Positions 1 through 64,000 of a stretch of 64,000 nucleotides of DNA are shown in pieces. Both the position numbers and the translations under genes were made by a program. How positions within the stretch are numbered: position 1 is the stretch's first letter; the number at the start of each line of letters is the position of its first letter. The DNA comes from Bacillota bacterium (GTDB lineage: Bacteria > Bacillota > Clostridia > Christensenellales > Aristaeellaceae), in the NCBI GenBank assembly GCA_023411175.1, contig JAEYPB010000043.1, forward strand, positions 19,324-83,323. The letters are read 5' to 3'. Below the pieces are notes generated by a model. That model saw nothing but the letters and a program-made list of their open reading frames with translations, did no database searches and was not told the DNA's origin.

Positions 1-294
1 GTAAACGGCGGATTCCCTTCACAGGGGCCGATTCCCATCGGCCCCTGAATCATCGAAAAACCTGCGGTTTAATCGATGTGAGGGGAGAACCTTCATGCGC
101 CTGTAATTCTCGCGGCCTTCCGGGCGGCGGATTGACCGAAGGAACGGTTTCTGCCACCAATGTTCGCACTGGTGGCAGAAACCGTTCCCGGCGTACACGC
201 CGCCTGGAACGATTGAACCCACGCGGAGACTTAGTTGGCGATCTGGGGGGCCGATTCCCGTCGGCCCCTGTGATCTTGTAATCGGAGGGGTTCC
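1..294 (+). promoter_or_regulatory. Structured 5' leader of the liv operon. Two near-identical direct-repeat hairpins (22-47 and 245-270: GGGGCCGAT-TCCC-ATCGGCCCC) flank a perfect 18-bp stem-loop (141-188). RBS GGAGGGG at 284-290.
   Basis: Stems read directly from the sequence. No T-box or other riboswitch consensus that I recognise. Confidence 0.35.
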
Positions 295-1176
295 ATGAGC
301 CTGACTACCCTGATGCAGCACCTCCTGACCGGCATTTCGCTGGGCGGCGCCTACGCGCTGATCGCCATCGGCTACACGATGGTGTACGGAATCCTGCGGC
401 TTATAAACTTCGCCCACGGCGACATCTTCATGATGGCGGGCTACTTCATGATCTTTGCCATGTCCAGCCTGCCCTGGCAAGTGTCTATCCCGATCGTAAT
501 CCTGTGCACGATTGCTCTGGGTTTTGTCATCGAGCGCGCAGCCTACGCGCCCCTTCGCACCGCGCCCCGGATGTCCATCATGATTTCGGCCATCGGCGTA
601 TCCTACCTCTTGCAGAACCTGGCCACCTACCTCTTCTCGGCGCTGCCGAAGCCCTATCCGGAGATCCCATTCCTCAAGCGCATCTTTGAAATCGGCAGCG
701 TTTCAGCGTCGCTGGTCACCTTCGTGACGCCAGTGGTCGCGATCCTTCTGGTCTGGGGCCTGACGCAGCTGATCAACCACACGAAGATCGGCATGGCGAT
801 GCGCGCCGTCAGCAAGGACTTTGAAACCTCCAAGCTCATGGGCATCAAGATCAACACCGTCATATCGGCCACCTTCGTGATTGGTTCGGCGCTGGCGGCG
901 GTGGGCTCGATCCTCTACTTCACCGACCGCATGTCGGTCAACCCCTTCAGCGGCACGCTGCCGGGCCTCAAGTGCTTTGTGGCGGCGGTCCTGGGCGGCA
1001 TCGGCTCGGTTCCGGGCGCAATGGTGGGCGGGTTTGTGATCGGCATGTTTGAGACGATCCTGGTGGCGGTGGGCGCGTCCACCTTCTCGGACGCCTTCAC
1101 GTTCGTGCTCTTGATCGTCATGCTGCTGTTCAGGCCCACCGGCCTCTTCGGCGAAAAGACTACGGATAAGGTGTGA
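295..1176 (+). CDS. livH: Branched-chain amino acid ABC transporter permease (LivH family)
   Basis: 293 aa, multi-TM. N-terminus MSLTTLMQHLLTGISLGGAYALIAIGYTMVYG is typical of LivH. First gene of a permease-permease-ATPase-ATPase block. Confidence 0.9.
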   Translation: MSLTTLMQHLLTGISLGGAYALIAIGYTMVYGILRLINFAHGDIFMMAGYFMIFAMSSLPWQVSIPIVILCTIALGFVIERAAYAPLRTAPRMSIMISAIGVSYLLQNLATYLFSALPKPYPEIPFLKRIFEIGSVSASLVTFVTPVVAILLVWGLTQLINHTKIGMAMRAVSKDFETSKLMGIKINTVISATFVIGSALAAVGSILYFTDRMSVNPFSGTLPGLKCFVAAVLGGIGSVPGAMVGGFVIGMFETILVAVGASTFSDAFTFVLLIVMLLFRPTGLFGEKTTDKV

Positions 1177-1182
1177 CGCGAT

Positions 1183-2295
1183 ATGAAAAAGACGACGAAG
1201 TGGATTCTATCGCTCATCACAATCGCACTCCTCTCCTACGGGCTTACCCTACTGGAGGAGAACCGGTTCGCGCAGGGCATGCTGTACTCGGTCATGCAGA
1301 AGAGCGCGATTCTGGCCATCGCGGCGGTTTCGATGAATCTTTTGAACGGCTTTACCGGCCTTTTCTCGCTGGGGCAGGCGGGCTTCATGGCGCTGGGCGC
1401 CTATACCACGGCCATCCTGACCATCCCCACCGGGAAGCTGGAGGGCGTGTACTACATGGACGGCATCTCCTCCGGCATCCTGGCCTTCCGCACCTTTCTG
1501 GACGGCGCCCCCGCCTGGCTGCAGACCGCCTATCCATTCCTGGCGCTCATCGCGGGCGGGCTGGTGGCGGCCGCCTTCGCCGCCGTCATCGGCATTCCAA
1601 TCCTGCGGCTCAAGAGCGATTATCTGGCCATCGCGACGCTCGGCTTTTCCGAGATCGTGCGCGCGCTAATCGCAAGCCCGCAGCTCAACCTCGTGACCAA
1701 CGGCTCCTATGGCCTGAAGAGCATCCCAAAGCTCGGCTCCATCGTGACCACCTTTATCATCGCGATGGTGTGCGTCGGGGCGATTGTGCTGCTCATCAAG
1801 TCCAGCTACGGCCGTGCGTTCAAGGCCATCCGCGAGGATGAGATCGCCGCCGAGGCGATGGGCATCAACCTTCTGAAGCACAAGAACCTGGCGTTCGTCA
1901 TCAGCTCCTTCTTCACGGCGGTATCGGGCGGCATGCTGGCGATGTTCATGCAGTCGATCGACTCCTCCACCTTCAAGATCGCGATGACCTACGACATTCT
2001 CCTGATCGTGGTCATCGGCGGCATCGGCTCGGTGACGGGCAGCGTACTGTCGGCATTCCTCGTGACCGCCGCCAAGGAGTGGTGGCTCAGGTTCTTCGAT
2101 ACGCCGCTCACCATCGGCGATTTTCAGGTGCCGCTACTGCGCACCGGCTTTCGGATGGTCGTGTTCTCGGTGCTACTCATGGCGGTGGTGCTGTTCTACC
2201 GCAGGGGGCTGATGGGCACGAACGAATTCTCCTGGGACTTCTTCTGGAAGAAGCGAAGCGCCGGGACGACGGGGGGTGCGCGGGATGGCAAATAA
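1183..2295 (+). CDS. livM: Branched-chain amino acid ABC transporter permease (LivM family)
   Basis: 370 aa, hydrophobic. Contains the LivM-like GQAGFMALGAYTTAIL segment. Its stop overlaps the livG start. Confidence 0.9.
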   Translation: MKKTTKWILSLITIALLSYGLTLLEENRFAQGMLYSVMQKSAILAIAAVSMNLLNGFTGLFSLGQAGFMALGAYTTAILTIPTGKLEGVYYMDGISSGILAFRTFLDGAPAWLQTAYPFLALIAGGLVAAAFAAVIGIPILRLKSDYLAIATLGFSEIVRALIASPQLNLVTNGSYGLKSIPKLGSIVTTFIIAMVCVGAIVLLIKSSYGRAFKAIREDEIAAEAMGINLLKHKNLAFVISSFFTAVSGGMLAMFMQSIDSSTFKIAMTYDILLIVVIGGIGSVTGSVLSAFLVTAAKEWWLRFFDTPLTIGDFQVPLLRTGFRMVVFSVLLMAVVLFYRRGLMGTNEFSWDFFWKKRSAGTTGGARDGK

Positions 2296-3124
2296 CGTAT
2301 TGCATCTGGACAATGTGACCATGCAGTTCGGCGGCGTGGTCGCCGTCAGCGATCTGTCGCTGGACGTCAACGAAGGCGAGATCGTGGCCCTCATCGGCCC
2401 CAACGGCGCGGGCAAGACGACGGCCTTCAACGTCATCACCGGCGTCTACGCGCCCACCAACGGCCGGGTCGTGCTGCGCGGACAGACAATCGCGGAAGGC
2501 TACCCCACCGGAAAGATGAAAAAGCTCTACGCCGCCGGGCACAACGGCGAGTACACGAAGCTGATTTCGAACACGCCCGACAGGATCACGATGAAGGGCG
2601 TGGCGCGAACCTTCCAGAACATCCGCCTTTTCAAGGACCTGACGGTATTTGAAAACGTGCTGATCGCCAAGCACCTGCACGTGAAGTCGAATGTGCTCTC
2701 CGCCACCTTCAAGCTCAACTGGGCGGAAGAGCGGCGCATGCGGCGCGAGACGCTGGAATTGATCGATTCGCTGGGGCTGGGCAGCGTCAAGGACGAAAAG
2801 AGCTCCTCCCTCCCCTACGGCAAGCAGCGGGTGCTGGAGATCGTCCGCGCTCTGGCCACGAACCCGAGCCTGCTCCTTCTGGATGAGCCCGCCGCCGGCA
2901 TGAACCCGCAGGAGACCGACGAGCTTTCGGACTTCATCCGCAAGATCAAGGACCGGTTCGGCCTCACCGTTTTCATGATCGAGCACCACATGAACCTGGT
3001 CATGGACATCTCCGACCGCATCTACGTGATCGACTTCGGGAAGTACATCGCTTCCGGCACACCCGCCGAGGTGCAGTTTAACCCGGACGTCATCAAGGCC
3101 TACTTGGGGGTGGAAGAAGCATGA
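2276..3124 (+). CDS. livG: Branched-chain amino acid ABC transporter ATP-binding protein (LivG family)
   Basis: Walker A GPNGAGKTT, ABC signature and Walker B LLLLDEP. Has the LivG-type insertion. Confidence 0.9.
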   Translation: MRGMANNVLHLDNVTMQFGGVVAVSDLSLDVNEGEIVALIGPNGAGKTTAFNVITGVYAPTNGRVVLRGQTIAEGYPTGKMKKLYAAGHNGEYTKLISNTPDRITMKGVARTFQNIRLFKDLTVFENVLIAKHLHVKSNVLSATFKLNWAEERRMRRETLELIDSLGLGSVKDEKSSSLPYGKQRVLEIVRALATNPSLLLLDEPAAGMNPQETDELSDFIRKIKDRFGLTVFMIEHHMNLVMDISDRIYVIDFGKYIASGTPAEVQFNPDVIKAYLGVEEA

Positions 3125-3852
3125 GCCTGTTAACCGTCAAGGACCTCAAGGTCAGCTTCGGCGGCATCGAAGCCCTCAAGGGCATCTCCTTTTCGGTGGA
3201 GGAAGGCGCCATCGTCACGCTGATCGGCGCAAACGGCGCGGGCAAATCCACGACCCTGCGGGCCATCAGCGGCCTGGTGCGTCCGTCCGCCGGGACGATT
3301 ACTTACGCCGGTGAGTCCATCGGCGGCATGGACACCCAGAAAATCGTCGAGAAGGGCATCGCGCTGGTGCCGGAGGGGCGCCGCGTATTCCCGAACCTGA
3401 CGGTGCTGGAGAACCTTCGGATCGGCGCGTACATGCGCACCGACAAGGCCGGCATCGAATCGGACATTGAGCACGTCTACCACCTGTTCCCGCGCCTCAA
3501 GGAGCGGCACTGGCAGCTGGCGGGCACCCTCTCCGGCGGCGAGCAGCAGATGCTGGCGGTCGGCAGGGGCCTCATGTCCAAGCCCAGGATCCTCATGATG
3601 GACGAGCCCTCGCTGGGCCTCGCGCCGATGGTCGTCCGGGACATCTTCTCGATCATCAGAACCCTCAACGCAGAGGGCATCACGATCCTCCTGATCGAGC
3701 AGAACGCAAACGCCGCGCTTCGCGCCGCGAGGACCGGGTACGTTCTGGAGACCGGGCGCATCACCCTCTCCGGCACCGGGCAGGAACTGCTCGAAAACGC
3801 GCAGGTGCGCGAGGCGTACCTGGGCAAGACCCGCGAGGGCGCCAACGGCTAG
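3121..3852 (+). CDS. livF: Branched-chain amino acid ABC transporter ATP-binding protein (LivF family)
   Basis: Walker A GANGAGKST, signature LSGGEQQML and Walker B ILMMDEP. The ATGA start overlaps the livG stop. Confidence 0.9.
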   Translation: MSLLTVKDLKVSFGGIEALKGISFSVEEGAIVTLIGANGAGKSTTLRAISGLVRPSAGTITYAGESIGGMDTQKIVEKGIALVPEGRRVFPNLTVLENLRIGAYMRTDKAGIESDIEHVYHLFPRLKERHWQLAGTLSGGEQQMLAVGRGLMSKPRILMMDEPSLGLAPMVVRDIFSIIRTLNAEGITILLIEQNANAALRAARTGYVLETGRITLSGTGQELLENAQVREAYLGKTREGANG

Positions 3853-3865
3853 CTCATAAAAACAA

Positions 3866-3912
3866 GAAAAGCATAGGCGAGACGCTTGTCCGCCTGTGCT
3901 TTTCCTTTTTCG
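3866..3912. terminator. Imperfect GC-rich hairpin followed by a T-run. Probable bidirectional terminator between livF and the convergent ABC exporter.
   Basis: AAAAGCATAGGCGAGAC-GCTT-GTCCGCCTGTGCTTTT, then CCTTTTTC. Confidence 0.4.
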
Positions 3913-3929
3913 GACGTCAGGGCGTCGAA

Positions 3930-5801
3930 TCACCCTTGACGATTCTCCTCCTCTAGCAGAACCTCTTGCGCTTCCATTGCCATGCCCATCTGGCTGACCA
4001 CCATTTCATAATAGCGCCCCTTTGCCGCCATCAGCGCCTCGTGATTGCCGCGCTCAACAATTCGGCCGCCGGAGAGCACCAGGATCTGATCCGCATCGCG
4101 GATGGTGGACAGGCGGTGGGCGATCAAAAAGGACGTGCGCCCGGCCTTCAGCCCCAGCATCGCCCGCTGGATGTCCTTCTCGGTCTTGGTATCGACGGAA
4201 GAGGTGGCCTCGTCCAGGATCAGGATGCGGCTCTCCGACAATACCGCCCGGGCGATGGCGAGGAGCTGCCGCTGCCCTTCGCTGAGGGAGTCGGCCTTTC
4301 CGGTCAATTCGGTCTGATAGCCCCTCGGTAGCCGCTCGATGAAGCCGTGGGCGCGGGCCAGCTTCGCGGCCTCGATCACGTCCGAGTCCGGCGCGCCGGG
4401 GCGGGCATAGCGGATGTTGTCCATGATGGTGCCGGTAAAAAGGCATGTGTCCTGCAATACCACCGAGAATACGCGGCGAAGGCTTTCCCGCGTCACGCGC
4501 CGGATGTCCTGATTGTCGATTTCGATTCGGCCGGAATCCGGGTCGTAAAACCGGGTCAAGAGGTTCACGATCGTGGTCTTTCCGGAGCCTGTCTCCCCCA
4601 CCAGCGCACAGGTCTGCCCTGCGGGGACGTCGAACGACACGCGCTCCAGCACCGGTTTGACGCCGTCGTAGGAAAAGCTCACATCCTCAAACCGCACGCC
4701 GCCGCCGCGGGCGTCCATCTCCGCCGCGCCGGGCGCGTCCGGCGCTTCCTCTTCCTCGTCCATCACTTCGAACACCCGCTCCGCGCCGGCCAGCGCAGAC
4801 TGTAGGTTCGCGAATAGCCCGGCCACCGCGCTCAACGGCCGCGAGAACTGCTTGGAGTAGCTGAGAAAACTGACCACCGCGCCGATGGACAGCCCCGCCG
4901 TGATCGAAAGCCATCCGCCCGCGATGGACACCAGCGCGAAGGTGAGGTTTCCGATCACGTTGACCAGCGGCATCATGAGGCCCGCCCAGATCTGCGCGCG
5001 GTATGCACTCTCAAGGAACTTCCCATTGATGTCGTCGAGCGCCTCGAGCACCGCCCGCTGCCGGGAAAACGCCTTGACCAGCCGAAGGCCTGTGATCGTC
5101 TCCTCCACCACACCGTTCATCGCCCCCAGCGCGCGCTGCTGTGCAAGAAAATGTGCGCGGCTCTTCTTCGCGATCAGCCGCATGAGCAGCGCCACCAGCG
5201 GCACCGACAGAAGCGTAACCCCCGTCAGCGGCAGGCTCATGGACAGCATCACCGCAAGAGACCCCGCAAGCGACAGCACGCTCGACAGAATCTGCGTGGT
5301 GGACTGGGCGATGGTGGACGAGATGTTGTCCACGTCGCTTGACAGGCGGCTCATCGTGTCGCCGTGGGGGCGGGTGTCGAAGAACCGGAGGGGCAGGCGC
5401 TGCAGCTTCCCAAAGAACGCTTCGCGAAGGCCCCGCACCAGCCGCTGGGACGCCCGGAGCATCATTAGGTCGCAGGCGGAGCCGGAAAGATAATTCGCGA
5501 TGGTCAGAAGCACGATGGCTGTCAGACAGCTTCTAAAAAGATCCCCATCCAGCCGCTCCCCGGCAAAGGCATTGAAGGCGCGGCCCGTCCAGTAGGGAAT
5601 CAGCACCTGCAGCGCCGCCGAAGCGACGGTGAGAAGTGCGACCGCGACCAGCATGGCCTTCTGCTCCCGGTACAGCGCCGCCACGCGCATCAGCGTGCCG
5701 CGCTGGTCCCGCGCCTTCTCGCGCGGCGCAAACCGCGCGGCCATGCTGCTAAATCCACGGCCGATCTGGGGATCCTTGCCAGACGGCTGCCGCTGGCTCA
5801 T
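3930..5801 (-). CDS. ABC exporter, fused permease/ATPase half-transporter (type I exporter; heterodimer partner A)
   Basis: 623 aa with an N-terminal six-TM domain and a C-terminal NBD (GETGSGKTT, LSEGQRQLL, ILILDEAT). The true start is probably internal (MAARF... or MRVAAL...). Confidence 0.85.
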   Translation of the reverse strand: MSQRQPSGKDPQIGRGFSSMAARFAPREKARDQRGTLMRVAALYREQKAMLVAVALLTVASAALQVLIPYWTGRAFNAFAGERLDGDLFRSCLTAIVLLTIANYLSGSACDLMMLRASQRLVRGLREAFFGKLQRLPLRFFDTRPHGDTMSRLSSDVDNISSTIAQSTTQILSSVLSLAGSLAVMLSMSLPLTGVTLLSVPLVALLMRLIAKKSRAHFLAQQRALGAMNGVVEETITGLRLVKAFSRQRAVLEALDDINGKFLESAYRAQIWAGLMMPLVNVIGNLTFALVSIAGGWLSITAGLSIGAVVSFLSYSKQFSRPLSAVAGLFANLQSALAGAERVFEVMDEEEEAPDAPGAAEMDARGGGVRFEDVSFSYDGVKPVLERVSFDVPAGQTCALVGETGSGKTTIVNLLTRFYDPDSGRIEIDNQDIRRVTRESLRRVFSVVLQDTCLFTGTIMDNIRYARPGAPDSDVIEAAKLARAHGFIERLPRGYQTELTGKADSLSEGQRQLLAIARAVLSESRILILDEATSSVDTKTEKDIQRAMLGLKAGRTSFLIAHRLSTIRDADQILVLSGGRIVERGNHEALMAAKGRYYEMVVSQMGMAMEAQEVLLEEENRQG

Positions 5802-7522
5802 GCCATCGCCCCCTCTCCGGCCACCTGGGAGCGGTACAGCGCCTGGTATGTCTCGCAGGTTTCCATCAGCTCGGCGTGGGTGCCGAGGCCCACCGCACGG
5901 CCGCCGTCCAGCACCAGGATGGAATCGGCGAACATCGCGGCGGTGGTGCGCTGGGTAATCAGGACCAGCGTTCGGCCTTCCCGCGCGCGGACGAGGGCAT
6001 CCCGAACCTTCGCCTCGGTCAGCGCGTCCAGTGCGCTGGTAGCGTCGTCAATGATCAGCACCTTTGATTTTTTGACCAGCGCCCGGGCGATGGAGAGCCG
6101 CTGCTTCTGCCCGCCCGAAAGGTTGACCGCGCCGCTCTCGAGCCGGCGTTCCAATCCCTCGGGCGCATCCTCCAGAAAGTCCGCCTGCGCTCGTCGCAGC
6201 GCCGCCCACATTTCTCCATCCGTCGCCTCAGGGTCGCCCCAGCGGAGGTTCTCCGCCGCGGTGCCGGTAACGAGCAGCGCCTTTTGCGGCGCCAGCGCCA
6301 CCGCGGCGCGCAGCGCCTCCACGTTCATATCTCGGACATCCCGGCCGCCCAGGAGAATCCTTCCGCCGCTCACGTCGTAAAACCGGAGCAAAAGCCATGC
6401 CAGCGTGGATTTTCCGCTGCCGGTGGGGCCGATTACCGCGAGGCTTCGCCCCGCCGCCACCTTAAAGCTCACGTCGTCCAGCGCGTAAAGCCCGCTGCCG
6501 CCGGGGTAGGCAAAGCGCACGCCGTCAAATTCCACGCTGCCGCCGGAAGGCTCCGGAGCGCCTTCCTCGGGCGCAAAGTCCTCCTCGGCTTCAAAGACCT
6601 CCTTGATGCGCAGCGCGGAGGCCTTCGTGCGCACGAAGACCGTGAAGATGTTGGTCATCATCGTCAGGGAAATGAGAATCTGGGCCATGTAAACCGTGAA
6701 GGCGGAAATGTCGCCCGGCGTCGCCGCGCCGGATTCAAACAGCTTTCCGCCCAGATAGAGAATAAACGCGGTGCCGAGGCCGATGGCGAGGGTCATCAAC
6801 GGCGACAGCAGGGTAATCACCATCTGCGCCGAGACCTCCCGGCGCATGAGGGTTTCGTTGGCCTCGCCAAACCGGGCGGACTCCGCATCATAGGTGCCGA
6901 AGGCCTTGACCAGCCGGATGCCCGCCAGGTACTCCTGCACCACCGAATTCATCCGGTCCACCGCCAGTTGCAGGCGGGCGAAGCGGGGGTAGCTCAGGCG
7001 CATGCTGAGGACGATCAGCCCCGCCACCAGAAAGACCACGCCGTAGACCACGAGGCTGAGCTTCAGGTTCAGCATCGACGCCAGCAGGATACTGCCAAAG
7101 CAAGTAATCGGCGCTTTCAGAAAGATGCGCATCGCGCCGTTGACGAACTGAACGATCTGGTTTATGTCGCTCGTCTGCCGGGTGATCAGAGATCCGGTAG
7201 AGATCCTGTCCGCACCGGCCTCGGAGAACTTCAGAATTTTTTCAAACTGGTCGCGCCGAAGGTTTGCGCCCACCTGCTGGGAAACCCGGCTGGACAGCGC
7301 GTTCCGCGCCAGCGCGAACAGCGCGCCCACCGCGGTGACCAGGAGCATCGCGCCGCCCCAGTAGCCCACGCGCTCGAGATTTGACGCGCGCACGCCCTCG
7401 TCCAGTATGCGCGCCATGATCGTCGGCCCGAGAAGATCGCAAACCGCCTCCATCGCCACGCAGAGGATCGCGAGAAGGAAGGGCCGCTTGTAGGTCAGAT
7501 AGTACTTTTGGAAAATGCCCAT
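5798..7522 (-). CDS. ABC exporter, fused permease/ATPase half-transporter (heterodimer partner B)
   Basis: 574 aa with TMD plus NBD (GPTGSGKST, LSGGQKQRL, LIIDDATS). Its stop overlaps the start of the downstream partner by 4 nt. Confidence 0.85.
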   Translation of the reverse strand: MGIFQKYYLTYKRPFLLAILCVAMEAVCDLLGPTIMARILDEGVRASNLERVGYWGGAMLLVTAVGALFALARNALSSRVSQQVGANLRRDQFEKILKFSEAGADRISTGSLITRQTSDINQIVQFVNGAMRIFLKAPITCFGSILLASMLNLKLSLVVYGVVFLVAGLIVLSMRLSYPRFARLQLAVDRMNSVVQEYLAGIRLVKAFGTYDAESARFGEANETLMRREVSAQMVITLLSPLMTLAIGLGTAFILYLGGKLFESGAATPGDISAFTVYMAQILISLTMMTNIFTVFVRTKASALRIKEVFEAEEDFAPEEGAPEPSGGSVEFDGVRFAYPGGSGLYALDDVSFKVAAGRSLAVIGPTGSGKSTLAWLLLRFYDVSGGRILLGGRDVRDMNVEALRAAVALAPQKALLVTGTAAENLRWGDPEATDGEMWAALRRAQADFLEDAPEGLERRLESGAVNLSGGQKQRLSIARALVKKSKVLIIDDATSALDALTEAKVRDALVRAREGRTLVLITQRTTAAMFADSILVLDGGRAVGLGTHAELMETCETYQALYRSQVAGEGAMA

Positions 7523-7572
7523 ACATCCCCCCGAGGTGCTTCTGTTGCGTGTTTCAAGCGCTTTGCGCCAGG

Positions 7573-7983
7573 CTACGGCGCTTTACGCGCCTCCGCGCGC
7601 AATACCTCGCACAGCCGCGCCGCCAGCGGCACATCCGCAGGCGCGAAATCGACGGTTTCAAGCCCTTCGGCCGTCACCCATTCCATCCTGTCGTGCACGG
7701 AAAGGGCGATCTCCCCGCCGGTCCAGCGGAACCTGTACAGTCTTAGCGTAATCGGATAAAAATCATACGCATGGTCGCATTCTGCGACGAAGTTCAGGGT
7801 CTCGCCGGAGATGCTCAGTTCCTCCCAAAGTTCCCGCTCCAACGCGCGACCTTCGCGCTCGCCCGGCTCCACCTTGCCACCGGGGAACTCCCACATGCCC
7901 GCCAGCTTCTGCCCCGGCGCACGCCGGAGCACCAGCACCCGGCCGTCCCGCTCCACCGCCGCGGCCACCACCGTCACGGCCAT
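7573..7983 (-). CDS. NUDIX hydrolase (MutT/CTP-pyrophosphohydrolase-like)
   Basis: Nudix box GGKVEPGEREGRALERELWEELSI. The start was moved to the internal Met (MAVTVV...). Confidence 0.8.
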   Translation of the reverse strand: MAVTVVAAAVERDGRVLVLRRAPGQKLAGMWEFPGGKVEPGEREGRALERELWEELSISGETLNFVAECDHAYDFYPITLRLYRFRWTGGEIALSVHDRMEWVTAEGLETVDFAPADVPLAARLCEVLRAEARKAP

Positions 7984-8118
7984 TGCCCTCTCCCCTTTAT
8001 CCCACATTGCATTTCGCCTTTTTACCTATGCAAACGCTGCCATTATACCACTTTCCCGGGGAACCGTGAAGGTTTTTCCGCCGTCTAACCGATGTATTTC
8101 CACCAAGGAGGGACCCCT

Positions 8119-8304
8119 ATGAGCAATCTTCCCAGACAAAAGATGGGAAAGCGCCAGCGCCGCACGCTGGATGAAAGCACCCGGCGCACGTGGCAGGTTT
8201 CCCCGGTCACGCGAACAAAGCCCAGCAAGAAGCTCTATGACCGCAAAAAGCGCCGGATGGATGATGATTTCCATGCGACGCTTTTTGCTTTCAGAGCCGC
8301 CTGA
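8119..8304 (+). CDS. Small, very basic hypothetical protein (61 aa, rich in K/R)
   Basis: Strong RBS AAGGAGGGA 7 nt upstream of the ATG at 8119. No recognisable family. Confidence 0.4.
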   Translation: MSNLPRQKMGKRQRRTLDESTRRTWQVSPVTRTKPSKKLYDRKKRRMDDDFHATLFAFRAA

Positions 8305-8397
8305 CCGCCGCGCGGTTCGGTGGACTTTCCCGTCTTTCCAAACCCGATCCGGAATGGTATAATGACAAAAACCCGTTCATGGATTGGGAGGACTCTC

Positions 8398-8859
8398 ATG
8401 CGCAGGAAAGACCTGGAAGTGACCGAAAAAGAACAGCTCAAGGAAATTCTGGACAGCTGCAAGGTATGTCGGCTGGGCATCTACGGCGAGCCGCCCTACA
8501 TTGTCCCGATGAATTTTGGCTATACCTGGACGGATGGCCTGACGCTCTACTTCCACAGCGCCCCCAAGGGCCGCAAGATCGACCTTTTGAAGGAACACCC
8601 GAAGGTGTCCTTCGAGATGGACTGCGACCACCGCCTGGTAACCGGCGCCACCGCCTGCCGCTATACATACCGCTACGCAAGCCTCTACGGCGAGGGGAAT
8701 GTCCGCTTCATCGAAGCCTACGATGATAAGCTGGCGGCGCTCAAGACAATCATGGCGCGGGTAACGGGCACGGACGATTACCAGTACGAGGAAGCCGCGG
8801 TCAAAAGCGTCCAGGTGTTCGCGGTGGAGGCAAGCGGGGTCTCCGGCAAGAAACGGTAA
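8398..8859 (+). CDS. Pyridoxamine 5'-phosphate oxidase-like FMN-binding protein (PNPOx/NimA-like split-barrel)
   Basis: LGIYGEPPYIVPMNFGYTWTDGLTLYFHSAPKGRKIDLL is typical of the family. Extended -10 TGGTATAAT at 8356-8364 and RBS GGGAGGAC. Confidence 0.75.
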   Translation: MRRKDLEVTEKEQLKEILDSCKVCRLGIYGEPPYIVPMNFGYTWTDGLTLYFHSAPKGRKIDLLKEHPKVSFEMDCDHRLVTGATACRYTYRYASLYGEGNVRFIEAYDDKLAALKTIMARVTGTDDYQYEEAAVKSVQVFAVEASGVSGKKR

Positions 8860-8888
8860 AACCCAATTGAAACAAGAGGAGAAAAGAG

Positions 8889-9509
8889 ATGAAACACAGA
8901 ATCGCTGCGCTGGTCCTGGCGCTGGTCCTGATCGCGCTCCCTGCCTTCGCGCAGACCGTAGAGGAGGAACTGGCCACCTATTGGGAAAAAGCGAATCCGC
9001 TCCATGCGCAGATTGAGGCGTTGGGCGCGCGGCAGACCGAAATCTACCTTCAGTTCGGGCTTTCGCTGACTGATGAGGACGGCGAAGTCATGGACGACGC
9101 CGCCTATGAACAGTACGTTCGCGATCTGGGCGTGCTGACCGAGGACGAACTCAAGACGCTGATGGATGCCAACGCGGAGATCGTAAAGCTGGCCGGTGAT
9201 GTGGAGGAATTGTCCGCCTCCTACCAAGCCTCCAGCGATCCCGCCGAGCAGAATGTGCTGGACGGCCTGATCCACTTCAAAAACGACCAGATTCAGGCAC
9301 AGGTGAAGGCCATCGCCGAACTGGACGACAAACTGCGCGTCGCGGAGGAGACCAACTACGTGATGGGCCTTGACGGCCTTGACGACGCGGCCCGGCAGGA
9401 GCTTCTTTCCATGTACGCCACCCAGCGCGATGTGGAAAAGCAGCTGAGCGCGCTGGAGGAAGCCTTAAGCGACGCGGCCCAGGACGAACTGTACGGGCAC
9501 GACCATTAA
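8889..9509 (+). CDS. Secreted hypothetical protein: signal peptide, then an acidic coiled-coil region
   Basis: MKHRIAALVLALVLIALPAFAQ signal peptide. RBS GAGGAGAAAAG. Confidence 0.7.
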   Translation: MKHRIAALVLALVLIALPAFAQTVEEELATYWEKANPLHAQIEALGARQTEIYLQFGLSLTDEDGEVMDDAAYEQYVRDLGVLTEDELKTLMDANAEIVKLAGDVEELSASYQASSDPAEQNVLDGLIHFKNDQIQAQVKAIAELDDKLRVAEETNYVMGLDGLDDAARQELLSMYATQRDVEKQLSALEEALSDAAQDELYGHDH

Positions 9510-9523
9510 TTACGCAATGAAAA

Positions 9524-9554
9524 GGCGCCGCTTTGCGACAAGCGGCGCTTTTTC
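9524..9554. terminator. Bidirectional intrinsic terminator between two convergent genes
   Basis: GGCGCCGC-TTTGCGACA-GCGGCGC hairpin flanked by AAAA on one side and TTTTT on the other. Confidence 0.5.
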
Positions 9555-9567
9555 TATCTTTAGTCCA

Positions 9568-10533
9568 TCACTCCACATATTTTTTCAGGTGGCCGAAGCC
9601 CGCTTCGTCCATCTTCTCGAGAGGTATGAACTTCAGCGCCCCGCTGTTCACACAGTAGCGCACGCCGGAGGGCGATTCGCGGTCGCCTTCGAACACATGC
9701 CCGAGGTGGGAGTCGCCCCCGCGGCTCCTGATCTCGGTGCGGATCATGCCATGGGAGCGGTCTCGGCGGTAGACCATGGTGTTGTCGTCGATGGCCTTTG
9801 CAAAGGCCGGCCAGCCGCAGTCGCTTCGGTATTTGTCCTTTGAGGAGAACAGCGGTTCGCCGGTGGCGACGTCCACGTAGATGCCCTTTTCATCAAAGCG
9901 CCAGTACTCGCCTTCAAAGGGGCGCTCGGTGGCGTCTCCCTGCGTCACCGCATACTGGATGGGCGTCAAAATCGACCGGAGCTTACGGTCGTCTGGGCGG
10001 ATAAAGCCCTTCGGATCGACGGTCAGCGCCTTCGCTCTGGCGAACGCCGCCGGACCCAGATGGCAGTAACCGGTGGGGTTTTTGTCCAGATAATCCTGGT
10101 GATACTGCTCGGCGGGGTAGAAGCTGGTCAGCGGCTCGATGCGCACGCGGAAGGCCTCCCTGCGCCCCTTTTCGATCTCCGCCGCCTGTCGGATGATCTC
10201 CCCGTCGTACGGATTCTCGTAAAAAACGCCGGTCTGGTACTGGGGGCCCACGTCGTTGCCCTGACGATCCTCCACCGTCGTGTCGATCACCGAAAAAAAC
10301 AGAAAGACCAGCGCCTCCAGGCTGACCCTTCCGGGGTCATAGGCGACACGGACGGTCTCCCGGTGACCGGTCCGCCCGGTGCAGACCTGTTCGTACGTCG
10401 GGTTCACCACATGCCCGTTGGCGTATCCGCTCATCGCGTCCACGACGCCGGGCACCATGCTCATCAGTTTTTCCATACCCCAAAAGCAGCCTCCGGCAAA
10501 ATAAATGACCGAAGGCTCCTGTGCAGTGTCCAT
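9568..10533 (-). CDS. msrAB: Bifunctional peptide methionine sulfoxide reductase MsrA/MsrB
   Basis: N-terminal MsrA motif GGCFWG. C-terminal MsrB motifs (CGWPAF, HLGHVF, RYCVNS). Confidence 0.9.
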   Translation of the reverse strand: MDTAQEPSVIYFAGGCFWGMEKLMSMVPGVVDAMSGYANGHVVNPTYEQVCTGRTGHRETVRVAYDPGRVSLEALVFLFFSVIDTTVEDRQGNDVGPQYQTGVFYENPYDGEIIRQAAEIEKGRREAFRVRIEPLTSFYPAEQYHQDYLDKNPTGYCHLGPAAFARAKALTVDPKGFIRPDDRKLRSILTPIQYAVTQGDATERPFEGEYWRFDEKGIYVDVATGEPLFSSKDKYRSDCGWPAFAKAIDDNTMVYRRDRSHGMIRTEIRSRGGDSHLGHVFEGDRESPSGVRYCVNSGALKFIPLEKMDEAGFGHLKKYVE

Positions 10534-10676
10534 AGTGCTTCCCTCCCAAATCGTTCTGCCATAGCGTGCGCAATCGGACGCCGCGCCATGCCACGCTTTG
10601 TTTATACCGCAAAACGCCCCGGCGAATCAGTGGGTTTGACGAAGGTGCTATAATGGAAGCGGGAGGTGGACAAGAC

Positions 10677-11237
10677 ATGTCCCTCATCGAAATCATCCGC
10701 GCGTATCAGCCCGGCTGCGCGCAGGAGGCGGCGGACCGGCAGGTGATGCTCGCATCGCTTGAGCGGGGCGAAAAGCTGCTGACCCGGGAAAACCTCGTAA
10801 TGCACTTCACCGCGTCCGCGTGGATCGTAAACCCGCCGCAGACAAAGGCTTTGATGGTCTACCACAACCTGTACGACTCCTGGGCCTGGACCGGCGGACA
10901 CGCCGACGGCGAGGAGGACCTGTTAAGGGTCGCGCTGCGCGAGGCCGAGGAGGAGACCGGAGCCCGTGTGCGGCTTTTGCGCCCGGCGGTGTATTCGCTG
11001 GAAACGCTGACCGTCAACCCCCACATTAAGCGCGGCAAGTACGTGCCCGCGCACCTGCACCTGAACCTGACCTACCTTCTGGAGGCGGACGAATCCGACC
11101 ATCTCACCATCAAGCCCGACGAGAACCGGGGAGTTGCCTGGTTCCCGCTGTCGGACGCCGTAGACGCCTGCTCCGAGCCGTGGATGCGCCCCGTCTATGA
11201 AAAGCTCAACGCGCGCCTCGATACAGATCCCGCGTAA
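10677..11237 (+). CDS. NUDIX hydrolase
   Basis: Nudix box GGHADGEEDLLRVALREAEEETG. The start was moved to the ATG at 10677, which has an upstream purine-rich RBS. Confidence 0.8.
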   Translation: MSLIEIIRAYQPGCAQEAADRQVMLASLERGEKLLTRENLVMHFTASAWIVNPPQTKALMVYHNLYDSWAWTGGHADGEEDLLRVALREAEEETGARVRLLRPAVYSLETLTVNPHIKRGKYVPAHLHLNLTYLLEADESDHLTIKPDENRGVAWFPLSDAVDACSEPWMRPVYEKLNARLDTDPA

Positions 11238-11342
11238 TAATCCCAGCATCCAGGATTGTTTGTTTCATTTTGTAATAAAATTGTCATATTATATTTACAC
11301 CTTGCCCTCGGCGTGGTATAATACCATGCGGAGGGGATTTAT

Positions 11343-12431
11343 GTGCGCAAACTGATCAAAGCGGCCCTGGCGCTTTTAATTATCCTCGCGATGCCCGCAA
11401 GCGCCGCGACCACCCTGCCCAAGATTTCTCTGGTCGTAAGCGGCGAGCGCATCGCGCTTTCGTCGTCCACCGGCTACGTCGGAAAAAGCGGCAGCCGCGT
11501 AACCATCCCGCTGGAGACGGTCTTGAAGGCGCTGTCCATCGAATACACCACTTCCCACGGCGGCAAGCGCATGTACATGGAAGGCGCGGGAAAGTCGCGC
11601 GTGGTGGTGGCCTCCGGCTACGGCTTTGCCAAGGTAGACGGCAAGAAAAAGGCCCTGAAAGCGCGGGTCTATCAGAAAAACGGCCAGCTGATGGCTGATG
11701 TTTCCATCCTGAAGCTGCTGGGCGCGGGCTACAAGACCGCCTCGGCCGCGTCGCTTTCAAAAAAGGGCTACCCTTCCGGCGGTCTGTCCATCAGCCCCGC
11801 GGGCAAGGACATCACCTTCCCCACCCTCTCTACGCAACCCGAGCCATCCGAGACGAACAGCTTTGCGGCGGATCTCCCGGCCGCAAAGACCAGCGACCAG
11901 CTGGTTGTCGTCAAGTACAAGAGCGGCTCCACCGCCACCTTGACCATGCACGAAAAGGACTCGGACGGCGTATGGCGGCAGACCCTGTCCTCCACCGCCT
12001 ATGTTGGCAGGAACGGCATCGGCAAGACCAAGGAGGGCGACAAGAAGACCCCCACCGGCACCTTCAACCTGAAGACGCCCTTTGGCATCAAGTCCAACCC
12101 TGGCACGAGCCTTGATTACGTAAAGGTGACCAAGTACCACTACTGGTGCGGCACCTCCGGCTCCAAATACTACAACCAGCTGATCGACACGCGGCTGACA
12201 AACCGCGCCCGAACGCGCTCCGACGAATACCTCATCAACTACAAGGGCGTGTACAACTACGCCGCGTTCATCGATTACAACGCCTCCGGCACCGCCGGCA
12301 AGGGCTCCTGCATCTTCCTGCACTGCACTGGCTCCAACAAGTACACCGCCGGATGCATCGCGATCCCCGAGAGCGTGATGATCAAGGTGCTGAAGAACCT
12401 GAAGGCCGGCTGCAAAATCGTAATCTACTGA
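11343..12431 (+). CDS. L,D-transpeptidase (YkuD/ErfK family catalytic domain) with an N-terminal signal peptide
   Basis: C-terminal GSCIFLHCTG...TAGCIAI (His/Cys catalytic motif). GTG start with RBS GGAGGGG. Extended -10 TGGTATAAT at about 11311-11319. Confidence 0.8.
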   Translation: MRKLIKAALALLIILAMPASAATTLPKISLVVSGERIALSSSTGYVGKSGSRVTIPLETVLKALSIEYTTSHGGKRMYMEGAGKSRVVVASGYGFAKVDGKKKALKARVYQKNGQLMADVSILKLLGAGYKTASAASLSKKGYPSGGLSISPAGKDITFPTLSTQPEPSETNSFAADLPAAKTSDQLVVVKYKSGSTATLTMHEKDSDGVWRQTLSSTAYVGRNGIGKTKEGDKKTPTGTFNLKTPFGIKSNPGTSLDYVKVTKYHYWCGTSGSKYYNQLIDTRLTNRARTRSDEYLINYKGVYNYAAFIDYNASGTAGKGSCIFLHCTGSNKYTAGCIAIPESVMIKVLKNLKAGCKIVIY

Positions 12432-12450
12432 TTCTTCCCCAGCAGATGTA

Positions 12451-12483
12451 AAAATGCCGGAACCATACGGTTCCGGCATTTTG
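12451..12483. terminator. Bidirectional intrinsic terminator
   Basis: AAAAT-GCCGGAACC-ATAC-GGTTCCGGC-ATTTT. Confidence 0.6.
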
Positions 12484-12494
12484 CTATATGTCTT

Positions 12495-13727
12495 TTATTG
12501 CGCGGGCTTCGGAACCCCGCCCCGCTGGGGCGCGCCGGAAGTGATCGGGCCCAGGCGGTACGAGAACATGATCGCCGAATTGGGGCAGGCCTTGTAGAAC
12601 GCGCGCTTGACCCGCTCCAGCACCATCTTGCCGGTATCGTGGTTGACCAGCGGCAAAAGCAGCGCGTACTGCGAGGCGCTGAAGTGGGTGATGGTGTCGC
12701 CCTTTCGAAGGTTCCCCACCAGCGTCTTCTGCAGCGTCTGCATGATGTCATTGAGGCGCATCGGCTCCAGCGGATTGCTGCCGATGGAGGTGACCATGAT
12801 CAGCGCGATGAACATCGTAGAGCCCATGCGCTCGAGGTTGCGCATCTGCAGGTTGTAGATCTCCTTGAAGACCGCGTACTCGCACACAAACGCGCCTCGC
12901 TGGCTGCCGTATTCGGTCAGCTCCTTGCGGATGGCGTCGATGTCCATGTCCAGCGTCTTGCCGGCCTTCAGGATCTGCTTGTAGAACTCCTGGATGGCCT
13001 CCGGCGGCTGCATGCCCAAGTAGCGAAGGTGCAGGTTTGTGGCGTGCTTGTACTGGATCAGCGCCTCGTTGTTGCGGTTGGTGCGGATCAGCGCGTTCAT
13101 CAGCGCCAAATGCAGCCGCTCGTCGAACACGTCCACGTCCAGCGCCAGCCGGCACACGTGGATCATGCGCTCAAAGTCCTTCGCTTCCTTCAGGAGGTCC
13201 AGGTAGCTGTAGACCAGCTTCAGATACTGGCTGTGCAGGTAGACGCTGCGGGAAACCACCCAGTCTTCCTGCTCGAGGCCGGGCAGAAGATCCCCCTGGA
13301 ACAGCGACAGAAGCCGGTTGAACTTCTGGTGGACCGAATCGTCCAGCGCGGAGACGTCGTTCAGCTCCGCAGCCAGCCGGTCGAACTCCAGCGTATCCAC
13401 CTCAATGCCCGCCTGACTGTTGAAGCGATAGGAGCCGCGCTCGGTGATGATCGCCGCGCCCAACTCCGGCGCAATTTCAGAGAGGATCGCGCGGGTGCGG
13501 CTCACCAGCGTTTTCAGCGCGCCTTCGGGGTTTGAGCTCTGCTCGTCTTCCCAAAGCACCTCGTAGAGCTTGAAATTCGGCGCGGACTCGCCGCCCCTGA
13601 GCACGAGGTATTGCAGAAGCCGGGTACCCTTTCTGGTCTTGGCGAGCTGTTTTTCAACGCTCTGTTCGTCCACCAGCACATCAAATTTTCCCAGCATTCT
13701 GATCGAAATCCGGTGCTTTTCCTCCAT
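12495..13727 (-). CDS. SARP-family regulator (OmpR-type winged helix plus BTAD) fused to a C-terminal degenerate GGDEF-like domain
   Basis: N-terminus matches the SARP pattern (MLGKFDV...KTRKGTRLLQYLVL...LYEVLWEDE...ALKTLVSRTRAIL). The C-terminal RKGDTITHFSASQYALLLP resembles a GGDEF fold in which the GG(D/E)EF motif has been lost. Confidence 0.6.
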   Translation of the reverse strand: MEEKHRISIRMLGKFDVLVDEQSVEKQLAKTRKGTRLLQYLVLRGGESAPNFKLYEVLWEDEQSSNPEGALKTLVSRTRAILSEIAPELGAAIITERGSYRFNSQAGIEVDTLEFDRLAAELNDVSALDDSVHQKFNRLLSLFQGDLLPGLEQEDWVVSRSVYLHSQYLKLVYSYLDLLKEAKDFERMIHVCRLALDVDVFDERLHLALMNALIRTNRNNEALIQYKHATNLHLRYLGMQPPEAIQEFYKQILKAGKTLDMDIDAIRKELTEYGSQRGAFVCEYAVFKEIYNLQMRNLERMGSTMFIALIMVTSIGSNPLEPMRLNDIMQTLQKTLVGNLRKGDTITHFSASQYALLLPLVNHDTGKMVLERVKRAFYKACPNSAIMFSYRLGPITSGAPQRGGVPKPAQ

Positions 13728-13754
13728 CTGGAGGCCCCCCTTCCGATTGGCGCG

Positions 13755-14814
13755 CTAGATTTTTTTGCCCATGATATCCGGGTTGATCGCGTATGAAAGC
13801 GCGAAGTCGCGCGTGATGCGCCCCGCGCGGAAAAGCTTCAGAATGTCCTCATCCATCGAGATCATGCCCTGGGCGCTGCCCGCGTAGATCGCGTTGTCGA
13901 TCTGATGGCCCTTGCCCTCTCGGATCATGTTGGAAATGGCGGGCGTGACCACCATAACCTCCATTGCCGGCGCGAGGCCGCCGTCCACCGTGGGGATCAG
14001 CTGCTGGGAGACCACCGCCAGGAGCACCATCGAAAGCTGCACGCGCACCTGCGCCTGCTGGGCTGCCGGGAAAACATCCACAATGCGGTCGATGGTCTTG
14101 GCCGCGCCCAGCGTGTGCAGCGACGAGAGCAGAAGGTGCCCCGTCTCGGCGGCGGTCAGCGCGGTGTGGATGGTTTCATAGTCCCGCATCTCGCCCAGGA
14201 GGATCACGTCCGGAGCCTGCCGGAGCGCGGAGCGCAGCGCGCGGGCAAAATCCGTCGCGTCCAGCGCGATCTCCCGCTGACTGACGATGGATCTCTGGTG
14301 CGGGTGCAGGTACTCGATCGGATCCTCCAGCGTAATGATGTGGCTGTCGGACTCCCGGTTGATCCGGTCGATCATGCAGGCCAGCGTGGTGGACTTTCCG
14401 CTGCCGGCCGGCCCGGTGACCAGAATCATGCCCCGCTTTTTCGCGCAAAGGTCCATGACCACCTGCGGAATGCCCAGCGCCCTGTAATCCGGCAGGCCGA
14501 AGGGCACTGCCCGGAGCACCGCCGCGGGCGAACCCCGCTGCATGTAGGTGTTGCAGCGAAAACGCCCGATGTCCCGCACGGAGAAGGAGAAATCATCGTC
14601 GCCCGTCTCGGTGAGCCGCGATACCGCACGTCCCCCCGCAAGCTGGTAGGCTGTTTCGATCAGCGCGCGGGTGTCGTTCATGTTCAGTTTTTCACCCATC
14701 AGCGGCTGCATGACGGTTCCGATCTTCACCGTCGCGGGCGCGCCCGGCACAAGGTATACGTCCGAGCCGCCCTTTTCCACCGCCGCCTTGAGAAGGTTTA
14801 TTAGTTCCACAAAC
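13755..14814 (-). CDS. pilT: Type IV pilus retraction ATPase, PilT family
   Basis: Walker A GPAGSGKSTT. PilT-specific AISNMIREGK...GMISMDEDILKLFRAGRITRDFAL. The start was moved to the GTG (VELINLL...) with RBS GGGGGAA; the longer track ORF 13755..14906 has no RBS. Confidence 0.85.
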
Positions 14815-14827
14815 GTTCCCCCATGCG

Positions 14828-15295
14828 TCAACTGAACAGGTTGAGGTTTCGGTCCTCGCCCGTCCACAACTCGCCACCGATCAGCGCGTAGCGCACAACC
14901 GTACAATGCGGCGCCGTCTCAGAGGGCCTGACGGCCACGGACAGCACCCGTCCGCCGCCCGCGTCCACCGTAAAGGACAACATCTCTCCGTCGAAATCCA
15001 GCGGAACCCCTCCCGCCTCGCGCCCGGACAGCGCCGCCTCGAAGGCTTCCCGGTCGGAGGTCGACGCGGCCGCATTCCGGACGATTCCGTCCAGCTGTGC
15101 CAGCACCCGCTGCGCGCGGTCGGAGGCTTCGTAGTACGCCTCGGACAGCGCAACCGCGCGGCCCGTCAGCGCCGCGTCGCCCCGCGCGCCGGACAGCGCC
15201 AGAAGCGCCAGCGTCGTCACACACAGCACCGCGAAGATGGTGAGCATCGTCGATGCGCCGATGCCGACCCGGTATTCCTGCTTGGGCCGGTTCAT
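14828..15295 (-). CDS. Pilus-associated single-TM protein (minor pseudopilin-like), hypothetical
   Basis: MNRPKQEYRVGIGASTMLTIFAVLCVTTLALLAL. Its ATG overlaps the upstream stop (ATGA). The start is internal to track ORF 14828..15529. Confidence 0.5.
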   Translation of the reverse strand: MNRPKQEYRVGIGASTMLTIFAVLCVTTLALLALSGARGDAALTGRAVALSEAYYEASDRAQRVLAQLDGIVRNAAASTSDREAFEAALSGREAGGVPLDFDGEMLSFTVDAGGGRVLSVAVRPSETAPHCTVVRYALIGGELWTGEDRNLNLFS

Positions 15296-15684
15296 GGCGC
15301 CACCTCCCCGGGAACGTACCGGCTGGCCGGCAGCGTGATGAGCGCCTTGTCCCTGATGGAGACGGTGAGTCGGATGTCGTAGAGGGTGCCCGCGTCTTCC
15401 GCTTCGGGCGTAAGGGCCGCGTACACGGTATAGCCGTCCTGCTCGATCGCGTAGCCGCCCTCCGCCTCGGTGCCGGCGCCCTTGATAAGAGAAGCGGGGT
15501 CGTCCGAGACGGCGATACGCTCCGCCCAATCCTGCGCGATAAACAGCGCCTCGGTGGTGCGGCGGCTGTCAAGGCCGATCTGGTGGGCCCGGGCCAGCAC
15601 GCCCGAGGCGATCACCGCAGATACCGCGAAGAAGGCCAGCGCGATCAAGAGCTCAAGAAGCACCAGATTGCCCTTATAGCGCAC
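15292..15684 (-). CDS. Type IV pilin-like (pseudopilin, ComGC/GspG-like) protein
   Basis: Prepilin-like N-terminus MRYKG-NLVLLELLIALAFFAV: a Gly cleavage site followed by a hydrophobic helix, with Glu near +5/+6. Confidence 0.6.
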   Translation of the reverse strand: MRYKGNLVLLELLIALAFFAVSAVIASGVLARAHQIGLDSRRTTEALFIAQDWAERIAVSDDPASLIKGAGTEAEGGYAIEQDGYTVYAALTPEAEDAGTLYDIRLTVSIRDKALITLPASRYVPGEVAP

Positions 15685-16177
15685 CCGTTTCGCCCCCTTC
15701 CCCGGCGCGCAGCGCGACGCTCGTCACGGCCACGGTGCCGTCGGACAGATGCGCGCGAAGGATGATCCGCGCGCCCTCCCCGTAGAAGGTGAAGCCGGGC
15801 AACGAAGCGATCCGCTCGCCGTCGTCCGGGCTGAATGGAACGGAGACATCGTAGAACTGTTCGTAGAGTCTGCCATCCTTCGAATAGATGCGCGTCTCGT
15901 AGGTCTCTCCGTCCGCCTCGTCCCGGATCACCAGGAGCTTTACCCCCTGTTCTTCCCGAAAGGATACGCTTTTCCGATCCCCGCTGGCGCGCAGTTTGCC
16001 GCTGACGTAGCCCAGCGCGATGCGCTCCTGGGTTACAACCCGCGCGGAATCCCCCATCGCCCGGTAGGAGCGGACGCCCGCCAAGACGATCGTAAGCGAC
16101 ATAAGCGTAAACAACCCGACCAGCACAAAGGCGAACAGGCCGCTGACGCTGTGCTCCCTGCGCTTCCCAACGCTCAT
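15674..16177 (-). CDS. Pilus-operon single-TM protein, hypothetical
   Basis: SGLFAFVLVGLFTLMSLTIVLAG TM near the N-terminus. ATGA overlap with the upstream gene. Confidence 0.5.
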   Translation of the reverse strand: MSVGKRREHSVSGLFAFVLVGLFTLMSLTIVLAGVRSYRAMGDSARVVTQERIALGYVSGKLRASGDRKSVSFREEQGVKLLVIRDEADGETYETRIYSKDGRLYEQFYDVSVPFSPDDGERIASLPGFTFYGEGARIILRAHLSDGTVAVTSVALRAGEGGETGAL

Positions 16178-16512
16178 GCGCCATCATCCCTTCTCAAAAC
16201 CGAGACCGTCGGCATGATGTTGGACGCGAACGCATCATAGGAGACGATGAACCGGTCGCCGTCGAACGCGAGCGCGTAGTTGTCCGTCAAGTAGTCCAGC
16301 GAGGGCGGATACTGTCCTTCCGTCGCGTAGCAGGTGACCATCGCGCGCCGGACGGCCTCGCGAAGCTGCGCTTCCTGCTCGGCGTCCGACTGTGCGCCGG
16401 CGACGCCGACCGCCCAGATGAAGCCGAGCATGACGGCGAAAAGCGCGGCTGCCGTCACGATCAGCCCTCGAAGATTGCCCTTTGGCCGCTTTTCATAGAG
16501 ATGCTGACGCAT
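16174..16512 (-). CDS. Pilus-operon single-TM protein, hypothetical
   Basis: RPKGNLRGLIVTAAALFAVMLGFIW. Lies 4 nt downstream of the pilC-like stop. Confidence 0.5.
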   Translation of the reverse strand: MRQHLYEKRPKGNLRGLIVTAAALFAVMLGFIWAVGVAGAQSDAEQEAQLREAVRRAMVTCYATEGQYPPSLDYLTDNYALAFDGDRFIVSYDAFASNIMPTVSVLRRDDGA

Positions 16513-16516
16513 GCCG

Positions 16517-17581
16517 TTACCCCAGCGACGACATCAGGCTCGCCAGCGGCAGCATGACCGAGAGCAGAATGCCGCCGATGACGATTGACATGATCGCCAC
16601 CAGCGTCGGCTCAATGGTCGAAACCAACCGCCGGATCCCGTCGTCCACCTCGTCCTGATAGGTTTCCGCCAACCGCTCCATGACCGTCTCCGTCTGACCG
16701 GCCATGACGCCAACGCGGATCATCTTGCCGTGAATCGGCTCGAAGATGCGCGCGCCTTCGATGGCGTCGGCAAAGGCCGCGCCCTCCTGCATCCGGGCGC
16801 GGACGCTCTCCACCTTGGCGCGGCTGCCCTCATCCGTCATCACGTTCGGCACGAGGTCCATCGCCTGATCCAGCGGGAAGCCGCTGCCCATCAGCATCGC
16901 CATCACGGAGGCAAAGCGCCCCGCGGACAGCTTGTCCGCCACGAGGCGAAGCGGTCTGAACGAGCGCAGGAGGAAACGGATCACGGCATCCCGCTTTTTT
17001 GTTCTGAGCAGAAGCGCAACCCCCAAGACAGCGAGGAGAATCAGCCCCGCCAGCGTCAGCACAAAGGCGCCCGCCCCGAGGCCTGCATCCATGCGCGCCG
17101 TGGTGGTAGCGGAGAGGTCCCCGCCGAGGTTGCGCAACACCTCTGAAAACATCGGCAGCACTTGCACCACCAGCACCACCACGACCAGCGTCATCAGCCC
17201 CACCATGAGGAGCGGATAGGTAACGGCGCTGCGCACGGTGGCGCGCACCTGGGCCTCCCGCGCGTAGTGCGCGGCGAGCCCCTGCATCACGCGCTCCAGC
17301 GTACCGGCCTGTTCGCCCACGCGCACCATCTGAACCATGTAAGGCGGAAAGACGTCCAGCGCCGCCACCGACTCGTACAGCGAGCCGGTGCGCTTCATCG
17401 TCTCGTTCAGGCGCTGAAACCTTTCGCCGTAGCGGGTGGCGGCGTAGTTTTCGCACAGCGCCTCGACGCCGTCGTACAGCGCGATGCCCGATTTTAGTAG
17501 TAGCGCCACCTGCTCGCAGAACAGGGCCGTCTCGTCCGCAGGCAGGTAACGGGTGCGGCTGCCCATCGCTTCTTCCCCCAT
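16517..17581 (-). CDS. Type II secretion / type IV pilus platform protein (GspF/PilC/ComGB family)
   Basis: 354 aa with two T2SSF-like halves and three TM segments. Confidence 0.8.
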   Translation of the reverse strand: MGEEAMGSRTRYLPADETALFCEQVALLLKSGIALYDGVEALCENYAATRYGERFQRLNETMKRTGSLYESVAALDVFPPYMVQMVRVGEQAGTLERVMQGLAAHYAREAQVRATVRSAVTYPLLMVGLMTLVVVVLVVQVLPMFSEVLRNLGGDLSATTTARMDAGLGAGAFVLTLAGLILLAVLGVALLLRTKKRDAVIRFLLRSFRPLRLVADKLSAGRFASVMAMLMGSGFPLDQAMDLVPNVMTDEGSRAKVESVRARMQEGAAFADAIEGARIFEPIHGKMIRVGVMAGQTETVMERLAETYQDEVDDGIRRLVSTIEPTLVAIMSIVIGGILLSVMLPLASLMSSLG

Positions 17582-17588
17582 CTTTCGC

Positions 17589-18419
17589 TCAGTAGAACCG
17601 TTCGGTCGTATACTTTACCACCTTGAGGCCGGTGACCATGCTGGTGGTGTCATATCGCTTCCATTCGCCGCCCAGCAGAACCTCGTTCCACGCGTGGTAA
17701 AATGTGTCCGCGTACCCGATGACCAGCTTGCACTTGATGCCTTGAACCCGAAGCATGCAAGCAACCAGCGCCGCGTAGTCAAAGCAGATGCCCTTTTTGG
17801 TGGATAAGGTTGTGTCCGGATCGGGCAGGTAGCCGCTTTGAACCGTCTTGGCCAGGATGTGATCATAGAGCACCGTGCCCACGACGTAATCGATCACCGC
17901 CTTGGTGATCGCCGCGTCGTCCGCCAGCCCTTTTGCGAGTTCGCTGGATTTGGCGACCGCCGCATAGCTGGCGTCGTAGGAAACGTACTGGCTCGGGTAA
18001 AGCGCATAGCCGGACTCGTCCGAAAGCGCTACCTTCACCTTCTTGGCGTAAAGCTGCGCGTACTGGCTGCCGCGAACCTGCTCGAACGCCGTCACCTGAT
18101 AGGTGCCGCTGCCCAGTTGCAGCGGAAAGATCTGGTACTCCCCGGTGGGAAGATCGTAGGTGTAGGTTCCGTCTCCCTTGACGATCCGCAGCTTGAGCTT
18201 TTTCTTGCGCGAAGCCTTGATCATCAGGTATCCGCCGGACGCGTTGCTTGCGTCGATGGTCACGCCAGAACCCTCGTACACGGTTTCCCCGACAGCTTCC
18301 GGATATTTCGCATTGGTTACATCCGCGAGATATGCGTGAAGAGAAACAGCGGTCAGCGCGATTACGAGCGCACAGGCGATTGCAATAGCGTTCAACGCGG
18401 CTTTCCGCCATCTTTTCAT
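17589..18419 (-). CDS. Transglutaminase-like cysteine protease-fold protein, membrane-anchored
   Basis: N-terminal TM. C-terminal GICFDYAALVACMLRVQGI ... YHAWNEV (transglutaminase-like Cys/His core). Confidence 0.7.
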   Translation of the reverse strand: MKRWRKAALNAIAIACALVIALTAVSLHAYLADVTNAKYPEAVGETVYEGSGVTIDASNASGGYLMIKASRKKKLKLRIVKGDGTYTYDLPTGEYQIFPLQLGSGTYQVTAFEQVRGSQYAQLYAKKVKVALSDESGYALYPSQYVSYDASYAAVAKSSELAKGLADDAAITKAVIDYVVGTVLYDHILAKTVQSGYLPDPDTTLSTKKGICFDYAALVACMLRVQGIKCKLVIGYADTFYHAWNEVLLGGEWKRYDTTSMVTGLKVVKYTTERFY

Positions 18420-18527
18420 ACCGCGCTCGGCCTCCGTCCCGTTACATTCTCCTTTATGTAACCATAATCCTCCATTTATACCGTATTATATCAGGAAATA
18501 CAACGGGGCGCAACGCTTTTCGAACCC

Positions 18528-18959
18528 TTATACGGCGGTCTCAAGAAGAAAACGAATCGCGTCCACATACCCCTGAAAGCCCTGCCCGGCGATTTTTGTC
18601 CGGCACGCGGCGGTCACATAGGAAACCTTGCGGAACGCCTCCCGCGAATCTACGTCGGAGATGTGCACCTCCACCGCCGGGAGACCCACCGCCTTGAGCG
18701 CGTCCAGGATCGCCACGGAGGTATGGGTATAGGCCGCCGGGTTGATGACGATGCCGTCGAACGCGCCGTAAGCGGCCTGAATTTCGTCCACGATGGCGCC
18801 CTCATGGTTGGACTGAAAGCACTTGACCGCAACGCACATGTCCCGGGCGGCGGCCTCGATCTCCGAAACGAGGTCCCCATAGGTCTTCCGGCCATAAATG
18901 TCCGGCTCCCGTATACCCAGCATGTTGAGATTGGGTCCGTTGATGATAAGAATTTTCAT
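18528..18959 (-). CDS. aroQ: 3-dehydroquinate dehydratase, type II
   Basis: MKILIINGPNLNMLGIREPDIYG...HISD is typical of AroQ. Start set at MKILII. Confidence 0.85.
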   Translation of the reverse strand: MKILIINGPNLNMLGIREPDIYGRKTYGDLVSEIEAAARDMCVAVKCFQSNHEGAIVDEIQAAYGAFDGIVINPAAYTHTSVAILDALKAVGLPAVEVHISDVDSREAFRKVSYVTAACRTKIAGQGFQGYVDAIRFLLETAV

Positions 18960-20188
18960 ACGCGCACCTCTTCCCGAAAGCGTTTGACGACCTCCCCCGC
19001 AGTCTGCGATGGGCATCGCTCGAGGGTCAGGCCGATGTCCCGCGCCGCCGCGTAGAGCGGCGCCCGCGCGGCGTGCATCCTTTCCAGCGCGGGAAGCCCT
19101 GTCGAAAGCGGACGCCCGCCCGTCGAAAGCTCCGAAAGCGGCCGCTCGAGTTGTACCACAAAGCAGTTCGCCCGGAGCAGCGCCCGGTTCTCCGCGCGGA
19201 GCACCGCGCCGCCGCCGGTGGCGATCACCGCGCCCCGGGCCAGCGCCGCCTCCCGGATGGCCGCGGCCTCCAATTCGCGAAAGCGCGCCTCGCCCTCCCG
19301 GGCAAAGATCCCCGGGATCGGCCCGTGCACCGCTTCGATCATCTGGTCCGTGTCAAAAACCTGCCGTCCGAGGAGGCGCGCCACCTCCCGGGCGACCGTG
19401 GACTTTCCGGACCCCGGCATGCCGACGAGGGCGATGGAGCGGGTCTCCCGGGCCAACCACGAAAGCGTGTCCGAAACCCGTTCTTCCGGAACCGGCGCAC
19501 CGAGAAAGCGCCAGGCGCTCGCCGCCGCCTGATGCACCAGCATCGAAAGCCCGCCCACCGCCGTCAGGCCCTTCTCCGCCGCCCGCTGCATCAAAAGCGT
19601 CCGAGCGGGGTTATAGATCACATCCGCGACGCCCTGAAGTCCCTCGATGCGCCCCGGCTCCACCGGCGCAGAGAGCATATCCGGGTACATACCCACGGGC
19701 GTGGCGTTCAAAACGAAATCTGCCCGCAATCTGTAGACCCCTTCGTAGTCGACTTCTCCGTCCCTCGACACCGGGACGGCCTTCGCGCCGAGGTCGTTCA
19801 GCACACAGGCGGCGGTCCTTCCGGTGCCGCCGGTGGCGCCCAGGACGAGCGCGGTCTTCCCGGCGAGGTCAAACCCCTCCAGCATCCTCGTCATGCCGTA
19901 ATGGTCGGTGTTGTGGCCGGTGAGCGCGCCGTCTTTATCAAAATAGAGGGTGTTCACCGCACTGATGCGCTTTGCTTCCTGCGTCAGGCGGTCGCAAAAC
20001 GGGATCACCGCCTGCTTGAAGGGGATGGTCACATTGAGCCCGTCAAAGCCGTGGCCGCGGATAAAGGACTCAAGTTCGCCCGGCGCAAGCTCGATGAGGC
20101 GGTATTCGCAATCGTACAGCCGCTCGTGGATCAGCTTTGAATAGCTGTGGCCCAGCTTGCCGCCGAGAAGCCCGTAAACCTTCGCCAT
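18956..20188 (-). CDS. aroE-aroK: Bifunctional shikimate dehydrogenase / shikimate kinase (AroE-AroK fusion)
   Basis: N-terminal AroE motifs (GLNVTIPFK, NTD). C-terminal shikimate kinase P-loop IALVGMPGSGKSTVAREVA. Confidence 0.85.
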   Translation of the reverse strand: MAKVYGLLGGKLGHSYSKLIHERLYDCEYRLIELAPGELESFIRGHGFDGLNVTIPFKQAVIPFCDRLTQEAKRISAVNTLYFDKDGALTGHNTDHYGMTRMLEGFDLAGKTALVLGATGGTGRTAACVLNDLGAKAVPVSRDGEVDYEGVYRLRADFVLNATPVGMYPDMLSAPVEPGRIEGLQGVADVIYNPARTLLMQRAAEKGLTAVGGLSMLVHQAAASAWRFLGAPVPEERVSDTLSWLARETRSIALVGMPGSGKSTVAREVARLLGRQVFDTDQMIEAVHGPIPGIFAREGEARFRELEAAAIREAALARGAVIATGGGAVLRAENRALLRANCFVVQLERPLSELSTGGRPLSTGLPALERMHAARAPLYAAARDIGLTLERCPSQTAGEVVKRFREEVRV

Positions 20189-20189
20189 G

Positions 20190-21329
20190 TCACACCTCGC
20201 TGTAATTGCCCAGGAACGTGAGGCCGCCGGACTGGCTGAGCTCTGACAGGAGCAGCTTCACATCCCGGTCAACCACCGAGCCCTCGAAGTCGAAGTAGAA
20301 CATGAACTCGAAGTCCCTGCCGGGGATGGGGCGGCTCTCCAGCTTCAGAAGGTTCAGCCCCTCCACCGCGAAGCGCGCCACCGTGCGGTAGAGCGAGCCC
20401 GGCGTATGGGGCAGCGATGCCATGATGCTGATGCGGTTGGCGCCCGGGTACACCTCCATCTCGCGGGAGATGCAGATGAAGCGGGTGTAGTTGCTGCCGT
20501 CGTCCATGATGCGCTCTTCAAGCGGCGTAAGGCTGTAGAGCTCGGCGTTTCGCGCCGAGGCGATGGCCGCGACGTCCCTGCGCCCGGATTCAGACACGTA
20601 CCGCGCGGCGGTGGCGTTGTTGGCGTAGGGCGTCAGCTTCACATCCTTGAGCCCAGAGAGGAAGCGACCGCACTGCCGGAGCGCCTGCTCGTGGGCGACG
20701 ACCTCTTTGATTTCGGAGAGCTTCACGCCCGGCGCCACCAGAAGGCGGTGCTCGATGCGCAGCTTCACGGACCGCGCAATGAAGAATTTATGCGCCTTCA
20801 TCAGGTCATATACATCGGTGACAGAGCCTGCGAGGCTGTTTTCCAGCGGCAGCACGCCGTAGCGGCACATGCCCTTCTCCACCGCCTGGAACACGCCTTC
20901 GAAGCCCGAGAAGTAGAGGATGCCGGGCATGTTGAACATCACGTCGCAGGCCTGCTGCGAGTAGGCGCCCTCCGCGCCCTGACAGGCCACCAGCGCGTTC
21001 TTGGGAAAGAGCTTGGGCGTAGCGGCCACCGCCGCGTCGAGGGCGTCGGCAAAGGATTCCGCTTCCGGCCTCATCAGCTTTGACTGGGCGCTTCTGCTGA
21101 GGTCAAAGAGCAGCGCGTAGATCAGCTTCAGGTCGGGCTCGTAGATCGGGTCATGGGCGGCGGTCAACCGCTGCAGGATGGCGCGCTCCCGGCCGGGGTC
21201 GGAGATCGCGATGCCGCCGGCCCGCTTGGCCTCCACGATGTCCCGCACGGTCTGCATCCTCTTGACGTACAAATCCGCCATCTGGTCGTCGATCTGGTCA
21301 ATCCGGGCGCGGAGTTCGTTCATATCCAT
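20190..21329 (-). CDS. pheA: Chorismate mutase / prephenate dehydratase (P-protein)
   Basis: N-terminal chorismate mutase helix (LRARIDQIDDQMADLYVKRM), PDT domain and a C-terminal ACT domain (ESRPIPGRDFEFMFYFDFEG). Confidence 0.85.
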   Translation of the reverse strand: MDMNELRARIDQIDDQMADLYVKRMQTVRDIVEAKRAGGIAISDPGRERAILQRLTAAHDPIYEPDLKLIYALLFDLSRSAQSKLMRPEAESFADALDAAVAATPKLFPKNALVACQGAEGAYSQQACDVMFNMPGILYFSGFEGVFQAVEKGMCRYGVLPLENSLAGSVTDVYDLMKAHKFFIARSVKLRIEHRLLVAPGVKLSEIKEVVAHEQALRQCGRFLSGLKDVKLTPYANNATAARYVSESGRRDVAAIASARNAELYSLTPLEERIMDDGSNYTRFICISREMEVYPGANRISIMASLPHTPGSLYRTVARFAVEGLNLLKLESRPIPGRDFEFMFYFDFEGSVVDRDVKLLLSELSQSGGLTFLGNYSEV

Positions 21330-21363
21330 TTGAGATTACCTCCCTTATATACATATACGGTGA

Positions 21364-22434
21364 TTAGATCTTTTGTCCGGAACGGATCATGTAAAGATCG
21401 ATGAGTGCCAGCGCCGCCATCGCCTCCACGACGGGCACGGCTCTCGGCACCACGCAGGGGTCGTGCCGCCCGCCCACGGAGAGGGTTTCCTCGCGCATCT
21501 CGGCCAGGTTCACGGTGCGCTGGGGCTTTGCGATGGACGAGGTGGGCTTGAAGGCCACCCGGAACACCACGGGCATGCCGGTGGTGATGCCGCCCAAGAC
21601 GCCCGCGTGCCGGTTCGAGCCTGTCAGAATCCGTCCGTTTTCGACGACAAAGGCGTCGTTGTGGGTGCTGCCGCGCATCCGGGCGGCGGCGAAGCCCGCG
21701 CCGAACTCCACGCCGCGAACCGCGGGGATTGAAAACATCAGCCGCGCAAGCGTGCTCTCGACGCTGTCCATCATCGGCTCGCCGAGGCCCGCCGGCAGGC
21801 CCTCCGCCACGCATTCGACGACGCCACCCACCGAGTCGCCGTCGAGGCGCGCCCGTTCGACGGCCTCGCGCATCATGACGCCCGCGCGATCGTCGAAGAC
21901 CGGAAACTCCTTCGCTTCCACGGCGGCGAGGTCGCCCTCGAAGGCATCCAGAATGCCGCCGATTTCGTAGATGCGCGCGCGGACAACGATGCCGCGCCGC
22001 TCCAGAATCTGCTTTGCCACGGCCCCCGCGAAGCAGATGGGCGCGGTGAGCCGCCCGGAGAAGTGCCCGCCGCCGCGAAGGTCCACGCTATCGCCGTACT
22101 TGACGCGGGCGGTGAAGTCCGCGTGTCCGGGGCGCGGCAGGTTTTTCAGCGCGTCGTAGTCGCCCGAGCGCTGGTCGGTGTTCTCAATCAAGGCCATGAG
22201 CGGCGCGCCGCAGGTCTTGCCGTCCACAAAGCCGGAGAGCACCTTCGGCTCGTCCGGCTCGCGCCGCTTGGTGGCATGCGCGGCGTTTCCCGGCGCGCGG
22301 CGGCGCATGAAGGCGTGCACGCGCTCCATGTCAATGGCTTCACCCGACGGCAACCCGTCCACCACCGCGCCGATGGCCTCGCTGTGCGACTGGCCGAATA
22401 CGCTGACCTTAACGATCGTCCCAAAGCTGGATGA
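21364..22434 (-). CDS. aroC: Chorismate synthase
   Basis: GTIVKVSVFGQSHSEAIGAVVDGLPSG and other AroC motifs. Start set at MSSSFG. Confidence 0.9.
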   Translation of the reverse strand, partial: SSSFGTIVKVSVFGQSHSEAIGAVVDGLPSGEAIDMERVHAFMRRRAPGNAAHATKRREPDEPKVLSGFVDGKTCGAPLMALIENTDQRSGDYDALKNLPRPGHADFTARVKYGDSVDLRGGGHFSGRLTAPICFAGAVAKQILERRGIVVRARIYEIGGILDAFEGDLAAVEAKEFPVFDDRAGVMMREAVERARLDGDSVGGVVECVAEGLPAGLGEPMMDSVESTLARLMFSIPAVRGVEFGAGFAAARMRGSTHNDAFVVENGRILTGSNRHAGVLGGITTGMPVVFRVAFKPTSSIAKPQRTVNLAEMREETLSVGGRHDPCVVPRAVPVVEAMAALALIDLYMIRSGQKI

Positions 22435-23611
22435 CATCCGAATCTCCCCCCAGTCTATTGAAATCTTCAAAGAACGTTGGATAGGATTTATTCACCGCTT
22501 CCGCCCCCAGAATCGTCACCGGGCCACGGCAGCGGGTACCCGCGATGGCGAAAGCCATCGCGATCCGGTGGTCGCCCGCCGCGTCTACGGTGCCGCCCTC
22601 GGGCATCCGCGCGCAGCGCACGATGAGTCCGTCCGCCAATTCGTCGCAATCGCCGCCGATGGCGCGAATGCCCTCCGCCATCGCGCGGAGCCTGTCGCTC
22701 TCCTTGATGCGCAGCCGCGCCGCGCCGGAAAACCGCGTCTCTCCCGGCGTCAAGGCCGCCACCGCCGCGAGAATGGGCAGAAGGTCCGGCGTCTCCCGCA
22801 CGTCCAACTCGCGGCGCTCCGCGTTAAGCGCCGCCAGCATGGCGCGGATCGCCCGGTCAGGCTGGGCGGAGTCCTCATCGAGGCCGTCCACCTGCGCCCC
22901 CGCCGCGAGAAAAAACGCGGCGTTCGACCAGTCGCCCTCTACGGCCAGTGCGCCCGGCGATCGGTAGCGCGCGGCGGGCACCGTCCAGCCGTCCACGTTT
23001 TCCAGGACGCGTACGCCAAAGCGCGCCATGGCGGAGACCGTCATGCGTACATAGCCCGCGGATTCAAGGGGCGTGGTCAAATGGATGCGGCCGCCGCCAA
23101 CCAGCGGCAGCGCCATCAAAAGGCCTGTGATGAATTGGGAGCTGACGTCCCCCGGCAGGCGGAAGTCGCCACCGGTCAGCCGCCCGGAGAGTGTGAAGGG
23201 CAGTTTTTCCCCGTCGAATGCGCAGCCGTGTGCGGCGAGAGCCTCTACGAGGGGGCCCAGCGGCCGCTCCGGCAGCCTGCCCCGGCCCGCAAAGCGGGTA
23301 GGCACGCCCAAGGCGGCGGCGAGGGGAATCAAGAATCTCAGCGTGGAGCCGCTCTCGCGGCAGTCCGCCGCGCCGCAGGGCGGGAATGCGCCCGGCTTTA
23401 TGAGAAAGCCTCCGGGTACGGTTTCGTGGGATGCGCCCAGCGCGGGAAGACAGGAAAGGGTCGCGTCGATGTCGTCGGAGTGCGCCTCCGGGGAAATATG
23501 GGTGGGGCCGTCCGACAGCGCCGAGAGCATCAGCGCCCGGTGCGCCGCGGACTTTGAGACGATGGCCTCCACGCGCCCGGAGAGCGCGCCGGGTCGCACC
23601 CGGGCGATCAT
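22409..23611 (-). CDS. aroA: 3-phosphoshikimate 1-carboxyvinyltransferase (EPSP synthase)
   Basis: 400 aa with the EPSP synthase fold signature (KSAAHRALMLSAL..., LRIKESDR). Confidence 0.9.
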   Translation of the reverse strand: MIARVRPGALSGRVEAIVSKSAAHRALMLSALSDGPTHISPEAHSDDIDATLSCLPALGASHETVPGGFLIKPGAFPPCGAADCRESGSTLRFLIPLAAALGVPTRFAGRGRLPERPLGPLVEALAAHGCAFDGEKLPFTLSGRLTGGDFRLPGDVSSQFITGLLMALPLVGGGRIHLTTPLESAGYVRMTVSAMARFGVRVLENVDGWTVPAARYRSPGALAVEGDWSNAAFFLAAGAQVDGLDEDSAQPDRAIRAMLAALNAERRELDVRETPDLLPILAAVAALTPGETRFSGAARLRIKESDRLRAMAEGIRAIGGDCDELADGLIVRCARMPEGGTVDAAGDHRIAMAFAIAGTRCRGPVTILGAEAVNKSYPTFFEDFNRLGGDSDVIQLWDDR

Positions 23612-24663
23612 GCGCCCTCCAGCGCGCGGGCGAGAAAGCCGCCCAGCGCGTCCACATCGATTTCATAAAGCGCCGAGTGGCCGACGCGCTTTGGCAGCGC
23701 CAGCGCGATGCGCCCGGAGCGCACCTTTTTATCCCGGAGCATCGCCTCGAGCAGCGCCTCCGCCGGGTAGGGGCAATCCGTCGGCAGGCCGTTTTTGACC
23801 AGCGCGCGCCGGATGGGCTCGGCGCAGTCTTCCTCCGAAAAACCAGCGGCCATCGCGCCCCGCGCCTCGGCCAGCATGCCGATCGCCACCGCGCGGCCGT
23901 GGGAGATTTCGTAGCCGCTGGAGCGCTCGACGGCGTGGCCGATGGTGTGGCCGAGGTTCAAAAGCTGCCGCGCACCGGTGTCGCGCTCGTCGCGCTCCAC
24001 CAGGTCCCGCTTCATCGAGACGCATCGGGCGATGATCGCTTCCGCCCCGGCGAGATCGAAGCCTTGCGCCAGGGCGTCGAAGAGCGCCTTGTCCGAGATC
24101 ACGCCACACTTGATCGCCTCGCTGACGCCGTCCGCCAACACATCCCGGGGGAGTGTCATAAGGGCCTCCGGGTCAATCAGCACAAAAGCCGGCTGATGGA
24201 ACGCGCCCGCGAGGTTCTTCCCCGCCGCGAGGTTCACCGCGGTCTTGCCGCCCACGGAGGCGTCCACCATCGCGAGCAGCGTGGTCGGCACCTGCACAAA
24301 GGGGATGCCCCGAAGGTAGACCGCCGCCGCGAAGCCGGTCAAATCGCCGGTCACGCCGCCGCCGAGGGCGACCAGCATGTCGCCGCGGCTGAGCTTCCGC
24401 TCCGCGAGGAATTCCAGAAGCTCAAACAGCGTCCGGCCGCTCTTTGCCGCTTCGCCGCCAGGGAAGGTCCAGCGCTCGACGCGCACGCCCGCCGCCCGGA
24501 GGCTCTCCGCGACCAGGTCGCCATAGAGCGCGTCCACGGCATCCTCCGCGACCAGCGCCGCGGCTCTGGGCAGACTGGGCATCAGCGCCCCGAGCCGTGC
24601 CATCGATCCGGACTCGACGCGAACCGTGTATTCGCCGGACGCGCGCACCTTGATCTCCGTCAT
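23608..24663 (-). CDS. aroB: 3-dehydroquinate synthase
   Basis: GGGVTGDLTGFAAAVYLRGIPFVQVPTTLLAMVDASVGGKT. Start set at MTEIKV, overlapping the tyrA stop. Confidence 0.85.
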   Translation of the reverse strand: MTEIKVRASGEYTVRVESGSMARLGALMPSLPRAAALVAEDAVDALYGDLVAESLRAAGVRVERWTFPGGEAAKSGRTLFELLEFLAERKLSRGDMLVALGGGVTGDLTGFAAAVYLRGIPFVQVPTTLLAMVDASVGGKTAVNLAAGKNLAGAFHQPAFVLIDPEALMTLPRDVLADGVSEAIKCGVISDKALFDALAQGFDLAGAEAIIARCVSMKRDLVERDERDTGARQLLNLGHTIGHAVERSSGYEISHGRAVAIGMLAEARGAMAAGFSEEDCAEPIRRALVKNGLPTDCPYPAEALLEAMLRDKKVRSGRIALALPKRVGHSALYEIDVDALGGFLARALEGA

Positions 24664-25508
24664 GCCTTTCCCTCCCCCTCGATGAGCTGAAGCTTGCGCC
24701 GGTTGCCCTCGTCCAGAAGCGCGCGCAGCCGCGCCAGATCCCGCCCGTCCACCGCCCGCCTGATCTCCGTGAGCCTTGCGATCAACCCGCCCAACTCGTC
24801 GCTCAATGCGTCGCGGTTCAGGTCGAACAGCTCCGCCCACATGTCGGCGTCGAGACGCGCCACCCGCGTCATATCCCGGAAGCTGCCCGCGGAAAAGCCC
24901 TGATGGCCGGGTGCGGCAGGGCTCATCACATAGGCCGACGACGCCGCGTGGGCAAGCTGCGACGTGTAGGCGATCATGCGGTCATGCGCCTCCGGCGTCG
25001 TGACCACGGTGCGGCCAAAGCCCATGGCCCTTGCGATGTCCGAGAGCGCCTCCGTCGCGCCGCAGGGGCGTCCGTCCGAAGGCGTCATGATCAGCGAAGC
25101 GCCCCGGAACAGCCCGGCATCGGCATTCGCGTACCCGCCGACCTCGCGCCCGGCCATCGGATGCGCGCCGACGTAGCGCACGCCCCGGTCGCGGGCGACG
25201 GGCTCGACCTCCCGCACCACGTAGCGCTTGACGCCGCAGAAATCCGCCGCCAGCGCGCCCGGCTTCATTCTGGGGAGCGCGCGCTTCAAAAACGCCACCG
25301 CGTCCTGGGGCCTGAGCGCCACGATGACCAGGTCGGCCTCCGGAAGGTCTTCCGGCAGGAAGGCCGCGCGGATCGCACCGTCCGAGAGCGCCCGGCGGAC
25401 GACGCCGAGGTCCTTGTCGCAGCCGATGACCTCCATATCGGTGTTTGCGGCCAGCGCCTTCGCCACCGAGCCGCCGATCAGCCCCAGCCCGACGACAATT
25501 GCTTTCAT
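24660..25508 (-). CDS. tyrA: Prephenate dehydrogenase
   Basis: Rossmann N-terminus MKAIVVGLGLIGGSVAKAL. PDH domain. Confidence 0.85.
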   Translation of the reverse strand: MKAIVVGLGLIGGSVAKALAANTDMEVIGCDKDLGVVRRALSDGAIRAAFLPEDLPEADLVIVALRPQDAVAFLKRALPRMKPGALAADFCGVKRYVVREVEPVARDRGVRYVGAHPMAGREVGGYANADAGLFRGASLIMTPSDGRPCGATEALSDIARAMGFGRTVVTTPEAHDRMIAYTSQLAHAASSAYVMSPAAPGHQGFSAGSFRDMTRVARLDADMWAELFDLNRDALSDELGGLIARLTEIRRAVDGRDLARLRALLDEGNRRKLQLIEGEGKA

Positions 25509-26518
25509 GCGTCCACCCCGACCGCCGCGGCGCGCACCGTCATGATCTTGGGCACGAGTCTGTCGAAGGCTTCCGGCGTCAGCGACTGGGGGCCGTCGGA
25601 CATCGCGTGCTCCGGGTCGTTGTGCACCTCGATCATCAGCCCATCCGCGCCGCAGGCGACGCTCGCCATGGCCAGCGGTTCCACGAAGCGGGAAATGCCG
25701 GTTGCGTGGCTGGGATCGACGACGATGGGCAGATGGGTCAGGTGTTTCAGGACCGGCACCGCCGAGATGTCGAGCGTGTTCCTTGTGGCGGTTTCAAAGG
25801 TGCGGATACCCCGCTCGCACAGGATCACCTGCTCGTTCCCGCCCGCCATGATGTACTCGGCGCTCATTAAGAGCTCCTGAAGCGTGCTCGCAAGGCCGCG
25901 CTTTAAGAGGATCGGCTTTCGAAGCAGGCCCAATTCCTTCAAAAGCTCGAAGTTCTGCATGTTGCGCGCGCCCACCTGAATCACATCCACATCCTTGAAG
26001 AGCGGGATGTGGGCGGCGTCCATGAGTTCCGTCACGATGGGAAGGCCGGTGGCCGCCTTGGCCTCCAGAAGAAGGTCGATGCCCTCCTTGTGCAGCCCCT
26101 GGAACGCGTAGGGCGAAGTGCGCGGTTTGAACGCGCCGCCCCGGAGGAGCCCCGCGCCGGCATCCCGGACGCGCTTTGCCACTTCCACAATCTGCGCCTT
26201 GTTCTCCACCGAGCAAGGGCCCGCGATGATTTGGAAATGGCCGCCGCCGATCTTGACGCCGCCGATGTCCACGACGGTGTCCGCCGGATGGAATTTCCGG
26301 TTGGCGCTCTTGTAGGGCTCCTGAATCCTGCGCACGTCTTCAACAATTTCCAGCGCGCGGATCAGGTCCATGTCCACCCGGGTGGTGTCGCCCACCAGGC
26401 CCACGATCGTCTGCTGTTTGCCCTCGGAAAGATGCGTCTCCAGCCCCATGCCGTGAAGCCAGTTCAGAAAGTTGTTCATCTGTGCCTTATCGGTTTTTCC
26501 CTTCAGGATGACGACCAT
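25505..26518 (-). CDS. aroF: 3-deoxy-7-phosphoheptulonate (DAHP) synthase, class I-beta with an N-terminal ferredoxin-like regulatory domain
   Basis: KDO8P/DAHPS TIM-barrel motifs (LLRGGAFKPRTSPY, GLPIVTE). RBS AAAGGAGGGG. Confidence 0.9.
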   Translation of the reverse strand: MVVILKGKTDKAQMNNFLNWLHGMGLETHLSEGKQQTIVGLVGDTTRVDMDLIRALEIVEDVRRIQEPYKSANRKFHPADTVVDIGGVKIGGGHFQIIAGPCSVENKAQIVEVAKRVRDAGAGLLRGGAFKPRTSPYAFQGLHKEGIDLLLEAKAATGLPIVTELMDAAHIPLFKDVDVIQVGARNMQNFELLKELGLLRKPILLKRGLASTLQELLMSAEYIMAGGNEQVILCERGIRTFETATRNTLDISAVPVLKHLTHLPIVVDPSHATGISRFVEPLAMASVACGADGLMIEVHNDPEHAMSDGPQSLTPEAFDRLVPKIMTVRAAAVGVDA

Positions 26519-26546
26519 CGTATTCCCCTCCTTTTGAAATAAAAGA

Positions 26547-26570
26547 GCCCCGCAGCGCTGGCTGCGGGGC
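26547..26570 (-). terminator. Attenuator terminator of the aro operon leader: a perfect 10-bp GC stem with a 4-nt loop, followed by a U-run on the transcribed strand and then immediately by the aroF RBS
   Basis: GCCCCGCAGC-CAGC-GCTGCGGGGC, then UCUUUUAUUU (minus-strand sense). Confidence 0.6.
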
Positions 26571-26590
26571 CTCGTTGAACCGGTCTAGCG

Positions 26591-26659
26591 GTTCATGCAG
26601 TCATGCGCAAAAGACCTTGCCGGTAAAGCCGGCAAAGTAATACGCGTAAAACCGCACGA
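26591..26659 (-). CDS. Aro operon leader peptide, 22 aa: MQQFVRFYAYYFAGFTGKVFCA (5 Phe and 3 Tyr)
   Basis: Reverse-complement reading gives RBS GGAGG 8 nt upstream of the ATG. The ORF ends 20 nt before the terminator hairpin and lies downstream of a consensus promoter. Confidence 0.55.
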
Positions 26660-26688
26660 ACTGTTGCATACAGGGTACCTCCGTAATG

Positions 26689-26717
26689 GATTGGAATCAT
26701 TATAAACGCTCAAAATC
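26689..26717 (-). promoter_or_regulatory. Consensus sigma-A promoter (TTGACA, 17-bp spacer, TATAAT) driving the aro leader and operon
   Basis: The minus-strand sense reads TTGACAgcgggattttgagcgttTATAAT. Confidence 0.55.
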
Positions 26718-26763
26718 CCGCTGTCAACGCGAATTTGCGCTTTTTTCAAGGTGCGACATTATT

Positions 26764-27921
26764 TTACACCAGCCGGTCCAGCGTCAGGCCGTCTTCCGGG
26801 ATAAAGGCGCGCCAGTAGGCCACGCTCTCGCGGATGCGCTGAAGTACGGCGCGGTTGATGTCGGCGGTGCCGGTGAAGATCTCAAGCGTCAGGTAGAGAT
26901 CCGGGAGCAGCGGCGGCAGCCCTTCGGCGGGCGCGGCGTCGTAATGCGCCTTGATGGCGCGGAGCACCTTTTCCGGCTCGACGATGCCACGGGCATTGTT
27001 CTCCTTCGTAAACGCCCAGTGGGGGGACGAAGTGGCGTTCGCCTGCTGCAGGTGGATGATGGGCGAATAGCCCGCGAGCCGCTCGAGCCAGCGGTAGGGA
27101 TCGCCGTCCTCCGCGGGCGCGAACATGTGCGGGTATTCGTCCATCAGCGCGTTGATCTCATTGAGTGGCAGCGAGTCCGAATTTTCGAACAGCTTAACGG
27201 CCTTCTTCGGCCCAAGCCAAAGCTCCGGAACCGGGTCGCCCGCCTTGTACCGCGCGTGCATTTCAAGAATTCTTTCGTCGTCGGGGCGCGAGAATTTTCG
27301 CTGCCCGTTCATGTGGCCCACGTCCACCGTCAGGTAGAACGGCGCGCCGCCGATCAGGTACACCTCGCGCAAAAGCTTCTCCGAGCCCTCGACCGTCCAG
27401 GGAATCTGGTGGGGCGTGTACATCTGCTCCACGCCCAGAATGCCCAGCCCCTCCGCCGCCCCAAAGGCGGCGAGCTCCGCAAGATCCCGGTACAGCGTGT
27501 GCTCGGCCTCGGCGTACTTCTGGGGATCCTGCAGCACGGAATCGGTGAACGCGTGGCAGTAGAAGCCCAGCCCCGCCCCGACGGAAGCGGCGGTCTTCGC
27601 CATGGGCTTGAGCCATTTGTTCAAGAATCTGTCCCGGACGATGGGATGGGTGTGGCTGAGCCCCAGCGTGGCGTAGGTGCCGTGGCCGGAGTAGAGGTTC
27701 GCCACCACAATGCCGGTCGCGGCCATCGCCTTCTTCACCTCGCCCGACCACCAGGAGAGGTACTCCTGCCCCATGTACATCGGGTCACACTCATTGTCGG
27801 CGCTGGCCTCCACATAGGTGAGCCCCAGATCGCGGATGACCTCCGCCCACTCGGAAGGATGGGTATACCGCTTGGACGCAAAGCAGTTGTCGATCGCGAG
27901 GTAGATCTTCGGATAGCGCAT
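26764..27921 (-). CDS. Sugar phosphate isomerase/epimerase family protein (xylose isomerase-like TIM barrel)
   Basis: 386 aa. Weak family resemblance only. Start set at the ATG preceded by AAAGGA. Confidence 0.7.
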   Translation of the reverse strand: MRYPKIYLAIDNCFASKRYTHPSEWAEVIRDLGLTYVEASADNECDPMYMGQEYLSWWSGEVKKAMAATGIVVANLYSGHGTYATLGLSHTHPIVRDRFLNKWLKPMAKTAASVGAGLGFYCHAFTDSVLQDPQKYAEAEHTLYRDLAELAAFGAAEGLGILGVEQMYTPHQIPWTVEGSEKLLREVYLIGGAPFYLTVDVGHMNGQRKFSRPDDERILEMHARYKAGDPVPELWLGPKKAVKLFENSDSLPLNEINALMDEYPHMFAPAEDGDPYRWLERLAGYSPIIHLQQANATSSPHWAFTKENNARGIVEPEKVLRAIKAHYDAAPAEGLPPLLPDLYLTLEIFTGTADINRAVLQRIRESVAYWRAFIPEDGLTLDRLV

Positions 27922-28092
27922 GCGCTTCAATCCTTTCAACGGGTGTATGTTCCCGCCCCATCATACACTTGGGATGCTTTGGCTGTCAACCAGAAAAGGC
28001 GCAAACGCCTTGCATGGCGGGCCGGAGTCTGGTATCATGCGAGGGTGGGCGGCACGTCTTCGGAGCCGCACGGCATGTAAGGGGGCGAGCGC

Positions 28093-29529
28093 ATGGACGA
28101 GGGGCTCTTTGAACGGCTGGAAGCCTACGCGGCGAAGGGCATTCTCGCGATGCATATGCCCGGCCACAAGCGCGGCGCCGGTGCGGCCGGGTATCTCGCC
28201 GGGCTGGGCGCGCGCCTCGACATCACTGAAATCGACGGCTTCGACAACCTGCATGCGCCCGAGGGAATCCTCAGGGACGCGATGGCCCGTGCCGCCGCGC
28301 TATGGGGCAGCGGGCGCGCTTATTTTCTTGTGAACGGCGCGACCGGAGGCATCCTTGCGGGTGTGCGCGCGCTGACAACGCGCGGCGACAAGGTGATCGT
28401 CGCCCGGAACAGCCACCAAGCCGTATACCACGCGCTGGAATTGATGGAGCTGGACGCGGCCTATGTGCTGCCCGCCTTTGACGAGGTCACCGGGCTGCCC
28501 GGCTCGGTGACGCCGGAGTCCGTGGAGCAGGCGCTCCGCGCGCACCCGGATGCGCGGCTCGTCATTGTCACCAGCCCCACCTACGACGGCGCGGTTTCAA
28601 ACATCGCATCCATCGCCCGCGCCGCCCACGCCCGGGGCGTTCCGCTTCTCGTGGACGAGGCCCACGGTGCGCATCTGGGGTTTCACCCGTACTTTCCCGG
28701 CGGCGCGGTGCGCGCGGGGGCGGACATCGTCGTCCAGAGCGTGCACAAGACGCTGCCCAGCCTCACCCAGACCGCCATCGCCCACGCGGGCGGCCTGGCC
28801 GACCCGGATCGCTTTCAGGCAGCGCTGGACATCTTCCAGACCACCAGCCCTTCCTACCTGCTCCTCGCCTCCATCGACGGTTGCGTCCGGCTGATCGAGC
28901 GGGAGGGTGAATGCCTGTTTGAGGCCTGGGCAACGCGGCTCTCGGGCTTTGAAGATGCAACCCGCGCGCTTCGGCGCATCGCCCTTTTGGAGCGCGGCGA
29001 AAATGAACGGTCGATGTTCGCCTTTGACCGCAGCAAGATCGTCATCTCCACCCGGGGGCTGAACCTTACCGGCCCCAAGCTGATGGATTTGCTCCGCGCG
29101 CGGCACGGCATCGAACTGGAAATGGCGGCCCGGGACTACGCGCTGGCGATGACCGGCCTCACAGAGCAGGACGGCGCGCTGGAAGCGCTGGCTGCGGCGC
29201 TCCTTGAAATTGACCGCGAATGCGCCCCGGCAAGCGCCCTGGACTCTGGCGGCGCGCCGTTTTTGCCGGAACGGGCCATGCCCATCGCCCAGGCGCTCCT
29301 GATGGAACGGGAGGCCGTGCCGGTTTCTGAGGCCGCAGGCCGCGTCAGCGCCCAGTACGCCTGGGCGTATCCGCCCGGCATCCCGCTGATCGCGCCGGGC
29401 GAAGTGGTGGACGGCCGCTTCCTCCGCGAAGCGGCGCGGGGCCTTCGCGCCGGGATCGCCCTTCGCGGCGGCCCCGCGGAGGGGCTTCATTGGGTCGTTC
29501 GCGGCGCGCAGGCCGTTCCCCCGAAATAA
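28093..29529 (+). CDS. PLP-dependent Orn/Lys/Arg decarboxylase family protein
   Basis: N-terminal MHMPGHKRG and the PLP-lysine region SVHKTLPSLTQTA are typical of the family. Confidence 0.8.
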   Translation: MDEGLFERLEAYAAKGILAMHMPGHKRGAGAAGYLAGLGARLDITEIDGFDNLHAPEGILRDAMARAAALWGSGRAYFLVNGATGGILAGVRALTTRGDKVIVARNSHQAVYHALELMELDAAYVLPAFDEVTGLPGSVTPESVEQALRAHPDARLVIVTSPTYDGAVSNIASIARAAHARGVPLLVDEAHGAHLGFHPYFPGGAVRAGADIVVQSVHKTLPSLTQTAIAHAGGLADPDRFQAALDIFQTTSPSYLLLASIDGCVRLIEREGECLFEAWATRLSGFEDATRALRRIALLERGENERSMFAFDRSKIVISTRGLNLTGPKLMDLLRARHGIELEMAARDYALAMTGLTEQDGALEALAAALLEIDRECAPASALDSGGAPFLPERAMPIAQALLMEREAVPVSEAAGRVSAQYAWAYPPGIPLIAPGEVVDGRFLREAARGLRAGIALRGGPAEGLHWVVRGAQAVPPK

Positions 29530-29540
29530 CCTCGCCACGG

Positions 29541-29569
29541 TTGACAGGCAGGGATGCATGCCCTATAAT
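29541..29569 (+). promoter_or_regulatory. Consensus sigma-A promoter (TTGACA, 17 bp, TATAAT) upstream of the SCIFF peptide gene
   Basis: TTGACAggcagggatgcatgcccTATAAT. Confidence 0.55.
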
Positions 29570-29607
29570 GTACGGAAGTAGAAATCCACCGAAGGGAATG
29601 CATCATT

Positions 29608-29745
29608 ATGAAGAGAATCATCACCCTCGAAACGCGCGAACTGAGCGCGAAGACCGGCGGCTGCGGCGAATGCCAGACTTCCTGCCAGTCGGCCTGCAAA
29701 ACCTCCTGCGGCATCGCCAACCAGCAGTGCGAGCAAGAGAACTGA
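29608..29745 (+). CDS. scfA: SCIFF ribosomal peptide precursor (six cysteines in forty-five residues): MKRIITLETRELSAKTGGCGECQTSCQSACKTSCGIANQQCEQEN
   Basis: 45 aa with 6 Cys and the hallmark GGCGECQTSCQSACKTSC motif. Lies immediately upstream of the radical SAM/SPASM maturase. Not in the supplied ORF track because it is below the length cut-off. Confidence 0.85.
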   Translation: MKRIITLETRELSAKTGGCGECQTSCQSACKTSCGIANQQCEQEN

Positions 29746-29813
29746 ACCTCCGGCGTCTCCGGGCCGCCTGACGCATGCGCGCAAGGCGGCATTTTTTATG
29801 ACAGAGGAAACAC

Positions 29814-31181
29814 ATGATCCATCAATATACGCTGAACGGTTACAACATCGTCCTGGACGTCCATTCGGGGTCGGTACACGCGGTCGATCCGCTGGCCTAC
29901 GACGTGATCGCTCTCTTTGAACGCGAAGCGCCGGATGAAATTGTCCGGCGGATGCTGGAAAAGTACGCGGCCGATCCCGCCGTCGACGAGAGCGAAATCC
30001 GCTCGTGCATCGACGACGTGGCTGCGCTGAAAGAGGCGGGCAAGCTGTTCGCCCCCGACCCTTACGAAGGCTTCGCGGTTCCGCCCAGAAAGCCCTACGT
30101 CAAGGCGCTCTGCCTGCACGTGGCCCACGCCTGCAACCTCAACTGCGAATACTGCTTCGCGAGCCAGGGCCGCTATCAGGGCGAGCGAGCGCTGATGTCC
30201 TATGAGGTGGGCGTGCGCGCCATCGATTTTCTGATCGACAACGCCGGGCCCCACAAGACGCTGGACGTCGACTTTTTCGGCGGTGAGCCGCTGATGAACT
30301 GGGACGTCGTCAAGCGGCTGGTCGCCTACGCCCGCGGGCGCGAGACAGCGAGCGGCAAGCGCTTCCGCTTTACGCTGACCACCAACGGCCTTTTGGTGGA
30401 CGACGACGTCATCGAATTCTCGAACCGCGAGATGCACAACGTAGTCATGAGTCTGGACGGCCGCAAGGAAGTGCACGACCGGCTGCGCCGCGACTACGCG
30501 GGGCAGGGCAGCTACGACCGCATCGTGCCGAAGTTCCAGAAGTTTGCGAAGAGCCGCGGCAAAAAGAGCTACTACGTGCGCGGCACCTTCACCCACGAAA
30601 ACACCGATTTTCTGAACGACATCCTGCACATCGCCGACCTCGGCTTTACCGAGATCAGCATGGAGCCGGTGGTCTCCGCCCCCGGCGACAAGAGCGCGCT
30701 GACGGAGGCGGATATGCCCGTGCTGCTCGAGCAGTATGAACTGCTCGCAAAGGAGATGCTCCGGCGCGAGCGCGAGGGGCGCGGCTTCACCTTTTACCAC
30801 TACATGATCGACCTGACACACGGTCCCTGCCTGATCAAGCGACTCACCGGCTGCGGCGCGGGCACCGAGTATTTCGCCGTCACACCCCAGGGCGACCTGT
30901 TCCCCTGCCACCAGTTCGCGTCCGACCCTTCCATGAAGGTGGGAAACGTCTGGGACGGCGTAACCAACCGGGATGTGACGGGCGAGTTCGCGAAGTGCAA
31001 CATCTATGCGCGGCCCGAGTGCCAGGACTGCTGGGCGAAGCTCTATTGTTCCGGCGGCTGCGCGGCCAACGCCTATCACGCCACCGGCTCAATCACCGGC
31101 GTGTACGAGTACGGCTGCAAGCTGTTCAAAAAGCGCATCGAGTGCGCGCTGATGATGAAGGTCGCTCAGGCACAGGGATAA
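29814..31181 (+). CDS. scfB: SCIFF radical SAM maturase (radical SAM core plus SPASM domain)
   Basis: CLHVAHACNLNCEYC (CxxxCxxC) and C-terminal Cys-rich SPASM motifs (CGAG...CHQF...CQDCWAKLYCSGGC). Confidence 0.9.
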   Translation: MIHQYTLNGYNIVLDVHSGSVHAVDPLAYDVIALFEREAPDEIVRRMLEKYAADPAVDESEIRSCIDDVAALKEAGKLFAPDPYEGFAVPPRKPYVKALCLHVAHACNLNCEYCFASQGRYQGERALMSYEVGVRAIDFLIDNAGPHKTLDVDFFGGEPLMNWDVVKRLVAYARGRETASGKRFRFTLTTNGLLVDDDVIEFSNREMHNVVMSLDGRKEVHDRLRRDYAGQGSYDRIVPKFQKFAKSRGKKSYYVRGTFTHENTDFLNDILHIADLGFTEISMEPVVSAPGDKSALTEADMPVLLEQYELLAKEMLRREREGRGFTFYHYMIDLTHGPCLIKRLTGCGAGTEYFAVTPQGDLFPCHQFASDPSMKVGNVWDGVTNRDVTGEFAKCNIYARPECQDCWAKLYCSGGCAANAYHATGSITGVYEYGCKLFKKRIECALMMKVAQAQG

Positions 31182-31192
31182 AAGCATAACCA

Positions 31193-31225
31193 AAAGGCGG
31201 CGATGAAACCATCGCCGCCTTTTTC
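31193..31225. terminator. Bidirectional intrinsic terminator (maturase convergent with flotillin)
   Basis: AAAAGGCGGCGATG-AAACC-ATCGCCGCCTTTTTCT. Confidence 0.5.
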
Positions 31226-31264
31226 TGTCGCCTCAAAGCACTACCGTCTTGTGTCCTCTTCAGA

Positions 31265-32743
31265 TTAGACGGTCTCCGCCGCATCCGCGGCTGCATCGGG
31301 CTTCGGCGCGCCCTCCGGCGCTTCCTTCTGCGCGCGGCCCACCAATCCGCCGGTGGAGATGTCCCGGATCATCTTCGGGACGTCCAGCCCCACCGAGGCC
31401 TTCATCGCCTCGAAGGTCTGGAGCATCGACCCGGTCACGTCCCGGGTGAGGCCGCTGGTCGCGCCCTCGCCAAAGAGGATGATCTTCTCGGTCTTTGCAA
31501 GCGGTTCGCCGATGGCGCGGGCGATCTCCGGCATCCGATCGACCACCATTTCCAGCATCGCGGCCTGCCCGTAGTTCTGCATGGCGTCGGCCTTGAGTTC
31601 CAGCGCCTCCGCTTCGGCCTTGCCCTTGAGGAGGATCGCCTCTGCCTGCCGCTGCGCCTCGTAGAACTGGGCGTCCGCGATGGCCTGACGCTCGGCCCGC
31701 TCGGCCTCGGCCCGGGCGATGCGGGCGTCGCGCTCGGCGTTCGCCTTCTCGCGAATTTCGACGTTGAGCCGCTCGCGCTCGACTTCCACCTGCTGGCGGC
31801 TGAGGTCTGTCTCGCGCTGCAGACGCACCATTTCGGCGGCGGCGCGCTCCTCTTCGAACGTCTTGCGCGCAACTTCCTTCTGCACGTCGTAGGCGATGTC
31901 GGCGTCCGCGCGGGAGCGGTCCTCAAGAATTTTGTACTCGGCCTTTTTGAGCGCAAGAATCTTCGCCTGCTCGGCAATCAGCGCTTGTGCCTCCAGCTCA
32001 GCCTTGTTGCCCTGCTGCCGCGCCTCGGCGGAGCGGATCTGCGTATCGCGCTCGGCCTCCGCCTTGGCGATGGCGGCGTCGCGCATCTTCTCCTGAATGT
32101 TGCGGGTGGCCATGGTTTCGACCACCCTGTCGTCATCGGAGAAGTTCTGGATGGTGATGTTGACGATTTCAAGGCCCATGTTGCGCATGTCGGAAGCCGC
32201 CGCCTTGGAGGTCTCCGCCGCAAACTTGTCGCGGTTCTGCACGAGGTCCGCGATGGTCATGCGGCCGATGATCTCGCGCATGTTGCCCTCCAGCACCTGC
32301 GTGGCGATGGCCGCGATGTCCGCCGGCTTCCAACCGAGGAACTGCTCGGCAGCGGTGGCGATGGATACGTCGTCCGAGCCGAACTTGATGTTGGCGACGC
32401 CATCCACCATGACCGGGATGTACTCCTGAGACGGCACCGGCTGCGTGGTGCGGATGTCCACCTGCATGATGCCCATGTTGAGCTGATCGACGCGCTCAAA
32501 GAACGGAATGACAAAGGTCGCGCCGCCGCGCACGATGCGGTAGCCGAAGCGCTTGACCACCTCGCGCCCGTTATCGTCCTTGACGCGGTACTTCCTGCGC
32601 CGCCCCGAGATGATCAGCGCCACGTTGGGCGCGACCTTGACGTACTGCACACGAAACGCGATCAAAAGTACCATGACCACCACCGCGAGGCCGACCCACC
32701 CGATCCCCGGCAGCATGAACAGCTTGTCCCAATTCACCGGCAT
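31265..32743 (-). CDS. Flotillin-like SPFH/band-7 family protein
   Basis: N-terminal TM, SPFH domain and a long Ala/Glu-rich coiled coil (EAERAERQAIADAQ...). Start set at MPVNWDKL with RBS GGAGGG. Confidence 0.85.
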   Translation of the reverse strand: MPVNWDKLFMLPGIGWVGLAVVVMVLLIAFRVQYVKVAPNVALIISGRRRKYRVKDDNGREVVKRFGYRIVRGGATFVIPFFERVDQLNMGIMQVDIRTTQPVPSQEYIPVMVDGVANIKFGSDDVSIATAAEQFLGWKPADIAAIATQVLEGNMREIIGRMTIADLVQNRDKFAAETSKAAASDMRNMGLEIVNITIQNFSDDDRVVETMATRNIQEKMRDAAIAKAEAERDTQIRSAEARQQGNKAELEAQALIAEQAKILALKKAEYKILEDRSRADADIAYDVQKEVARKTFEEERAAAEMVRLQRETDLSRQQVEVERERLNVEIREKANAERDARIARAEAERAERQAIADAQFYEAQRQAEAILLKGKAEAEALELKADAMQNYGQAAMLEMVVDRMPEIARAIGEPLAKTEKIILFGEGATSGLTRDVTGSMLQTFEAMKASVGLDVPKMIRDISTGGLVGRAQKEAPEGAPKPDAAADAAETV

Positions 32744-32837
32744 CCCTCCAAGCGTCGTTTGTCCCTTGTAGTACGGTGGGCGCTTGCCCGCTCCATTATG
32801 GCACAATTTGTTAATATACACAATACGCAAACGCAAA

Positions 32838-32866
32838 AATGGCGTCCGTTTTCGGACGCCATCCCT
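32838..32866 (-). terminator. Intrinsic terminator for the kinase gene pair
   Basis: ATGGCGTCCG-AAAA-CGGACGCCAT followed by TTTTGCGTTTG (minus-strand sense). Confidence 0.4.
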
Positions 32867-32878
32867 GCACTCAAACCG

Positions 32879-33616
32879 CTACATTTCCGCGTATTCGCCG
32901 TCGCCAGCGACCCGGAAGTTGACGTCTCCCCGCGCGCTGTGCCCGAGGTAGCGGCGGATGTTAGGCCCGTCGCAGCCCTCATAGTGGGCGCGGGCTTCCG
33001 CCTCGTCCGCGCCGCCCAGCATCTTACGCCGGATCAGCCGATCCTTCAGCACCGCTTCGTCCGCCCACAGCGCAATGGCATAATCGCATCCATCCCGAAG
33101 GCCCGAATACCCCGGTTCGTTCAGAAGCAGCCAGTTGCCCTCTACCAAAAGGATTTTACCGGTCACCGGGATGGCGCCATCCACCACATCGTGCAGCCGC
33201 CTGTCGTAAGCGGGCCAGCGCCCGAGGCCAGCCTTCAGCGCGCGCACCGCATCCGCGAGCGCCACCGCGTCAAACGTCTCAGGGCTGCCCTTGACCCGAG
33301 CCATGGGCAAGGTTTCACCATCCCGAACCGCCGTATGGGCTGCAATGTATCGCGCAGGGTAGTGAAAGCCATCCATTGGCAGCGCTTGCAATAGACCCGG
33401 CGCGCGCGCCGCCGCGAGATGCTCCATGAGAAGCGACAGCGTGCTCTTGCCCGCGCCGGGCGGACCCGCGAGGAAGGCGACCAGACGCCCGCCACCCGCC
33501 GCCTGTTGGGCAAAAAGATGGTCGATCAATCCCTCCAGAGTGCGCTCCGACGCTTCGGAGAGCAATGCCGATAGGCCGAATCCGCTGACCGTGAGCTCAA
33601 ACCTGCGCCCCGCCAT
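32879..33616 (-). CDS. P-loop nucleoside/nucleotide kinase family protein (uridine kinase/PRK-like)
   Basis: Walker A GPPGAGKSTL. Its start is 2 nt from the upstream PfkB stop. Confidence 0.6.
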   Translation of the reverse strand: MAGRRFELTVSGFGLSALLSEASERTLEGLIDHLFAQQAAGGGRLVAFLAGPPGAGKSTLSLLMEHLAAARAPGLLQALPMDGFHYPARYIAAHTAVRDGETLPMARVKGSPETFDAVALADAVRALKAGLGRWPAYDRRLHDVVDGAIPVTGKILLVEGNWLLLNEPGYSGLRDGCDYAIALWADEAVLKDRLIRRKMLGGADEAEARAHYEGCDGPNIRRYLGHSARGDVNFRVAGDGEYAEM

Positions 33617-33617
33617 C

Positions 33618-34556
33618 TTACACGTCCTCCCGCACGCTTCGTACCCGCGTCATGCGCTCAAGCTCCTCAAAGTCCCGGAGGGTGCCGGAAGCGCCCACCT
33701 TGCCGACGCACACCGCCCCCGCGGCGTTGGCATAAACGAGACAGTCTGAGAGCCCATAGCCCTTTTCCTGCGCCGCCAGGAAGCCCGACACAAAGGCGTC
33801 ACCTGCGCCGGTGGTATCCACCACCTCCGCCGGAAAGCCCGGCGAGGCGTATTCCTTGCCCTCCGAGAGCGCCACACAGCCTTGCACTCCGCATTTGACC
33901 ACCACCGTCCGAGGGCCCATGCTGGCAAAGATGCGGGCGGCGTCGATTGGCCGGTCGCAGCCGGTGAGGCTGCGCGCCTCCCGCTGGCTGGGCAGGAAGA
34001 TGTCCACATTCTTCAGCACATGGGAAAAGGGCGCGAGATGCTCCTGCGCCATTTCGTTGGTGGCGTCCAGCGCGGTCACAAGGCCTGCGGCCTTCGCCCG
34101 CGCCATCAGCCGCGCCATTCCCTCCCCGTCAAGCCCCGGAAGCCCGAAGGCGCTGCCCACGTACATTAACCCCGCGCCTTCAAAGGCCGCGTCCCGGATG
34201 TCCGGCTCCGCCAGTTGGTGGCTCGCGCCACGGAAGGAGACAAAGCTGCGCTCGCCGTCCGGCCGGATCAAAACCGCCGCCGCAGATGTGGGTGCGTCCT
34301 TCTCCACCAGACGGGCCTCCACCCCCTGCCGGACAAGGCTTCCGCGCAGCAGGTCGCCCAACTCATCTCGACCGACGCCGGAGACCAGCCGAACCTTCGC
34401 GCCGAGCGCCGCCATGTTGCCCGCGGCATTGAACGCGTCGCCGCCGCCGAGCAGCCTGACAAAATCCGCCCGCGTGGTATCCCGGGCCAGCGTCTCCTCC
34501 GATACCGGCTTGACCAACACGTCGCATACCGCAATACCCACACAAAGGATCATGCT
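33618..34556 (-). CDS. PfkB-family carbohydrate/nucleoside kinase (ribokinase-like)
   Basis: C-terminal DTTGAGDAF motif and an N-terminal GG motif region. Start set at MILCVGIAVCD. Confidence 0.8.
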   Translation of the reverse strand, partial: SMILCVGIAVCDVLVKPVSEETLARDTTRADFVRLLGGGDAFNAAGNMAALGAKVRLVSGVGRDELGDLLRGSLVRQGVEARLVEKDAPTSAAAVLIRPDGERSFVSFRGASHQLAEPDIRDAAFEGAGLMYVGSAFGLPGLDGEGMARLMARAKAAGLVTALDATNEMAQEHLAPFSHVLKNVDIFLPSQREARSLTGCDRPIDAARIFASMGPRTVVVKCGVQGCVALSEGKEYASPGFPAEVVDTTGAGDAFVSGFLAAQEKGYGLSDCLVYANAAGAVCVGKVGASGTLRDFEELERMTRVRSVREDV

Positions 34557-34663
34557 TTCTCCCCCATCCTTATGGCTCATGTTTCGATTATAGCAGCCGC
34601 CCGTCTCTCTGCCAATAGCTTCCGCGCGCGAAGGATGCCTCCCCGGCAGGTTCAGTACAGATG

Positions 34664-34693
34664 AATCGCCCGGGCCGTTCGGCCCGGGCGATT
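34664..34693 (-). terminator. Strong 14-bp GC stem-loop immediately downstream of the SBP gene
   Basis: AATCGCCCGGGCCG-TTC-GGCCCGGGCGATT. Confidence 0.45.
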
Positions 34694-34717
34694 GAGAAGG
34701 TTCAATGCGCGCTGGGT

Positions 34718-37048
34718 TTAGGGCGCCGCGGTGGTTTCCGGTTCGACCGCCTCGGCAGCGGGTTCTTCCGTGGCAGCGGGTTCTTCCGTGGCGGCGGGCT
34801 CAGCCGCTTCGGCGGCAGGCACTTCGGCCGCGGGCTCCGTCAGACTGGGCAGTTCCAGCGCCTCGCCGAGGTACGCGTACATCAGCGCCGACGGCCACGA
34901 CCAATGGGCGTTGGGCAGGAAACCCTGCACCTCGTTGTCGGCGAAATCGTAGTACACGTTGGAGTAGAGCGGGATCGTCGGCAGCACTTCGCTGTAGCGC
35001 TGCATCAGCTTCAGCCAGCGCTCGGTGTAGGCCGCTTCGTCGCCGGGCGTGGTCTCCCGCAGGTTCAAGGCCAGAGCGAGAAGCTTGTCGTCGTTGATGC
35101 CGTACTGGTTGAGCGAGCCCTGGTACTCCGAATCGCCGTTAAAGGCGAAGTAGGGATCGAACACGTAGGTGAAGTTCGTAGCGAAGGCGAACATGTTGTA
35201 GGTGCGGCTGGTCTGGCGGTTGACGGAGGCGAGCATCTCGGCAAAGTCCACGTCGGTGATCTGAACGTCAAAGCCGAGGCCCGTGAGATTCGCGGTGATC
35301 ATCTCGTCCAGAAGCGTCGCCGCCTGGCTGTCCTTGAGCTTGGCGAAGTGCAGCCTGAGGGGCAGGAGCGTGCTGTCACCAACCTTGACCGCCTCGACGA
35401 CCGGATTCTCCACCGCGTTGTACGCGCGCAGCGCGGCGCCCTTGAGCAGCTTGTAGCGCACCAGATCGGTGCCTTCGACGAACTTGTCGCCCTTTTCATT
35501 GAGCGTCCAGCCGTCTTTTTCAAGAAGCTCCCTGGCCGCCGCCAGATCGAGCGGGTAGGTGGTTACGAGTTCGCTCATCTCGTTGACGTACTGGTTGACC
35601 ATCCACTGGCCGAGGCCGTAGTAGCTGTAGACCGCCTGGCCGTTGTCGCCGGTGAAGGCCTTGGCGAAAGTTTCCTTGTCCAGCGCATGGGCGATCGCCT
35701 TGCGCACGCTGGCGGAGGCGGTGGGCCCTTGTTCATTGGCGAAGCCGATGAAGCCGTAACCGGAGCGCAGGTAGTTGGAAATCTTGAGCTTCTGTTCCCC
35801 GTAGAGCGAGACGCCCTCGGTGATGACCGCCGCGTCGCTGATCTTGTTGATGATGTTCAGCTCGCCGGCCTCAAGCTTCGCAAGCGCCTCGGCGTTCTTG
35901 ACGGGCACCAGCGTCACTTCGTCGATCAGCGGGCGCTGCCCCTCATAATTGCCCTTGTAGGCGCGGTTGGCCTTGAAGGCAATCGTGCCGGTGGCGCGGT
36001 CGTAGGAGACCAGCTGATAGGGTCCGGAAGTCACCATCGGGTGGCTCAGATAGCCGGTGTCCGGATCCAGAATGGTGGTTTTGAGGAGCTCCGAGGTAAT
36101 GCTGGCCTCGGCTGCCGCCTCGCCCTCCGGCGCGATGTAGGCGCCGTCTCCGTCGTCAGCCACGGTAAAGCCGGGCGCGATGACGCCGATCGGATAAGGC
36201 GTGACGTTGACATAGGTCAGCTCGTAGAAATACGGCAGGTATCCGTTGTAGATGGTCAGGCTGAAGGTGTCTTCGTCGATCAGCCGGACGCCGGAGAATA
36301 CGTTGGATCTGCCGTTAGAATACGCGGTGAACCCGACCAGCTGGCTGTAGCCGTACGTCGCGGCGCCGATTGCCGCGGTCTCCGGCGCGCTCTGCAAAAG
36401 CACGCTGAATGCGTAATCGCGGGCGGTGATGGGCGTGCCGTCGTTGTACGTCAGGCCGGGGTTAACGTCGAATGTATAGGTCTTGTTGCCCGCGCCATCC
36501 ACCTCGGTGCCTGTGACCGTCACGGCGGTGGCGTCCGGGATGTAGCTGGCCTCATTGGTCCAGGCGACGGTGGCGTAGCCATGCAGCATGGCGCGCACGT
36601 CGATGTCGGAGGTGTTGTTTCCCCACATGTCCGTAAAGAAGTTTCCGCTCACTTCGGTGCCGGAGCCGACGGTCACCTTGGAGCCTTCCGCCAGTTTGCG
36701 GACGACCAGGTCGATGGCGGTATCCTCCAAGAGATTGAAGGATTCGGCCGCGGAATAGCCGTCCGACGGGTCGACCGCCTTCGCGGTGTACACCCCCGTG
36801 GGCAGCGTATCAATGGTGGCGATGCCCGTCGAGTCCGCTGTGTACTCGTACGCCAGCTCGCCGGTGTTGTAGCCGCGCACGGTCACCTGCGCGCCGACCA
36901 GAGGGTTGCCCTGTCCGTCCACAACGCGAAGGATCAGCTTGACCGGTGTCTCGACGACCGCGGCCTGCGCATCGCCAACCGCTTCGGCTGCGGCGACAGC
37001 CTGCACGGACACGAGCAGGATCAGAAGAAGCGCCAGGATCTTTTTCAT
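34718..37048 (-). CDS. Orphan family-5 extracellular solute-binding protein (peptide/nickel type), with an N-terminal carboxypeptidase-regulatory-like beta-sandwich and a C-terminal Pro/Ala/Glu/Thr repeat tail
   Basis: Signal peptide MKKILALLLILLVSVQAVAAA. SBP_bac_5-like core. Tail EPAAEVPAAEAAEPAATEEPAATEEPAAEAVEPETTAAP. No permease or ATPase genes adjacent. Confidence 0.75.
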   Translation of the reverse strand: MKKILALLLILLVSVQAVAAAEAVGDAQAAVVETPVKLILRVVDGQGNPLVGAQVTVRGYNTGELAYEYTADSTGIATIDTLPTGVYTAKAVDPSDGYSAAESFNLLEDTAIDLVVRKLAEGSKVTVGSGTEVSGNFFTDMWGNNTSDIDVRAMLHGYATVAWTNEASYIPDATAVTVTGTEVDGAGNKTYTFDVNPGLTYNDGTPITARDYAFSVLLQSAPETAAIGAATYGYSQLVGFTAYSNGRSNVFSGVRLIDEDTFSLTIYNGYLPYFYELTYVNVTPYPIGVIAPGFTVADDGDGAYIAPEGEAAAEASITSELLKTTILDPDTGYLSHPMVTSGPYQLVSYDRATGTIAFKANRAYKGNYEGQRPLIDEVTLVPVKNAEALAKLEAGELNIINKISDAAVITEGVSLYGEQKLKISNYLRSGYGFIGFANEQGPTASASVRKAIAHALDKETFAKAFTGDNGQAVYSYYGLGQWMVNQYVNEMSELVTTYPLDLAAARELLEKDGWTLNEKGDKFVEGTDLVRYKLLKGAALRAYNAVENPVVEAVKVGDSTLLPLRLHFAKLKDSQAATLLDEMITANLTGLGFDVQITDVDFAEMLASVNRQTSRTYNMFAFATNFTYVFDPYFAFNGDSEYQGSLNQYGINDDKLLALALNLRETTPGDEAAYTERWLKLMQRYSEVLPTIPLYSNVYYDFADNEVQGFLPNAHWSWPSALMYAYLGEALELPSLTEPAAEVPAAEAAEPAATEEPAATEEPAAEAVEPETTAAP

Positions 37049-37182
37049 TGTTGGGTCACCCCTTTTCGTACTGTTGGACTAGGTCGGTTCTCGGTGCCCA
37101 AAGCCGGGGACATCCGGTCGGCCGATTGCTCGGCCGGCCGGATGACTGCCCGCTTACGGGCGCTTAAGTATCTGGTTCTCGA

Positions 37183-40100
37183 TCAGTCGAAGCTGTCGCC
37201 GACGTTCGCCACCGTGCCGCCCGCCAGCGGGATGCCCAGCTCTGTGAGCTCGACTGCGGCCTCCTCAATCAGCGCGTACACCGCGTTGATCGTGGTGTCT
37301 CTGGTCACGTTGCCGTCCCAGGCGGAGGCGGGCTTATCCCATCCGATGAAGGTGTAGTTCACACGATCGGAGGTAACCGTCGGCGCCGTGGTCGAGCCGC
37401 CATGCTTGACCTTAACTTGCTTGAGCGGGATGCCGTTGTAGTCCACGAAGGTGATGGTCACGTAGGAAGTGTTGGTCACCTCCAAGCCGTTGTGGGTCGC
37501 AGTGTAACGCGGGGCTGCCGGAACGACGGGTTCGTACACCGTGTAGTCGATCTTGCCGTTCTCGTCGTACTCCGGCAGATCCTCGAAGACGTAGGACCAG
37601 CTCGCGCCGCTGCCCTGCGGGTCGGCGATGGTTGCGCTTCTGTCGAACGCGCCGTTCTTCAAAAGCTCCAGCGTCAGCGGGGTGGCGGGCCTGTAGAAGG
37701 CGTCACCGTCGTCCCAGATCTTCCGGATGATGACATCCGCCAGCTTGGTGTTGGTGAAGTCCATGCCGTCCTGCTCGCTCGAATAGCCTTCCACCGGGGA
37801 CTCCGTCACGTGGTATTCGTAGACGTGTCCGTCGGCTTCCTCGCCATCCAGCACCGCATCGCCCACCGCGTAGGTCGGCAGATCTTCGAAGAGGTAGCTC
37901 GTGCCGCCGCCGGTGATCGTCGCCTTCCTGTAGGGTTCGTCACTCTCGCCGGGGTTCGGGTTGTCGCGCCACAGGTTGATCGTCACCGTCGGGCGAAGCT
38001 CGGGTGTTTCGGCGTATCCGTCGATCCAGGCCTTGCTGCCGCCGAGGTCGAATTCGACCTGCTTGATCGTGTTGAAGAAGTCCTCGCCATCCTGATCGCT
38101 CTCGTAGGTATCCGGCGTCACCTCTTCAACCCTGTAGCTGAACTTGTGGCCGTCCGGCGTCTCGCCCGGATTCACATCGCTGCCCACCGCGTAGGTCGGA
38201 AGGTCCGTGAAGCTGTAGCTTTCGCCGCCGTCCGTGATCGTCGTGCTCGCGTAGAACACGCTGTCGCGGTACAGGTTGATCGTCACATCCGGCCGCTCTT
38301 CGGGCGTCTCACCGAGGTGGTCCACCCAGCTCTTGCTGCCTTCGATGTCGAACAGCACCTGCTTGATCGTGTTGAAGAAGTCTTCGCCATCCTGATCGCT
38401 CTCGTAGGTATCCGGCGTCACCTCTTCAACCGTGTAGGTGTAGGCGTGACCGTCAACCGTTTCACCGGGTTTCACCGCGTCTCCCACCGCGTATACCGGC
38501 AGGTTCGTGAAGCTGTAGCTTCCGCCGCCGTTCGTGATGGTCGTGCTCGCGTAGAACACGCTGTCGCGGTACAGGTTGATCGTCACATCCGGCCGCTCCG
38601 CCGGGGTATTGGCCTTGTCGTCCACCCAGGCCTTGGTGCCGGTCACCTGGGTGTACCGCTGCTTAATCGTGTTGGTGACCGTCGCGCTGCGGCCGTCCGT
38701 CGCCTTCTGATAGCTGACCGTGTATTTGCCTGGGACGGGGAATTCCACCACGCCGTAGACGATGGTGCCGCCGCCCTGCTTGTAAACCGGCAGGGTATCC
38801 CAGGTGTGCGTCCAGCCGTTGTTGTTCGTCAGCTTCCTGCTGCTAAGCGGAACCGGAATGTTGTCGGCGGTCAGGGTAACCCAGACCTCAGCCAGTCGGT
38901 TGGAAGCGTTCCCATCCACCCACTGTTTGGTGGCGGTAAAGGTCGTCTTGGGCACGACATACCAGTTGATGATGTCGTACTTTCCGAGGCCCTTGGTCGA
39001 CGTATACCCCTCCGTGGTGTCGTTCTCCCGGACGGAGTAGTTGATCTCGTAGGCGTGGTCGTCGTCGTAGCGGTACTTGTCAAGCCCCGTGAAGCTGTAG
39101 GTCCAGCTCGATCCGGTGGCGTTGACCTTCTTGGCGGGATCGAACACTTCACCATCCGCAAGCAGCTCGATCTCCACGGAGCCAGGCCGTTTGTTGAAGA
39201 AGTTGAAGCTGTCCATCCAAGTCTTGGTGCCACGCACGTCGATCTTCACCTGAGTAATCGTGTTCGTGAAGTCGAAGCCGTTTTGCGCCTTGTCGTAACC
39301 AGGCACGGTAGCCTCTTCCACGCGGTAGCTGTAGGTGTGCCCATCCTCCGGCGCGTTCGCAGCCACGTCGCCGCCGATCGCGTACTTCGGAAGGTCCTCG
39401 AAGAGGTAGCCGGTGCCGCCGCCCGTGATCCGTGCGGTTTTGAAGAGCACTTCGTCACGGTAGAGGTTGATCGTCACCGTCGGGCGGAGCCACGGGGTGT
39501 CGGCCTTGTCGTCCACCCACTTCTTCGTACCGCCGATGTCCAGATAGACCTGATTGAGCCGGTTGGTGATGGTCGATCCAGCCTCGGCCGTCATCGGCGT
39601 GTAGGTTGGCTCGTAGGCATCGTCCAGATTGGTCTCTTCCACGCTGTAGACGATGGTCGCGCCGCCCGCTTTGTACTTGGGCAGGTTCTCCCATTTGGCC
39701 GTCCAGCCGTTGCCGTCGTTCAGCGTCTTGGTGTCCTGGTTGGGCGCGGGTTGGCCGTCTGCAAGCAGCCGGACCGTCACCGTTTCCGGACGAAGCTCGC
39801 CATCGCCGTCCACCCACGTCTTGGTGACCTTGAAGGACACCTTCGGCATGGTGAACTTGTTCACGATGTCATACTCGTCCTTGTCCCAGTCCCCGCCCGA
39901 ATGTCTGCTCCGGTCGCCCTCTTCCAAGCGCCAGGTGTACCCTTCTGCCGGGTTGTTCTCCCGCACAGAGTAGTCGATCACGTAGGCTTTGTCGCCGACG
40001 TAGCGGTACTTGTCAAGCTCCGTGAAGCTGTAGCTCCAACTCGAGCCTGTGGCGCTGACTTTCTTGGCGGGTGTAAGCGGGTTGCCGTCCGCCAGCAGTT

Positions 40101-43100
40101 CAATCTCAACGGAAGCGGGGCGCCTGCCGTAGTAGTTCCTGTCGTCGTCCCACTTCTTGGTGCCCTCGACCTTGATCTTGACCTGCTTTATCGTGTTGAT
40201 GAAGTTCAGCCCGTCCTGCGTGCTGGTGTAGGTATCCGGCGTCACCTCTTCCACCGTGTAGATGTAGGTGTGGCCGTCCTCAACCTCGCCCCTGCCGACC
40301 GCGCTGCCGACCGCGTACTTGGGAAGGTTCCGGAAGATGTAGCTTCCGCGGCCATCCTCAATCTCCGTGGTCCTGTACAGCTTTCCGTCGCGGAAGAGCT
40401 TGATGGTTACATCCGGGCGCTTCCGGGGATCTTCTGATTTGTCGTCGATCCACTTCTTCGTGCCGCCGACATCCACGTAGCCCTGCTTGAGTTTGTTCTT
40501 AACGGCGACGCCGTTCTCTCCCTCAAGCCCGGTGTGGAAGTCCTCGTAGTCGCTCCTCAGGTCAACCTCTCTGACGCTGTAAACGATGGTTCTGCCGCCC
40601 CTTGCGTACTTGGGCAGGTTATCCCACGTGGCCGTCCAGGCGTTGCCGTCATTGAGCGTCTTGTTCCCGTAGTTTGTCGCGCTGCCGTCCGCGCGCAGCT
40701 CAAACTGCACGGAGGTCGGCCGGTTCTGGGATTGGCCGTCCACCCAGCTCTTGGTGACCTTGAAGGTAACCTTGGGCACGGTGTACACGTTCTTGATGTC
40801 GTACTGCCCGGTCCCCTTGACCGATTCGTACCCTTCCGTCGTGTCGTTCTCGCGGACGGAGTAGATGATTTCATACGCCCTGCCATCCGCGTAACGGTAC
40901 TTCGGAAGATTCTCGAACTTGTACTTCCAGTTGAAGCTTGAGTAGTAGCTCGGCGCCGCGGTTTTGATCTGCCTCGGATTCATCTCCGCGCCGTCCGCCA
41001 GCAGCTCAATCTTCACCCAGTCGGGCCGCTTGTTGTAGTAGTCGCCGTTGTCGTCCCATTCCTTGGTGCCTTCCACCTTGATCCACACCTGCTTGAGCGT
41101 GTTCGTGATGGCGACACCGTTCTCGCCCTGAAGGGGCTCGTAGCTGTCTTTATAGTCGCCCCTCAGATCGATTTCTTTGGCGCTGTAGATGATCTCCCAA
41201 TTGTTCAAGTCGTACTTGGGCAGATCCGTCCAGGTATACGTCCAGCTGTTCGCTCCGCTGAGATCAACCTCGTTGTTCTGGATCGGCGCGGGGCTAATGC
41301 CGCTGTACAGCCGAACCTTCACAGACGTCGGGCGATTGGCCGTGCCGAGATCCACCCAGGTCTTGTTGATCTTGAAGCTGGTCAGCTTCGTGTTGGTGAT
41401 CGTTGCGCCCTTGCCGTCGCGCCAGGGCGTGGTGCTGGAAGCGTAGCCAGCCACCGTGTTCTCCGCGACGGAGTAGTCGATCTTCCTGCCGCCCAGTGTG
41501 TACTTGGGCAGTCTGTTCCAGGTGTACTTCCAGCCATTGCTGCTCGTCAGATCCTGCTGTGCGCCGGGGATCGTCGCGTTGTCAGAGCCGCTCAACGTCA
41601 CCGTTACCTTGTCCGGGCGACCCGTTCCCCTGCCGTCCAGCCACTTCTTCTCAACCTTGAAGCTGGTCAGCCTGATGTTGGTGATCGTCGCACCGGTCTC
41701 GGTGGGTGTGATGATCGCGGTGTAGCCATTCGGCACATTCTCCGTCACCTTGTAGGTGATGGTCTGGCCGGCCAGCGGGCCGCTACCGCTCACGATCTCC
41801 GGAAGGTTGTTCGTCCACACGTACGTCCAACCCTCAGACTTCTTCAGCGAAGCGGTGAACTTGTAGTCATCGCCCAGCGACGTATCGCCCACATAGCCCT
41901 GCAGCGTCACGTCGACCTTGGTCAGGCTCTCGTTCTCTCCGTCGTCTCTCCAGACCTTCTGGACGGCGAACGATGTCCTGGGCACGGTGAATGTATTCAG
42001 GATGTCGTAGGTGCCCGTCACCGCGCTCGGCAGATACCCGGGGGCGGGGTTGATCTCTTCAACCCTGTACTGAATCCTGGTCGCGATGCCGGCGGCATCG
42101 TAGCTGAACTCAGGCAGGTCGTCAAAGCTGTACGTCCACGCCGGGTCGCTTGTCGCGCTCGCGGTGGTCGTATCGGAGGCCTGCGTCGCGCCGCCCACAA
42201 ACAGGCCGATCGTGACCTGGCCCGGGCGCTTGAAGAGGTAATCCTCATCGCCGGCCCACAGCTTCGTGCCTTCCACCTCGATGGTGGTGTTCGAAGGCGA
42301 GTACTCGCCCTTCAGTACCACGTTGCCAGCGGGCATTGACACTTCGTCGTCTGTCCCGTACGTCGTATTGTCGTACTTCCAGCCACCGAAGGTATACCCT
42401 TCGACCGGCGTGTGCGCCTTGACCGTCGCCTTGTCGCCCACGTGGTACACCGTCGTATCCGTCGGATACGTCGTACCGGCAGGTGCGCCGCTGATCTCGT
42501 ACGTCACGCTGTAGTCGATTGCGGTGTACACGAAGATCAGTACCTTGTTCGCAGCGTCCACCTTGATCTGCTTCGTCTGAGCGTCCGGCGTGTATCCGGT
42601 GATATCCTTCGCCGTTTCCGGGTACGTCTCGTCGAACGTTCTGTTCGTCCTCACCGCATCCGTCGCCAGTTTGTCGCCAGTCTCGCTGCCCTTGCGGTAC
42701 TCCACCGTGTACGTGTAGTCGCTCTTCGCGGTGTACACGAAGATCAGTACCTTGTTCGCAGCGTCCACCTTGATCTGCTTCGTCTGAGCGTCCGGTGTGT
42801 ATCCGGTGATATCCTTCGCCGTTTCCGGGTACGTCTCGTCGAAGGTTCTGTTCGTCCTCACCGCGTCCGTCGCCAGTTTGTCGCCAGTCGTGCTGCCCTT
42901 GCGGTACTCCACCGTGTATGTGTAGTCGTTCCGGAGCGTATAGGAGGCCGTCAGCGTCACGTTCTTTGCGGGCATTGTGAAGCTTGTCGCGCCCAGTGTC
43001 ACATCCGGCGTCGACCAGCCTGTGAAGGTATAGCCTTCAATGACCGGCCCGGGCTGCAGGGTCACATTGGAGTCAACGGGAACATCCGCGAAGATGAGCG

Positions 43101-46100
43101 GATATCCAACCACTGTTCCGTATTGCGCAGGAACCTCATACGTCACCGTGTAGGAGTTCTTTGTAAAAGTGGCCGTAAAGAGCACATTGTGGTTCGGCAT
43201 TGTGAACTGGCCGTCCTGCCAATCTTCCGCATCCACATCACTTGTGAACCAGCCGCTGAAAGTATATCCGGGCGGCACCGTCGGCGTGCCTCTCACCGAG
43301 ACGTTCTTGCCGTTTGCGACATGGTCAACGGAGCCAACCACTACGCTGTCGATCTTGTACGTTACGGTGTAGATGTCCCACTTGTAGTAGAGATTGATGG
43401 TGTAAGCGTCGGGAGAGGTGCTCTGAACCAGGTAGGTTCTGCTGCTGAGCAGCTGCCCCTGAGCATCCTCCGCATGGTCGTAGTGCTGGTTCGCAACGGT
43501 GCCGATCGCCGCGGTGTAGGAATCCCCCACGCGCTTGGTTACCGTTACGGTCTGCGACTCATCCGGCGCGCCATAGGTGTCGTCCGGCAGCTGCGGGTAG
43601 TGCTTGACCGTGATGGTCACTACCTTGTACGGCTTGTACCGGAAGACGATCACATTGGACTCGGGCTGATTCGCGGACAGCGTCATTTCCTTAATGTAAT
43701 TGCCCGGCAGCGGGTAGTATCCCAGAATCGGCTTGTAGTACTCCACAACGCGGGAGTCCGCAAAACCGGTTACGATCTTGGGATCAACGCCGGGGATCGG
43801 ATGATCCACACCGCCCTCATCCACATACACGTAATTGACGGTGTAGCTGTATCCGGCAAAGGGCTTGTACGTGAAGGTGATGACGTTGTTGGCCTTGACC
43901 TTGCTGAGCGTAAGCGCAGCGGGAGCAACGCTCTTGAAAGCGTAACCCTTGATGGCGATCGGGGTCTCATCCGCGTTAGAAGAGCCCGCGGTGATCACCG
44001 TTCCGGCCGCCTTGTTGGGCACGGTCTTTGCGGCGCTGAGGGCGTTACCCAGTTCGTCCACGTAAAGGACAGTGTACTGGGTGATCACGGTTCTCCAGCC
44101 TGCGTAAAGCGTGGTGTCCACGTAGATGTTGCTGTTGGGGTTGAACGGCGTGGTGCATTCCGGGTTGCTGAACCAGCCGATGAATTCGGACGTGGCGCTG
44201 TCGTTCGGCCCCTTCAGGTCGGTGACCTCGTCCCCGCTGTTGTACTGTTCCGACGGAATGTTCTTTCCGAAGGACACCGGGTCGTAGGACAGCGTTACCT
44301 TCCTGGGCGTCCACTTGGCGTAGACCGCCAGGTTGCCCGCGGGCATTCTCCTGTTCGCGAAGTCGGCGATTTCGATCTTCGTGCCATCCACGAAAGTCGG
44401 GGTTGTATACCACCCGGCGAAGTCCATCACCTTGCCGTTAATGGTGATGGTGTTCCCCGTCCAGTCGTAGTTCCAGTTGAACGGAGAATTCTTGAGCAGG
44501 CTCAACTTCATCTCATAGGGCACGTCGGCGATGTTCGTCGTCACGACGGTGCCGTTGCTGGTCAGCGAGCTGTAGCTGAACACGTACTTGTTGCGCGTGT
44601 AGTAGAAGTTGTAATTCCTGTAGAGCGTACCATTCCAAGTCCTTTTGTAAACGTCCGAATTGGATGCACTAGAGTAAGTGAAGCCTTCGAGGGCCTTACC
44701 GCCCAAGCCATCGTTCTCTCCCAGAATCAGGTTCTGAGAAGCCTGGTGCTGCCAGTAACCGTTTACCGTCGTGCCCGAACCGGTGGGGTATGGCGGAGTC
44801 GGCTTATCATCGCCAGCGATGGCTTCAACCCAGTACTTGACGGTCACATTTCGTGAGTCGTCATACGTTGCTTTGTAGGTGATGCTGGTACCGCTAGACG
44901 GCAACAGCTCGGCGTTGACTGTCCACCGGTGGGTGATCCACGTGGATTTGCTTGAATTTGTCCACCCGAGGAACCCATTGGAGGTGCCGCGGTTCTTCCA
45001 AGTGTTCCCATCCTTGTACTGGAATACTCCGTTGTAGGTGCTGGGCCAGATGGTATCGATGCTCTGCCCATATTTGACTTGGATGCTGTAATTGTCATCC
45101 GTCTTCCGACTGCCAGCCGAGTCTCCATTGAACAGGAAGCCACTGCTGTTCCCATCCAGATCAAATTTGATCGTAAATGACTTGAGCTTGTAGTAGACGT
45201 TGAGCACGGATGTGCCGTCCGGCTTGACCAGGACGTCCTCATCACTATCCTGGTATGTTGATACTTTTACGCCATTGTTGGTGCTGGGGTCCTTGTTGAC
45301 CTGGTAAGCGGTAAACTCCTTAGTTGTATCGCCGCCGCTGCCGGTGGTTGCATTGACCTTAGAGCCAACAGGTGCCGTGCGGTTGGTGATCTGGTCAAAG
45401 TAATCGTAGTCGGACAGCGTTCCCGGAACCGGATCGTGGTCAAGGCCCGGCTTCTCCAGCCAGTAGACGACCTTGTACCCAACGTTTTTCGGCGTCCACT
45501 TGGCGTAGTAAGTGCGATCCAGCGTGGTCACGCCAGCGGGGTAGGCCATCGTCGTCGGGAATACGTTGACCTTCGCGGTCAACGCCTCGTCCGAGTACCA
45601 CCCGTCAAATGTGTAGCCGACGCGCGTCGGATCGTCGGGCTTGGTCAGCGCCGCGCCGAAGCGGGCGGAGATCGGAGCCACATACGTGCCGTCGTTGCTG
45701 TCAAAGAGAATGGTGCCGATCTCACGATCATAGTACAGATCAAGGTTGATCGTCTCGTTGGCGATCAGCACGCCCATCACACCCGAAGGCGTGATGAAGC
45801 CGGGGATGGCTTTGTACTCCGCGCCATCCGGCTCAACCAGATCGTTGGCGATGCCAGAACGGGGGATGTCCGGATAACTGGCTTTGTTCTGGGCGTAGGT
45901 GTCTGCCGACACATCCTGGAAGAAGTAGCGAATGACATAGTTGGCGGCGGCTGCAGCATACGTCACCGTAATGGTGTTGCCTGCGCCAATGGGAAGTGCG
46001 TTCGCGGGATCATTTCCGTAATAAGCCGTCAATGCGCCGGTCTGCGAGGTTTCGATGGTGACAGGCGTCTGCGCCGTGGTAAACCCGGAGACAGAAGGCG

Positions 46101-46569
46101 AAGCGACGGTCGTCGAGTCACCCTTGGCCTTCAGCTGAACCGTTTCCGGCGTCGCGGCGGCGGTCGTACCGGCGCCATCGGGCTTAACGTAGTTTATCGT
46201 GACGCTGACTTTTTCCACCTTATCATAGGTGGCGGTATAGGTGATTGTATCGCCGTCACTTCCGGAAACCGCCCCTATCCCAGGGTTCCAGCCGGCGAAT
46301 TCAAGCTCATAATCGTCGCTGGGCGAGGCGAGCGTGGGCGTTTCCGGAGGAATCGGCGTAGCACCCTCCGCCACAAGCTGCTGTGCCAACAGGGTATTGG
46401 CTCCGTCGGCGTTCCTGAATTCCACGGTATGATATCTGGGCATCGGCGTTGCTTCGCCAATCGTGGTGCCGTCATCGGCAAAAGCGAAAGGCAGCGTCGC
46501 GGGTAACGACTGACCAAGCATCAATACCGTCAAGAGGATTGACAGTATCTTTCGGGTCATGCTTTTCAT
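37183..46569 (-). CDS. Giant surface adhesin (3128 aa): signal peptide, multiple Listeria-Bacteroides (InlB B-type) repeats and about 20 Cna-B-type domains. No LPXTG motif at the C-terminus.
   Basis: MKSMTRKILSILLTVLMLGQSLPATLPFAFA signal peptide. Recurring units of the form GYTF-GW...Y-A-W/Y. Repeated Cna-B units (NTIKQV...GTKKW.DDK...RP.VTI.LYRD...YSF..LP.Y). RBS GAGGAGGA. Confidence 0.85.
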   Translation of the reverse strand: MKSMTRKILSILLTVLMLGQSLPATLPFAFADDGTTIGEATPMPRYHTVEFRNADGANTLLAQQLVAEGATPIPPETPTLASPSDDYELEFAGWNPGIGAVSGSDGDTITYTATYDKVEKVSVTINYVKPDGAGTTAAATPETVQLKAKGDSTTVASPSVSGFTTAQTPVTIETSQTGALTAYYGNDPANALPIGAGNTITVTYAAAAANYVIRYFFQDVSADTYAQNKASYPDIPRSGIANDLVEPDGAEYKAIPGFITPSGVMGVLIANETINLDLYYDREIGTILFDSNDGTYVAPISARFGAALTKPDDPTRVGYTFDGWYSDEALTAKVNVFPTTMAYPAGVTTLDRTYYAKWTPKNVGYKVVYWLEKPGLDHDPVPGTLSDYDYFDQITNRTAPVGSKVNATTGSGGDTTKEFTAYQVNKDPSTNNGVKVSTYQDSDEDVLVKPDGTSVLNVYYKLKSFTIKFDLDGNSSGFLFNGDSAGSRKTDDNYSIQVKYGQSIDTIWPSTYNGVFQYKDGNTWKNRGTSNGFLGWTNSSKSTWITHRWTVNAELLPSSGTSITYKATYDDSRNVTVKYWVEAIAGDDKPTPPYPTGSGTTVNGYWQHQASQNLILGENDGLGGKALEGFTYSSASNSDVYKRTWNGTLYRNYNFYYTRNKYVFSYSSLTSNGTVVTTNIADVPYEMKLSLLKNSPFNWNYDWTGNTITINGKVMDFAGWYTTPTFVDGTKIEIADFANRRMPAGNLAVYAKWTPRKVTLSYDPVSFGKNIPSEQYNSGDEVTDLKGPNDSATSEFIGWFSNPECTTPFNPNSNIYVDTTLYAGWRTVITQYTVLYVDELGNALSAAKTVPNKAAGTVITAGSSNADETPIAIKGYAFKSVAPAALTLSKVKANNVITFTYKPFAGYSYTVNYVYVDEGGVDHPIPGVDPKIVTGFADSRVVEYYKPILGYYPLPGNYIKEMTLSANQPESNVIVFRYKPYKVVTITVKHYPQLPDDTYGAPDESQTVTVTKRVGDSYTAAIGTVANQHYDHAEDAQGQLLSSRTYLVQSTSPDAYTINLYYKWDIYTVTYKIDSVVVGSVDHVANGKNVSVRGTPTVPPGYTFSGWFTSDVDAEDWQDGQFTMPNHNVLFTATFTKNSYTVTYEVPAQYGTVVGYPLIFADVPVDSNVTLQPGPVIEGYTFTGWSTPDVTLGATSFTMPAKNVTLTASYTLRNDYTYTVEYRKGSTTGDKLATDAVRTNRTFDETYPETAKDITGYTPDAQTKQIKVDAANKVLIFVYTAKSDYTYTVEYRKGSETGDKLATDAVRTNRTFDETYPETAKDITGYTPDAQTKQIKVDAANKVLIFVYTAIDYSVTYEISGAPAGTTYPTDTTVYHVGDKATVKAHTPVEGYTFGGWKYDNTTYGTDDEVSMPAGNVVLKGEYSPSNTTIEVEGTKLWAGDEDYLFKRPGQVTIGLFVGGATQASDTTTASATSDPAWTYSFDDLPEFSYDAAGIATRIQYRVEEINPAPGYLPSAVTGTYDILNTFTVPRTSFAVQKVWRDDGENESLTKVDVTLQGYVGDTSLGDDYKFTASLKKSEGWTYVWTNNLPEIVSGSGPLAGQTITYKVTENVPNGYTAIITPTETGATITNIRLTSFKVEKKWLDGRGTGRPDKVTVTLSGSDNATIPGAQQDLTSSNGWKYTWNRLPKYTLGGRKIDYSVAENTVAGYASSTTPWRDGKGATITNTKLTSFKINKTWVDLGTANRPTSVKVRLYSGISPAPIQNNEVDLSGANSWTYTWTDLPKYDLNNWEIIYSAKEIDLRGDYKDSYEPLQGENGVAITNTLKQVWIKVEGTKEWDDNGDYYNKRPDWVKIELLADGAEMNPRQIKTAAPSYYSSFNWKYKFENLPKYRYADGRAYEIIYSVRENDTTEGYESVKGTGQYDIKNVYTVPKVTFKVTKSWVDGQSQNRPTSVQFELRADGSATNYGNKTLNDGNAWTATWDNLPKYARGGRTIVYSVREVDLRSDYEDFHTGLEGENGVAVKNKLKQGYVDVGGTKKWIDDKSEDPRKRPDVTIKLFRDGKLYRTTEIEDGRGSYIFRNLPKYAVGSAVGRGEVEDGHTYIYTVEEVTPDTYTSTQDGLNFINTIKQVKIKVEGTKKWDDDRNYYGRRPASVEIELLADGNPLTPAKKVSATGSSWSYSFTELDKYRYVGDKAYVIDYSVRENNPAEGYTWRLEEGDRSRHSGGDWDKDEYDIVNKFTMPKVSFKVTKTWVDGDGELRPETVTVRLLADGQPAPNQDTKTLNDGNGWTAKWENLPKYKAGGATIVYSVEETNLDDAYEPTYTPMTAEAGSTITNRLNQVYLDIGGTKKWVDDKADTPWLRPTVTINLYRDEVLFKTARITGGGTGYLFEDLPKYAIGGDVAANAPEDGHTYSYRVEEATVPGYDKAQNGFDFTNTITQVKIDVRGTKTWMDSFNFFNKRPGSVEIELLADGEVFDPAKKVNATGSSWTYSFTGLDKYRYDDDHAYEINYSVRENDTTEGYTSTKGLGKYDIINWYVVPKTTFTATKQWVDGNASNRLAEVWVTLTADNIPVPLSSRKLTNNNGWTHTWDTLPVYKQGGGTIVYGVVEFPVPGKYTVSYQKATDGRSATVTNTIKQRYTQVTGTKAWVDDKANTPAERPDVTINLYRDSVFYASTTITNGGGSYSFTNLPVYAVGDAVKPGETVDGHAYTYTVEEVTPDTYESDQDGEDFFNTIKQVLFDIEGSKSWVDHLGETPEERPDVTINLYRDSVFYASTTITDGGESYSFTDLPTYAVGSDVNPGETPDGHKFSYRVEEVTPDTYESDQDGEDFFNTIKQVEFDLGGSKAWIDGYAETPELRPTVTINLWRDNPNPGESDEPYRKATITGGGTSYLFEDLPTYAVGDAVLDGEEADGHVYEYHVTESPVEGYSSEQDGMDFTNTKLADVIIRKIWDDGDAFYRPATPLTLELLKNGAFDRSATIADPQGSGASWSYVFEDLPEYDENGKIDYTVYEPVVPAAPRYTATHNGLEVTNTSYVTITFVDYNGIPLKQVKVKHGGSTTAPTVTSDRVNYTFIGWDKPASAWDGNVTRDTTINAVYALIEEAAVELTELGIPLAGGTVANVGDSFD
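38050..38620. repeat. Two near-identical tandem repeats of about 300 bp (one Cna-B domain each) inside the adhesin gene, with a more diverged third copy upstream
   Basis: CTGCTTGATCGTGTTGAAGAAGTC(C/T)TCGCCATCCTGATCGCTCTCGTAGGTATCCGGCGTCACCTCTTCAACC recurs at about 38057 and about 38359. Downstream blocks (…GTAGAACACGCTGTCGCGGTACAGGTTGATCGTCACATCCGGCCGCTC) are identical. Confidence 0.7.
42500..42940. repeat. Two near-identical tandem 207-bp (69-codon) repeats inside the adhesin gene
   Basis: The unit starting GCGGTGTACACGAAGATCAGTACCTTGTTCGCAGCGTCCACC occurs at about 42521 and again at about 42728 with only a few mismatches. The protein unit is TVEYRKGS(T/E)TGDKLATDAVRTNRTFDETYPETAKDITGYTPDAQTKQIKVDAANKVLIFVYTA. 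Confidence 0.8.
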
Positions 46570-46664
46570 GCGGCATCCTCCTCAACCTGAATAATCAAAT
46601 ATCCTCAAATCTTCCGGCCGATATCTTTAAAACCGACCGTGTTCGGGCGAGCTGCCTTTGTGTT

Positions 46665-47360
46665 CTAGTTTACAACCGTAGCGAGAACCCTCCAACGGCT
46701 GTTGACGGTTTCCTGAGAGGCGGTATAGCTGAGGGATCGACCGTTCGCACCGTCAACATCGCGCCAACCGCCGCCGCTATTCTGCTGCCATTGGAGCTGG
46801 ACAGTCAGCCCGTCGAATCCAATCAACTCACAAGACATCGTAATGGTATCGCCAGGGTTGACCACTTCGCTCAATGTGCTGCTGACGCGAACCGCGCGCT
46901 CAGCGGCAACCGGCGCAGCTTCTTCCGCAGGCGCTTCTTCCACGGGTTCAGGAATTCTGAGGAAGGCCGAGTATACATACCCGGTGACTCCGTCGGCGCG
47001 AATCTTCGTCCAGTCTCCCTCTGTGCCGAGGGTGGTGACGCTCATTCCGCTCGTGAGTTTGCCGATGATCTCGGCGTCCATGCTGGCGGCGGCACGGATG
47101 TTTACGCTGCCGCCCTCCTCTTCGGTCTGGATGACCGCTTCAACTTCCACAGGTTCCGGCGCTGCGGTCTCTTCCGGGGCCGCGCCGGGCTCCTCGGTGG
47201 GAAGCGCCTCGGGGGACTCCGGCTGCGCTTCGTCTCCACCCGGATTGGCGATGCTAGGGGAAACCGGATCGCTGACGTAGGTGGCAGCGAAGGCGGTTGT
47301 TGCGCTGAACAGCAGCATTGCAGCCACGATCAGGGCGACCAGCTTGTTCGTTTTCTTCAT
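46665..47360 (-). CDS. Secreted protein: signal peptide, an acidic Pro/Glu-rich linker, a bacterial SH3 (SH3b) domain and a C-terminal Ig-like domain
   Basis: MKKTNKLVALIVAAMLLFSATTAFA signal peptide. SH3b: SVNIRAAASMDAEIIGKLTSGMSVTTLGTEGDWTKIRADGVTGYVYSAFL. C-terminal Ig-like: ...ELIGFDGLTVQLQWQQNSGGGWRDVDGANG... Confidence 0.7.
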   Translation of the reverse strand: MKKTNKLVALIVAAMLLFSATTAFAATYVSDPVSPSIANPGGDEAQPESPEALPTEEPGAAPEETAAPEPVEVEAVIQTEEEGGSVNIRAAASMDAEIIGKLTSGMSVTTLGTEGDWTKIRADGVTGYVYSAFLRIPEPVEEAPAEEAAPVAAERAVRVSSTLSEVVNPGDTITMSCELIGFDGLTVQLQWQQNSGGGWRDVDGANGRSLSYTASQETVNSRWRVLATVVN

Positions 47361-47424
47361 GGTATAAACCTCCTCGTCTTCCAGGTGGTATGGATTGAAC
47401 TTCGGTCTGTTTTGTCGTCCGTAA

Positions 47425-47450
47425 AAGCCAAATTCCGGAACTTTCGTTCC
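47425..47450 (-). terminator. Intrinsic terminator downstream of the 191-aa secreted protein gene
   Basis: CCGGAAC-GAAA-GTTCCGG followed by AATTTGGCTTTT (minus-strand sense). Confidence 0.4.
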
Positions 47451-47465
47451 GGCTTGATACGGGTG

Positions 47466-48041
47466 CTATAGAGTGGGTGCCGCGTCCACCGCGACCCTGT
47501 ATGCCCAGGAGGCGTTGTCCTCCGTGATGCGGATGATCATCCTGGTCGAGTCCTGCCCCTTTATGTCTCTCCACTGGCCGTCTTCACAGGCCTGCCAGCG
47601 AATCGCGTACTCGAGACCCTGAAATCCGTTGAGCTCGGCGGTAAGGACCAGCTCATCCCCGACGCGCAGTGTTTTGATGTCGCGGTTGGCGCGGATGACG
47701 ACGCTGGGCGCCGGGCCACCGGCGAGCGGCACCAACTCATCCTCGATGATCTCGATCTCCCCAGCCGGTTCCGGCTCGGTTTCTTCATTAAGAAGGTGTT
47801 CGCCGCTCTGCTCCTGAGGCTCAGACACATCCACGGAAACGGATGGAGCGGGTGCTTCCTGCGCTTCCGTCATGACCGGCTCCTCGAGCACGGACGGCGC
47901 TTCCGCAATGGCTGGGACGCCGCACATGACAAAGAACAGAATGGAGGCAAGCCCTCCGAGAAACAACTTTCTGACCGCTATGCTCATGGTTTCGATCGCC
48001 CCCTGTTTTGGAAACATTTTGTTAATTCCGAGTACTTTCAT
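47466..48041 (-). CDS. Secreted paralog of the preceding protein: signal peptide, an acidic linker and the same C-terminal Ig-like domain (no SH3b)
   Basis: ...ELNGFQGLEYAIRWQACEDGQWRDIKGQDS...WAYRVAV aligns with the C-terminus of the 231-aa neighbour. The true start is probably an internal ATG (MSIAVRKLF..., about 47987). Confidence 0.65.
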   Translation of the reverse strand: MKVLGINKMFPKQGAIETMSIAVRKLFLGGLASILFFVMCGVPAIAEAPSVLEEPVMTEAQEAPAPSVSVDVSEPQEQSGEHLLNEETEPEPAGEIEIIEDELVPLAGGPAPSVVIRANRDIKTLRVGDELVLTAELNGFQGLEYAIRWQACEDGQWRDIKGQDSTRMIIRITEDNASWAYRVAVDAAPTL

Positions 48042-49214
48042 GGCAGGATTTGCCTGTCTATGCGCACATTATAAGGGACAGGCGTTACGGGGCCGGTTAC
48101 ATTCATACCCTCGATCTCTGTTTAATCCGGCGAGTCTTCCCATGAAATGTCATCCACTGCGCGCCAGCCTCAAAATCGCTGGTTTTCGCCGACAAAACCC
48201 ATGGAATGCAGCCTGCATACGGGTTACGCATTGTATTGAAGTCGCATGAAGAAAAGGGGTATCCTTTTCTTGGCACCCTTCGCGCACGCCGTCCTGCCAA
48301 ACCCCCTGTGCGCCGACCAACGCATGCGTCAACGCCTCCGCGCGCGGTTTATGGCCGCCTGCGGGAAACCGAACCGTCAAAGCCGCGCGGTCACAAAGAA
48401 TCTTTCTCTAGCTTAGTTATAGAAGCAGAAGCAGTCCCCCGGAACCGGATCTGTCAGCACACCGTACCTGAATCCTTCGCTTTTCAAGATGGAAACAAGG
48501 CCATTTGAGCCGGGCGCAACAGCAATCTGCGGTTTGGGGGATTCTCCCAGTTGATAAGCGAAACCATTATACCATATTTATGTCTTCTTCAAATAGCACA
48601 TGCGCTGTTTTAAGAAATTTTTTGTAACGCCATGTGTTTTGCAAGTTGTTTTTCACAGGTAAAACGGTCTGTTTTTTGCCCGACTTTGCCGCGCTCGCCG
48701 CCGAGGGGATGATCGGGATTGCCTCGTACCGCCAACACACCCAAAGGTCTTTTGATCACGCATCCAGGTAACATAACCTACCTCGTTTTTCGCGCAACCG
48801 CATAACCTCGCTTACCCTGTATTTACCGCGCGCAACAGGCGGCGCCAGGTTTCTCCTGCACAGAAAAAGTACTTCGGTCTTTTCTCTTTGGCATTCGCAA
48901 AAGAAGACCAAAGTACTGTTAATGCCTATAACAAACGAGCCGCATGGCATGCGCGGCCCGCCGAACTGTCAAACCCTACAAAGGCGCAGCGTTTCCACTT
49001 CAAACGGGCGCAGATGCATGCACTCCCGCGCTCTTCTAAAAGAAAGCCGTTCATTTTTGTTTTCCAGCATGTCGCATTTCCAAGCGAATGCAAACGGCAG
49101 GTTCACCGCAAGGCAGAGTCCCGTTTGAGCGTTTCCTTCCAGTGCGCGAGTCTTCCCTTCCACCCGCTGTGCATGTACTTCATCGGATGCCTTCCACGTC
49201 TTTATAGGCCTGAA

Positions 49215-49243
49215 AAATGCGCGGGATTTTCATCCCGCGCGGG
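49215..49243 (-). terminator. Intrinsic terminator for the sugar-phosphate isomerase gene
   Basis: GCGCGGGA-TGAAAA-TCCCGCGC followed by ATTTTTCAGG (minus-strand sense). Confidence 0.5.
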
Positions 49244-49257
49244 CTTCGACAAAAAAA

Positions 49258-50151
49258 TCACCAGGGGTTCTTCGAAAAATCGCCGCCGCGGCACCATTTG
49301 AGGTAGCCCAGGGCGTGTTTCTGGGCGGTCATCTCCCAATCGCCCTTATAGATGGGGTCGTGATAGCCCTCAACGCAGATGTCGCCGGTGTAGCCGCCGG
49401 TGTGCAGGATGTAGAAGATGTTCCGCCAGTCGCAGTCGCCAAAGCCGGGGGTGCGCTCCGGCGCATACCAGTCGGTATTGCACAGAACGCCGTAGTCCTC
49501 GACCGCGCGGCGGTCGACGGAGGCATCCTTGCCATGCAAGTGGTATATCTTCTTCACCCATTTGCGCAGCTGCGCGATCGGGTCGATCAACTGGATCATC
49601 TGGTGGGCCGGCTCCCACTCCAGGCCCAGCGCGGGGCTCTTCACCTCGTCGAACATCCGCTCCCAGGCGCGGGGATTGAAGCCGATGTTGCAGGTGGCCC
49701 TATCCCAGCTGCCGCCCATCGGGCAGTTTTCGATGGCGAGCTTCACGCCCCTGTCTTCGGCGCGCCTGGCGAGCTCCCGGAACACCGTACCGAACCTGGG
49801 CATCGCCTCGTCCACCGGCTTTCCTTCAAACGCACCCGCGAAGGTGGATACGGTCTTCGCGCCGTAGAGGTGGGCGCTATCGATGGCCTTCTCCAGGTTC
49901 CGCCGATGGGATTCGTTCTCCAGCGCGTTGCAGTAGTAACCCAGCGTGGTGATCTCCGCGCCCTTTTCCTCTGCCAGCGCTTTCATCCGCGGGCCCTGCT
50001 CCAGAATGTCCACGTCGCCGTACTCCATGTGGAAATTGATGGACAGGGTTTCAAACCCGGCGTCGAGCATGGCGGGCGCCCATTCCGGCGCAACGCCGCC
50101 GGGAATACAGGTGCCGATCCGGATCTGGGATATTTCGCAGTTGGGAAGCAT
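49258..50151 (-). CDS. Sugar phosphate isomerase/epimerase (xylose isomerase-like TIM barrel)
   Basis: 297 aa. Family-level resemblance only (…KLAIENCPMGG…). Confidence 0.75.
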   Translation of the reverse strand: MLPNCEISQIRIGTCIPGGVAPEWAPAMLDAGFETLSINFHMEYGDVDILEQGPRMKALAEEKGAEITTLGYYCNALENESHRRNLEKAIDSAHLYGAKTVSTFAGAFEGKPVDEAMPRFGTVFRELARRAEDRGVKLAIENCPMGGSWDRATCNIGFNPRAWERMFDEVKSPALGLEWEPAHQMIQLIDPIAQLRKWVKKIYHLHGKDASVDRRAVEDYGVLCNTDWYAPERTPGFGDCDWRNIFYILHTGGYTGDICVEGYHDPIYKGDWEMTAQKHALGYLKWCRGGDFSKNPW

Positions 50152-50327
50152 GATAATCCTTCCTTTCCTAATACGGGTTTGAGCTGCCTGCGCCGGGGTG
50201 CACGGGCGGAAAGGCCGCGCGCACGCCCAAAGGGCGGCGCAATCCCCTGCCGATAGTATTATATTGGTTATATATCACAGCGTCAAGGCGCGGCGCGATT
50301 ATCCCGGCAAGTTGAGCGTTCCCGCCT

Positions 50328-50714
50328 TCAGTCCGGCGCTTGGTACAGGTTTTCTTCGATGCGCATCATGCGCTCCTCATAGCCGTCCAGCTTTCTATCG
50401 AGCCGCGCCAGCGTCTCCTGCAGCGCTTCAATGCGTCCGGCGATCTCCGAGCGCTGCCGCTCGAGGATCTCTTTTCGCCGCGCGATGGAAGCCTTCCCCT
50501 GGCGAAACAGCGCGACGTACTCCACCAGCGCTTCGACCGAAACGCCCGCATCCCGCATGCACTTGATGAATTCTACCCACCGAAGATCGCCAGGGCGGTA
50601 ATCCCGCACGCCGCCGGGCGTGCGCCCGACCGGCGGGATCAGCCCGGCCCGCTCGTAATACCGAAGCGTGTCGGCCGAGAGACCGTACGCCTTTGCCGTT
50701 TCCGCAATGGTCAT
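50328..50714 (-). CDS. MerR-family transcriptional regulator
   Basis: N-terminal HTH MTIAETAKAYGLSADTLRYYERAGLIPP plus a C-terminal coiled-coil dimerisation helix. Confidence 0.85.
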   Translation of the reverse strand: MTIAETAKAYGLSADTLRYYERAGLIPPVGRTPGGVRDYRPGDLRWVEFIKCMRDAGVSVEALVEYVALFRQGKASIARRKEILERQRSEIAGRIEALQETLARLDRKLDGYEERMMRIEENLYQAPD

Positions 50715-50811
50715 GTTACTACCTCCTCATGTGCATGTCCAGCATACCACCCGGAGCGCGCTCCCGGTCAAGGTTTTTCAAAGTTGGAATTGTTAATTCT
50801 CGCAACGCCCA

Positions 50812-50842
50812 TTGACTTGGAGCAAACTCCAGGTGTTAGGAT
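50812..50842 (+). promoter_or_regulatory. MerR-type promoter: TTGACT, a 19-bp spacer containing the dyad CTTGGAG-CAAA-CTCCAGG, then TAGGAT. Drives the aldo-keto reductase.
   Basis: TTGACTtggagcaaactccaggtgtTAGGAT. The over-long 19-bp spacer with an internal inverted repeat is the hallmark of MerR-activated promoters. Confidence 0.6.
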
Positions 50843-50874
50843 GGGTCAGAGCACACAGAATGGGAGGGTTGACC

Positions 50875-51861
50875 ATGAAATATGCGAAACTTGGAAACAC
50901 CGGCCTGGATGTCTCGAGGATCTGCCTGGGCTGCATGAGCTTCGGGGATGCGGGCCGCTGGATTCACCCCTGGGTGTTGGACGAGGCTGCGAGCCGCCCG
51001 ATCATCCGTCGGGCGCTGGAATTGGGCGTCAATTTCTTCGACACCGCCAACGTATATTCGATGGGCGCCAGCGAGGAGTTTTTGGGGCGCGCGCTCCGGG
51101 ACTTGGCCCGCCGGGACGAGGTAGTGATCGCCACCAAGGTGTTCTTTCCGATGCGGGACGGCGCGAACGGCCGGGGCCTCTCCCGCAAGGCCATCCTGAC
51201 GGAGATCGACCAGAGCCTCAGGCGGCTGCGCACCGACTACGTGGATCTTTACATCATCCACCGCTGGGACTACGATACGCCGGTGGAGGAAACGATGGAG
51301 GCGCTGAACGACGTGGTGCGCTCGGGCAAAGCGCGCTACCTGGGCGCTTCGGCGATGTTCGCCTGGCAGTTTCAAAAGGCGAGGACCGTCGCCGAAGCGC
51401 ACGGCTGGGCCAATTTTGCGTCCATGCAGAACCACCTGAACCTTCTGTACCGGGAAGACGAGCGGGAGATGGTTCCCTATTGCCAGGACGCGGGCGTGGC
51501 GCTGACGCCCTACAGCCCGCTGGCAGCCGGCCGGCTCGCCCGTCCCGTCAACCAGACTTCGCTGCGCGCAGAGACCGACGAAACCGCAAAGTCCAAGTAC
51601 GGCGCAACGGAGGCTGCGGACAGGCCCATCGTGGAATGCGTGCAGGCGATCGCCGGAGAGCGCGGCGTCACGATGACGCAGGTGGCTCTTGCGTGGCTGC
51701 TGCAGAAAAAAATGCTGGCCGCGCCGGTGGTCGGCGCGACGAAGATCGAACACCTGGAAGACGCGGTGGGCGCGGTGGATTTCGCCCTGACGGACGACGA
51801 AATCGCCCGCCTCGAAACGCCCTATGTGCCCCACGCCGTCGTCGGCGCGCTGACCCGGTAG
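50875..51861 (+). CDS. Aldo/keto reductase family oxidoreductase
   Basis: MKYAKLGNTGLDVSRICLGCMSFG... is typical of the AKR N-terminus. RBS GGGAGGG. Start moved inward from track ORF 50812. Confidence 0.85.
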   Translation: MKYAKLGNTGLDVSRICLGCMSFGDAGRWIHPWVLDEAASRPIIRRALELGVNFFDTANVYSMGASEEFLGRALRDLARRDEVVIATKVFFPMRDGANGRGLSRKAILTEIDQSLRRLRTDYVDLYIIHRWDYDTPVEETMEALNDVVRSGKARYLGASAMFAWQFQKARTVAEAHGWANFASMQNHLNLLYREDEREMVPYCQDAGVALTPYSPLAAGRLARPVNQTSLRAETDETAKSKYGATEAADRPIVECVQAIAGERGVTMTQVALAWLLQKKMLAAPVVGATKIEHLEDAVGAVDFALTDDEIARLETPYVPHAVVGALTR

Positions 51862-51952
51862 CCGCCACCAGTAACCCGTACCGGCAGCGTTGTCCCGTTC
51901 CGTATAAGCCCGTACGCCGAAGCAAATGACGCCCTTCGGATCTTTGACGACG

Positions 51953-51990
51953 AAAAAGGCGGCGGCACTTCCCAGTACCGCCGCCATTTT
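51953..51990. terminator. Bidirectional terminator between the AKR and the convergent ferredoxin
   Basis: AAAAA-GGCGGCGG-cacttcccagta-CCGCCGCC-ATTTT. Confidence 0.45.
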
Positions 51991-51996
51991 CATGCG

Positions 51997-52185
51997 CTAT
52001 TCCAGCGAAATGACCGAGACCGGGCAGTTGTCTCGCGCCTCCTCCGCCTTGTCCTCAAGGTCCTCCGGCACATCCTCTCGGATTACCTCCGCCAGGTCGT
52101 CATCCGCCATGCGGAACACCTCCGGACAGGTGTCCGCGCACAGCCCGCACCCGATGCAGCCGCTCCTGTCGAGCATCGCCTTCAT
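51997..52185 (-). CDS. Small [4Fe-4S] ferredoxin
   Basis: 62 aa with CIGCGLCADTCP ... CP cluster ligands. Confidence 0.8.
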   Translation of the reverse strand: MKAMLDRSGCIGCGLCADTCPEVFRMADDDLAEVIREDVPEDLEDKAEEARDNCPVSVISLE

Positions 52186-52248
52186 GGTTTTCCCTCCCTT
52201 TCATTCCTTTCCGGCCGCCCGCCGGACAGAACCGGAGTCACGCCCGCA

Positions 52249-53436
52249 TCAATCCGAGACCAGCCTCTTTTCGCCGGTAATGGCCTGAATGGGGCGGATG
52301 TCCTGAGTCACTTCCAATACGCCCATATACTCGCCCGCCTCGCTCCGCACGGCGAAGTACCGGATGAGCACGTATTTTTCGCCCATATGAATCCAGAAGT
52401 CCTCGCTGTCCTTGCGCCCAGCCTTGAAATCCTCCACCAGCTTTTCCACGATGTGGACGCTGGCGGGCGGGTGACAGTTGGACACCTTTCGGCCGATGAC
52501 CGCCTTTGTGCGCGGAAACACGCGCTCCGCGCCCTGGGAGAAGTAGCGCACGGTGTCATCCCTTCCCACAAAGGTGATGTCCACCGGCAGCGCGTCCAGA
52601 ATCCGCGTCAGTTCCTCCACCCGCAGTACACCGGTGGGCAGCCGGATCTCGCCGGCCGCGGCCTGCGGCGTGTTATCGGTCGGTTTCTCACCCTCCGCAG
52701 GCGCCCATGCGGGCGGGGGATCGATCAGGCAGTAGCCGAAATCTCCTTCCTCTTCCGCGATGTGCTTCCACTCATCCAGCGTCAGGTTTTCAAGGAGCAT
52801 CGGCAGCATGATGTTCTCTTCCTTGAAGACCATCTCCTGTATCCTGCCCAGAAGTGCCTCGATCCTTTCACGCGCGCCGCCCGCCGCATCAGGCTCCAGC
52901 ACCGCCTTGATCTCCGCGCGAATCTCGTCGTCCACGCCCCACATCACCTTGGGCGGCGCGGTGATGCCGTACTTTTCCATGTAGGGGAAGAAGAAGTTCT
53001 CCTTCTTCAGGTAGTGGCGGTCGATTTCAGCAAGCCGCTTCAGCAGTTCCCCGAACTTCGCACCGGGCCCGCCCAGCGACCGCATCAGAAGCTGCTGCCG
53101 TATCTCCCCCGCCAGCGATTCGATGGCGCGGTTCTCGCGCTTCAGCGTGTCCGCCGGATGCCCCGGCGCGTACTGGGGCGCGGCGGCGTGGATCTCCTCG
53201 ATGGAGCCCTTGAACACCGCGGCGTGGACGTCGCACAGCCGCTGCACTTCGGATACCGGCAGCCCGCCCGCGATCAGCGCCTGCTCCGCCTGGGCGATCT
53301 CCTCCGCCGAAACGCCGTCAAACACCTCGCTGAAGCGCCCCTTGACCTCGTCCACGCTTTCCCCCGCGTGCAGGCGCTCGATCAATTCCTTGAGCACCTT
53401 CTGTCGATACGCCCGGTTGTTGATCTCCCCGCTCAT
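52249..53436 (-). CDS. DUF438-family protein (hemerythrin-like/PAS-containing putative redox or gas sensor)
   Basis: Start set at MSGEINNRAY, whose ATG overlaps the upstream stop (TGATG). Architecture recalled from the DUF438 family. Confidence 0.65.
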   Translation of the reverse strand: MSGEINNRAYRQKVLKELIERLHAGESVDEVKGRFSEVFDGVSAEEIAQAEQALIAGGLPVSEVQRLCDVHAAVFKGSIEEIHAAAPQYAPGHPADTLKRENRAIESLAGEIRQQLLMRSLGGPGAKFGELLKRLAEIDRHYLKKENFFFPYMEKYGITAPPKVMWGVDDEIRAEIKAVLEPDAAGGARERIEALLGRIQEMVFKEENIMLPMLLENLTLDEWKHIAEEEGDFGYCLIDPPPAWAPAEGEKPTDNTPQAAAGEIRLPTGVLRVEELTRILDALPVDITFVGRDDTVRYFSQGAERVFPRTKAVIGRKVSNCHPPASVHIVEKLVEDFKAGRKDSEDFWIHMGEKYVLIRYFAVRSEAGEYMGVLEVTQDIRPIQAITGEKRLVSD

Positions 53437-53672
53437 CAGGAACCCTCCTTTATCGCGTAGCCGTGGGCGGCGAAAACCCGCCGCACGCGCTCCATGTCGA
53501 TGCCCTTCAATGCCGCGCCCTTTGGAATGGTCATGAACCGACCCGCGGTGGTCAGCATGCCGGGGTTGACCACCTCCCGGAACCCGGCTTCGGAAAGGAT
53601 CCCCGCGATGGCGGGGTCCGCGGCGCAAAGCTGGTACACCGTCCTGTCAAGATCGACAATCTTTCCTTCCAT
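53436..53672 (-). CDS. DUF1858-family small protein
   Basis: About 78 aa (MEGKIVDLDRTVYQLCAADPAIAGIL...). Routinely paired with DUF438. Confidence 0.6.
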   Translation of the reverse strand: MEGKIVDLDRTVYQLCAADPAIAGILSEAGFREVVNPGMLTTAGRFMTIPKGAALKGIDMERVRRVFAAHGYAIKEGS

Positions 53673-53953
53673 CCTGCGCCTCCCACACACAAATTATCCT
53701 CTGAAATTGATCAGGCGCGCCGCGTGCGGCGCACTTCCTATTTAAACCGGCCGGGATGCGGCAAAACGGGGGAATGCGAGGCTTGGCGGCGCGCCGAAAC
53801 TTTTGTGGATAGCTGCTGAAGTATTTCCGGTCCTGATCGCCCGAAACCATCTCCGCCGCCGGCGATTATATTAAGCGGAGGCCGCGCCGACGTCTCAGCG
53901 CGCGTTTCCCCTCGGCGGATGGTTTTCAGGCCCTGATTGATCCAGCCCGAGGT

Positions 53954-55936
53954 TTACGCCCGCAAACCGAACCCGGCGCCCTTCGCGTCCTCGCGCAGCT
54001 TGAACTGGGCGGCCTGCTGCATCAGGTTTTCGGCCTGGCCGGTCAGCTCCTCGCTGGCGGCGGCGGCCTGTTGGGCGGTAGCGGAATTGGACTGTACCAC
54101 CTGCGAGACCTGCAGAATTCCCTGGTTGATCTGCGCGATGCCCGCAGCCTGTTCGCCGGAGGCGACGGAGATATCGCTCACCAGCTTCGCCGCCCTTTCG
54201 ACCTCTTCAACGATTTTTTTCAGTACCCGTGCGGTCTCGTCGGCGATCCTGCCGCCGGCCGTGACCTTGTTGATCGATTCTTCGATCATCCGCGTGATCT
54301 CTCCGGCAGCCTGGGCGGACTTGGCCGCGAGGGATCGGACCTCCTCCGCCACCACGGCGAAGCCCTTGCCGTGTTCCCCGGCCCGCGCAGCCTCCACCGC
54401 GGCGTTGAGCGATAGAATGTTGGTCTGGAATGCGATGTCGTCAATCACCTTGATGATGCCGGAGATTCCCTTCGAAGAGGCGTTGATGTCCTCCATCGCG
54501 GTGAGCAGCTTTTCCATCTGCCCGTTGCCGCTCTCAGCATCCTCCTTTGCCTTATCCGCCAGTTGGTTTGCTGCCGCCGCGTTGTCCGCGTTGACTTGGG
54601 TCTGCGCGGAGATCTGCTCCATCGAAGCGGTCAGTTCCTCAATGGAACTGGCCTGCTCGGTCGCCCCCTGGGCCAGCGCGACGGAGGAATCGGATATCTG
54701 CCGCGCGCCGGAATCCACCTGCTCGGCCGCGCTTCTCAGGTTTGCCAAGAGGCCGTTCATGTTGTCGTTGACGTCTCCCAGCGAGCGGAAGAGCATGCCC
54801 AGCTCGTCGGCATAGGGTGTCGTGATCACCTCGGAAAAATCGCCCTGCGCCTGCCGCCCGGCGATTTCAACCAGCTGCCTCAGTCTCCGGTTGATGACCT
54901 GTCTGACCGAAATCCCGATGGCGGCGAAGACGGTGAGAAGCGTCAGCGCGAACGCCGCGAGCATCACGAGCGCGTCCTTTGTCGATTCGGCCATAACCTC
55001 GCTCTGGGCGATCGCCACCTCGACCGACCAGGGCGTACTGGTATTGCCCAGATGAACGGGCAAAAAGGTGATCAGGCTCTGGACGCCACCGGTAAGCGCC
55101 GTTTCACCTTCGACGGTGAAGGTCTCCCCGGCCTTGATCGCCCGCAGCATCATCTCTGCGTCGCCCTGGTCAAGGGCGCTCTCGGCCAGGTTTGTGCCGG
55201 TCAACGCGGCATCGGCGTGGACGAGGAACGTGCCCGCGTTGGACAGGAGCGCAAAGCCCGCCGTTTCATAGTCTCCCTTTTCGAATTCCAGCGCGCCGAG
55301 CTGCTCAAGCGAAAGGTCCACGCCGGCCACACCCACCAGGGTGCCCTTGTTGTCCCGGATCGGGACGGCGAAGGATGTCATCGTGATCGATTCGCCGGTG
55401 TCAGTATCCACATAGGGCTCCAGCACCGTCTCTTCTCCGCTGGCAAAGGCGATCTGATAGTAGTCATTCGGTCTGGACTCTCCGGCGATCATTACCTGTG
55501 CCACGGTGCCGTTTTCCCAGACCCAGTAGGAATCGAAGCTGCCGTCCAACCCGTGGCCCATTTGGCCGGCGTACTGGGCGTCCAGCCCGTCCAGTGCGTT
55601 GGGTTCAAAAATCGCCCACGCGCCAAGGATGTCGGCGTTGCCTTCCGTCAGTTTTTTAATCATGGAATTGGCGACATCGCGCCGCACTTCTACCGGATAA
55701 TCCTGGTATCCCCCCAGCGCGGCGGAAAGCGCCCGCGCCGAGTGCAGCGCCGGGAGCATCCAGCTTTCAATCTGAGCGCCGCTCTGCTTTGCGAGCGCTT
55801 CGGCGCTGAAGTGCGCATTCTTCAGTTCGCGCTGCTGGCCGTCCAGATAGAGGAATCCAAACGCCGCGACCAGAAGGATGGCGACGACCGCCATGATTAC
55901 GAACATCAGTTTGGAAGCGAGTTTCATGGTTTTCAT
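53954..55936 (-). CDS. Methyl-accepting chemotaxis protein with a periplasmic Cache-like sensor, HAMP domain and MCP signalling domain
   Basis: N-terminal TM, an extracellular domain of about 280 aa, a second TM and a highly conserved MA domain (…AARAGEHGKGFAVVAEEVRSLA…). Confidence 0.85.
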   Translation of the reverse strand: MKTMKLASKLMFVIMAVVAILLVAAFGFLYLDGQQRELKNAHFSAEALAKQSGAQIESWMLPALHSARALSAALGGYQDYPVEVRRDVANSMIKKLTEGNADILGAWAIFEPNALDGLDAQYAGQMGHGLDGSFDSYWVWENGTVAQVMIAGESRPNDYYQIAFASGEETVLEPYVDTDTGESITMTSFAVPIRDNKGTLVGVAGVDLSLEQLGALEFEKGDYETAGFALLSNAGTFLVHADAALTGTNLAESALDQGDAEMMLRAIKAGETFTVEGETALTGGVQSLITFLPVHLGNTSTPWSVEVAIAQSEVMAESTKDALVMLAAFALTLLTVFAAIGISVRQVINRRLRQLVEIAGRQAQGDFSEVITTPYADELGMLFRSLGDVNDNMNGLLANLRSAAEQVDSGARQISDSSVALAQGATEQASSIEELTASMEQISAQTQVNADNAAAANQLADKAKEDAESGNGQMEKLLTAMEDINASSKGISGIIKVIDDIAFQTNILSLNAAVEAARAGEHGKGFAVVAEEVRSLAAKSAQAAGEITRMIEESINKVTAGGRIADETARVLKKIVEEVERAAKLVSDISVASGEQAAGIAQINQGILQVSQVVQSNSATAQQAAAASEELTGQAENLMQQAAQFKLREDAKGAGFGLRA

Positions 55937-56190
55937 TTTTGGGATACCCTCCTGTATCTTTGAGCCCGCGCAAAAAATAAAAACCCGGCACCTCCAAACC
56001 GTGCCGGTTTCTGTGCGGGGGCATCTATAAAACTATATCGGCGGTTTTCGACATCTTGTTAGCGCAGGGCTGGCTGTCCACAAAATATGGTTTTTCGCAG
56101 CATTTTGAGGATATTCTAGTCATATTTCGGCGGTAGGGCGCGAAAGTTTAGTGAAAAATTGAGAATTGTCGTAATATGGCAAAAAATCTA

Positions 56191-56218
56191 TTGACAGCCA
56201 GTCAGATTCCAGTATACT
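56191..56218 (+). promoter_or_regulatory. Sigma-A-like promoter of the flagellar (fla/che) operon: TTGACA, 16 bp, TATACT, with an A-rich UP-like tract upstream
   Basis: aaaaaatctaTTGACAgccagtcagattccagTATACT. Confidence 0.5.
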
Positions 56219-56236
56219 TAGCATATTAGTCAACAA

Positions 56237-56268
56237 TTATCCACAGGTTTCGCCACAGGTTATCCACA
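56237..56268 (+). promoter_or_regulatory. Two perfect DnaA-box consensus 9-mers (TTATCCACA) in direct orientation 23 bp apart, within a CCACAGGTT repeat, between the promoter and the flgB start
   Basis: caaTTATCCACAggtttcgccacaggTTATCCACAatc. Confidence 0.4.
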
Positions 56269-56308
56269 ATCAATGTCTGCGGTCATCTGGTGCGGAAAGG
56301 GGTACGGT

Positions 56309-56698
56309 ATGGGCGATTTTTTGAACAACGCCAGCATGGAGCTTCTCGAAAAGAAGCTGGACGCCGTATGGATGCGGCAGCAGGTGATCGCCGGAAACCT
56401 CGCCAACGCGGCGACGCCCGGTTACAAGAGCAAGTCTCTGGAGTTCGAATCGTTGCTGGAACGGCGCCTGTCCGGAAGCGGTGAAAGTGACCGTTCCGTC
56501 CTGGACGCGCTGAACCGGACGCAGCCGCAGGTCATCCGTCAGGAGGGCACCACCGCCCGGGAGGACGGCAACAACGTGGACCAGGAAAAGGAAAGCGTCG
56601 AAATGGTCCGGGCGCTGATCGAGTACAACTACCTGGTCAACTCGATGTCCTCCCAAATCAGCCGGATGAAATACGTCGTAACAGAGGGGCGTGGTTAG
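56309..56698 (+). CDS. flgB: Flagellar basal-body rod protein FlgB
   Basis: LDAVWMRQQVIAGNLANAATPGYK rod-protein N-motif. RBS GGAAAGGGG. Confidence 0.85.
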   Translation: MGDFLNNASMELLEKKLDAVWMRQQVIAGNLANAATPGYKSKSLEFESLLERRLSGSGESDRSVLDALNRTQPQVIRQEGTTAREDGNNVDQEKESVEMVRALIEYNYLVNSMSSQISRMKYVVTEGRG

Positions 56699-56700
56699 TG

Positions 56701-57138
56701 ATGGGCTTCCTGGATTCCCTCAACATCAGCGGCTCCGGCCTGACGGCGCAGAAGTACCGGATGGAGATCGTGGCCCAGAACCTGGCCAACGCCGATACCA
56801 CCCGCACAGAGGAAGGCGGCGCCTACCGGCGCAAGTTGGTGCTCTTGTCTGAGATCGGCTCCACGGGTACCTTTGCCCAGGCGCTTCGCAGCGCTTCGGG
56901 CAGCGCGCCCGGCGGCGTGCGCGTCACGGAGGTCGTAGACGACAACGACGATTTCAAGGTAGAGTACGATCCCACCCACCCCGACGCCAACGAGGACGGT
57001 TATGTGGAGCTCCCCAACGTGGACACCACCGAGGAAATGGTGGATATGATGAGTGCCTCCAGACACTACGAGGCCAACATCACCGCCTTCAACGCCATGA
57101 AGGACATGGCCTCAAGGGCGCTGGAGATCGGAAAATAA
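56701..57138 (+). CDS. flgC: Flagellar basal-body rod protein FlgC
   Basis: SGSGLTAQKYRMEIVAQNLANADTTRT and a C-terminal conserved rod motif. Confidence 0.9.
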   Translation: MGFLDSLNISGSGLTAQKYRMEIVAQNLANADTTRTEEGGAYRRKLVLLSEIGSTGTFAQALRSASGSAPGGVRVTEVVDDNDDFKVEYDPTHPDANEDGYVELPNVDTTEEMVDMMSASRHYEANITAFNAMKDMASRALEIGK

Positions 57139-57159
57139 CGGCAGAGCTGAGGTGTCGAG

Positions 57160-57462
57160 ATGACGATTGATCCCATCCAATTTGCGCAAATCACCGGCAG
57201 CATGCCGGGGGTTGAGCGCACTTCGCCGCTATCTTCCGGCGCGGTATCCTTTGAGAGCATGCTGCAGAAATCGGTCTCCCAGATCGCCGATACGCAGGCG
57301 ACCGTCCGTGATGACGTGATCAAGCTTGCCACCGGCAACACCGACGCGCTGCACTCGATCACCATCAACGCCGCCAAGGCGGACCTGGCCATCCAGACGA
57401 TGGTGACGGTGCGGAACAAGGCGCTTGACGCCTACAACGAGATAATGCGCATTACCCTCTAG
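57160..57462 (+). CDS. fliE: Flagellar hook-basal body protein FliE
   Basis: 100 aa. C-terminus LAIQTMVTVRNKALDAYNEIMRI is typical of FliE. Confidence 0.85.
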   Translation: MTIDPIQFAQITGSMPGVERTSPLSSGAVSFESMLQKSVSQIADTQATVRDDVIKLATGNTDALHSITINAAKADLAIQTMVTVRNKALDAYNEIMRITL

Positions 57463-57510
57463 GCGAAAGCGGGCCGCCGAACGGCTATTCTTGAGATGTA
57501 GAGGGGCAGC

Positions 57511-59163
57511 ATGGACGTATCGATTTCAGGACTCACCAAAAATCTCAGCGCCTACTTTCAGAAGATGAGCAACGGAAGAAAAATGGCGCTCGCCATCTCC
57601 GCGGCCATCCTGATCGTTGGTGCTGTTGTTCTTACAAAAGTCCTGGACAACGCTTCCTACACCGTACTGTACCGCGGCCTGGACGCGTCGGAAAGCGTCG
57701 AAATTGTCAACATGCTGGATTCCTCCGGCGTCAACTACCGCATTGAAAGCGACGGCACGATCCTGGTGCCCCGCACCAGTGAGGCGATGCTCAAGATGCA
57801 GCTCGCCGCGGAGGGCTTCCCGAGCAGCACCCTCGGGTACGATGTCTTCACCAGCCAGTCGGACTTAATGACCACCGACTACGAAAAAAAACAGTACCTG
57901 ATCTTCCAGCTGCAGGATAGGCTCCAAGCATCCCTCAAGACGCTCTCCGGCGTCAGGGATGCCATCGTTACGTTGAACGTGGCGGACTCGAGCGCCTACG
58001 TGCTCAAATCCCAGGCCACCCAATCCTCCGCCGCGGTGGTTCTTGATCTGTACCCCTACGCGGACCTGGGCAAAAAGCAGATCAGGGGCATCGAGGAACT
58101 GGTGGCCAAGAGCGTCCCGGGGCTTACACGGGAAAACGTCATCATCGTCGACGGCGACGGCACGGTGCTCAACGAAGCGGGCGGCGACTACGGCGCGGAC
58201 CTGGCGGGCTCCCAAATGGAGGCCGTCAACCAGATCAACGCCCTCTACGAGGACAAGATCGCCAAATTCCTGGAGCCCGTCTTCGGCAGCGACGGCGTCA
58301 GCGTGTCGGTCAACGTGAAGATGAGCTTCAAGCAGAAAAACACCCAGCAAACCACTTACACCCCCGTAGTGGGCGATACCAGCGGCATCCTTTCCCGGCA
58401 GCAGGTCGACCGGCAGTCCACAAACGGCGCCACGCTGAGCGGCGGCGTCGCGGGCACCGAATCGAATGTTGGCGTTCCTTCCTATCAGAATGAGAACAAT
58501 GACGAAGAAGGAGGAAACGACGGCAGCGCCAGCGAAAGCTATACCAATGAATTCCTGGTCAATCAGGTGGTCGAGAGCGCGCTGGACAATGGCGGCCAGA
58601 TCGAGGACATGACGGTGTCCATGATGATCAACAGCCGCGAACTCGCCGCCGAGACGCTGGAAAAGTACCGCGAAATGGTGGCCTACGGCGTCGGCATTCC
58701 GACGGACAAGGTGTTCATCACCTATGCGGAATTCCTGGCCAAGCCGGAGACGCCGGTGTTCACCGATTCCGGCCAGATCGCAACCTCCGGCCAGTCCCTG
58801 CTGGGCCTTCTGCCCATGGACGTTCTGATCTACGGCGGCATTGGGCTGGGCGTGCTGATCCTGCTGCTCATCCTCCTCCTGATCCTGCGCAACAAGGCCC
58901 GCAAGCGGCGCTCACCGGCCAGGCCCGCGGCAGCCATCGGCGCGGAGGATCTGCCGGACGAAGACGAAGAATACGAAGAGGGCAAGGAGGGCGAACGGCC
59001 GGTAAGCCGCGGGCCCAGGAAGGGCCCCATCCCGGGCGAGATCGTGCTCAGCGAGACCCGTGAGCAGGGCCTCAAGCGCCAGGTCAAGGAATTCGCCGCC
59101 GTCAACCCCGAAATCGTCGCGCAGCTGCTGAGATCCTGGATGAAGGAGGACAACGCCAAGTGA
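57511..59163 (+). CDS. fliF: Flagellar M-ring protein FliF
   Basis: 550 aa with N- and C-terminal TM segments and YscJ/FliF domains. Confidence 0.9.
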   Translation: MDVSISGLTKNLSAYFQKMSNGRKMALAISAAILIVGAVVLTKVLDNASYTVLYRGLDASESVEIVNMLDSSGVNYRIESDGTILVPRTSEAMLKMQLAAEGFPSSTLGYDVFTSQSDLMTTDYEKKQYLIFQLQDRLQASLKTLSGVRDAIVTLNVADSSAYVLKSQATQSSAAVVLDLYPYADLGKKQIRGIEELVAKSVPGLTRENVIIVDGDGTVLNEAGGDYGADLAGSQMEAVNQINALYEDKIAKFLEPVFGSDGVSVSVNVKMSFKQKNTQQTTYTPVVGDTSGILSRQQVDRQSTNGATLSGGVAGTESNVGVPSYQNENNDEEGGNDGSASESYTNEFLVNQVVESALDNGGQIEDMTVSMMINSRELAAETLEKYREMVAYGVGIPTDKVFITYAEFLAKPETPVFTDSGQIATSGQSLLGLLPMDVLIYGGIGLGVLILLLILLLILRNKARKRRSPARPAAAIGAEDLPDEDEEYEEGKEGERPVSRGPRKGPIPGEIVLSETREQGLKRQVKEFAAVNPEIVAQLLRSWMKEDNAK

Positions 59164-60173
59164 AGCCAAAGGCAAAAAACAGTGAATCCGTTCGCAAGGC
59201 CGCAACGGTGATTCTGTCGCTCGGCGTCGAACAAGCCTCCCGGGTATTCAAGTACCTCAAGCCCGAGGAGATCGAGCAGATCACGTTGCAGATCGCCACG
59301 CTCGAAAACCTGTCCTCGCTGGCCGTCGAGGCCACGATGGAGGAGTTCTACAACCTGTGCGTCGCGCAGAAGTACATCACCGAGGGCGGCATCGAATACG
59401 CAAAGGCCATTCTGGAGAAGACGATGGGCATGTCGGGCGCGGCCGGTGTCATCGAAAAGATCACCCGTTCGCTGCAGAGCAAAGCCTTCAGCTTCCTCGG
59501 AGAGGCCGACCCGAAGCACCTGCTGAGCCTGATCCAGAACGAGCATCCGCAGACCATCGCGCTGATTCTGGCCCACTGCCCGGCCGACCAGGCGGCGGAA
59601 ATTCTCAGCGAGCTCCCCGCCAGCATCCAGATGGACGTAGCCAGCCGCATCGCCACCATGGACGCCACCTCCCCGGAGGCGATACGAGACGTGGAGCGCA
59701 TCATCGAGCACAAGCTGTCGGTCAGCGAATCCATTGGCTTTGCCGAGATCGGCGGCACCAAGTACATGGCGAGCATCCTGAACCTCGTCGACCGCAGCAC
59801 CGAGAAGTACATTATGGACGAGCTGTTCCGGCAGGACCCCAAGCTGGCGGAGGAGATCCGCAACCGCATGTTCGTCTTCGAGGACATTGCCTCTCTCGAC
59901 GCGGTGTTCGTCCAGCGGTTCCTGCAGGATGCAAACAGCAACGATCTGCTCATCGCCCTCAAGGGCTGCAGCAAGGACATCGCGGACGTGTTCTACGCCA
60001 ACATGTCCACCCGCCTCAAGCAGACCCTGGAGGAAGAAGCCAAGTACCTGCACGGCGTGAAGCTCTCGCAGGTTGAGGAGGCGCAGCAGAAGCTGGTTGC
60101 GCTCGTGCGTTCGCTTGAAGAGGCCGGTGAGATCAGCATCACCCGCGGGCGAAAGGATGAGTTGATTGTCTAG
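59160..60173 (+). CDS. fliG: Flagellar motor switch protein FliG
   Basis: 337 aa with FliG middle and C-terminal motifs (…LLIALKGCSKD…). Confidence 0.9.
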   Translation: MKPKAKNSESVRKAATVILSLGVEQASRVFKYLKPEEIEQITLQIATLENLSSLAVEATMEEFYNLCVAQKYITEGGIEYAKAILEKTMGMSGAAGVIEKITRSLQSKAFSFLGEADPKHLLSLIQNEHPQTIALILAHCPADQAAEILSELPASIQMDVASRIATMDATSPEAIRDVERIIEHKLSVSESIGFAEIGGTKYMASILNLVDRSTEKYIMDELFRQDPKLAEEIRNRMFVFEDIASLDAVFVQRFLQDANSNDLLIALKGCSKDIADVFYANMSTRLKQTLEEEAKYLHGVKLSQVEEAQQKLVALVRSLEEAGEISITRGRKDELIV

Positions 60174-60906
60174 ACTTGTCAAGGGCCACTGTGTCCGCCT
60201 GGAGTCCGAGAGCTACGTTTACCACGTCCCGGCGCCGTACCTGAGCGCGGAGGCCGCGAGAAACGCCTCCCTCGAAGAGGATCAGGCGCGCTTCGCCGCC
60301 CAGGAAGCGGAAACCCGGAAGGCGCGGGAACTCATGATGCACGCCGAGCAGTTTTCGGCCGATACCCGAGAGCGTGCGCTCCGGGAGGCCGAACGCCTGC
60401 GCGAACAGGCGCGCCGGGAGGGATACCAGAAGGGCTTGGAGCAGGGCCGGTTTCAGGCTCAGGCCGAAAACGAAAAGACGCTGGAACAGCTGACGGCGCT
60501 GATGGCGTCCCTGGATCAGGGGCGCGAGGCACAGATCGAAGCGTATCAGCAGCAGATGATCGATCTAGCGCTGGACATCGCCCGCAAGGTGGTCGGCGCA
60601 AAGGTCGAGCAGGATGACGAAGCCTTCACCGCCATCTTCAAGCGAGCCGTCGAGGGGATGCGCGGCCAGAAGATCGTCAAAATCAGCGTCTCCGGTCACG
60701 AAGCGGAGTTTGTCACCGCCCACGCCGACTACCTGCTTCAGATGGTGCAGGACGCCGAGAAACTGGAAGTTCAGGTTCTCGAGGACGCCGCGCCCGGCAC
60801 GCTGATCGTGGACACAGACGATGTGGTGATCGACGCCAGCGCCCAGAAGCAGCTGGAAGTGCTCGTTCAGGCGGTCGAAGACGCTCGGTACGTCCGCAAC
60901 AGCTAG
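60166..60906 (+). CDS. fliH: Flagellar assembly protein FliH (FliI regulator)
   Basis: Position in the operon, the Glu/Arg/Ala-rich coiled coil and a TTG start overlapping the fliG stop. Confidence 0.7.
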   Translation: MSRLVKGHCVRLESESYVYHVPAPYLSAEAARNASLEEDQARFAAQEAETRKARELMMHAEQFSADTRERALREAERLREQARREGYQKGLEQGRFQAQAENEKTLEQLTALMASLDQGREAQIEAYQQQMIDLALDIARKVVGAKVEQDDEAFTAIFKRAVEGMRGQKIVKISVSGHEAEFVTAHADYLLQMVQDAEKLEVQVLEDAAPGTLIVDTDDVVIDASAQKQLEVLVQAVEDARYVRNS

Positions 60907-62247
60907 TTGCGCGCAGTGCGTTCGGTGGGAGGGTTGGGCTTGGTATTTGACTTCTGCCGTCAGGCCGTGCGAAGGGTGGAGCCCATCCAGCGCAACGGCA
61001 AGATTGACCAGATCATCGGCATGGTGATTGAGAGCACCGGGCCGGTGGTGGACATCGGCACGATTTGCCGCGTATACGACGCGAAGCAATCCTCCTGGAC
61101 CTATGCGGAGGCCGTCGGCTTCAAGGGGAACCGGGTACTGCTGATGCCCTTTGGCGACCTGAACGGCGTGGTTCGCGGCAGCGTGGTGGAGTCGACCGGA
61201 GACGTGCTGAAAATCCCCGTCGGCGAAGGCCTCGTCGGCCGCGTGATCGACGGCTTCGGAAACCCCATTGACAACGCGGGTCCCATCCGCTGCGACCGGC
61301 ACTACGCCGTTCAGAACCTGCCCAGCAACCCCCTCTCCCGCCCTCGGATCGACGAAAGGCTCTTCATCGGCGTCCGGGCGATCGATTCGCTCCTCACCTG
61401 CGGCAAGGGGCAGCGCATGGGCATCTTCGCGGGCAGCGGCGTGGGCAAGAGCACGCTCCTTGGCATGATGCTTCGAAACGTCGCCGCCGACGTCAACGTG
61501 GTCGCGCTGGTGGGCGAGCGGGGCCGCGAGGTTCGGGACTTCATCGAGAAGGACCTCCAAAAGGAGGGCATGGGCCGTTCGGTTCTGGTGGTCGCCACAA
61601 GTGACCAGTCCGCCATGATGCGGCTCAAGTGCGCGATGACCGCCACCACCATCGCCGAGTACTTTCGGGATCAGGGCAAAGACGTGCTCCTCGTCATGGA
61701 CTCCCTCACCCGCTTCGCAATGGCTCAGCGCGAGATCGGCCTGGCCATCGGCGAACCGCCGGTGGCGCGGGGCTACACGCCCTCGCTGTACGCGATGCTG
61801 CCAAAGCTCCTCGAGCGCTCCGGCAAGTTCACGACGGGTTCCATCACCGGCTTCTACACGGTGCTGGTGGAGGGCGACGACACCAACGAGCCCATCTCCG
61901 ACACCGTGCGCGGCATCCTCGACGGCCACATCGTACTGTCTCGCTCACTGGCGATGCGCAACCAGTACCCGGCCATCGACATCCTCGCCTCCATCAGCCG
62001 CCTGATGAACGAGATCGCGCCTCAGGATCATCTGCAGATGGCGTCCACGCTGCGCTCGGTGCTGTCGGCTTACTACGAAAACGCCGACCTGATCTCGATC
62101 GGCGCCTACAAGGCGGGCACGAATCCCAAAATCGACCACGCCATCTCCAACATCGACAAGATCAATACCTTCCTCCGGCAGGAGATCAACGAAAAACTGA
62201 CCTTTGAAGAGACCATCCGGCAGATGCAGAAGGTCGCGGGCAAGTAA
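60907..62247 (+). CDS. fliI: Flagellum-specific ATPase FliI
   Basis: Walker A GSGVGKST and Walker B VLLVMDSLTRFA. F1/T3SS ATPase family. The real start may be the TTG near 60940, which follows GGGAGGG. Confidence 0.9.
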   Translation: MRAVRSVGGLGLVFDFCRQAVRRVEPIQRNGKIDQIIGMVIESTGPVVDIGTICRVYDAKQSSWTYAEAVGFKGNRVLLMPFGDLNGVVRGSVVESTGDVLKIPVGEGLVGRVIDGFGNPIDNAGPIRCDRHYAVQNLPSNPLSRPRIDERLFIGVRAIDSLLTCGKGQRMGIFAGSGVGKSTLLGMMLRNVAADVNVVALVGERGREVRDFIEKDLQKEGMGRSVLVVATSDQSAMMRLKCAMTATTIAEYFRDQGKDVLLVMDSLTRFAMAQREIGLAIGEPPVARGYTPSLYAMLPKLLERSGKFTTGSITGFYTVLVEGDDTNEPISDTVRGILDGHIVLSRSLAMRNQYPAIDILASISRLMNEIAPQDHLQMASTLRSVLSAYYENADLISIGAYKAGTNPKIDHAISNIDKINTFLRQEINEKLTFEETIRQMQKVAGK

Positions 62248-62260
62248 CCGCGGAGGCCAA

Positions 62261-62707
62261 ATGAAGCGATACGAATTCGGACTGCAAAAGGTGCTCGATT
62301 ACGACCGGTTTATCCAGAAGAACGAAGCCGATGCGATGAGTCTGTTGCAGGCCGAGTATCTGGAGATGAAGCAGCGGCATGACGCGCTGACCGGTGAATA
62401 CCTGGAACTCAAGCGGCAGTATCAGCTGGACTGCGAAAACGGCCAGAACGCCGGTCGGGCCGCCGCCACGGGCCGATACATTATGGAGGTTTCGCAGCGG
62501 CTCGTTCAGAGCCGCGCCCAGCTGATCGAGCAGTCGAACCGCATCGAGGCACAGCGGGAGAAGCTGGTGGCCGTCACTCAGGACAAAGAGATGATCGAGA
62601 AGCTGCGCGCCCACTCCTGGGAGAGCTACCTCGCAGCCGAGCGAAAGAGCAACGAACTGTTCATCGAGGACTTCCTGTCCAACAAGGCCGCCCACTCGAA
62701 GGCCTGA
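62261..62707 (+). CDS. fliJ: Flagellar export protein FliJ
   Basis: Coiled-coil protein of about 148 aa in the canonical position. RBS GGAGG. Confidence 0.7.
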   Translation: MKRYEFGLQKVLDYDRFIQKNEADAMSLLQAEYLEMKQRHDALTGEYLELKRQYQLDCENGQNAGRAAATGRYIMEVSQRLVQSRAQLIEQSNRIEAQREKLVAVTQDKEMIEKLRAHSWESYLAAERKSNELFIEDFLSNKAAHSKA

Positions 62708-62778
62708 CGGACACCGAAGATAAATCGTTCCGACCCCTCGCATCACGGAAAAAGGGTCCTTCGAAAGGGGTGAACCGA

Positions 62779-64000
62779 ATGATCGCAGCGGTAGCGCTGG
62801 GCGCAAAGATCCCGGCGGAGGGCTCGGCGGAACCGGCCGTCCGCGAAGCGCCGGAGACGGCGTTTGGCGAGGTGGTCGCCCGGGCCGTCGCGAAAGGGGG
62901 GCCGGAATCCCGGGCCCGCGCCGCGCGCGACACCCGCGCGGGAGAAACGGCCGAGCCTGACGACGCGGCACTGTACGCCTACGTCGCGGCGCTCGTCTCC
63001 CAGGCGCCCGCCATGCCCTTCCCCTCTCAGGCCGAGGAAGCAGTCGGCGTCCAGGGCTCGGCCACGCAGGACGACGCGGCATTCCTTCTCCCGTCATCGA
63101 TGTCCGCGGTGCAGGGAATGCCGCAAACTCAGTCCCTGCCCGAGGCGCGGGGAGCGCAAGACGCGCTTGCCGCGACCTATGCCGGCGCACAGGCACCCAC
63201 GCTACTTCACGGCAGCGAAAAAACCGCCTCCGCGGCTCCCCACGCGGAGCAGCCCGCCGCCGGACAGCCGGCTCCGCCGCATCCCCCCCGGGCGGAGCAG
63301 CCCGCCGCCGTGCAGACCTCGGCCGCGGCCGAGCCGCAGCCATCCTTCGCGGGCCAGATGGCTTTGGCGAACCCTCGGATCCGGCAAAAGTCGCAGGCCT
63401 CAGAGGCGCTCAACGCCTCCATGCCTCAGCGGTCGGGGGATCAGGCAGCTTCCGACACCGTCAGCGCGTCCCCGAAGTCGGATGGGCCCGCTCTGGGTCC
63501 GGCCTATGGCGCCGGACAAGGCGCAACGGGCGGCGGCGCCGAATCAGGCGCCGCGAACCGGTCCACCGCGGATCGGTACACACAGGTTCAGGCGCAGGCG
63601 GAAAAGGTCGCCGCTTCCGGGAAGGGCAGGCCTTCGAACCGCGATTCCGGCGAGGAAGGCGCGCCGCGCCCGGTCGAGGAGCGCCAAGCGTTGCCGGGGT
63701 CGGTTCTCCCTGAACACCGAGCCGAACCGGTTCTTGGCTTGGACAAGTCCGCCGAAGCGCAGCGCCCGGAGGCTGCGTCCTCCCCCCGCGAGGCGGATGC
63801 AGCAGCGCAGCTTTTCAGGGCGACCACGGCGGCGCTCTCCCGGGGCGAGACCAGGTACAGCCTGAAATTGCGTCCGGAGGGTCTGGGCGAGGTGGCGGTG
63901 GCGATCAGCGCACGGGATCGGGAGCTTCATCTCGCGATCCGCACCCAGTCCGAATCGACCCGCGAAATCATCCTGAACCAGATTGGCGCGCTCAAGCTGG
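62779..64000 (+). CDS. fliK: FliK-like flagellar hook-length control protein, 5' part (runs off the window end)
   Basis: Frame 1 is open from the ATG at 62779 to position 64000. Pro/Ala/Gln-rich, with a C-terminal FliK-type segment (LRPEGLGEVAVAIS...LHLAIRTQSESTREII). Missing from the ORF track because it has no stop inside the window. Confidence 0.6.
   Translation, partial: MIAAVALGAKIPAEGSAEPAVREAPETAFGEVVARAVAKGGPESRARAARDTRAGETAEPDDAALYAYVAALVSQAPAMPFPSQAEEAVGVQGSATQDDAAFLLPSSMSAVQGMPQTQSLPEARGAQDALAATYAGAQAPTLLHGSEKTASAAPHAEQPAAGQPAPPHPPRAEQPAAVQTSAAAEPQPSFAGQMALANPRIRQKSQASEALNASMPQRSGDQAASDTVSASPKSDGPALGPAYGAGQGATGGGAESGAANRSTADRYTQVQAQAEKVAASGKGRPSNRDSGEEGAPRPVEERQALPGSVLPEHRAEPVLGLDKSAEAQRPEAASSPREADAAAQLFRATTAALSRGETRYSLKLRPEGLGEVAVAISARDRELHLAIRTQSESTREIILNQIGALKL

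Follow-up and report, generated by a model that had tools for sequence, protein, structure and literature searches.

A conserved seven-gene type IV pilus-like cassette with a PilT-family ATPase and a transglutaminase-like enzyme in Clostridia

Comparison with described type IV filament systems

Two rules are treated as nearly universal in type IV filament systems: a dedicated peptidase processes the pilins at Gly-1, and a PilB/GspE-type ATPase builds the filament while PilT only retracts it. PilT is classically a depolymerase. The cassette analysed here encodes a transglutaminase-like Cys-His-Asp enzyme (gene 1), a PilC/GspF-type platform (gene 2), four small single-transmembrane proteins (g3 to g6) and a PilT-family ATPase (gene 7), and its ATPase, platform and pilin fold are those of the type IV filament (TFF/T4F) superfamily. 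It was followed in a 64-kb window, the whole stretch of 64,000 nucleotides that was analysed, and in 80 species-level genomes out of 145 with a match, 68 loci being complete.

The type IVa pilus (T4aP) is alike in its PilT-family ATPase, which in the cassette is above cut-off and carries the AIxNxIRE motif, in its two-domain PilC/GspF platform, and in a priming complex (PilV/W/X, FimU) that the four pilin-fold proteins resemble. Unlike T4aP, the cassette locus carries no PilB, PilD, PilM/N/O or canonical major pilin, three of its four pilin-like proteins lack a conserved Gly-1 and three lack Glu+5, and the seven genes form one compact unit with the transglutaminase-like enzyme as obligatory first gene. 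A PilB beside PilT was not found, as no second secretion-type (T2SSE) ATPase occurred in the 64-kb window or in 1.22 Mb of flanking DNA (~10 kb around the cassette in 80 species), and a second T2SSF gene was likewise absent from the window. Neither a canonical prepilin nor an A24 peptidase motif was present in the window or within ~10 kb of the cassette in the 80 loci, and class III signal peptides (Gly-1, Glu+5, A24 cleavage) were not recognized there. PilM/N/O and canonical major pilin families were missing among the Pfam-annotated neighbours of the sampled loci, where a putative PilM-like protein was seen at the Anaerofustis locus L065 alone.

The pseudopilus of the type II secretion system (T2SS), consisting of GspG with a GspH-I-J-K tip, is approached at the level of folds: g4 aligns with chains the size of GspJ in the EpsI:EpsJ and XcpV:XcpW entries, EpsG and PulG are matched by g3, GspI is weakly matched by g5, and the cassette could plausibly form a pseudopilus that stays short instead of a long fibre. 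GspE and GspF equivalogs and a GspG-K set were not recognized beyond this resemblance. Unlike T2SS, the cassette occurs in monoderm hosts with no secretin, has an ATPase of the PilT type (GspE model 131 against a cut-off of 630), and lacks GspL, GspM, GspC and a prepilin peptidase.

The ComG system (ComGA-GG with ComC) is similarly a compact Bacillota operon with a platform of ~350 aa followed by several small pilin-like genes, and with a single ATPase. Unlike ComG, the cassette places its ATPase at the operon end, within the PilT clade and not that of ComGA, has neither canonical KGFTLxE signal peptides nor ComC, and adds a transglutaminase-like enzyme and a SARP regulator. No ComGA or ComGB equivalog and no ComGC-GG pilin was recognized, all scores being below cut-offs. 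In the Tad pilus a single ATPase, CpaF/TadA, serves extension as well as retraction, a precedent cited in PMC6668835. The cassette differs from this pilus by an ATPase of an unrelated clade (46.2 bits against a cut-off of 373 for the TadA-family model heli_sec_ATPase) and by the absence of TadB/C, TadV and Flp pilin, no Flp-like gene being seen. A previous sequence-only reading of this DNA had suggested, as an alternative, a Tad/Com-like variant; the components resemble T4aP and T2SS instead, through PilT and the GspG/I/J-like folds.

Gene organization of the locus

Seven tightly packed ORFs lie on the minus strand at 13755-18419, each confirmed by sequence reading at the position originally claimed for it. 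Translation of the sixth gene begins with the ATG at 15295 (155 aa) and not at the start of a longer 233-aa ORF; for PilT the GTG at 14810 (351 aa) is the most likely start, with GGGGGA 7 nt upstream, and the last junction then measures 17 nt. The remaining junctions are 7 nt (or 22 nt), 4 nt, an ATGA overlap, an 11-nt overlap and another ATGA overlap. Of the coupling proposed by the sequence-only reading, with gaps of 14 nt or less, the ATGA overlaps and the 4-nt gap were recovered, whereas the last junction is longer and no "TGATG" was seen. Across loci, ATGA overlaps predominate at the g3-g4, g4-g5 and g5-g6 junctions.

Two further elements, absent from that reading, flank the operon. An eighth gene for a SARP-type regulator (12495-13727) begins 27 nt past the PilT stop, and the 108-nt gap 5' of the operon, after aroQ, holds an extended -10 element, TGaTATAAT. 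Together with a 17-nt spacer and a weak -35 TTGCGC, this element forms a candidate promoter at 18485..18513 on the minus strand, as read from the sequence, which falls below the consensus-scan threshold because the -35 matches at only 3/6 bases. The upstream neighbour of the cassette is a shikimate-pathway operon in place of PilB, PilD and a major pilin, indicating that the cassette is not the tail of a standard pil cluster. The operon is thus as atypical as had been proposed, with no PilB/GspE-type ATPase and no prepilin peptidase encoded within it or upstream.

Platform and ATPase

Gene 2 (16517..17581, minus strand) encodes a PilC/GspF-type inner-membrane platform of 354 aa, or of 349 aa from an alternative ATG at 17566. 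It matched T2SSF PF00482 (E 1e-44) over two domains and remained under every NCBIfam equivalog cut-off (GspF 192.6 against 424, ComGB 117.6 against 240).

Gene 7 (13755..14810, minus strand) encodes the sole ATPase of the cassette, a hexameric ATPase that proved to be a true PilT-family member, in line with the earlier assignment. The 13755-14906 ORF scored 424.9 bits against the PilT/PilU family TIGR01420 (cut-off 319.1), T2SSE PF00437 was matched with an E value of 4e-44, and the ComGA model gave 128.9 against 300. The best solved relative is Aquifex PilT with 336 bits, compared with only ~95 bits for PilB proteins. The motifs quoted in the sequence-only reading, KGNLVLLELLIALAFF, AISNMIREGK and GMISMDEDILKLFRAGRIT, are all present in the operon. 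In gene 7 the Walker A, Walker B, His box and AIxNxIRE motif are fully conserved among 50 homologues.

Four pilin-like proteins

The product of g3 (16174..16512, minus strand; 112 aa) has a PilA/GspG-like fold that matches EpsG and PulG. Its Gly-1 is 64% conserved and Glu+5 is missing. Considering this fold, g3 is a candidate main subunit of PilA/GspG type, and the former statement that no major pilin is present was too strong.

The product of g4 (15674..16177, minus strand; 167 aa) belongs to DUF4860 (PF16152; E 3e-17, 62.8 bits against a gathering threshold of 25), a family of 2534 clusters at 50% identity, and adopts a GspJ/PilW-like minor pseudopilin fold. Its AF2 model (pLDDT 91.7) shows a helix at residues 10-65 followed by a beta-sheet, and the top eight Foldseek matches in the PDB are all EpsI:EpsJ or XcpV:XcpW entries (probability 0.91-0.99, E ~0.03). 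The matched chains have 152-160 residues, the size of GspJ, and were assigned by us as GspJ. Glu+5 is missing here as well, and Gly-1 is 57% conserved.

The product of g5 (15292..15684, minus strand; 130 aa, GTG start) is a GspI/PilV-like pseudopilin and the only one of the four with Glu+5. In its family E11 is invariant (100%) and L9 is 97% conserved, with Asn (63%) or Ser (21%) taking the place of Gly at the -1 position. The top four PDB matches of the family profile are all type IV pilins (E 0.11-3.5), in which E11 aligns with pilin E5. Weak matches to GspI (E 0.011, below cut-off), PilV and ComGE (E 0.099) were also obtained.

The fourth pilin-like protein, encoded by g6 (14828..15295, minus strand; 155 aa), bears an invariant G-x-G ahead of the hydrophobic helix (G13 100%, G11 90%) and no Glu+5. 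No match was found for it in Pfam and PDB sequence searches, and a ComGG match appeared in 1/20 members (E 0.19). Comparison of g6 with the g5 family by hhalign (probability 77%, E 2e-5) shows the two to be distant paralogues. The position and missing Glu of g6 make it a candidate apical subunit resembling GspK, PilX or ComGG.

Taken as a set, the subunits include the type IV pilin fold, a long N-terminal hydrophobic helix on a beta-sheet. The portrayal of four tiny transmembrane proteins, one of them prepilin-like, has to be revised accordingly: g3 and g4 have pilin/pseudopilin folds, g5 follows the Glu5 register and g6 is the g5 paralogue. Run against ComG and PilV families, the small ORFs reached no family cut-off and showed no canonical class III signal peptide, and hence do not turn out to be known members of these families. 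An unannotated small-protein family of this set counts 3882 clusters, in which every source-named match is called "hypothetical".

Transglutaminase-like enzyme

Gene 1 (17589..18419, minus strand) encodes a predicted membrane-anchored extracytoplasmic enzyme of 276 aa, built from an N-terminal anchor, a beta-rich domain and a Transglut_core domain. The match to Transglut_core PF01841 (E 3e-18; 66.5 bits against a cut-off of 23) places it in the transglutaminase-like superfamily, and its closest solved relative, 3isr, is labelled "putative cysteine protease". All 69 homologues retain the triad residues C212, H242 and D257, and the C-terminal Tyr is invariant in 69/69. Inclusion of the gene in a pilus module, as first proposed, is borne out by its occurrence in 66 of the 68 loci with room for it, with the triad 100% conserved; it is the first cassette gene in 62-66 of 68 loci. 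That the enzyme covalently crosslinks a fibre, as the first reading suggested, is speculative.

Conservation across Clostridia

At least 145 clostridial species from the gut and the environment carry the cassette, including Christensenellales, Oscillospiraceae, Lachnospiraceae and Eubacterium callanderi. Conservation of the tgl-pilC-pilT arrangement in relatives, proposed as a check in the first reading, was found gene for gene: the same seven genes recur in 68/68 complete loci drawn from the 80 species, nearly always in identical order and in unrelated neighbourhoods, and every cassette encodes its own platform and its own ATPase. The seven-gene operon is real, and considering this recurrence its arrangement is far beyond chance. 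No published description of the cassette was found. A genome note on E. callanderi mentions PilT alone and states that pili were not seen by SEM (PMC7660998).

Large surface proteins adjoin some copies, namely a 3969-aa SpaA-domain protein in L011, a MucBP/Flg_new protein in L009 and a 1041-aa repeat protein in L065; such neighbours are not conserved from locus to locus. The Anaerofustis locus L065 also has a PilC of canonical size (403 aa) near the cassette, and a protein 6 kb away on the other strand, which we take by eye to be PilM-like. This pair suggests that at least some hosts carry a standard system as well.

Proposed mechanism and alternative explanations

The explanation we favour, with a probability of about 0.5, is that the cassette is a self-contained, reduced type IV filament machine that has PilT as its only motor and builds a short pseudopilus of four subunits. 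A PilC-type membrane platform powered by a single PilT-family ATPase would work on the four co-translated pilin-fold proteins g3 to g6. Considering the mostly 4-nt overlaps and the three of four proteins without the polymerisation Glu, we suggest that these assemble in roughly equal amounts into a short pseudopilus or a tip-type complex and do not build a long fibre. PilT would drive both insertion and withdrawal, or reset a self-assembling complex. The poor conservation of Gly-1 suggests that maturation of the subunits does not involve a PilD-type peptidase. The transglutaminase-like enzyme, anchored in the membrane, would act on the outer face. It may dock to the complex as a partner, perhaps by means of its invariant C-terminal strand, or alternatively might cut or crosslink the cell wall or a surface substrate. 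We know of no PilT-family ATPase shown to be the sole motor of a filament system, which counts against this mechanism. In its favour, a PilT is reported to promote MSHA pilus extension as well as retraction (PMC9815625), and a general I-J-K initiation complex is known that becomes complete once a C-terminal beta-strand is added (PMC13533445). The frequent scattering of T4aP genes over several loci also counts against autonomy (PMC6668835).

The same scattering lends some weight to the main rival, that the cassette is half of a split T4aP system, contributing platform, minor-pilin priming complex and retraction motor, with PilB, PilD, a major pilin and PilM/N/O encoded elsewhere in the genome. 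PilT is known as a retraction ATPase in all characterised systems, an I-J-K-like set primes canonical pili (PMC13533445), and the PilC and putative PilM-like protein of Anaerofustis L065 fit such an arrangement. We nevertheless judge it less likely, since a standard system would itself require a PilC and the cassette already has one, since no PilB, PilD or canonical pilin lies within ~10 kb in 80 species, and since nothing in known T4aP loci corresponds to the transglutaminase-like gene or to so strict a unit of seven genes. The main pil cluster of C. difficile, in which pilT comes after the minor pilin genes, speaks for the split system. Gly-1, to our knowledge, is essentially invariant wherever PilD acts; its replacement by Asn/Ser in g5 and its conservation of only 57-64% in g3 and g4 speak against it.

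If the cassette were a clostridial DNA-uptake pseudopilus of competence (Com-like) type, this would account for the comG-reminiscent layout in a monoderm host, where the platform gene precedes about four small pilin-like ones, for g3 being as small as ComGC, and for the weak ComGE and ComGG matches. Such a competence role is highly improbable in view of the PilT-family ATPase and the sub-threshold ComGA and ComGB scores, the non-canonical pilin signal peptides and a transglutaminase-like enzyme known from no Com system; ComEA, ComEC, ComFA and ComC were also absent among the Pfam-annotated neighbours of the sampled loci, as judged from annotation and not from a targeted search. Improbable, too, is a non-filament device in which PilC and PilT extract or export the transglutaminase-like enzyme or another surface protein, with the small proteins as adaptors, like a T2SS piston in a monoderm. 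The GspG/I/J-like appearance of the subunits, the enzyme always being encoded first and the large surface proteins beside the cassette in L011, L009 and L065 would suit it, but these neighbours vary between loci, and the enzyme has its own N-terminal anchor/signal and would need no pseudopilus to cross a single membrane. We know of no precedent for a PilC/PilT export device in monoderms, which weighs against it further.

Significance

A conserved, widespread cassette that seemingly breaks both rules stated at the outset would be a natural test of them. We tentatively put at a little short of even odds that it represents a new class of filament machine, widespread in Clostridia, with a PilT-family sole motor, no prepilin-peptidase maturation and an obligatory transglutaminase-like partner possibly docked at the tip. 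In that case either assembly can be powered by a PilT, or a pseudopilus that assembles by itself requires nothing more than a motor for disassembly, and processing at Gly-1/Glu+5 would not be universal in the superfamily. Structural assignments are gained for Pfam DUF4860 and three unannotated families. The generic TFF detection model requires a recognisable major pilin (PMC6668835), and none of the four pilin-like proteins matches a pilin model, so standard detection models would probably miss the cassette. The hosts include abundant gut commensals, in which a surface machine, maybe under c-di-GMP control, could play a part in adhesion or colonisation.

SARP/GGDEF regulator

Gene 8 (12495..13727, minus strand) occurs in 30/64 loci and lies directly downstream in 26. 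Where present, it probably controls transcription of the cassette and may do so in response to c-di-GMP, which its predicted domains would possibly allow it to sense. The N-terminal part combines an OmpR-type winged helix (Trans_reg_C) with BTAD, and the C-terminal profile matched solved GGDEF domains (E 6e-7). In the alignment RkGD...SxxQY stands opposite RKSD...GGEEF, indicating a degenerate domain in which the active-site motif is replaced by SxxQY and RxxD is kept, with R341 and D344 100% conserved.

Gene content and layout of the cassette

Seven consecutive minus-strand ORFs were found at window positions 13755–18419, and profile searches showed that the layout proposed in the sequence-only reading was right but for small details. 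The first gene (17589–18419, −) encodes a transglutaminase-like protein (Transglut_core PF01841, E 3e-18) and the second (16517–17581, −) a two-domain T2SSF platform of the PilC/GspF type (PF00482, E 1e-44). Four genes for small single-transmembrane proteins follow, designated g3–g6. Both g3 (16174–16512, −; 112 aa) and g6 (14828–15295, −; 155 aa) matched no family in the profile searches, g4 (15674–16177, −) was assigned to DUF4860 (PF16152, E 3e-17), and g5 (15292–15684, −; 130 aa) gave only weak N-terminal matches to GspI, PilV and ComGE. The last ORF (−) encodes an ATPase of the PilT/PilU family (TIGR01420 score of 424.9 bits, cut-off 319.1), for which a GTG at 14810, preceded by GGGGGA, was judged the likeliest start. 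In order, the junctions are gaps of 7 and 4 nt, an ATGA overlap, an overlap of 11 nt at which the next gene starts with GTG, a further ATGA overlap and, ahead of PilT, a gap of 17 nt; hence the tight spacing claimed for all seven genes, 14 nt or less, held for five overlaps or gaps of at most 11 nt and failed at the last, given the likeliest PilT start.

Two features had been absent from the sequence-only reading, namely an eighth gene for a SARP-type regulator (12495–13727, −) starting 27 nt past the PilT stop, and an extended −10 element, TGaTATAAT (18485–18493, −), with a weak −35 within the 108-nt gap between aroQ and the cassette. At the cassette boundaries, scanning the operon strand by consensus yielded neither a promoter nor a terminator, and an Rfam search found no riboswitch, including the c-di-GMP riboswitch, anywhere in the window.

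The possibility that the cassette forms the end of an ordinary pil cluster was rejected, because what lies just upstream of the 108-nt gap is not pilB, pilD or a major pilin gene but an eight-gene aromatic amino-acid operon devoid of pil genes. This compact operon on the same strand (18528–26518, −) comprises genes for DAHP synthase (aroF) and prephenate dehydrogenase (tyrA), aroB, aroA, aroC, the chorismate mutase/prephenate dehydratase gene pheA, a shikimate dehydrogenase-kinase fusion (aroE/K) and aroQ, and its synteny with the cassette is limited to close relatives. No other T2SSE or T2SSF protein and no canonical prepilin was found elsewhere in the 64 kb. Farther along, positions 36000–50000 show a strongly negative AT skew (to −0.29) and a G+C content of 0.56–0.59, against 0.60–0.69 elsewhere in the composition profile, and may represent a block of genes that was acquired or runs in another orientation.

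Conservation and spread

The profile of the DUF4860 protein matched 2534 clusters (representatives at 50% identity, E ≤0.001), and the contigs of 3/3 distant members (26–30% identity) carried all seven genes in identical order within unrelated neighbourhoods. In a survey of one genome per species, the g3 alignment detected relatives in 145 genomes, from which 80 loci were taken with about 10 kb around each match. The hosts include Christensenellales, Oscillospiraceae, Lachnospiraceae, Eubacteriaceae (among them the cultured Eubacterium callanderi FD), Zongyangia hominis and Anaerofustis, together with MAGs labelled Faecalibacterium, Dorea and Catonella; the closest relative of the window is a Bacillota MAG (94%), and a Christensenellales MAG stands at 66%.

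HMMs built from six cassettes were run against every ORF of the 80 loci and recovered the complete seven-gene set in 68, the others being truncated by contig ends, which answers in the affirmative whether the arrangement of transglutaminase-like gene, pilC and pilT is kept in relatives. PilT was present in all 68 loci with room for its gene, and the transglutaminase-like gene in 66/68. Clustering of the neighbours revealed lineage-specific synteny only and no conserved extra component. A second, partial copy containing pilC and g3–g6, lacking the transglutaminase-like gene and pilT, lies at 3883–6853 in the Eubacteriales MAG locus L026, immediately upstream of a complete cassette at 7991–12941. 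Very large or repeat-rich surface proteins adjoin the cassette in some species, such as a 3969-aa SpaA-domain protein (L011, 13974–20474) and a MucBP/Flg_new protein (L009, 16–1032), and they are not kept across loci.

Within the literature library searched, no paper mentioned DUF4860 or PF16152, described the cassette or connected PilT or pseudopilins to a transglutaminase-like protein. None of g3–g6 matched the pilin family models, and the 'generic' model of a large survey of type IV filaments needs a recognisable major pilin (PMC6668835). For E. callanderi, a published genome description lists PilT in isolation and records that pili were not seen (PMC7660998). The parts are clearly those of type IV filaments; in contrast to the norms of this superfamily, PilT is the only motor of the cassette, a peptidase is absent from it, the signal peptides are degenerate and a cysteine enzyme is obligatory, so that its composition departs from several of the usual rules.

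Pilin-like proteins g3–g6

The four small proteins are pilin-like and non-canonical. An AlphaFold2 model of g4 from a 50-sequence alignment (pLDDT 91.7) had an N-terminal helix of 56 residues and then a beta-sheet, and its best eight Foldseek matches in the PDB were all entries of EpsI:EpsJ or XcpV:XcpW complexes (probability 0.91–0.99, E about 0.03, TM 0.35–0.48), the matched chains of 152–160 residues being, as we assume from their size, GspJ. The best four PDB matches of the g5 family profile were all type IV pilins, weak ones (E 0.11–3.5), in whose alignments the invariant Glu11 of g5 fell in register with pilin Glu5. The g6 family was related to g5 by hhalign (probability 77%, E 2e-5). 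Against PDB sequences, the g3 and g6 profiles yielded noise only (TNF receptor and KcsA transmembrane helices); Pfam scans of each member of the g5 and g6 families gave single weak matches, and a PHROGs search nothing useful.

N-terminal conservation was counted over 63–80 homologues. In the pilin register, g5 keeps Glu in 100% and Leu in 97%, with Asn (63%) or Ser (21%) in place of Gly at −1. Glu+5 is lacking in the other three, of which g3 has Gly at −1 in 64%, g4 Gly in 57% or Asn in 20%, and g6 an invariant G-x-G. As is established for the superfamily, Gly−1 is essentially invariant wherever a PilD-type prepilin peptidase works, and Glu+5 is required for polymerisation of every subunit but the apical one. 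The relaxed Gly−1 and the single Glu-bearing subunit thus argue against PilD-dependent maturation of g3–g6 and likewise against a long homopolymer. Overlaps of 4 nt, found at g3–g4 in 43/80, g4–g5 in 34/79 and g5–g6 in 59/76 loci, are consistent with near-equimolar synthesis. Judged by folds and features, the four correspond to the general G/I/J/K scheme, with g3 G-like, g5 I-like, g4 J-like and g6 a candidate K-like subunit; a 2026 study describes an I-J-K trimer as the initiation complex shared by a range of filaments (PMC13533445). Residue 61 of g3 (16174–16512, −) is a lone Cys in a CYAxEGxYP motif, invariant across aligned homologues and located in the extracytoplasmic domain; the gene lies near that of the Cys-His-Asp enzyme.

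The motor and the proposed autonomy of the machine

The identity of the terminal ATPase as PilT, previously proposed from its motifs, was borne out by the TIGR01420 score and by AIxNxIRE, which is kept together with Walker A, Walker B and the His box across 50 cassette PilTs. Among solved structures, Aquifex PilT scored 336 bits, and PilB, GspE and PilF 90–95 bits. Kinship with the SpoIIIA sporulation channel was rejected, since the cassette has an unmistakable PilT as its ATPase and a complete T2SSF with both domains as its platform.

The best-supported reading, to which we give a probability of about 0.5, is that of a reduced type IV filament machine working autonomously, in which four pilin-fold subunits would operate with their own platform and their own ATPase. 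The cassette always occurs as a unit, and the subunits bear no sign of selection for PilD processing. Its main rival, tentative by comparison, is a split type IVa pilus whose PilB, PilD and pilin are encoded elsewhere in the genome. The Anaerofustis locus L065 (178–7760) indicates that hosts of the cassette may carry a standard system too: it alone has a second PilC (403 aa, canonical size, opposite strand, 6 kb off), beside which a protein identified by eye as PilM-like is encoded on the opposite strand, and genes for a GGDEF protein and for a repeat-rich surface protein of 1041 aa lie between the cassette and this PilC. Within about 10 kb in the 80 loci (1.22 Mb in total) there was no second T2SSE ATPase, and no ORF had the GxGDxK motif of A24 peptidases or the N-terminus of a canonical prepilin. 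Less likely than either reading are a non-filament export role, which we consider doubtful, and a role in competence, which seems quite improbable.

The weak point of the autonomous reading is the motor, as we know of no case in which PilT was demonstrated as the lone working motor. There are two partial precedents: extension of the MSHA pilus is reportedly promoted by a PilT (PMC9815625), and Tad and Com, examples of systems with a single ATPase, can retract although they lack PilT (PMC6668835).

The transglutaminase-like enzyme

Cys212, His242 and Asp257 were invariant in 69 transglutaminase-like proteins, whose closest solved relative, 3isr, is an uncharacterised 'putative cysteine protease'. 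The N-terminus consists of a positively charged MKRWRK and a 22-residue hydrophobic stretch, which would anchor the protein and leave its catalytic domain on the outer side of the membrane. So placed, the enzyme could not cut pilin leader peptides, which are cytoplasmic, and it was therefore rejected as a prepilin peptidase substitute. Pseudomurein endoisopeptidases of methanogen viruses have the same fold, which makes an enzyme opening cell-wall cross-links plausible, and one role may be such cutting for passage of the pseudopilus. The C-terminus (17589–17612, −) always reads Y-T-x-E-R-x-Y, with Tyr in 69/69 proteins both at the end and at −7. Invariance of the very last residue suggests a function for the free end or its strand, for example in docking onto a pilin sheet, and docking on the tip complex would be a plausible alternative role.

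The adjacent regulator

The SARP gene was present in 30/64 loci, directly downstream of the cassette in 26. In the window, its product has an OmpR-type winged helix and a BTAD domain, and the profile of its C-terminal domain matched solved GGDEF domains (E 6e-7), 'RkGD...SxxQY' aligning with their 'RKSD...GGEEF'. Arg341 and Asp344, in the RxxD register, were invariant in 31 homologues, and the catalytic GG[DE]EF is lost, replaced by SxxQY. Retention of RxxD without GG[DE]EF suggests a c-di-GMP receptor and not a cyclase, and the protein may be a c-di-GMP-sensing transcription factor. Near the cassette, 9/80 loci encode a membrane protein whose GGDEF domain is intact, in varying orientation, as at 15480–16586 of L087.

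Follow-up and report, generated by a model that had tools for sequence, protein, structure and literature searches.

How is the synthesis of aromatic amino acids controlled in an organism that is known solely from metagenome-assembled genomes? The 64-kb stretch of DNA analysed here, called the window below, raises this question by an eight-gene operon on its minus strand, with a compact leader in front of it. Pfam domains identify the genes as aroF, tyrA, aroB, aroA, aroC, pheA, aroE-aroK and aroQ, which is the content given in the initial annotation of the region. aroF encodes a DAHP synthase with an FXD domain, pheA a CM-PDT protein, and aroE-aroK is a fusion; the genes abut or overlap. Together they cover the common shikimate pathway, the Phe branch and the Tyr branch, and no Trp-branch gene was found in the operon by the Pfam check.

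The leader was read directly on the minus strand, and its features are reported in Table 1, where coordinates are positions in the window. The initial annotation had described a perfect consensus promoter, a GGAGG sequence, a 22-codon ORF with 8 Phe or Tyr codons, a short hairpin, a terminator and the aroF ribosome binding site, all of which are present on this strand. The range it had given was 26544-26720, and both the -35 box and the last part of the U-tract fall just outside of it. Hairpin P1, the large structure covering the Phe/Tyr codons, had been missed.

Table 1. Features of the aroF leader and of the operon downstream, in window coordinates.
Feature	Position	Strand	Basis or remark
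-35 hexamer TTGACA	26722..26727	-	sequence reading; invariant in 7 close relatives
-10 hexamer TATAAT	26699..26704	-	sequence reading; invariant across close relatives
Shine-Dalgarno GGAGG of the leader ORF	26678..26682	-	8 nt before ATG
Leader ORF, 22 codons + TGA, encoding MQQFVRFYAYYFAGFTGKVFCA	26601..26669	-	ATG at 26669, TGA at 26603-26601
Putative regulatory Phe/Tyr codons of the leader ORF	codons 7, 8, 10, 11, 12, 15	-	
P1, 1:2 'protector' hairpin	26595..26657	-	MFE and alifold predictions; -33.1 kcal/mol
P2, small hairpin GAACCG / CUAGAC / CGGUUC	26577..26594	-	between stop codon and terminator
Candidate region 2, GCAUGACUGC	26597..26606	-	alifold with ribosome footprint masked; holds the leader stop codon
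Intrinsic terminator hairpin (regions 3:4): GGCCCCGCAGC, loop CAGC, GCUGCGGGGCU	26546..26571	-	-23.8 kcal/mol
U-tract CUUUUAUUU	26537..26545	-	directly after the terminator stem
aroF Shine-Dalgarno GGAGG, inside AAAAGGAGGGG	26527..26531	-	~15 nt past the terminator; aroF ATG at 26518
Eight-gene operon	18528..26518	-	ORFs and Pfam domains

With a 17-nt spacer, the two promoter hexamers agree with the consensus at 12 positions out of 12, and promoter scoring ranked this site as the best promoter-like sequence in 12.5 kb. The leader ORF sits 82 nt upstream of aroF. Five of its codons specify Phe and three Tyr, and none specifies Trp, which matches the absence of Trp-branch genes from the operon. 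The 5′ strand of P1 is made of codons 5-14, the Phe/Tyr codons included, and its 3′ strand contains the stop codon. In an alignment of 7 sequences, 94-96% of the cells of P1 are paired, and its apical stem, CUUUGCCGG/CCGGCAAGG, is also present in other leader subfamilies. In P2, the stem is conserved among close relatives with one compensatory pair and the loop varies freely; its 5′ strand would be covered by a ribosome sitting on the leader stop codon. The terminator stem has 11 pairs, 10 perfect ones and one G-U, 9 of them being G-C. Compensatory changes were found at three of these pairs among close relatives (GGUCCC/GGGACC in L090, for example), and the terminator loop is conserved in them as CAGC, CAAGC or CAGGC. 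For the 182-nt leader as a whole, the folding z-score is -6.2 relative to dinucleotide shuffles.

Close relatives of the window locus, with AroF proteins 81-94% identical, were gathered protein by protein. A scan of genome contigs for aroF relatives gave none above 74% identity among the matches listed, and a pattern search of metagenomes, aimed at further members of this clade, gave 15 matches, of which only one was real and was already in the set. The -35 and -10 hexamers, the Shine-Dalgarno sequence, the ATG and the Phe/Tyr codons are retained in these relatives. The spacer between the promoter hexamers varies among 7 of them, whereas the hexamers do not, and a GGAGG or GAGG sequence precedes the leader ATG in every case. 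Changes within the Phe/Tyr codons are synonymous or exchange Phe for Tyr and vice versa, and the peptide core xVxFYA[FY]YFA is conserved, as well as a Phe or Tyr at codon 15. Insertions and deletions located upstream of the Phe/Tyr run, or within it, are of 3 nt, one of them adding a Tyr codon. An indel of 1 nt is tolerated only after the run, in relatives L087 and L089, and a second in-frame UGA then makes up for it.

Is such an ORF more than a chance occurrence? Mini-ORFs were defined by an ATG start, a length of 8-45 amino acids, and at least 5 Phe or Tyr in any 8 residues. On both strands of the window, the leader ORF was the sole short ORF recovered with this definition. A comparison set of 78 aroF loci from other Clostridia was then used: a Phe/Tyr-rich mini-ORF was found on the sense strand in 61 of them, on the antisense strand in 2 of the 78, and in 1% of dinucleotide shuffles. 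The Phe/Tyr pattern is more than chance. Loci with a mini-ORF belong to Oscillospiraceae, Lachnospiraceae, Christensenellaceae, Anaerovoracaceae and other groups. Cultured relatives with a leader of this type include Angelakisella massiliensis (L007) and Hominicoprocola fusiformis (L033). Core composition, computed over 64 leaders, is 26% Phe, 26% Tyr and 0.3% Trp. A hairpin followed by a T-tract comes after the Phe/Tyr run in all 64 leaders detected, and in nearly all of them it is strong and placed between the ORF and aroF. The initial annotation had put forward conservation of the mini-ORF and of the terminator at homologous loci as a check of its proposal, and both are borne out. As the 61 mini-ORF loci have almost no nucleotide sequence in common, the design itself appears to be conserved across Clostridia aroF loci without conservation of sequence.

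Leaders of amino acid operons may also belong to known RNA families. The T-box model comprises a specifier loop, a T-box sequence and an antiterminator bulge. No match to this model (RF00230) was present in the leader at E values up to 10 among the matches listed, and neither the window nor 38 related loci gave one at gathering score. The Phe, Trp, His, Leu and Thr leaders and the Lactococcus leu/phe leader were likewise absent among the Rfam matches listed at E up to 10. More generally, no riboswitch or other Rfam 15 model reaches its threshold in the leader, in agreement with the initial annotation, for which a match of this kind would have spoken against attenuation. In the Bacillus trp leader, TRAP recognises some 9-11 (G/U)AG triplets, 2-3 nt apart, which overlap the antiterminator. 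Reading of the sequence from the promoter to aroF revealed only three GAG or UAG triplets, irregularly spaced, where a TRAP-type array was looked for.

Among the top Rfam matches to the leader were RF04312 trpB, scoring 23.1 bits for a gathering score of 59, and RF04313 aspC, scoring 17.8 bits for a gathering score of 100. Both are orphan 'strong riboswitch candidates', and for trpB the authors could not exclude a classical attenuator (PMC11109978). Like the window leader, each combines a hairpin or three-way junction with a terminator behind it, and both are found ahead of amino-acid-related genes in Firmicutes. The scores are however far under threshold, and the shared ACCGCUAGAC occupies a loop that is not conserved in the relatives of the window locus. 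As other leader subfamilies do not match these models either, kinship with the two candidates was rejected.

Given the conservation of the mini-ORF and terminator, and the lack of a match to T-box or other Rfam models, we read the leader as a ribosome-mediated (leader-peptide) transcription attenuator. It is likely, in our opinion, that this attenuator senses how far tRNA-Phe and tRNA-Tyr are charged, and sets read-through into the eight-gene operon accordingly. We infer that the leader ORF is translated and that ribosomes stall on it, as follows. Transcription would start at the consensus promoter, and the 22-codon ORF would be translated while the RNA emerges. When Phe and Tyr are both plentiful, the ribosome would reach the UGA inside the 3′ strand of P1, and cover this strand together with the start of P2; the 11-bp terminator would form, and polymerase would then stop at the U-tract, 20-30 nt before aroF. 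If no translation takes place, P1 would form, and the terminator would form too. A shortage of charged tRNA-Phe or tRNA-Tyr would make the ribosome stall on codons 7-15, where it would hold the 5′ strand of P1. The 3′ strand, set free in this way, would engage the 5′ arm and the loop of the terminator, whose formation would be delayed or prevented, leading to read-through by polymerase.

The last of these pairings, the 2:3 antiterminator, is clear in sister clades and on family average. Pairing in sister clades amounts to 91%, 93% and 100% for the 1:2, 2:3 and 3:4 helices, respectively, and two compensatory pairs are found in the antiterminator as well as in the terminator. Family-wide, the strand freed by stalling co-varies with the terminator arm: mean pairing energies are -10.9 kcal/mol for the stall-freed segment with its own terminator arm, versus -9.2 kcal/mol with the arms of other loci, and in a test of cognate pairing, none of the 10,000 permutations came up to the observed value. 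The window locus, in this same test, does worse than the average non-cognate pair (z = +0.78). In the window clade, the 2:3 antiterminator is therefore putative. The sole candidate that is positionally plausible in the window is an interrupted 8-bp helix between 26606-26597 and 26565-26557, of about -5 kcal/mol. This helix is invariant in the 7 available sequences, so that covariation cannot support it. Within the window clade, alifold, duplexfold and shuffles yielded three weak registers in different relatives, none of which beats shuffles. The gain in arm pairing was between -3.9 and -9.6 kcal/mol, and shuffled upstream strands were equal or better in fractions of 0.23-0.85; no above-chance antiterminator was detected in L115 either. 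The mutually exclusive folds that the initial annotation had suggested looking for are therefore only partly recovered: the large hairpin over the Phe/Tyr codons and the terminator are found, but no antiterminator better than shuffles is found in the window clade.

Equilibrium folding was also performed with each codon in turn covered by a ribosome, represented as a 30-nt footprint. In all positions the terminator formed, a result which is uninformative on the kinetic choice. When the 3′ arm was left out, the 5′ arm was sequestered to much the same degree in all states (0.40 in the free RNA, 0.52-0.61 with a stalled ribosome and 0.52 with a ribosome at the stop codon), meaning no stall-specific sequestration in the window. 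In a crude three-state model, a large stall-specific gain was obtained for only 10 of the 61 family members. Kinetic competition is beyond what nearest-neighbour models can judge. A different pairing, between the leader Shine-Dalgarno sequence and the C-rich 5′ arm of the terminator, was considered because ACGGAG is complementary to CUCCGU in L115. It was rejected: over 60 loci, energies were -5.65 kcal/mol for matched and -5.60 kcal/mol for mismatched pairs (permutation p = 0.41).

The window clade may have lost an ancestral antiterminator, an event that we hold to be rather unlikely, while purifying selection would have maintained its Phe/Tyr peptide, P1, P2 and terminator. Stalling would then be coupled to read-through in a non-classical manner. 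Either the short helix holding the leader stop codon would block nucleation of the terminator, in a purely kinetic way, or control would be exerted by whether the terminating ribosome occludes P2. Such a loss would make the Phe/Tyr leader family a source of natural variants with and without the canonical antiterminator, for comparison. That the leader ORF is translated and senses Phe and Tyr in a clade devoid of the classical antiterminator hairpin seems improbable to us when taken as a rival explanation. Here, the short interrupted helix might only slow terminator nucleation, or P2 occlusion might act as the switch. Alternatively, part of the control might be exerted on translation, if the U-tract pairs with the aroF Shine-Dalgarno region, as it can in 6 of 8 relatives. 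The lack of an above-chance antiterminator in the window clade and L115 speaks for a route of this type. So does the placement of the stop codon: in both frames used by the relatives, and also in L115, the 5′ strand of P2 would be covered by a ribosome terminating there. The conservation of the terminator loop next to a P2 loop free to vary points the same way. The kinetic competition at stake is nevertheless beyond the reach of the models used, and 2:3 pairing of the ordinary kind is used in sister clades whose parts are homologous, so that a weak remnant of that helix is the simpler reading.

More distant explanations deprive the peptide of its role. A structured RNA, formed by P1, P2 and the terminator, could sense a ligand, a tRNA or an RNA-binding protein, the ORF being incidental. 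The fold is indeed very stable, conservation in the 3′ half of the ORF is that of an RNA and not of a peptide (L087 and L089 tolerate a frameshift there), and there are the weak sub-threshold matches to trpB and aspC. We judge this very unlikely: Phe/Tyr enrichment is seen solely in the frame and strand of the ORF at 61 loci, the Shine-Dalgarno sequence and ATG have been retained, and indels preserve the frame as far as the Phe/Tyr run. Moreover, no T-box or other Rfam model matches, the aspC-like CUAGAC falls in a freely varying loop, Rfam comparisons with leaders from other subfamilies yield nothing but noise, and three irregular (G/U)AG triplets do not make a TRAP-type array. As for a chance ORF that plays no part in amino acid sensing and lies beside a terminator that is constitutive and leaky, or beside a hairpin that stabilises the transcript, stable hairpins are common in high-GC genomes and the antiterminator is not evident. 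This explanation is hardly tenable, as the ORF is the only one of its kind in 64 kb, its position, frame and composition are conserved at 61 of 78 loci as compared to 1% of shuffles, and the phylogenetic footprint spans the promoter hexamers, the Shine-Dalgarno sequence, the ATG and the Phe/Tyr codons.

With attenuation by a leader peptide as the preferred reading, the mechanism is a textbook one, and specialists should find it useful rather than startling; the leader family is widespread and apparently undescribed in Clostridia. The Clostridia Phe/Tyr aroF leader was not found in the literature searched, and has no Rfam 15 model match, so its mini-ORFs are probably unannotated in many genomes. 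It would add a leader peptide with dual Phe and Tyr sensing to the known amino acid attenuators. In most of the sampled Clostridia lineages, many of them from the gut or rumen, the shikimate operon would be headed by a leader-peptide design and not by a T-box or TRAP. This predicts how gut commensals may tune aromatic amino acid synthesis to supply, and the leader could provide a compact, portable Phe/Tyr-responsive element for engineering.

The initial annotation had compared the leader to the attenuators of Proteobacteria. Its proposal of an attenuator is supported, but precedents are not confined to that phylum, as they exist in Corynebacterium glutamicum, in Acholeplasma and, for His, in Firmicutes. 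The classical examples are pheL-pheA and pheM-pheST of E. coli, after Yanofsky's trpL model (PMC11802643, PMC9413887). Like the pheL type, the window leader precedes a biosynthetic operon and encodes a short ORF in which cognate codons form a run. In both, a hairpin extends over those codons, the stop codon is in or beside region 2, and an intrinsic terminator stands just before the first structural gene. Unlike pheL, the window leader has codons for two amino acids, Phe and Tyr being about 1:1 family-wide, and it precedes the whole common pathway and both branches, not pheA alone. There is no similarity of sequence or structure to pheL (Rfam matches listed, E up to 10), and the antiterminator is not demonstrable in the window clade.

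Another precedent is the aroR leader upstream of C. glutamicum aroF, an experimentally studied analogue that was first noted in PMC4046766. It contains Phe-Tyr-Phe codons, stalling on which raises transcription, and, as relayed by PMC11802643, it was reported to respond to Phe and not to Tyr (Neshat et al. 2014, via PMC11802643). Compared by description only, both leaders place Phe and Tyr codons ahead of a DAHP-synthase operon; C. glutamicum is however an actinobacterium, with only three aromatic codons in aroR and a different operon content.

In the wider Bacillota/Mycoplasmatota lineage, a predicted uORF, uORFC-13-1, also precedes aroF, in Acholeplasma. It comes with a promoter, a ribosome binding site, one or more Phe codons and an adjacent intrinsic terminator, and its 24 representatives come solely from Acholeplasma and environmental DNA, with at least 1 Phe each (PMC8632094). 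In a comparison by description only, it differs from the Clostridia family in that its description includes no Tyr run. The Rfam matches obtained here included no family of this name or type. Finally, His leader-peptide attenuators have been predicted in the B. cereus group, Peptostreptococcaceae and Erysipelotrichales (PMC2965389, PMC9413887). These are likewise instances of classical leader-peptide attenuation, found sporadically in place of T-boxes. They concern another amino acid and operon and have a narrow distribution, whereas the Phe/Tyr leader is found at most of the Clostridia aroF loci sampled.

The promoter, GGAGG, 22-codon ORF, small hairpin and terminator with its T-tract that the initial annotation had described on the minus strand were all present as claimed, and are listed in the table below. 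In a consensus scan the promoter scored 12/12, and the terminator hairpin was the strongest terminator-like site within 12.5 kb. No other ORF of 8 to 45 aa on either strand of the 64-kb window had five or more Phe/Tyr within 8 residues. Folding of the 182-nt leader gave −80 kcal/mol (z = −6.2 versus dinucleotide shuffles) and predicted a long hairpin, P1, unmentioned in that annotation, with codons 5-14 as its 5′ strand and the stop codon inside its 3′ strand; the small hairpin, P2, lies between the stop codon and the terminator. The segment GCAUGACUGCAUGA, at window positions 26594-26606 (minus), contains two UGA codons 9 nt from each other, each in a different reading frame.

Elements of the aroF leader, in window coordinates
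Feature	Position	Strand	Remark
−35 hexamer TTGACA	26727-26722	minus	read from sequence
Promoter spacer, 17 nt	between 26722 and 26704	minus	read from sequence
−10 hexamer TATAAT	26704-26699	minus	read from sequence
Leader-ORF GGAGG	26682-26678	minus	read from sequence
Leader ORF, 22 codons, MQQFVRFYAYYFAGFTGKVFCA	ATG at 26669, TGA 26603-26601	minus	
P1 hairpin	26657-26595	minus	−33 kcal/mol, predicted fold
P2 small hairpin GAACCG/CUAGAC/CGGUUC	26594-26577	minus	
Terminator stem GGCCCCGCAGC-CAGC-GCUGCGGGGCU	26571-26546	minus	
T-tract CUUUUAUUU	ends at 26537	minus	
AAAAGGAGGGG after T-tract, then aroF ATG	ATG at 26518	minus	

The content of the eight-gene aromatic operon was confirmed by Pfam: DAHP synthase with an FXD domain, prephenate dehydrogenase, DHQ synthase, EPSP synthase, chorismate synthase, chorismate mutase-prephenate dehydratase, a shikimate dehydrogenase-kinase fusion and a type II dehydroquinase are encoded by closely packed genes from 26518 down to 18528 (minus). 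Next to the leader on its upstream side, in the window (26764-27939) and in its relative L090, lies a xylose-isomerase-like TIM-barrel gene, in place of which L087 and L091 carry a GGDEF gene. Upstream of the TIM-barrel gene lies a second, near-consensus promoter (TTGACA-18 nt-TATGAT, 11/12), directly preceded by a terminator-like hairpin (window 27960-28011, minus). At locus L099 (AroF 77% identical) an acetyltransferase gene follows aroF instead of tyrA, and the Phe/Tyr leader is absent from the 240 nt upstream of aroF, which suggests that the leader goes with the operon arrangement and not with the aroF gene alone.

Exact and near-exact AroF relatives provided 7 distinct leaders (87-100% AroF identity), to which L115, at 81%, was added. 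Both promoter hexamers were invariant and their spacer variable; the SD, the ATG and the core SV(R/Q)F(Y/F)A(Y/F)YFA were retained, with synonymous and Phe-Tyr changes, and codon 15 was Phe or Tyr in all close relatives. Insertions of 3 nt were found in L091, near the start of the ORF, and in L090, where one Tyr codon is added. L087 and L089 carry a 1-nt insertion past codon 15, which shifts the frame, and their ORF stops at the second GCAUGA, 9 nt downstream. Since this second UGA is used, frameshifts past the Phe/Tyr run are tolerated by the leader. Because the run keeps its frame whereas a 1-nt insertion is accepted after codon 15, the alignment indicates selection on the Phe/Tyr run at the codon level, and on the 3′ half of the ORF at the RNA level. 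P1, P2 and the terminator were 93% paired across 7 sequences, with compensatory changes at three pairs of the terminator and at one of P2.

An AroF protein scan of species-representative genomes returned at least 80 loci (64-74% identity among the matches listed), those listed being Clostridia MAGs or isolates in nearly all cases. A leader was scored when the 350 nt upstream of aroF held an ORF that begins with ATG, is 8-45 aa long and has 5 or more Phe/Tyr within 8 residues. Such an ORF was found in 61 of the 78 listed loci having enough flank, versus 2/78 on the reverse strand and 1% in dinucleotide shuffles, and a hairpin and T-tract followed the Phe/Tyr run in 64/64 leaders. The mini-ORF and terminator, whose conservation the initial annotation had proposed to check, are therefore widely kept. 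In nearly all 64 leaders this is a strong hairpin, of −10 to −28 kcal/mol, placed between ORF and aroF. Example peptides are MKTLNFAAEYFYFSFYFTKSK..., MKNSYSNASYFYFYYYFTYNR and MLRRYFGYYYCVLFQ; the 14-residue cores of the 64 leaders contain 26% Phe, 26% Tyr and 0.3% Trp, which fits an operon making Phe and Tyr, not Trp. Among the 17 leaderless loci, aroF is inside an operon in 5, flank is too short in 2, and 2 have weaker Phe/Tyr ORFs. The window leader belongs to a large and apparently undescribed family, found at the head of most aroF operons in this Clostridia sample.

Clostridia-like AroF (64-68% identity) also occurred in MAGs assigned to Victivallales (L080), Spirochaetes (L031, L032, L075) and Bacteroidaceae (L038), which could result from horizontal transfer or mis-binning. 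The leader found in L080 is Tyr-rich (MNRNYWRYLYTYSYRFYF...) and comes with a terminator; neither was found at the three spirochaete loci.

Could the leader belong to a known RNA class? No T-box was detected in it by Rfam search, nor a TRAP-type triplet array by eye. A T-box or other riboswitch match, which the initial annotation regarded as evidence against its reading, was not obtained, and no other Rfam 15 family reached its gathering score either, in the window or in the leader regions of 38 related loci. The sole gathering-score match in these 38 loci, a cobalamin riboswitch (RF00174, 32.6 bits, L013 1968-2104), lies on the opposite strand, ~900 nt upstream of the L013 aroF leader, and is unrelated to the attenuator. 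At E up to 10, the window leader gave noise and two sub-threshold matches, to the trpB motif, where 23 bits compare with a gathering score of 59, and to the aspC motif (18 bits versus 100); both motifs are orphan riboswitch candidates (PMC11109978). Kinship with these motifs was rejected: ACCGCUAGAC, common to the leader and the aspC motif, is the P2 loop, freely variable in close relatives, and representatives of other leader subfamilies matched neither model. We put the matches down to the terminator and chance. The aspC motif, RF04313, an orphan "strong riboswitch candidate" located upstream of aminotransferase genes, has in its consensus line ...UAC UGG UUU... (Tyr-Trp-Phe) in one frame, with a possible UAA next and a terminator downstream. 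Read from this consensus line, aspC could represent an aromatic leader-peptide attenuator instead of a riboswitch; for its sister trpB, a classical attenuator was already allowed for by the authors (PMC11109978).

Across the family, the classical four-region logic of protector, antiterminator and terminator helices is seen. Codons that directly follow the Tyr run (ACGUNCUGU) in the clade L002/L010/L011/L017/L018 form a helix with (U/A)GCAGGGCG, the closing segment of the ORF, and this segment also complements the terminator 5′ arm CGCCCUG(C/U). Pairing amounts to 91%, 93% and 100% in the three mutually exclusive helices, with two compensatory pairs in the antiterminator and two in the terminator. 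Likewise, the largest subfamily has its FAAE codons (UUCGCAGCUGAA) paired with UUUCACUGCGGAA, a segment complementary to the terminator arm ...CUACAGUGAAA. Over 61 loci, the stall-freed segment pairs on average at −10.9 kcal/mol with its own terminator arm versus −9.2 with others'. The observed value was matched in 0/10,000 permutations, a result inflated by close relatives among the loci. A crude three-state model gave mean 5′-arm sequestration values of 0.57 for ribosome-free RNA, 0.67 for a stalled ribosome and 0.47 when the ribosome stood at the stop codon. The idea that the leader SD pairs with the arm of the terminator was rejected by a separate test across the family.

In the window's clade, a stalled ribosome would free the P1 3′ strand, a ribosome at the stop codon would cover it, and with no translation it would be locked within P1; as modelled, this topology is right for attenuation. 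A convincing terminator partner of the freed strand was not found by folding, register comparison, shuffles or the family test. The terminator forms at equilibrium in every modelled state, arm sequestration is nearly equal between ribosome states, different weak registers are favoured in different relatives, and the window scored z = +0.78 in the cognate-arm test, worse than the mean of non-cognate pairs. Of the alternative folds expected by the initial annotation, a hairpin over the Phe/Tyr codons (P1) and the terminator were recovered, and the antiterminator pairing was no more stabilising than that of shuffled strands. A candidate at the homologous position, GCAUGACUGC (26606-26597) with GCAGCCAGC (26565-26557), has 8 pairs with two interruptions and adds only about −5 kcal/mol; it would obstruct the loop-proximal nucleation site of the terminator. 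Among close relatives the terminator loop is conserved whereas the P2 loop is not, which is mildly suggestive. We conclude that the attenuator interpretation was essentially right, the regulator being of a known kind. Because the freed strand lacks a convincing terminator partner, the step by which stalling prevents termination is one that we infer at this locus, and a non-classical variant of the coupling between stall and read-through is kept as a rival for the window clade.

Leader-peptide attenuation is classical for the E. coli Phe genes pheL-pheA and pheST (PMC11802643). A Phe-Tyr-Phe leader peptide, aroR, has been studied upstream of aroF in Corynebacterium glutamicum (PMC4046766; Neshat et al. 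2014, as cited in PMC11802643), and the uORFC-13-1 motif of Acholeplasma is a prediction in which a Phe uORF and a terminator precede aroF (PMC8632094). His leader peptides were predicted in a few lineages of Firmicutes (PMC2965389, PMC9413887), and an Rfam-based regulon survey, in which the leaders listed are those for His, Trp, Thr and Leu alone, treated amino-acid leaders as essentially proteobacterial (PMC3766115). We found no description of a Phe/Tyr leader before a Clostridia aro operon in the full-text articles searched, drawn largely from outside subscription journals; an earlier description may exist. The regulatory principle itself is unsurprising; the value lies in annotation and in the understanding of aromatic amino-acid control in gut Clostridia.

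Finally, CUCUUUU, made up of the closing bases of the terminator 3′ arm together with the U-tract, is complementary to the aroF-SD purine run AAAAGGAG (window 26527-26545, minus), as also seen in L087, L089, L091, L095 and L115. Hairpins of −5.5 to −11 kcal/mol between the two were predicted in 6/8 close relatives. In read-through transcripts, such predicted pairing could partially mask the aroF RBS; just as well, the complementarity could simply follow from a C/U-rich tail of the terminator being adjacent to an A/G-rich RBS.

Follow-up and report, generated by a model that had tools for sequence, protein, structure and literature searches.

The locus considered here, a 45-codon reading frame lying directly ahead of a gene for a radical SAM protein, raises the question of whether it encodes a SCIFF (six-cysteines-in-forty-five) precursor together with its maturase and, if so, which cross-link the product would carry and what the surrounding genes suggest about its role. 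It is located in a 64,000-nucleotide stretch of DNA, hereafter the window, and the species-level genome nearest to the source is a Christensenellales MAG. The coordinates of the features are collected in Table 1.

Table 1. Features of the scfA-scfB region (positions in the window)
Feature	Coordinates	Strand	Basis
PLP-dependent gene of the 'ancestral-form' AAT-fold decarboxylase family (SpeA/YaaO family)	28093..29529	+	PF01276 OKR_DC_1, 180.9 bits
SigA-type/sigma-70 promoter of scfA	29541..29569	+	TTGACA (29541-29546), 17-nt spacer, TATAAT (29564-29569); 12/12
Likely RBS of scfA	29591..29597	+	GAAGGGA, 10 nt 5' of ATG; inferred from sequence
scfA, SCIFF precursor, 45 aa	29608..29745	+	TIGR03973, PF13165; synonymous-only core variation
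Intergenic G+C-rich hairpin (29763-29790), then A and T6 (29792-29797)	29763..29797	+	Intrinsic-terminator-like
Likely RBS of scfB	29804..29808	+	GAGGA, 5 nt 5' of ATG; inferred from sequence
scfB, thioether-forming maturase, 455 aa	29814..31181	+	TIGR03974, 722 bits; 54% identity to CteB
Bidirectional terminator hairpin (AAAAGGCGGCGATG-AAAC-CATCGCCGCCTTTT), ending scfB and a convergent flotillin-like gene	31192..31228	.	Terminator scan (minus strand)

Precursor peptide and maturase

The scfA product, read directly from the sequence, is MKRIITLETRELSAKTGGCGECQTSCQSACKTSCGIANQQCEQEN, with an ATG start and, as an earlier note on this DNA had described, six cysteines in 45 residues (positions 19, 22, 26, 30, 34 and 41). 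It consists of a 16-residue leader (MKRIITLETRELSAKT), followed by the core (GGCGECQTSCQSACKTSC), which is invariant, and by GIANQQCEQEN as the tail. The same note had assigned the peptide to the SCIFF family, which is borne out by models TIGR03973 (71.5 bits, cut-off 50) and PF13165 (74.5 bits, cut-off 27), both matched over essentially the whole model. The 18-residue core is identical in 77 sequences (the window and 76 related loci) that encode it by 73 DNA versions, and because all of the differences between these are synonymous, scfA is judged to be a real gene under purifying selection and not a chance reading frame. The leaders of 63 peptides share the motif M-x-R-I-x-T-[ILV]-x-T-[RK], in which M1, R3, I4, T6 and T9 are invariant or nearly so. 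A SCIFF peptide is encoded directly upstream of the maturase, on the same strand, in 77 of 80 related loci; of the three loci from which none was recovered, two lack sufficient flank and one carries a frameshift.

In this GC-rich DNA scfA is overlapped by longer shadow ORFs of 93 aa (plus strand) and 101 aa (minus strand), and at 45 aa it falls under the usual 60-aa threshold for ORF listing, which makes it plausible that the ORF track missed it, as the note had stated. A full-text literature search did not find the core sequence, and a PDB search with the scfA peptide, aimed at a fragment of CteA, returned spurious matches only.

The next ORF begins after a gap of 68 nt and encodes a protein of 455 aa, both figures as given earlier. 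The profile search proposed for this protein was run, and its score against TIGR03974, the 'thioether cross-link-forming SCIFF peptide maturase', far exceeds the cut-off of 425 bits. The best matching structures are those of CteB (5WGG and 5WHY; E=4e-167, 54% identity). The CxxxCxxC radical SAM core is present as C107-x3-C111-x2-C114, aligned with the CteB motif, and the protein also matches PF04055 (Radical_SAM, 54.4 bits) and Fer4_12 (41.3 bits). The C-terminal SPASM domain, likewise predicted, is recognised by the full-length match to TIGR03974 and by the alignment of every SPASM cysteine (C339, C347-x12-G-x4-C365, C403-x2-C406-x5-C412-x3-C416 and C435) with CteB 5WGG; the stand-alone Pfam model PF13186 stays marginally under its gathering score (21.4 bits against 21.5). 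For the predicted N-terminal RiPP recognition element (RRE), the PqqD-like model PF05402 scores 23.1 bits against a cut-off of 23.4, and the stretch 1-90 can be aligned, large gaps being absent, with the N-terminal domain of CteB, which according to a review binds the leader in 5WGG.

It is extremely improbable that the small ORF is a product of chance and the enzyme an anaerobic sulfatase maturase (anSME), PapB, QhpD or a ScfB-like orphan. The enzyme does match these SPASM families weakly, as homology would predict, but the PapB, QhpD, anSME and orphan scores are all far under their cut-offs, whereas that for TIGR03974 is well above it. The synonymous-only change in the peptide core across the 77 sequences, which together with the model scores rules this reading out, and the presence of the peptide beside the enzyme in essentially every relative with sufficient upstream flank also stand against it. 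The region 29541-31181 is thus very likely an scfA-scfB operon of the ranthipeptide type, two genes long, from a GC-rich representative of the Clostridia, and none of the results speaks against this identification. It is a genuine but ordinary copy and not a new one: the pair is common to most Clostridia and already catalogued, and this locus alone adds one more SCIFF/ScfB pair to the thousands that are catalogued and named by standard annotation pipelines.

Transcription signals

The TTGACA-17-TATAAT promoter that had been placed 5' of the pair is a perfect match to the consensus. The 64 kb contain two exact matches and three with one mismatch, the number expected by chance being 0.05 (for at most one mismatch); GC content is about 63-65% in the stretch profiled. 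A match of at least 11 of 12 positions precedes scfA in 67% of 70 related loci, compared with 0.4-0.5% of control windows. In the nearest relative (L001) both hexamers are identical and the spacer is different, and the block CGAAGGGAATG around the scfA ribosome-binding site is identical. An operator-like repeat, ATGCAT, is found in the spacer of the promoter and again in the 5' UTR; it was dropped as a candidate, the spacer not being conserved in L001.

The 74-nt segment 29743-29816, which comprises the intergenic gap and the flanking codons, folds with -26.2 kcal/mol, modestly better than shuffled sequences (z=-2.0). Of 71 sequences (the window and 70 loci), 56 carry between the two genes a hairpin with four or more T immediately behind it, and the stems are unrelated in sequence, so that among relatives the element is kept in position, not in sequence. 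The occurrence of a strong promoter and an intergenic hairpin with a T-run across relatives suggests abundant peptide and little enzyme, and the hairpin is proposed to be a leaky terminator that would set a high peptide-to-enzyme ratio. High expression of scfA, which had earlier been expected from the promoter, is a reasonable prediction and is strengthened by the conservation of that promoter. Together the promoter and the terminator-like hairpin predict a short, abundant scfA transcript, which is useful for detection of the native peptide. The terminator hairpin beyond scfB folds on the plus strand with -25.6 kcal/mol and has a T-run after the stem. Across the whole window, neither a tRNA scan nor a search with Rfam at its gathering thresholds gave a match, so that known riboswitches and leader RNAs play no part here.

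Predicted site of the thioether cross-link

The scfA peptide falls into a large subtype marked by 'C-G(I/V)ANQ', in which Gly (Gly35 here) occupies the position of Thr37 in CteA, the precursor from Clostridium thermocellum. The residue numbering was fixed by a review, which gives Cys32 as the fourth cysteine, and by Thr-type peptides with an 18-residue leader. Of the 119 database peptides nearest to it, 118 have glycine at the Thr37 position, as do all 77 peptides recovered from the loci, and threonine occupies it in 117 of 117 peptides of the Thr-type set. Thr32, which corresponds to CteA Thr34, is invariant in both sets (119/119 and 117/117), and both subtypes conserve N-Q-x-C-E in the tail.

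According to reviews, a Cys-Thr thioether to C-gamma has been shown for the C. thermocellum homologue, a single link from the fourth cysteine in both experimental systems, but the acceptor is disputed, being Thr37 in vitro and Thr34 on co-expression in E. coli (PMC8326336, PMC8172795). Binding of the donor residue to auxiliary cluster 1 has been demonstrated by Se-EXAFS (PMC10177961). This reported link uses one of the six invariant cysteines, and the mature product could contain more or different links. Because the equivalent of Thr37 is Gly35 and Thr32 is invariant, a Cys30-Thr32 (C-gamma) link, comparable to Cys32-Thr34 in CteA made in E. coli, is modestly favoured as the likeliest one here. 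A peptide of this type, without Thr37, is a natural test case for Thr34 as the conserved acceptor.

It is conceivable, though rather doubtful, that the mature peptide of the Gly-type carries a thioether set different from or larger than Cys30-Thr32, with several of the six cysteines in use; the alternative acceptors named for it are Thr24/Ser25, or Asn38, Gln39, Gln40 and Glu42 in the tail (C-beta/C-gamma, as in QhpD and PapB). The invariance of all six cysteines and of the whole 18-residue core, only one cysteine of which takes part in the reported link, speaks for such a set, as do the discrepancy between the sites reported in vitro and in vivo, the substantial scores of scfB on the models of PapB and QhpD, which link Cys to Asp/Glu side chains, and the N-Q-x-C-E tail kept in both subtypes. 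However, both experimental systems gave one link, from the fourth cysteine, and the conservation of the Thr34 position in 236 of 236 peptides fits an acceptor role.

The neighbouring PLP-dependent enzyme

The stop codon of the upstream PLP gene lies 12 nt 5' of the scfA -35 box. Its 478-aa product contains, in addition to PF01276, the C-terminal PF03711 domain (37.2 bits), reaches the cut-off of none of the NCBIfam models, and has an S-V-H-K PLP-lysine motif at residue 216. The best PDB match, full-length, is 2X3L, a short form from S. aureus (E=5e-48). An OKR_DC_1 fold of about 480 aa without the N-terminal wing domain is the description given for the SpeA/YaaO family, whose two branches are SpeA (arginine decarboxylase) and YaaO (EF-P modification, encoded upstream of tmk), and Li et al. 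class the gene that lies upstream of tmk in S. aureus as a YaaO homologue (PMC8503589). We infer that 2X3L is that S. aureus protein. A tmk-like gene is not conserved beside the PLP gene among the loci examined.

Within the fetched flanks, a homologue of the PLP gene is found near scfAB in 68 of 80 species-level loci, in 66 of them on the same strand, whereas every other neighbour is shared by 11 loci at most. In 43 loci it lies directly 3' of scfB and is probably co-transcribed with it, since the gaps are short (mostly -19 to +17 nt, up to 215 nt). The arrangement is confirmed by independent gene calls. In a tree, the same-strand PLP genes of the downstream type form one clade, and the change of order was essentially one event in which adjacency and strand were kept; this single clade speaks against repeated independent rearrangements around scfAB. 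The PLP genes of both arrangements more likely represent a single orthologous family, because their identities are close (0.44 between the groups, 0.55 and 0.64 within them) and the downstream clade nests beside lineages of the upstream type; two paralogues behind the two arrangements are less likely. A description of the adjacency between the PLP enzyme and scfAB was not found in the searchable literature.

These observations allow the tentative reading that the functional unit of the Gly-type has three genes, in which the PLP enzyme works with SCIFF and ScfB, either by supplying a coupled amine or by a modification like that of YaaO on EF-P. The frequency, common strand and singularity of this neighbour, its place directly after scfB in 43 loci, the rearrangement that left adjacency and strand intact, and the concordant gene calls all favour such a unit. 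So do the PLP-lysine motif, kept in 66 of 67 homologues, and the Thr-type loci, which lack the PLP gene and carry secDF/recJ in its place. However, PLP decarboxylases require a free alpha-amino acid as substrate, which makes direct action on the peptide chemically unlikely, and the change of order was a single event and not a series of independent gains. The adjacency could be inherited synteny inside one large clade. Moreover, in at least one Gly-type lineage scfAB adjoins tig-clpP-clpX without the PLP gene, about seven loci with full flanks also lack it, and scfA in this window has its own strong promoter.

A combined proposal can be put forward with equal reserve: the Gly-type branch (Christensenellales, Oscillospirales and related groups) may possess a PLP/SCIFF/ScfB module, and the replacement of Thr37 by Gly together with the invariant Thr34 may point to Cys32-Thr34 as the ancestral, physiologically relevant link. 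If true, this would resolve the disagreement over the cross-link sites reported in vitro and in vivo. The conserved PLP neighbour represents a new, testable lead on the role of SCIFF in Clostridia of the gut and of anaerobic digesters.

Proposed maturation and physiological role

In the proposed scheme, the housekeeping-type consensus promoter would drive strong transcription of the 45-aa precursor, and the hairpin with its T-run, judging from its anatomy and conservation, would end most transcripts after scfA, leaving scfB to be expressed by read-through. The predicted N-terminal RRE of ScfB would then bind the leader, auxiliary cluster 1 would hold a core cysteine thiolate on its open iron site, and the radical SAM cluster would generate a 5'-deoxyadenosyl radical that abstracts a side-chain hydrogen, resulting in a non-alpha thioether. 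Leader binding, the auxiliary cluster and the radical steps are established for CteB, Tte1186 and PapB (PMC8326336, PMC8172795, PMC10177961), and their extension to ScfB draws on the 54% identity and the conserved ligands. The link would finally close between Cys30 and Thr32 (C-gamma).

The earlier note had called the structure and role of SCIFF products essentially unknown. This is partly outdated, as the C-gamma thioether of a homologue, the binding of its donor Cys to auxiliary cluster 1 and knock-out phenotypes have been published. In solventogenic clostridia, knock-outs altered sporulation and agr quorum-sensing genes (Chen et al. 2020, cited through PMC8102284). By comparison with these knock-outs, which hint at it weakly, the mature product would most likely act as a small peptide in signalling or regulation. 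The pair has no protease or transporter gene next to it, and a search of the flanks of scfAB in the window and the related loci gave no conserved protease, exporter or regulator.

An unlikely alternative is that SCIFF is an intracellular cysteine-rich factor, involved in metal or Fe-S binding, redox or regulation and not primarily secreted, the ScfB link serving only to shape the peptide. It would be consistent with the lack of an adjoining exporter, leader protease or immunity gene in either subtype and with the extreme conservation of SCIFF, which according to a preprint never exceeds one copy in a clostridial species, and its wide distribution speaks, according to one review, against an antimicrobial role. 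The agr and sporulation effects in the transcriptome, which have been read as quorum sensing (PMC8102284), count against this intracellular factor.

Comparison with known systems

The ranthipeptide class comprises peptides in which a thioether joins a cysteine sulfur to C-beta or C-gamma of the acceptor residue, as shown for homologues (PMC8326336, PMC8172795), and the scfA-scfB product is placed in it by analogy. The closest known system is CteA/CteB (thermocellin; 5WGG, 5WHY) of Acetivibrio (Clostridium) thermocellus, which consists of the same two families in the same peptide-then-enzyme order. CteB is alike over its full length, with the radical SAM and SPASM cysteines aligned, and the 18-aa core is the same as in the Thr-type peptides, the reported group of CteA, whose sequence was inferred from these peptides and the review numbering. 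However, the tail here reads G-I-A-N-Q and not T-V-G-N-Q as in the Thr-type, which removes the acceptor reported in vitro, and the leader is 16 instead of 18 residues long. In the sampled Thr-type loci the pair is flanked by yajC/tgt upstream and by secDF/recJ downstream, whereas the PLP enzyme is found upstream here.

The first SCIFF pair to be characterised biochemically was Tte1186a/Tte1186 of Caldanaerobacter subterraneus. Tte1186 contains three [4Fe-4S] clusters and forms a single Cys-Thr thioether, the donor residue being bound to auxiliary cluster 1. The literature portrays its substrate Tte1186a as a close match to CteA, and the reported acceptor is Thr37, where the peptide studied here has Gly.

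Among the more distant enzymes, PapB, the maturase of PapA (freyrasin) in Paenibacillus polymyxa, is a homologous radical SAM/SPASM protein that makes side-chain (non-alpha) thioethers, but it forms six Cys-X3-Asp C-beta links in another precursor, and scfB reaches 264.6 bits on its model against a cut-off of 340. QhpD, the quinohemoprotein amine dehydrogenase maturation enzyme, is also a homologous SPASM enzyme, forming Cys-Asp/Glu C-beta/C-gamma thioethers, and this homology pointed the field to non-alpha links; its substrate is a protein subunit instead of a RiPP precursor, and scfB attains 260.5 bits on its model, where the cut-off is 453. The ScfB-related orphan maturases of NF040492 ('not_ScfB') are the closest family after ScfB (517 bits, cut-off 855), but scfB has a SCIFF peptide directly upstream and is therefore not an orphan. 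Finally, the sactipeptide synthases AlbA and SkfB are, like ScfB, radical SAM enzymes that make cysteine thioethers on RiPP precursors, and they possess an RRE and auxiliary clusters. They differ in linking to the alpha carbon (sactionine), and SkfB matches scfB with E=4e-6.

Identification of the SCIFF precursor and its maturase

The sequence at 29541-31181 reads as an earlier note had described it, with a consensus promoter, a short six-cysteine ORF and, after a gap of 68 nt, a gene for a 455-aa radical SAM enzyme. The peptide encoded by scfA, MKRIITLETRELSAKTGGCGECQTSCQSACKTSCGIANQQCEQEN, matched the family models TIGR03973 ('six-cysteine ranthipeptide SCIFF', 71.5 bits, cut-off 50) and PF13165 (74.5 bits, cut-off 27), which bears out the SCIFF motif claimed for it. 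The ORF is listed at a minimum size of 30 aa; being shorter than the default threshold of 60 aa and overlapping longer ORFs in other frames (plus strand, 93 aa; minus strand, 101 aa), it may plausibly have been overlooked by a simple ORF track. Such a track could also be misled by long antisense or out-of-frame ORFs (320-469 aa) that shadow real genes, one of them, of 427 aa, antisense to scfB; these are artefacts typical of ~65% G+C DNA. The window and 76 related loci share the same 18-aa precursor core, but 73 DNA versions of it exist among them; these differ from that of the window at 1 to 13 of 54 nt, always synonymously, which shows that scfA is a real gene. The window peptide itself was absent from the 239 database peptides fetched, the closest being 89% identical.

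ScfB matched TIGR03974 ('thioether cross-link-forming SCIFF peptide maturase') with 722 bits against a cut-off of 425, while remaining under the cut-offs of the models for the 'not_ScfB' orphan look-alike (517 vs 855), the freyrasin maturase PapB (265 vs 340), QhpD (261 vs 453) and the anaerobic sulfatase maturase. Among solved structures, the best match is CteB of Clostridium thermocellum (5WGG/5WHY; E=4e-167; 54% identity over 444 aligned residues), with whose cysteines the radical-SAM triad (C107, C111 and C114) and all of the SPASM cysteines (C339, C347, C365, C403, C406, C412, C416 and C435) align. Stand-alone Pfam matches to SPASM and to PqqD (RRE) fall 0.1 and 0.3 bits, respectively, under the gathering score; by sequence comparison, the claimed C-terminal SPASM domain is established by alignment to the structure together with the equivalog match, and an RRE is likely. 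The nearest locus among species-representative genomes, with syntenic flanking genes and an 83% identical ScfB, belongs to a Christensenellales MAG from an anaerobic membrane bioreactor, followed by loci of Oscillospiraceae, Faecalibacterium, Ruminococcus and Acutalibacteraceae.

Features of the window and of related loci (L numbers)
Feature	Locus	Position	Strand	Remarks
PLP-dependent gene	window	28093-29529	+	478 aa, directly upstream of scfA; PF01276, 181 bits (Orn/Lys/Arg decarboxylase fold)
TTGACA-17-TATAAT promoter	window	29541-29569		12/12
scfA	window	29608-29745	+	ATG ORF, 45 aa, six Cys
Leader of scfA	window	29608-29655
G+C-rich hairpin	window	29763-29790	+	between scfA and scfB; A + T6 at 29792-29797
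scfB	window	29814-31181	+	455 aa
Bidirectional terminator	window	31192-31228	both	strong
Flotillin-like gene	window	31265-32836	-	convergent
Second exact promoter match	window	26699-26727	-
ORF towards which the second match points	window	25505-26518	-
Shadow ORFs	window	29796-31079; 28597-29559	-
Shadow ORFs	window	26686-28080; 31985-33394	+
Fused precursors	L026; L030; L032; L043	5722-5991; 5728-5997; 5649-5924; 2345-2620
Fused precursors	L044; L049; L059; L077	5677-5940; 5564-5839; 5676-5939; 1079-1342
Broken SCIFF frame	L063	5718-5943
Variant core	L047	5775-5921		begins SGC, not GGC
PLP-gene homologues (examples)	L021; L007; L098	7449-8864; 7452-8894; 2468-3901

Transcription signals

The consensus promoter claimed for scfA was recovered in full by a promoter scan. 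The whole 64-kb window, with a G+C content of ~63-65% in the stretch profiled, contains two exact matches and three with one mismatch (0.05 expected by chance). The other exact match points to a minus-strand ORF 93% identical to its counterpart in L001, a Christensenellales MAG locus. Upstream of scfA, the nearest relative shares both hexamers (-35 and -10) together with the 5' UTR block GGAAGTAG..CGAAGGGAATG, with a different spacer. In 67% of 70 related loci, the 150 nt ahead of scfA contain a promoter match of at least 11/12, and in 86% one of at least 10/12, compared with 0.4-0.5% and 4-6% in controls (random windows of the same loci, or shuffled versions of the same upstream regions). This enrichment indicates that the strong promoter is a trait of the family and no accident of the window.

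In 56 of 71 sequences (the window and 70 loci), the gap between the two genes contains a hairpin with a run of at least four T immediately behind it; the stems are unrelated in sequence, so that the structure is conserved and the sequence is not. The hairpin is a putative leaky intrinsic terminator, which would make the precursor far more abundant than the maturase. Such an arrangement is common in RiPP operons. Downstream, a terminator closes scfB against a FloT-like flotillin/SPFH gene (PF01145; NF058507 at 323 bits, cut-off 700), which shares this terminator and is not kept beside scfAB in relatives, L001 included. No tRNA genes or Rfam families at the gathering threshold were detected in the whole 64-kb window.

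Precursor subtypes and the predicted cross-link

The leader follows a well-conserved motif, M-x-R-I-x-T-[ILV]-x-T-[RK]-[DN]-L, and the window leader is unusual among 63 locus peptides only in its length (16 residues before GGC, compared with 18 in 62 of them) and in Glu at position 11 (Asp in 52). Short leaders also occur in a few metagenome peptides, e.g. P0002, P0006 and P0010. Some relatives, mostly MAGs labelled Lachnospiraceae or Clostridia, carry fused precursors of about 87-91 aa with two full leader-plus-core units per ORF (also proteins P0001, P0005 and P0016), implying that one ScfB would act on a tandem substrate. In L063 the frame is broken past the leader (MKRIQTLNTRKLVDQDLSTYG followed by a stop), probably by a frameshift or an assembly error.

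According to the reviews PMC8326336 and PMC8172795, SCIFF maturases contain three [4Fe-4S] clusters and hold the leader on the RRE in the form of a beta-strand. They make one thioether, which joins the fourth cysteine (Cys32) to a threonine. This was placed on Thr37 in vitro and on Thr34 upon co-expression of CteA with CteB in E. coli, where deuterium labelling showed attachment to the gamma carbon; the discrepancy is described there as unresolved. Se-EXAFS of Tte1186, the Caldanaerobacter subterraneus maturase, and PapB with selenocysteine-substituted peptides showed that the open iron of auxiliary cluster 1 binds the donor residue (PMC10177961).

In Thr-type peptides with the usual 18-residue leader, cysteines occupy positions 21, 24, 28, 32 and 36, Thr34 lies within C-K-T-S-C, and residue 37 comes after the fifth cysteine; given the 16-residue leader, the window equivalents are Cys30, Thr32 and residue 35, a Gly. 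Within the neighbourhoods of the family covered by the best 80 matches to the window ScfB and the best 120 peptide matches per query, to which these proportions apply, 118 of the nearest 119 database peptides have Gly at the Thr37 position, as do all 77 recovered from the 80 loci (tail G-[VI]-A-N-Q-x-C-E), while a second search with a Thr-type seed returned T-V-G-N-Q-x-C-E in 117/117. By this comparison the SCIFF family is split into two large subtypes, and Gly is not peculiar to the window. The Thr34 position is invariant in both sets and is the only one of the two acceptors available in both subtypes, which favours Cys30-Thr32; we consider the chances that a C-gamma thioether joins these residues to be slightly better than even. 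The mature peptide may carry further or different thioether links, as all six cysteines are invariant, yet just one is used in the reported link.

A conserved PLP-dependent enzyme gene

The stop codon of the PLP-dependent gene lies 12 nt ahead of the scfA -35 box. Its product carries the PLP-lysine motif, and no NCBIfam model reached its cut-off on it. A homologue is present within the fetched flanks of 68 of 80 species-level loci, in 66 on the same strand as scfAB, and is the sole conserved neighbour, any other real neighbour family being common to at most 11. It lies upstream of scfA, as in the window, in 23 loci, and directly 3' of scfB in 43, where the gaps (mostly -19 to +17 nt, up to 215 nt) suggest that it is probably co-transcribed with scfB; in one locus it lies 1.6 kb downstream on the other strand. 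The order OKR_DC_1-SCIFF-rSAM was confirmed by independent gene calls that carry precomputed Pfam annotation. In the window and related loci, scfAB has no conserved neighbour that is a protease, exporter, immunity gene or regulator.

The enzyme is an 'ancestral-form' AAT-fold decarboxylase, represented in Firmicutes by the arginine decarboxylase SpeA and the paralogous YaaO, which affects the modification of EF-P with 5-aminopentanol and is usually encoded upstream of tmk (PMC8503589); the window enzyme may belong to either branch. Among solved proteins, its best relative is 2X3L of S. aureus, itself uncharacterised, which we infer to be the product of the gene upstream of tmk that Li et al. 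identify as a YaaO homologue (PMC8503589).

A functional link of this enzyme with SCIFF/ScfB is possible but doubtful, and on chemical grounds enzymes of this class are unlikely to act on the peptide directly. In a distance tree, the downstream-type genes on the same strand group in a single clade that nests beside lineages of the upstream type, which points to one orthologous family with essentially one rearrangement, through which adjacency and strand were kept; synteny inherited within one large clade would be a sufficient explanation of the adjacency. Thr-type loci (L081-L092 and L102-L107) have a different context, with yajC and/or tgt upstream, then scfA, scfB, secD/F and recJ, and no PLP gene was present in those examined. 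One Gly-type lineage (L093-L097) has tig-clpP-clpX directly upstream of scfAB and likewise no PLP gene. The full-text searchable literature yielded no description of SCIFF or ranthipeptides tied to a decarboxylase.

Comparison with known ranthipeptide systems

Judged by all of the family-defining features that sequence can test, the window pair belongs to the SCIFF/ScfB ranthipeptide system, which, as cited in PMC8326336 and PMC8172795, was defined bioinformatically in 2011 and has been studied biochemically and structurally since 2016. According to a recent preprint, ranthipeptide clusters rank with the most conserved BGCs of the clostridial orders, and a species has one at most. The find is correct but ordinary. 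The earlier note's view that product structure and role are essentially unknown holds only in part today, given the reported thioether and the knock-outs in C. beijerinckii, in which sporulation genes were expressed less and agr more (Chen et al. 2020, cited after PMC8102284). To this picture the window and its relatives add, modestly and by comparison, the conserved architecture of promoter and putative attenuator, the linkage to a PLP enzyme and the split into Gly and Thr subtypes, which bears on the dispute between Thr34 and Thr37 as the acceptor.
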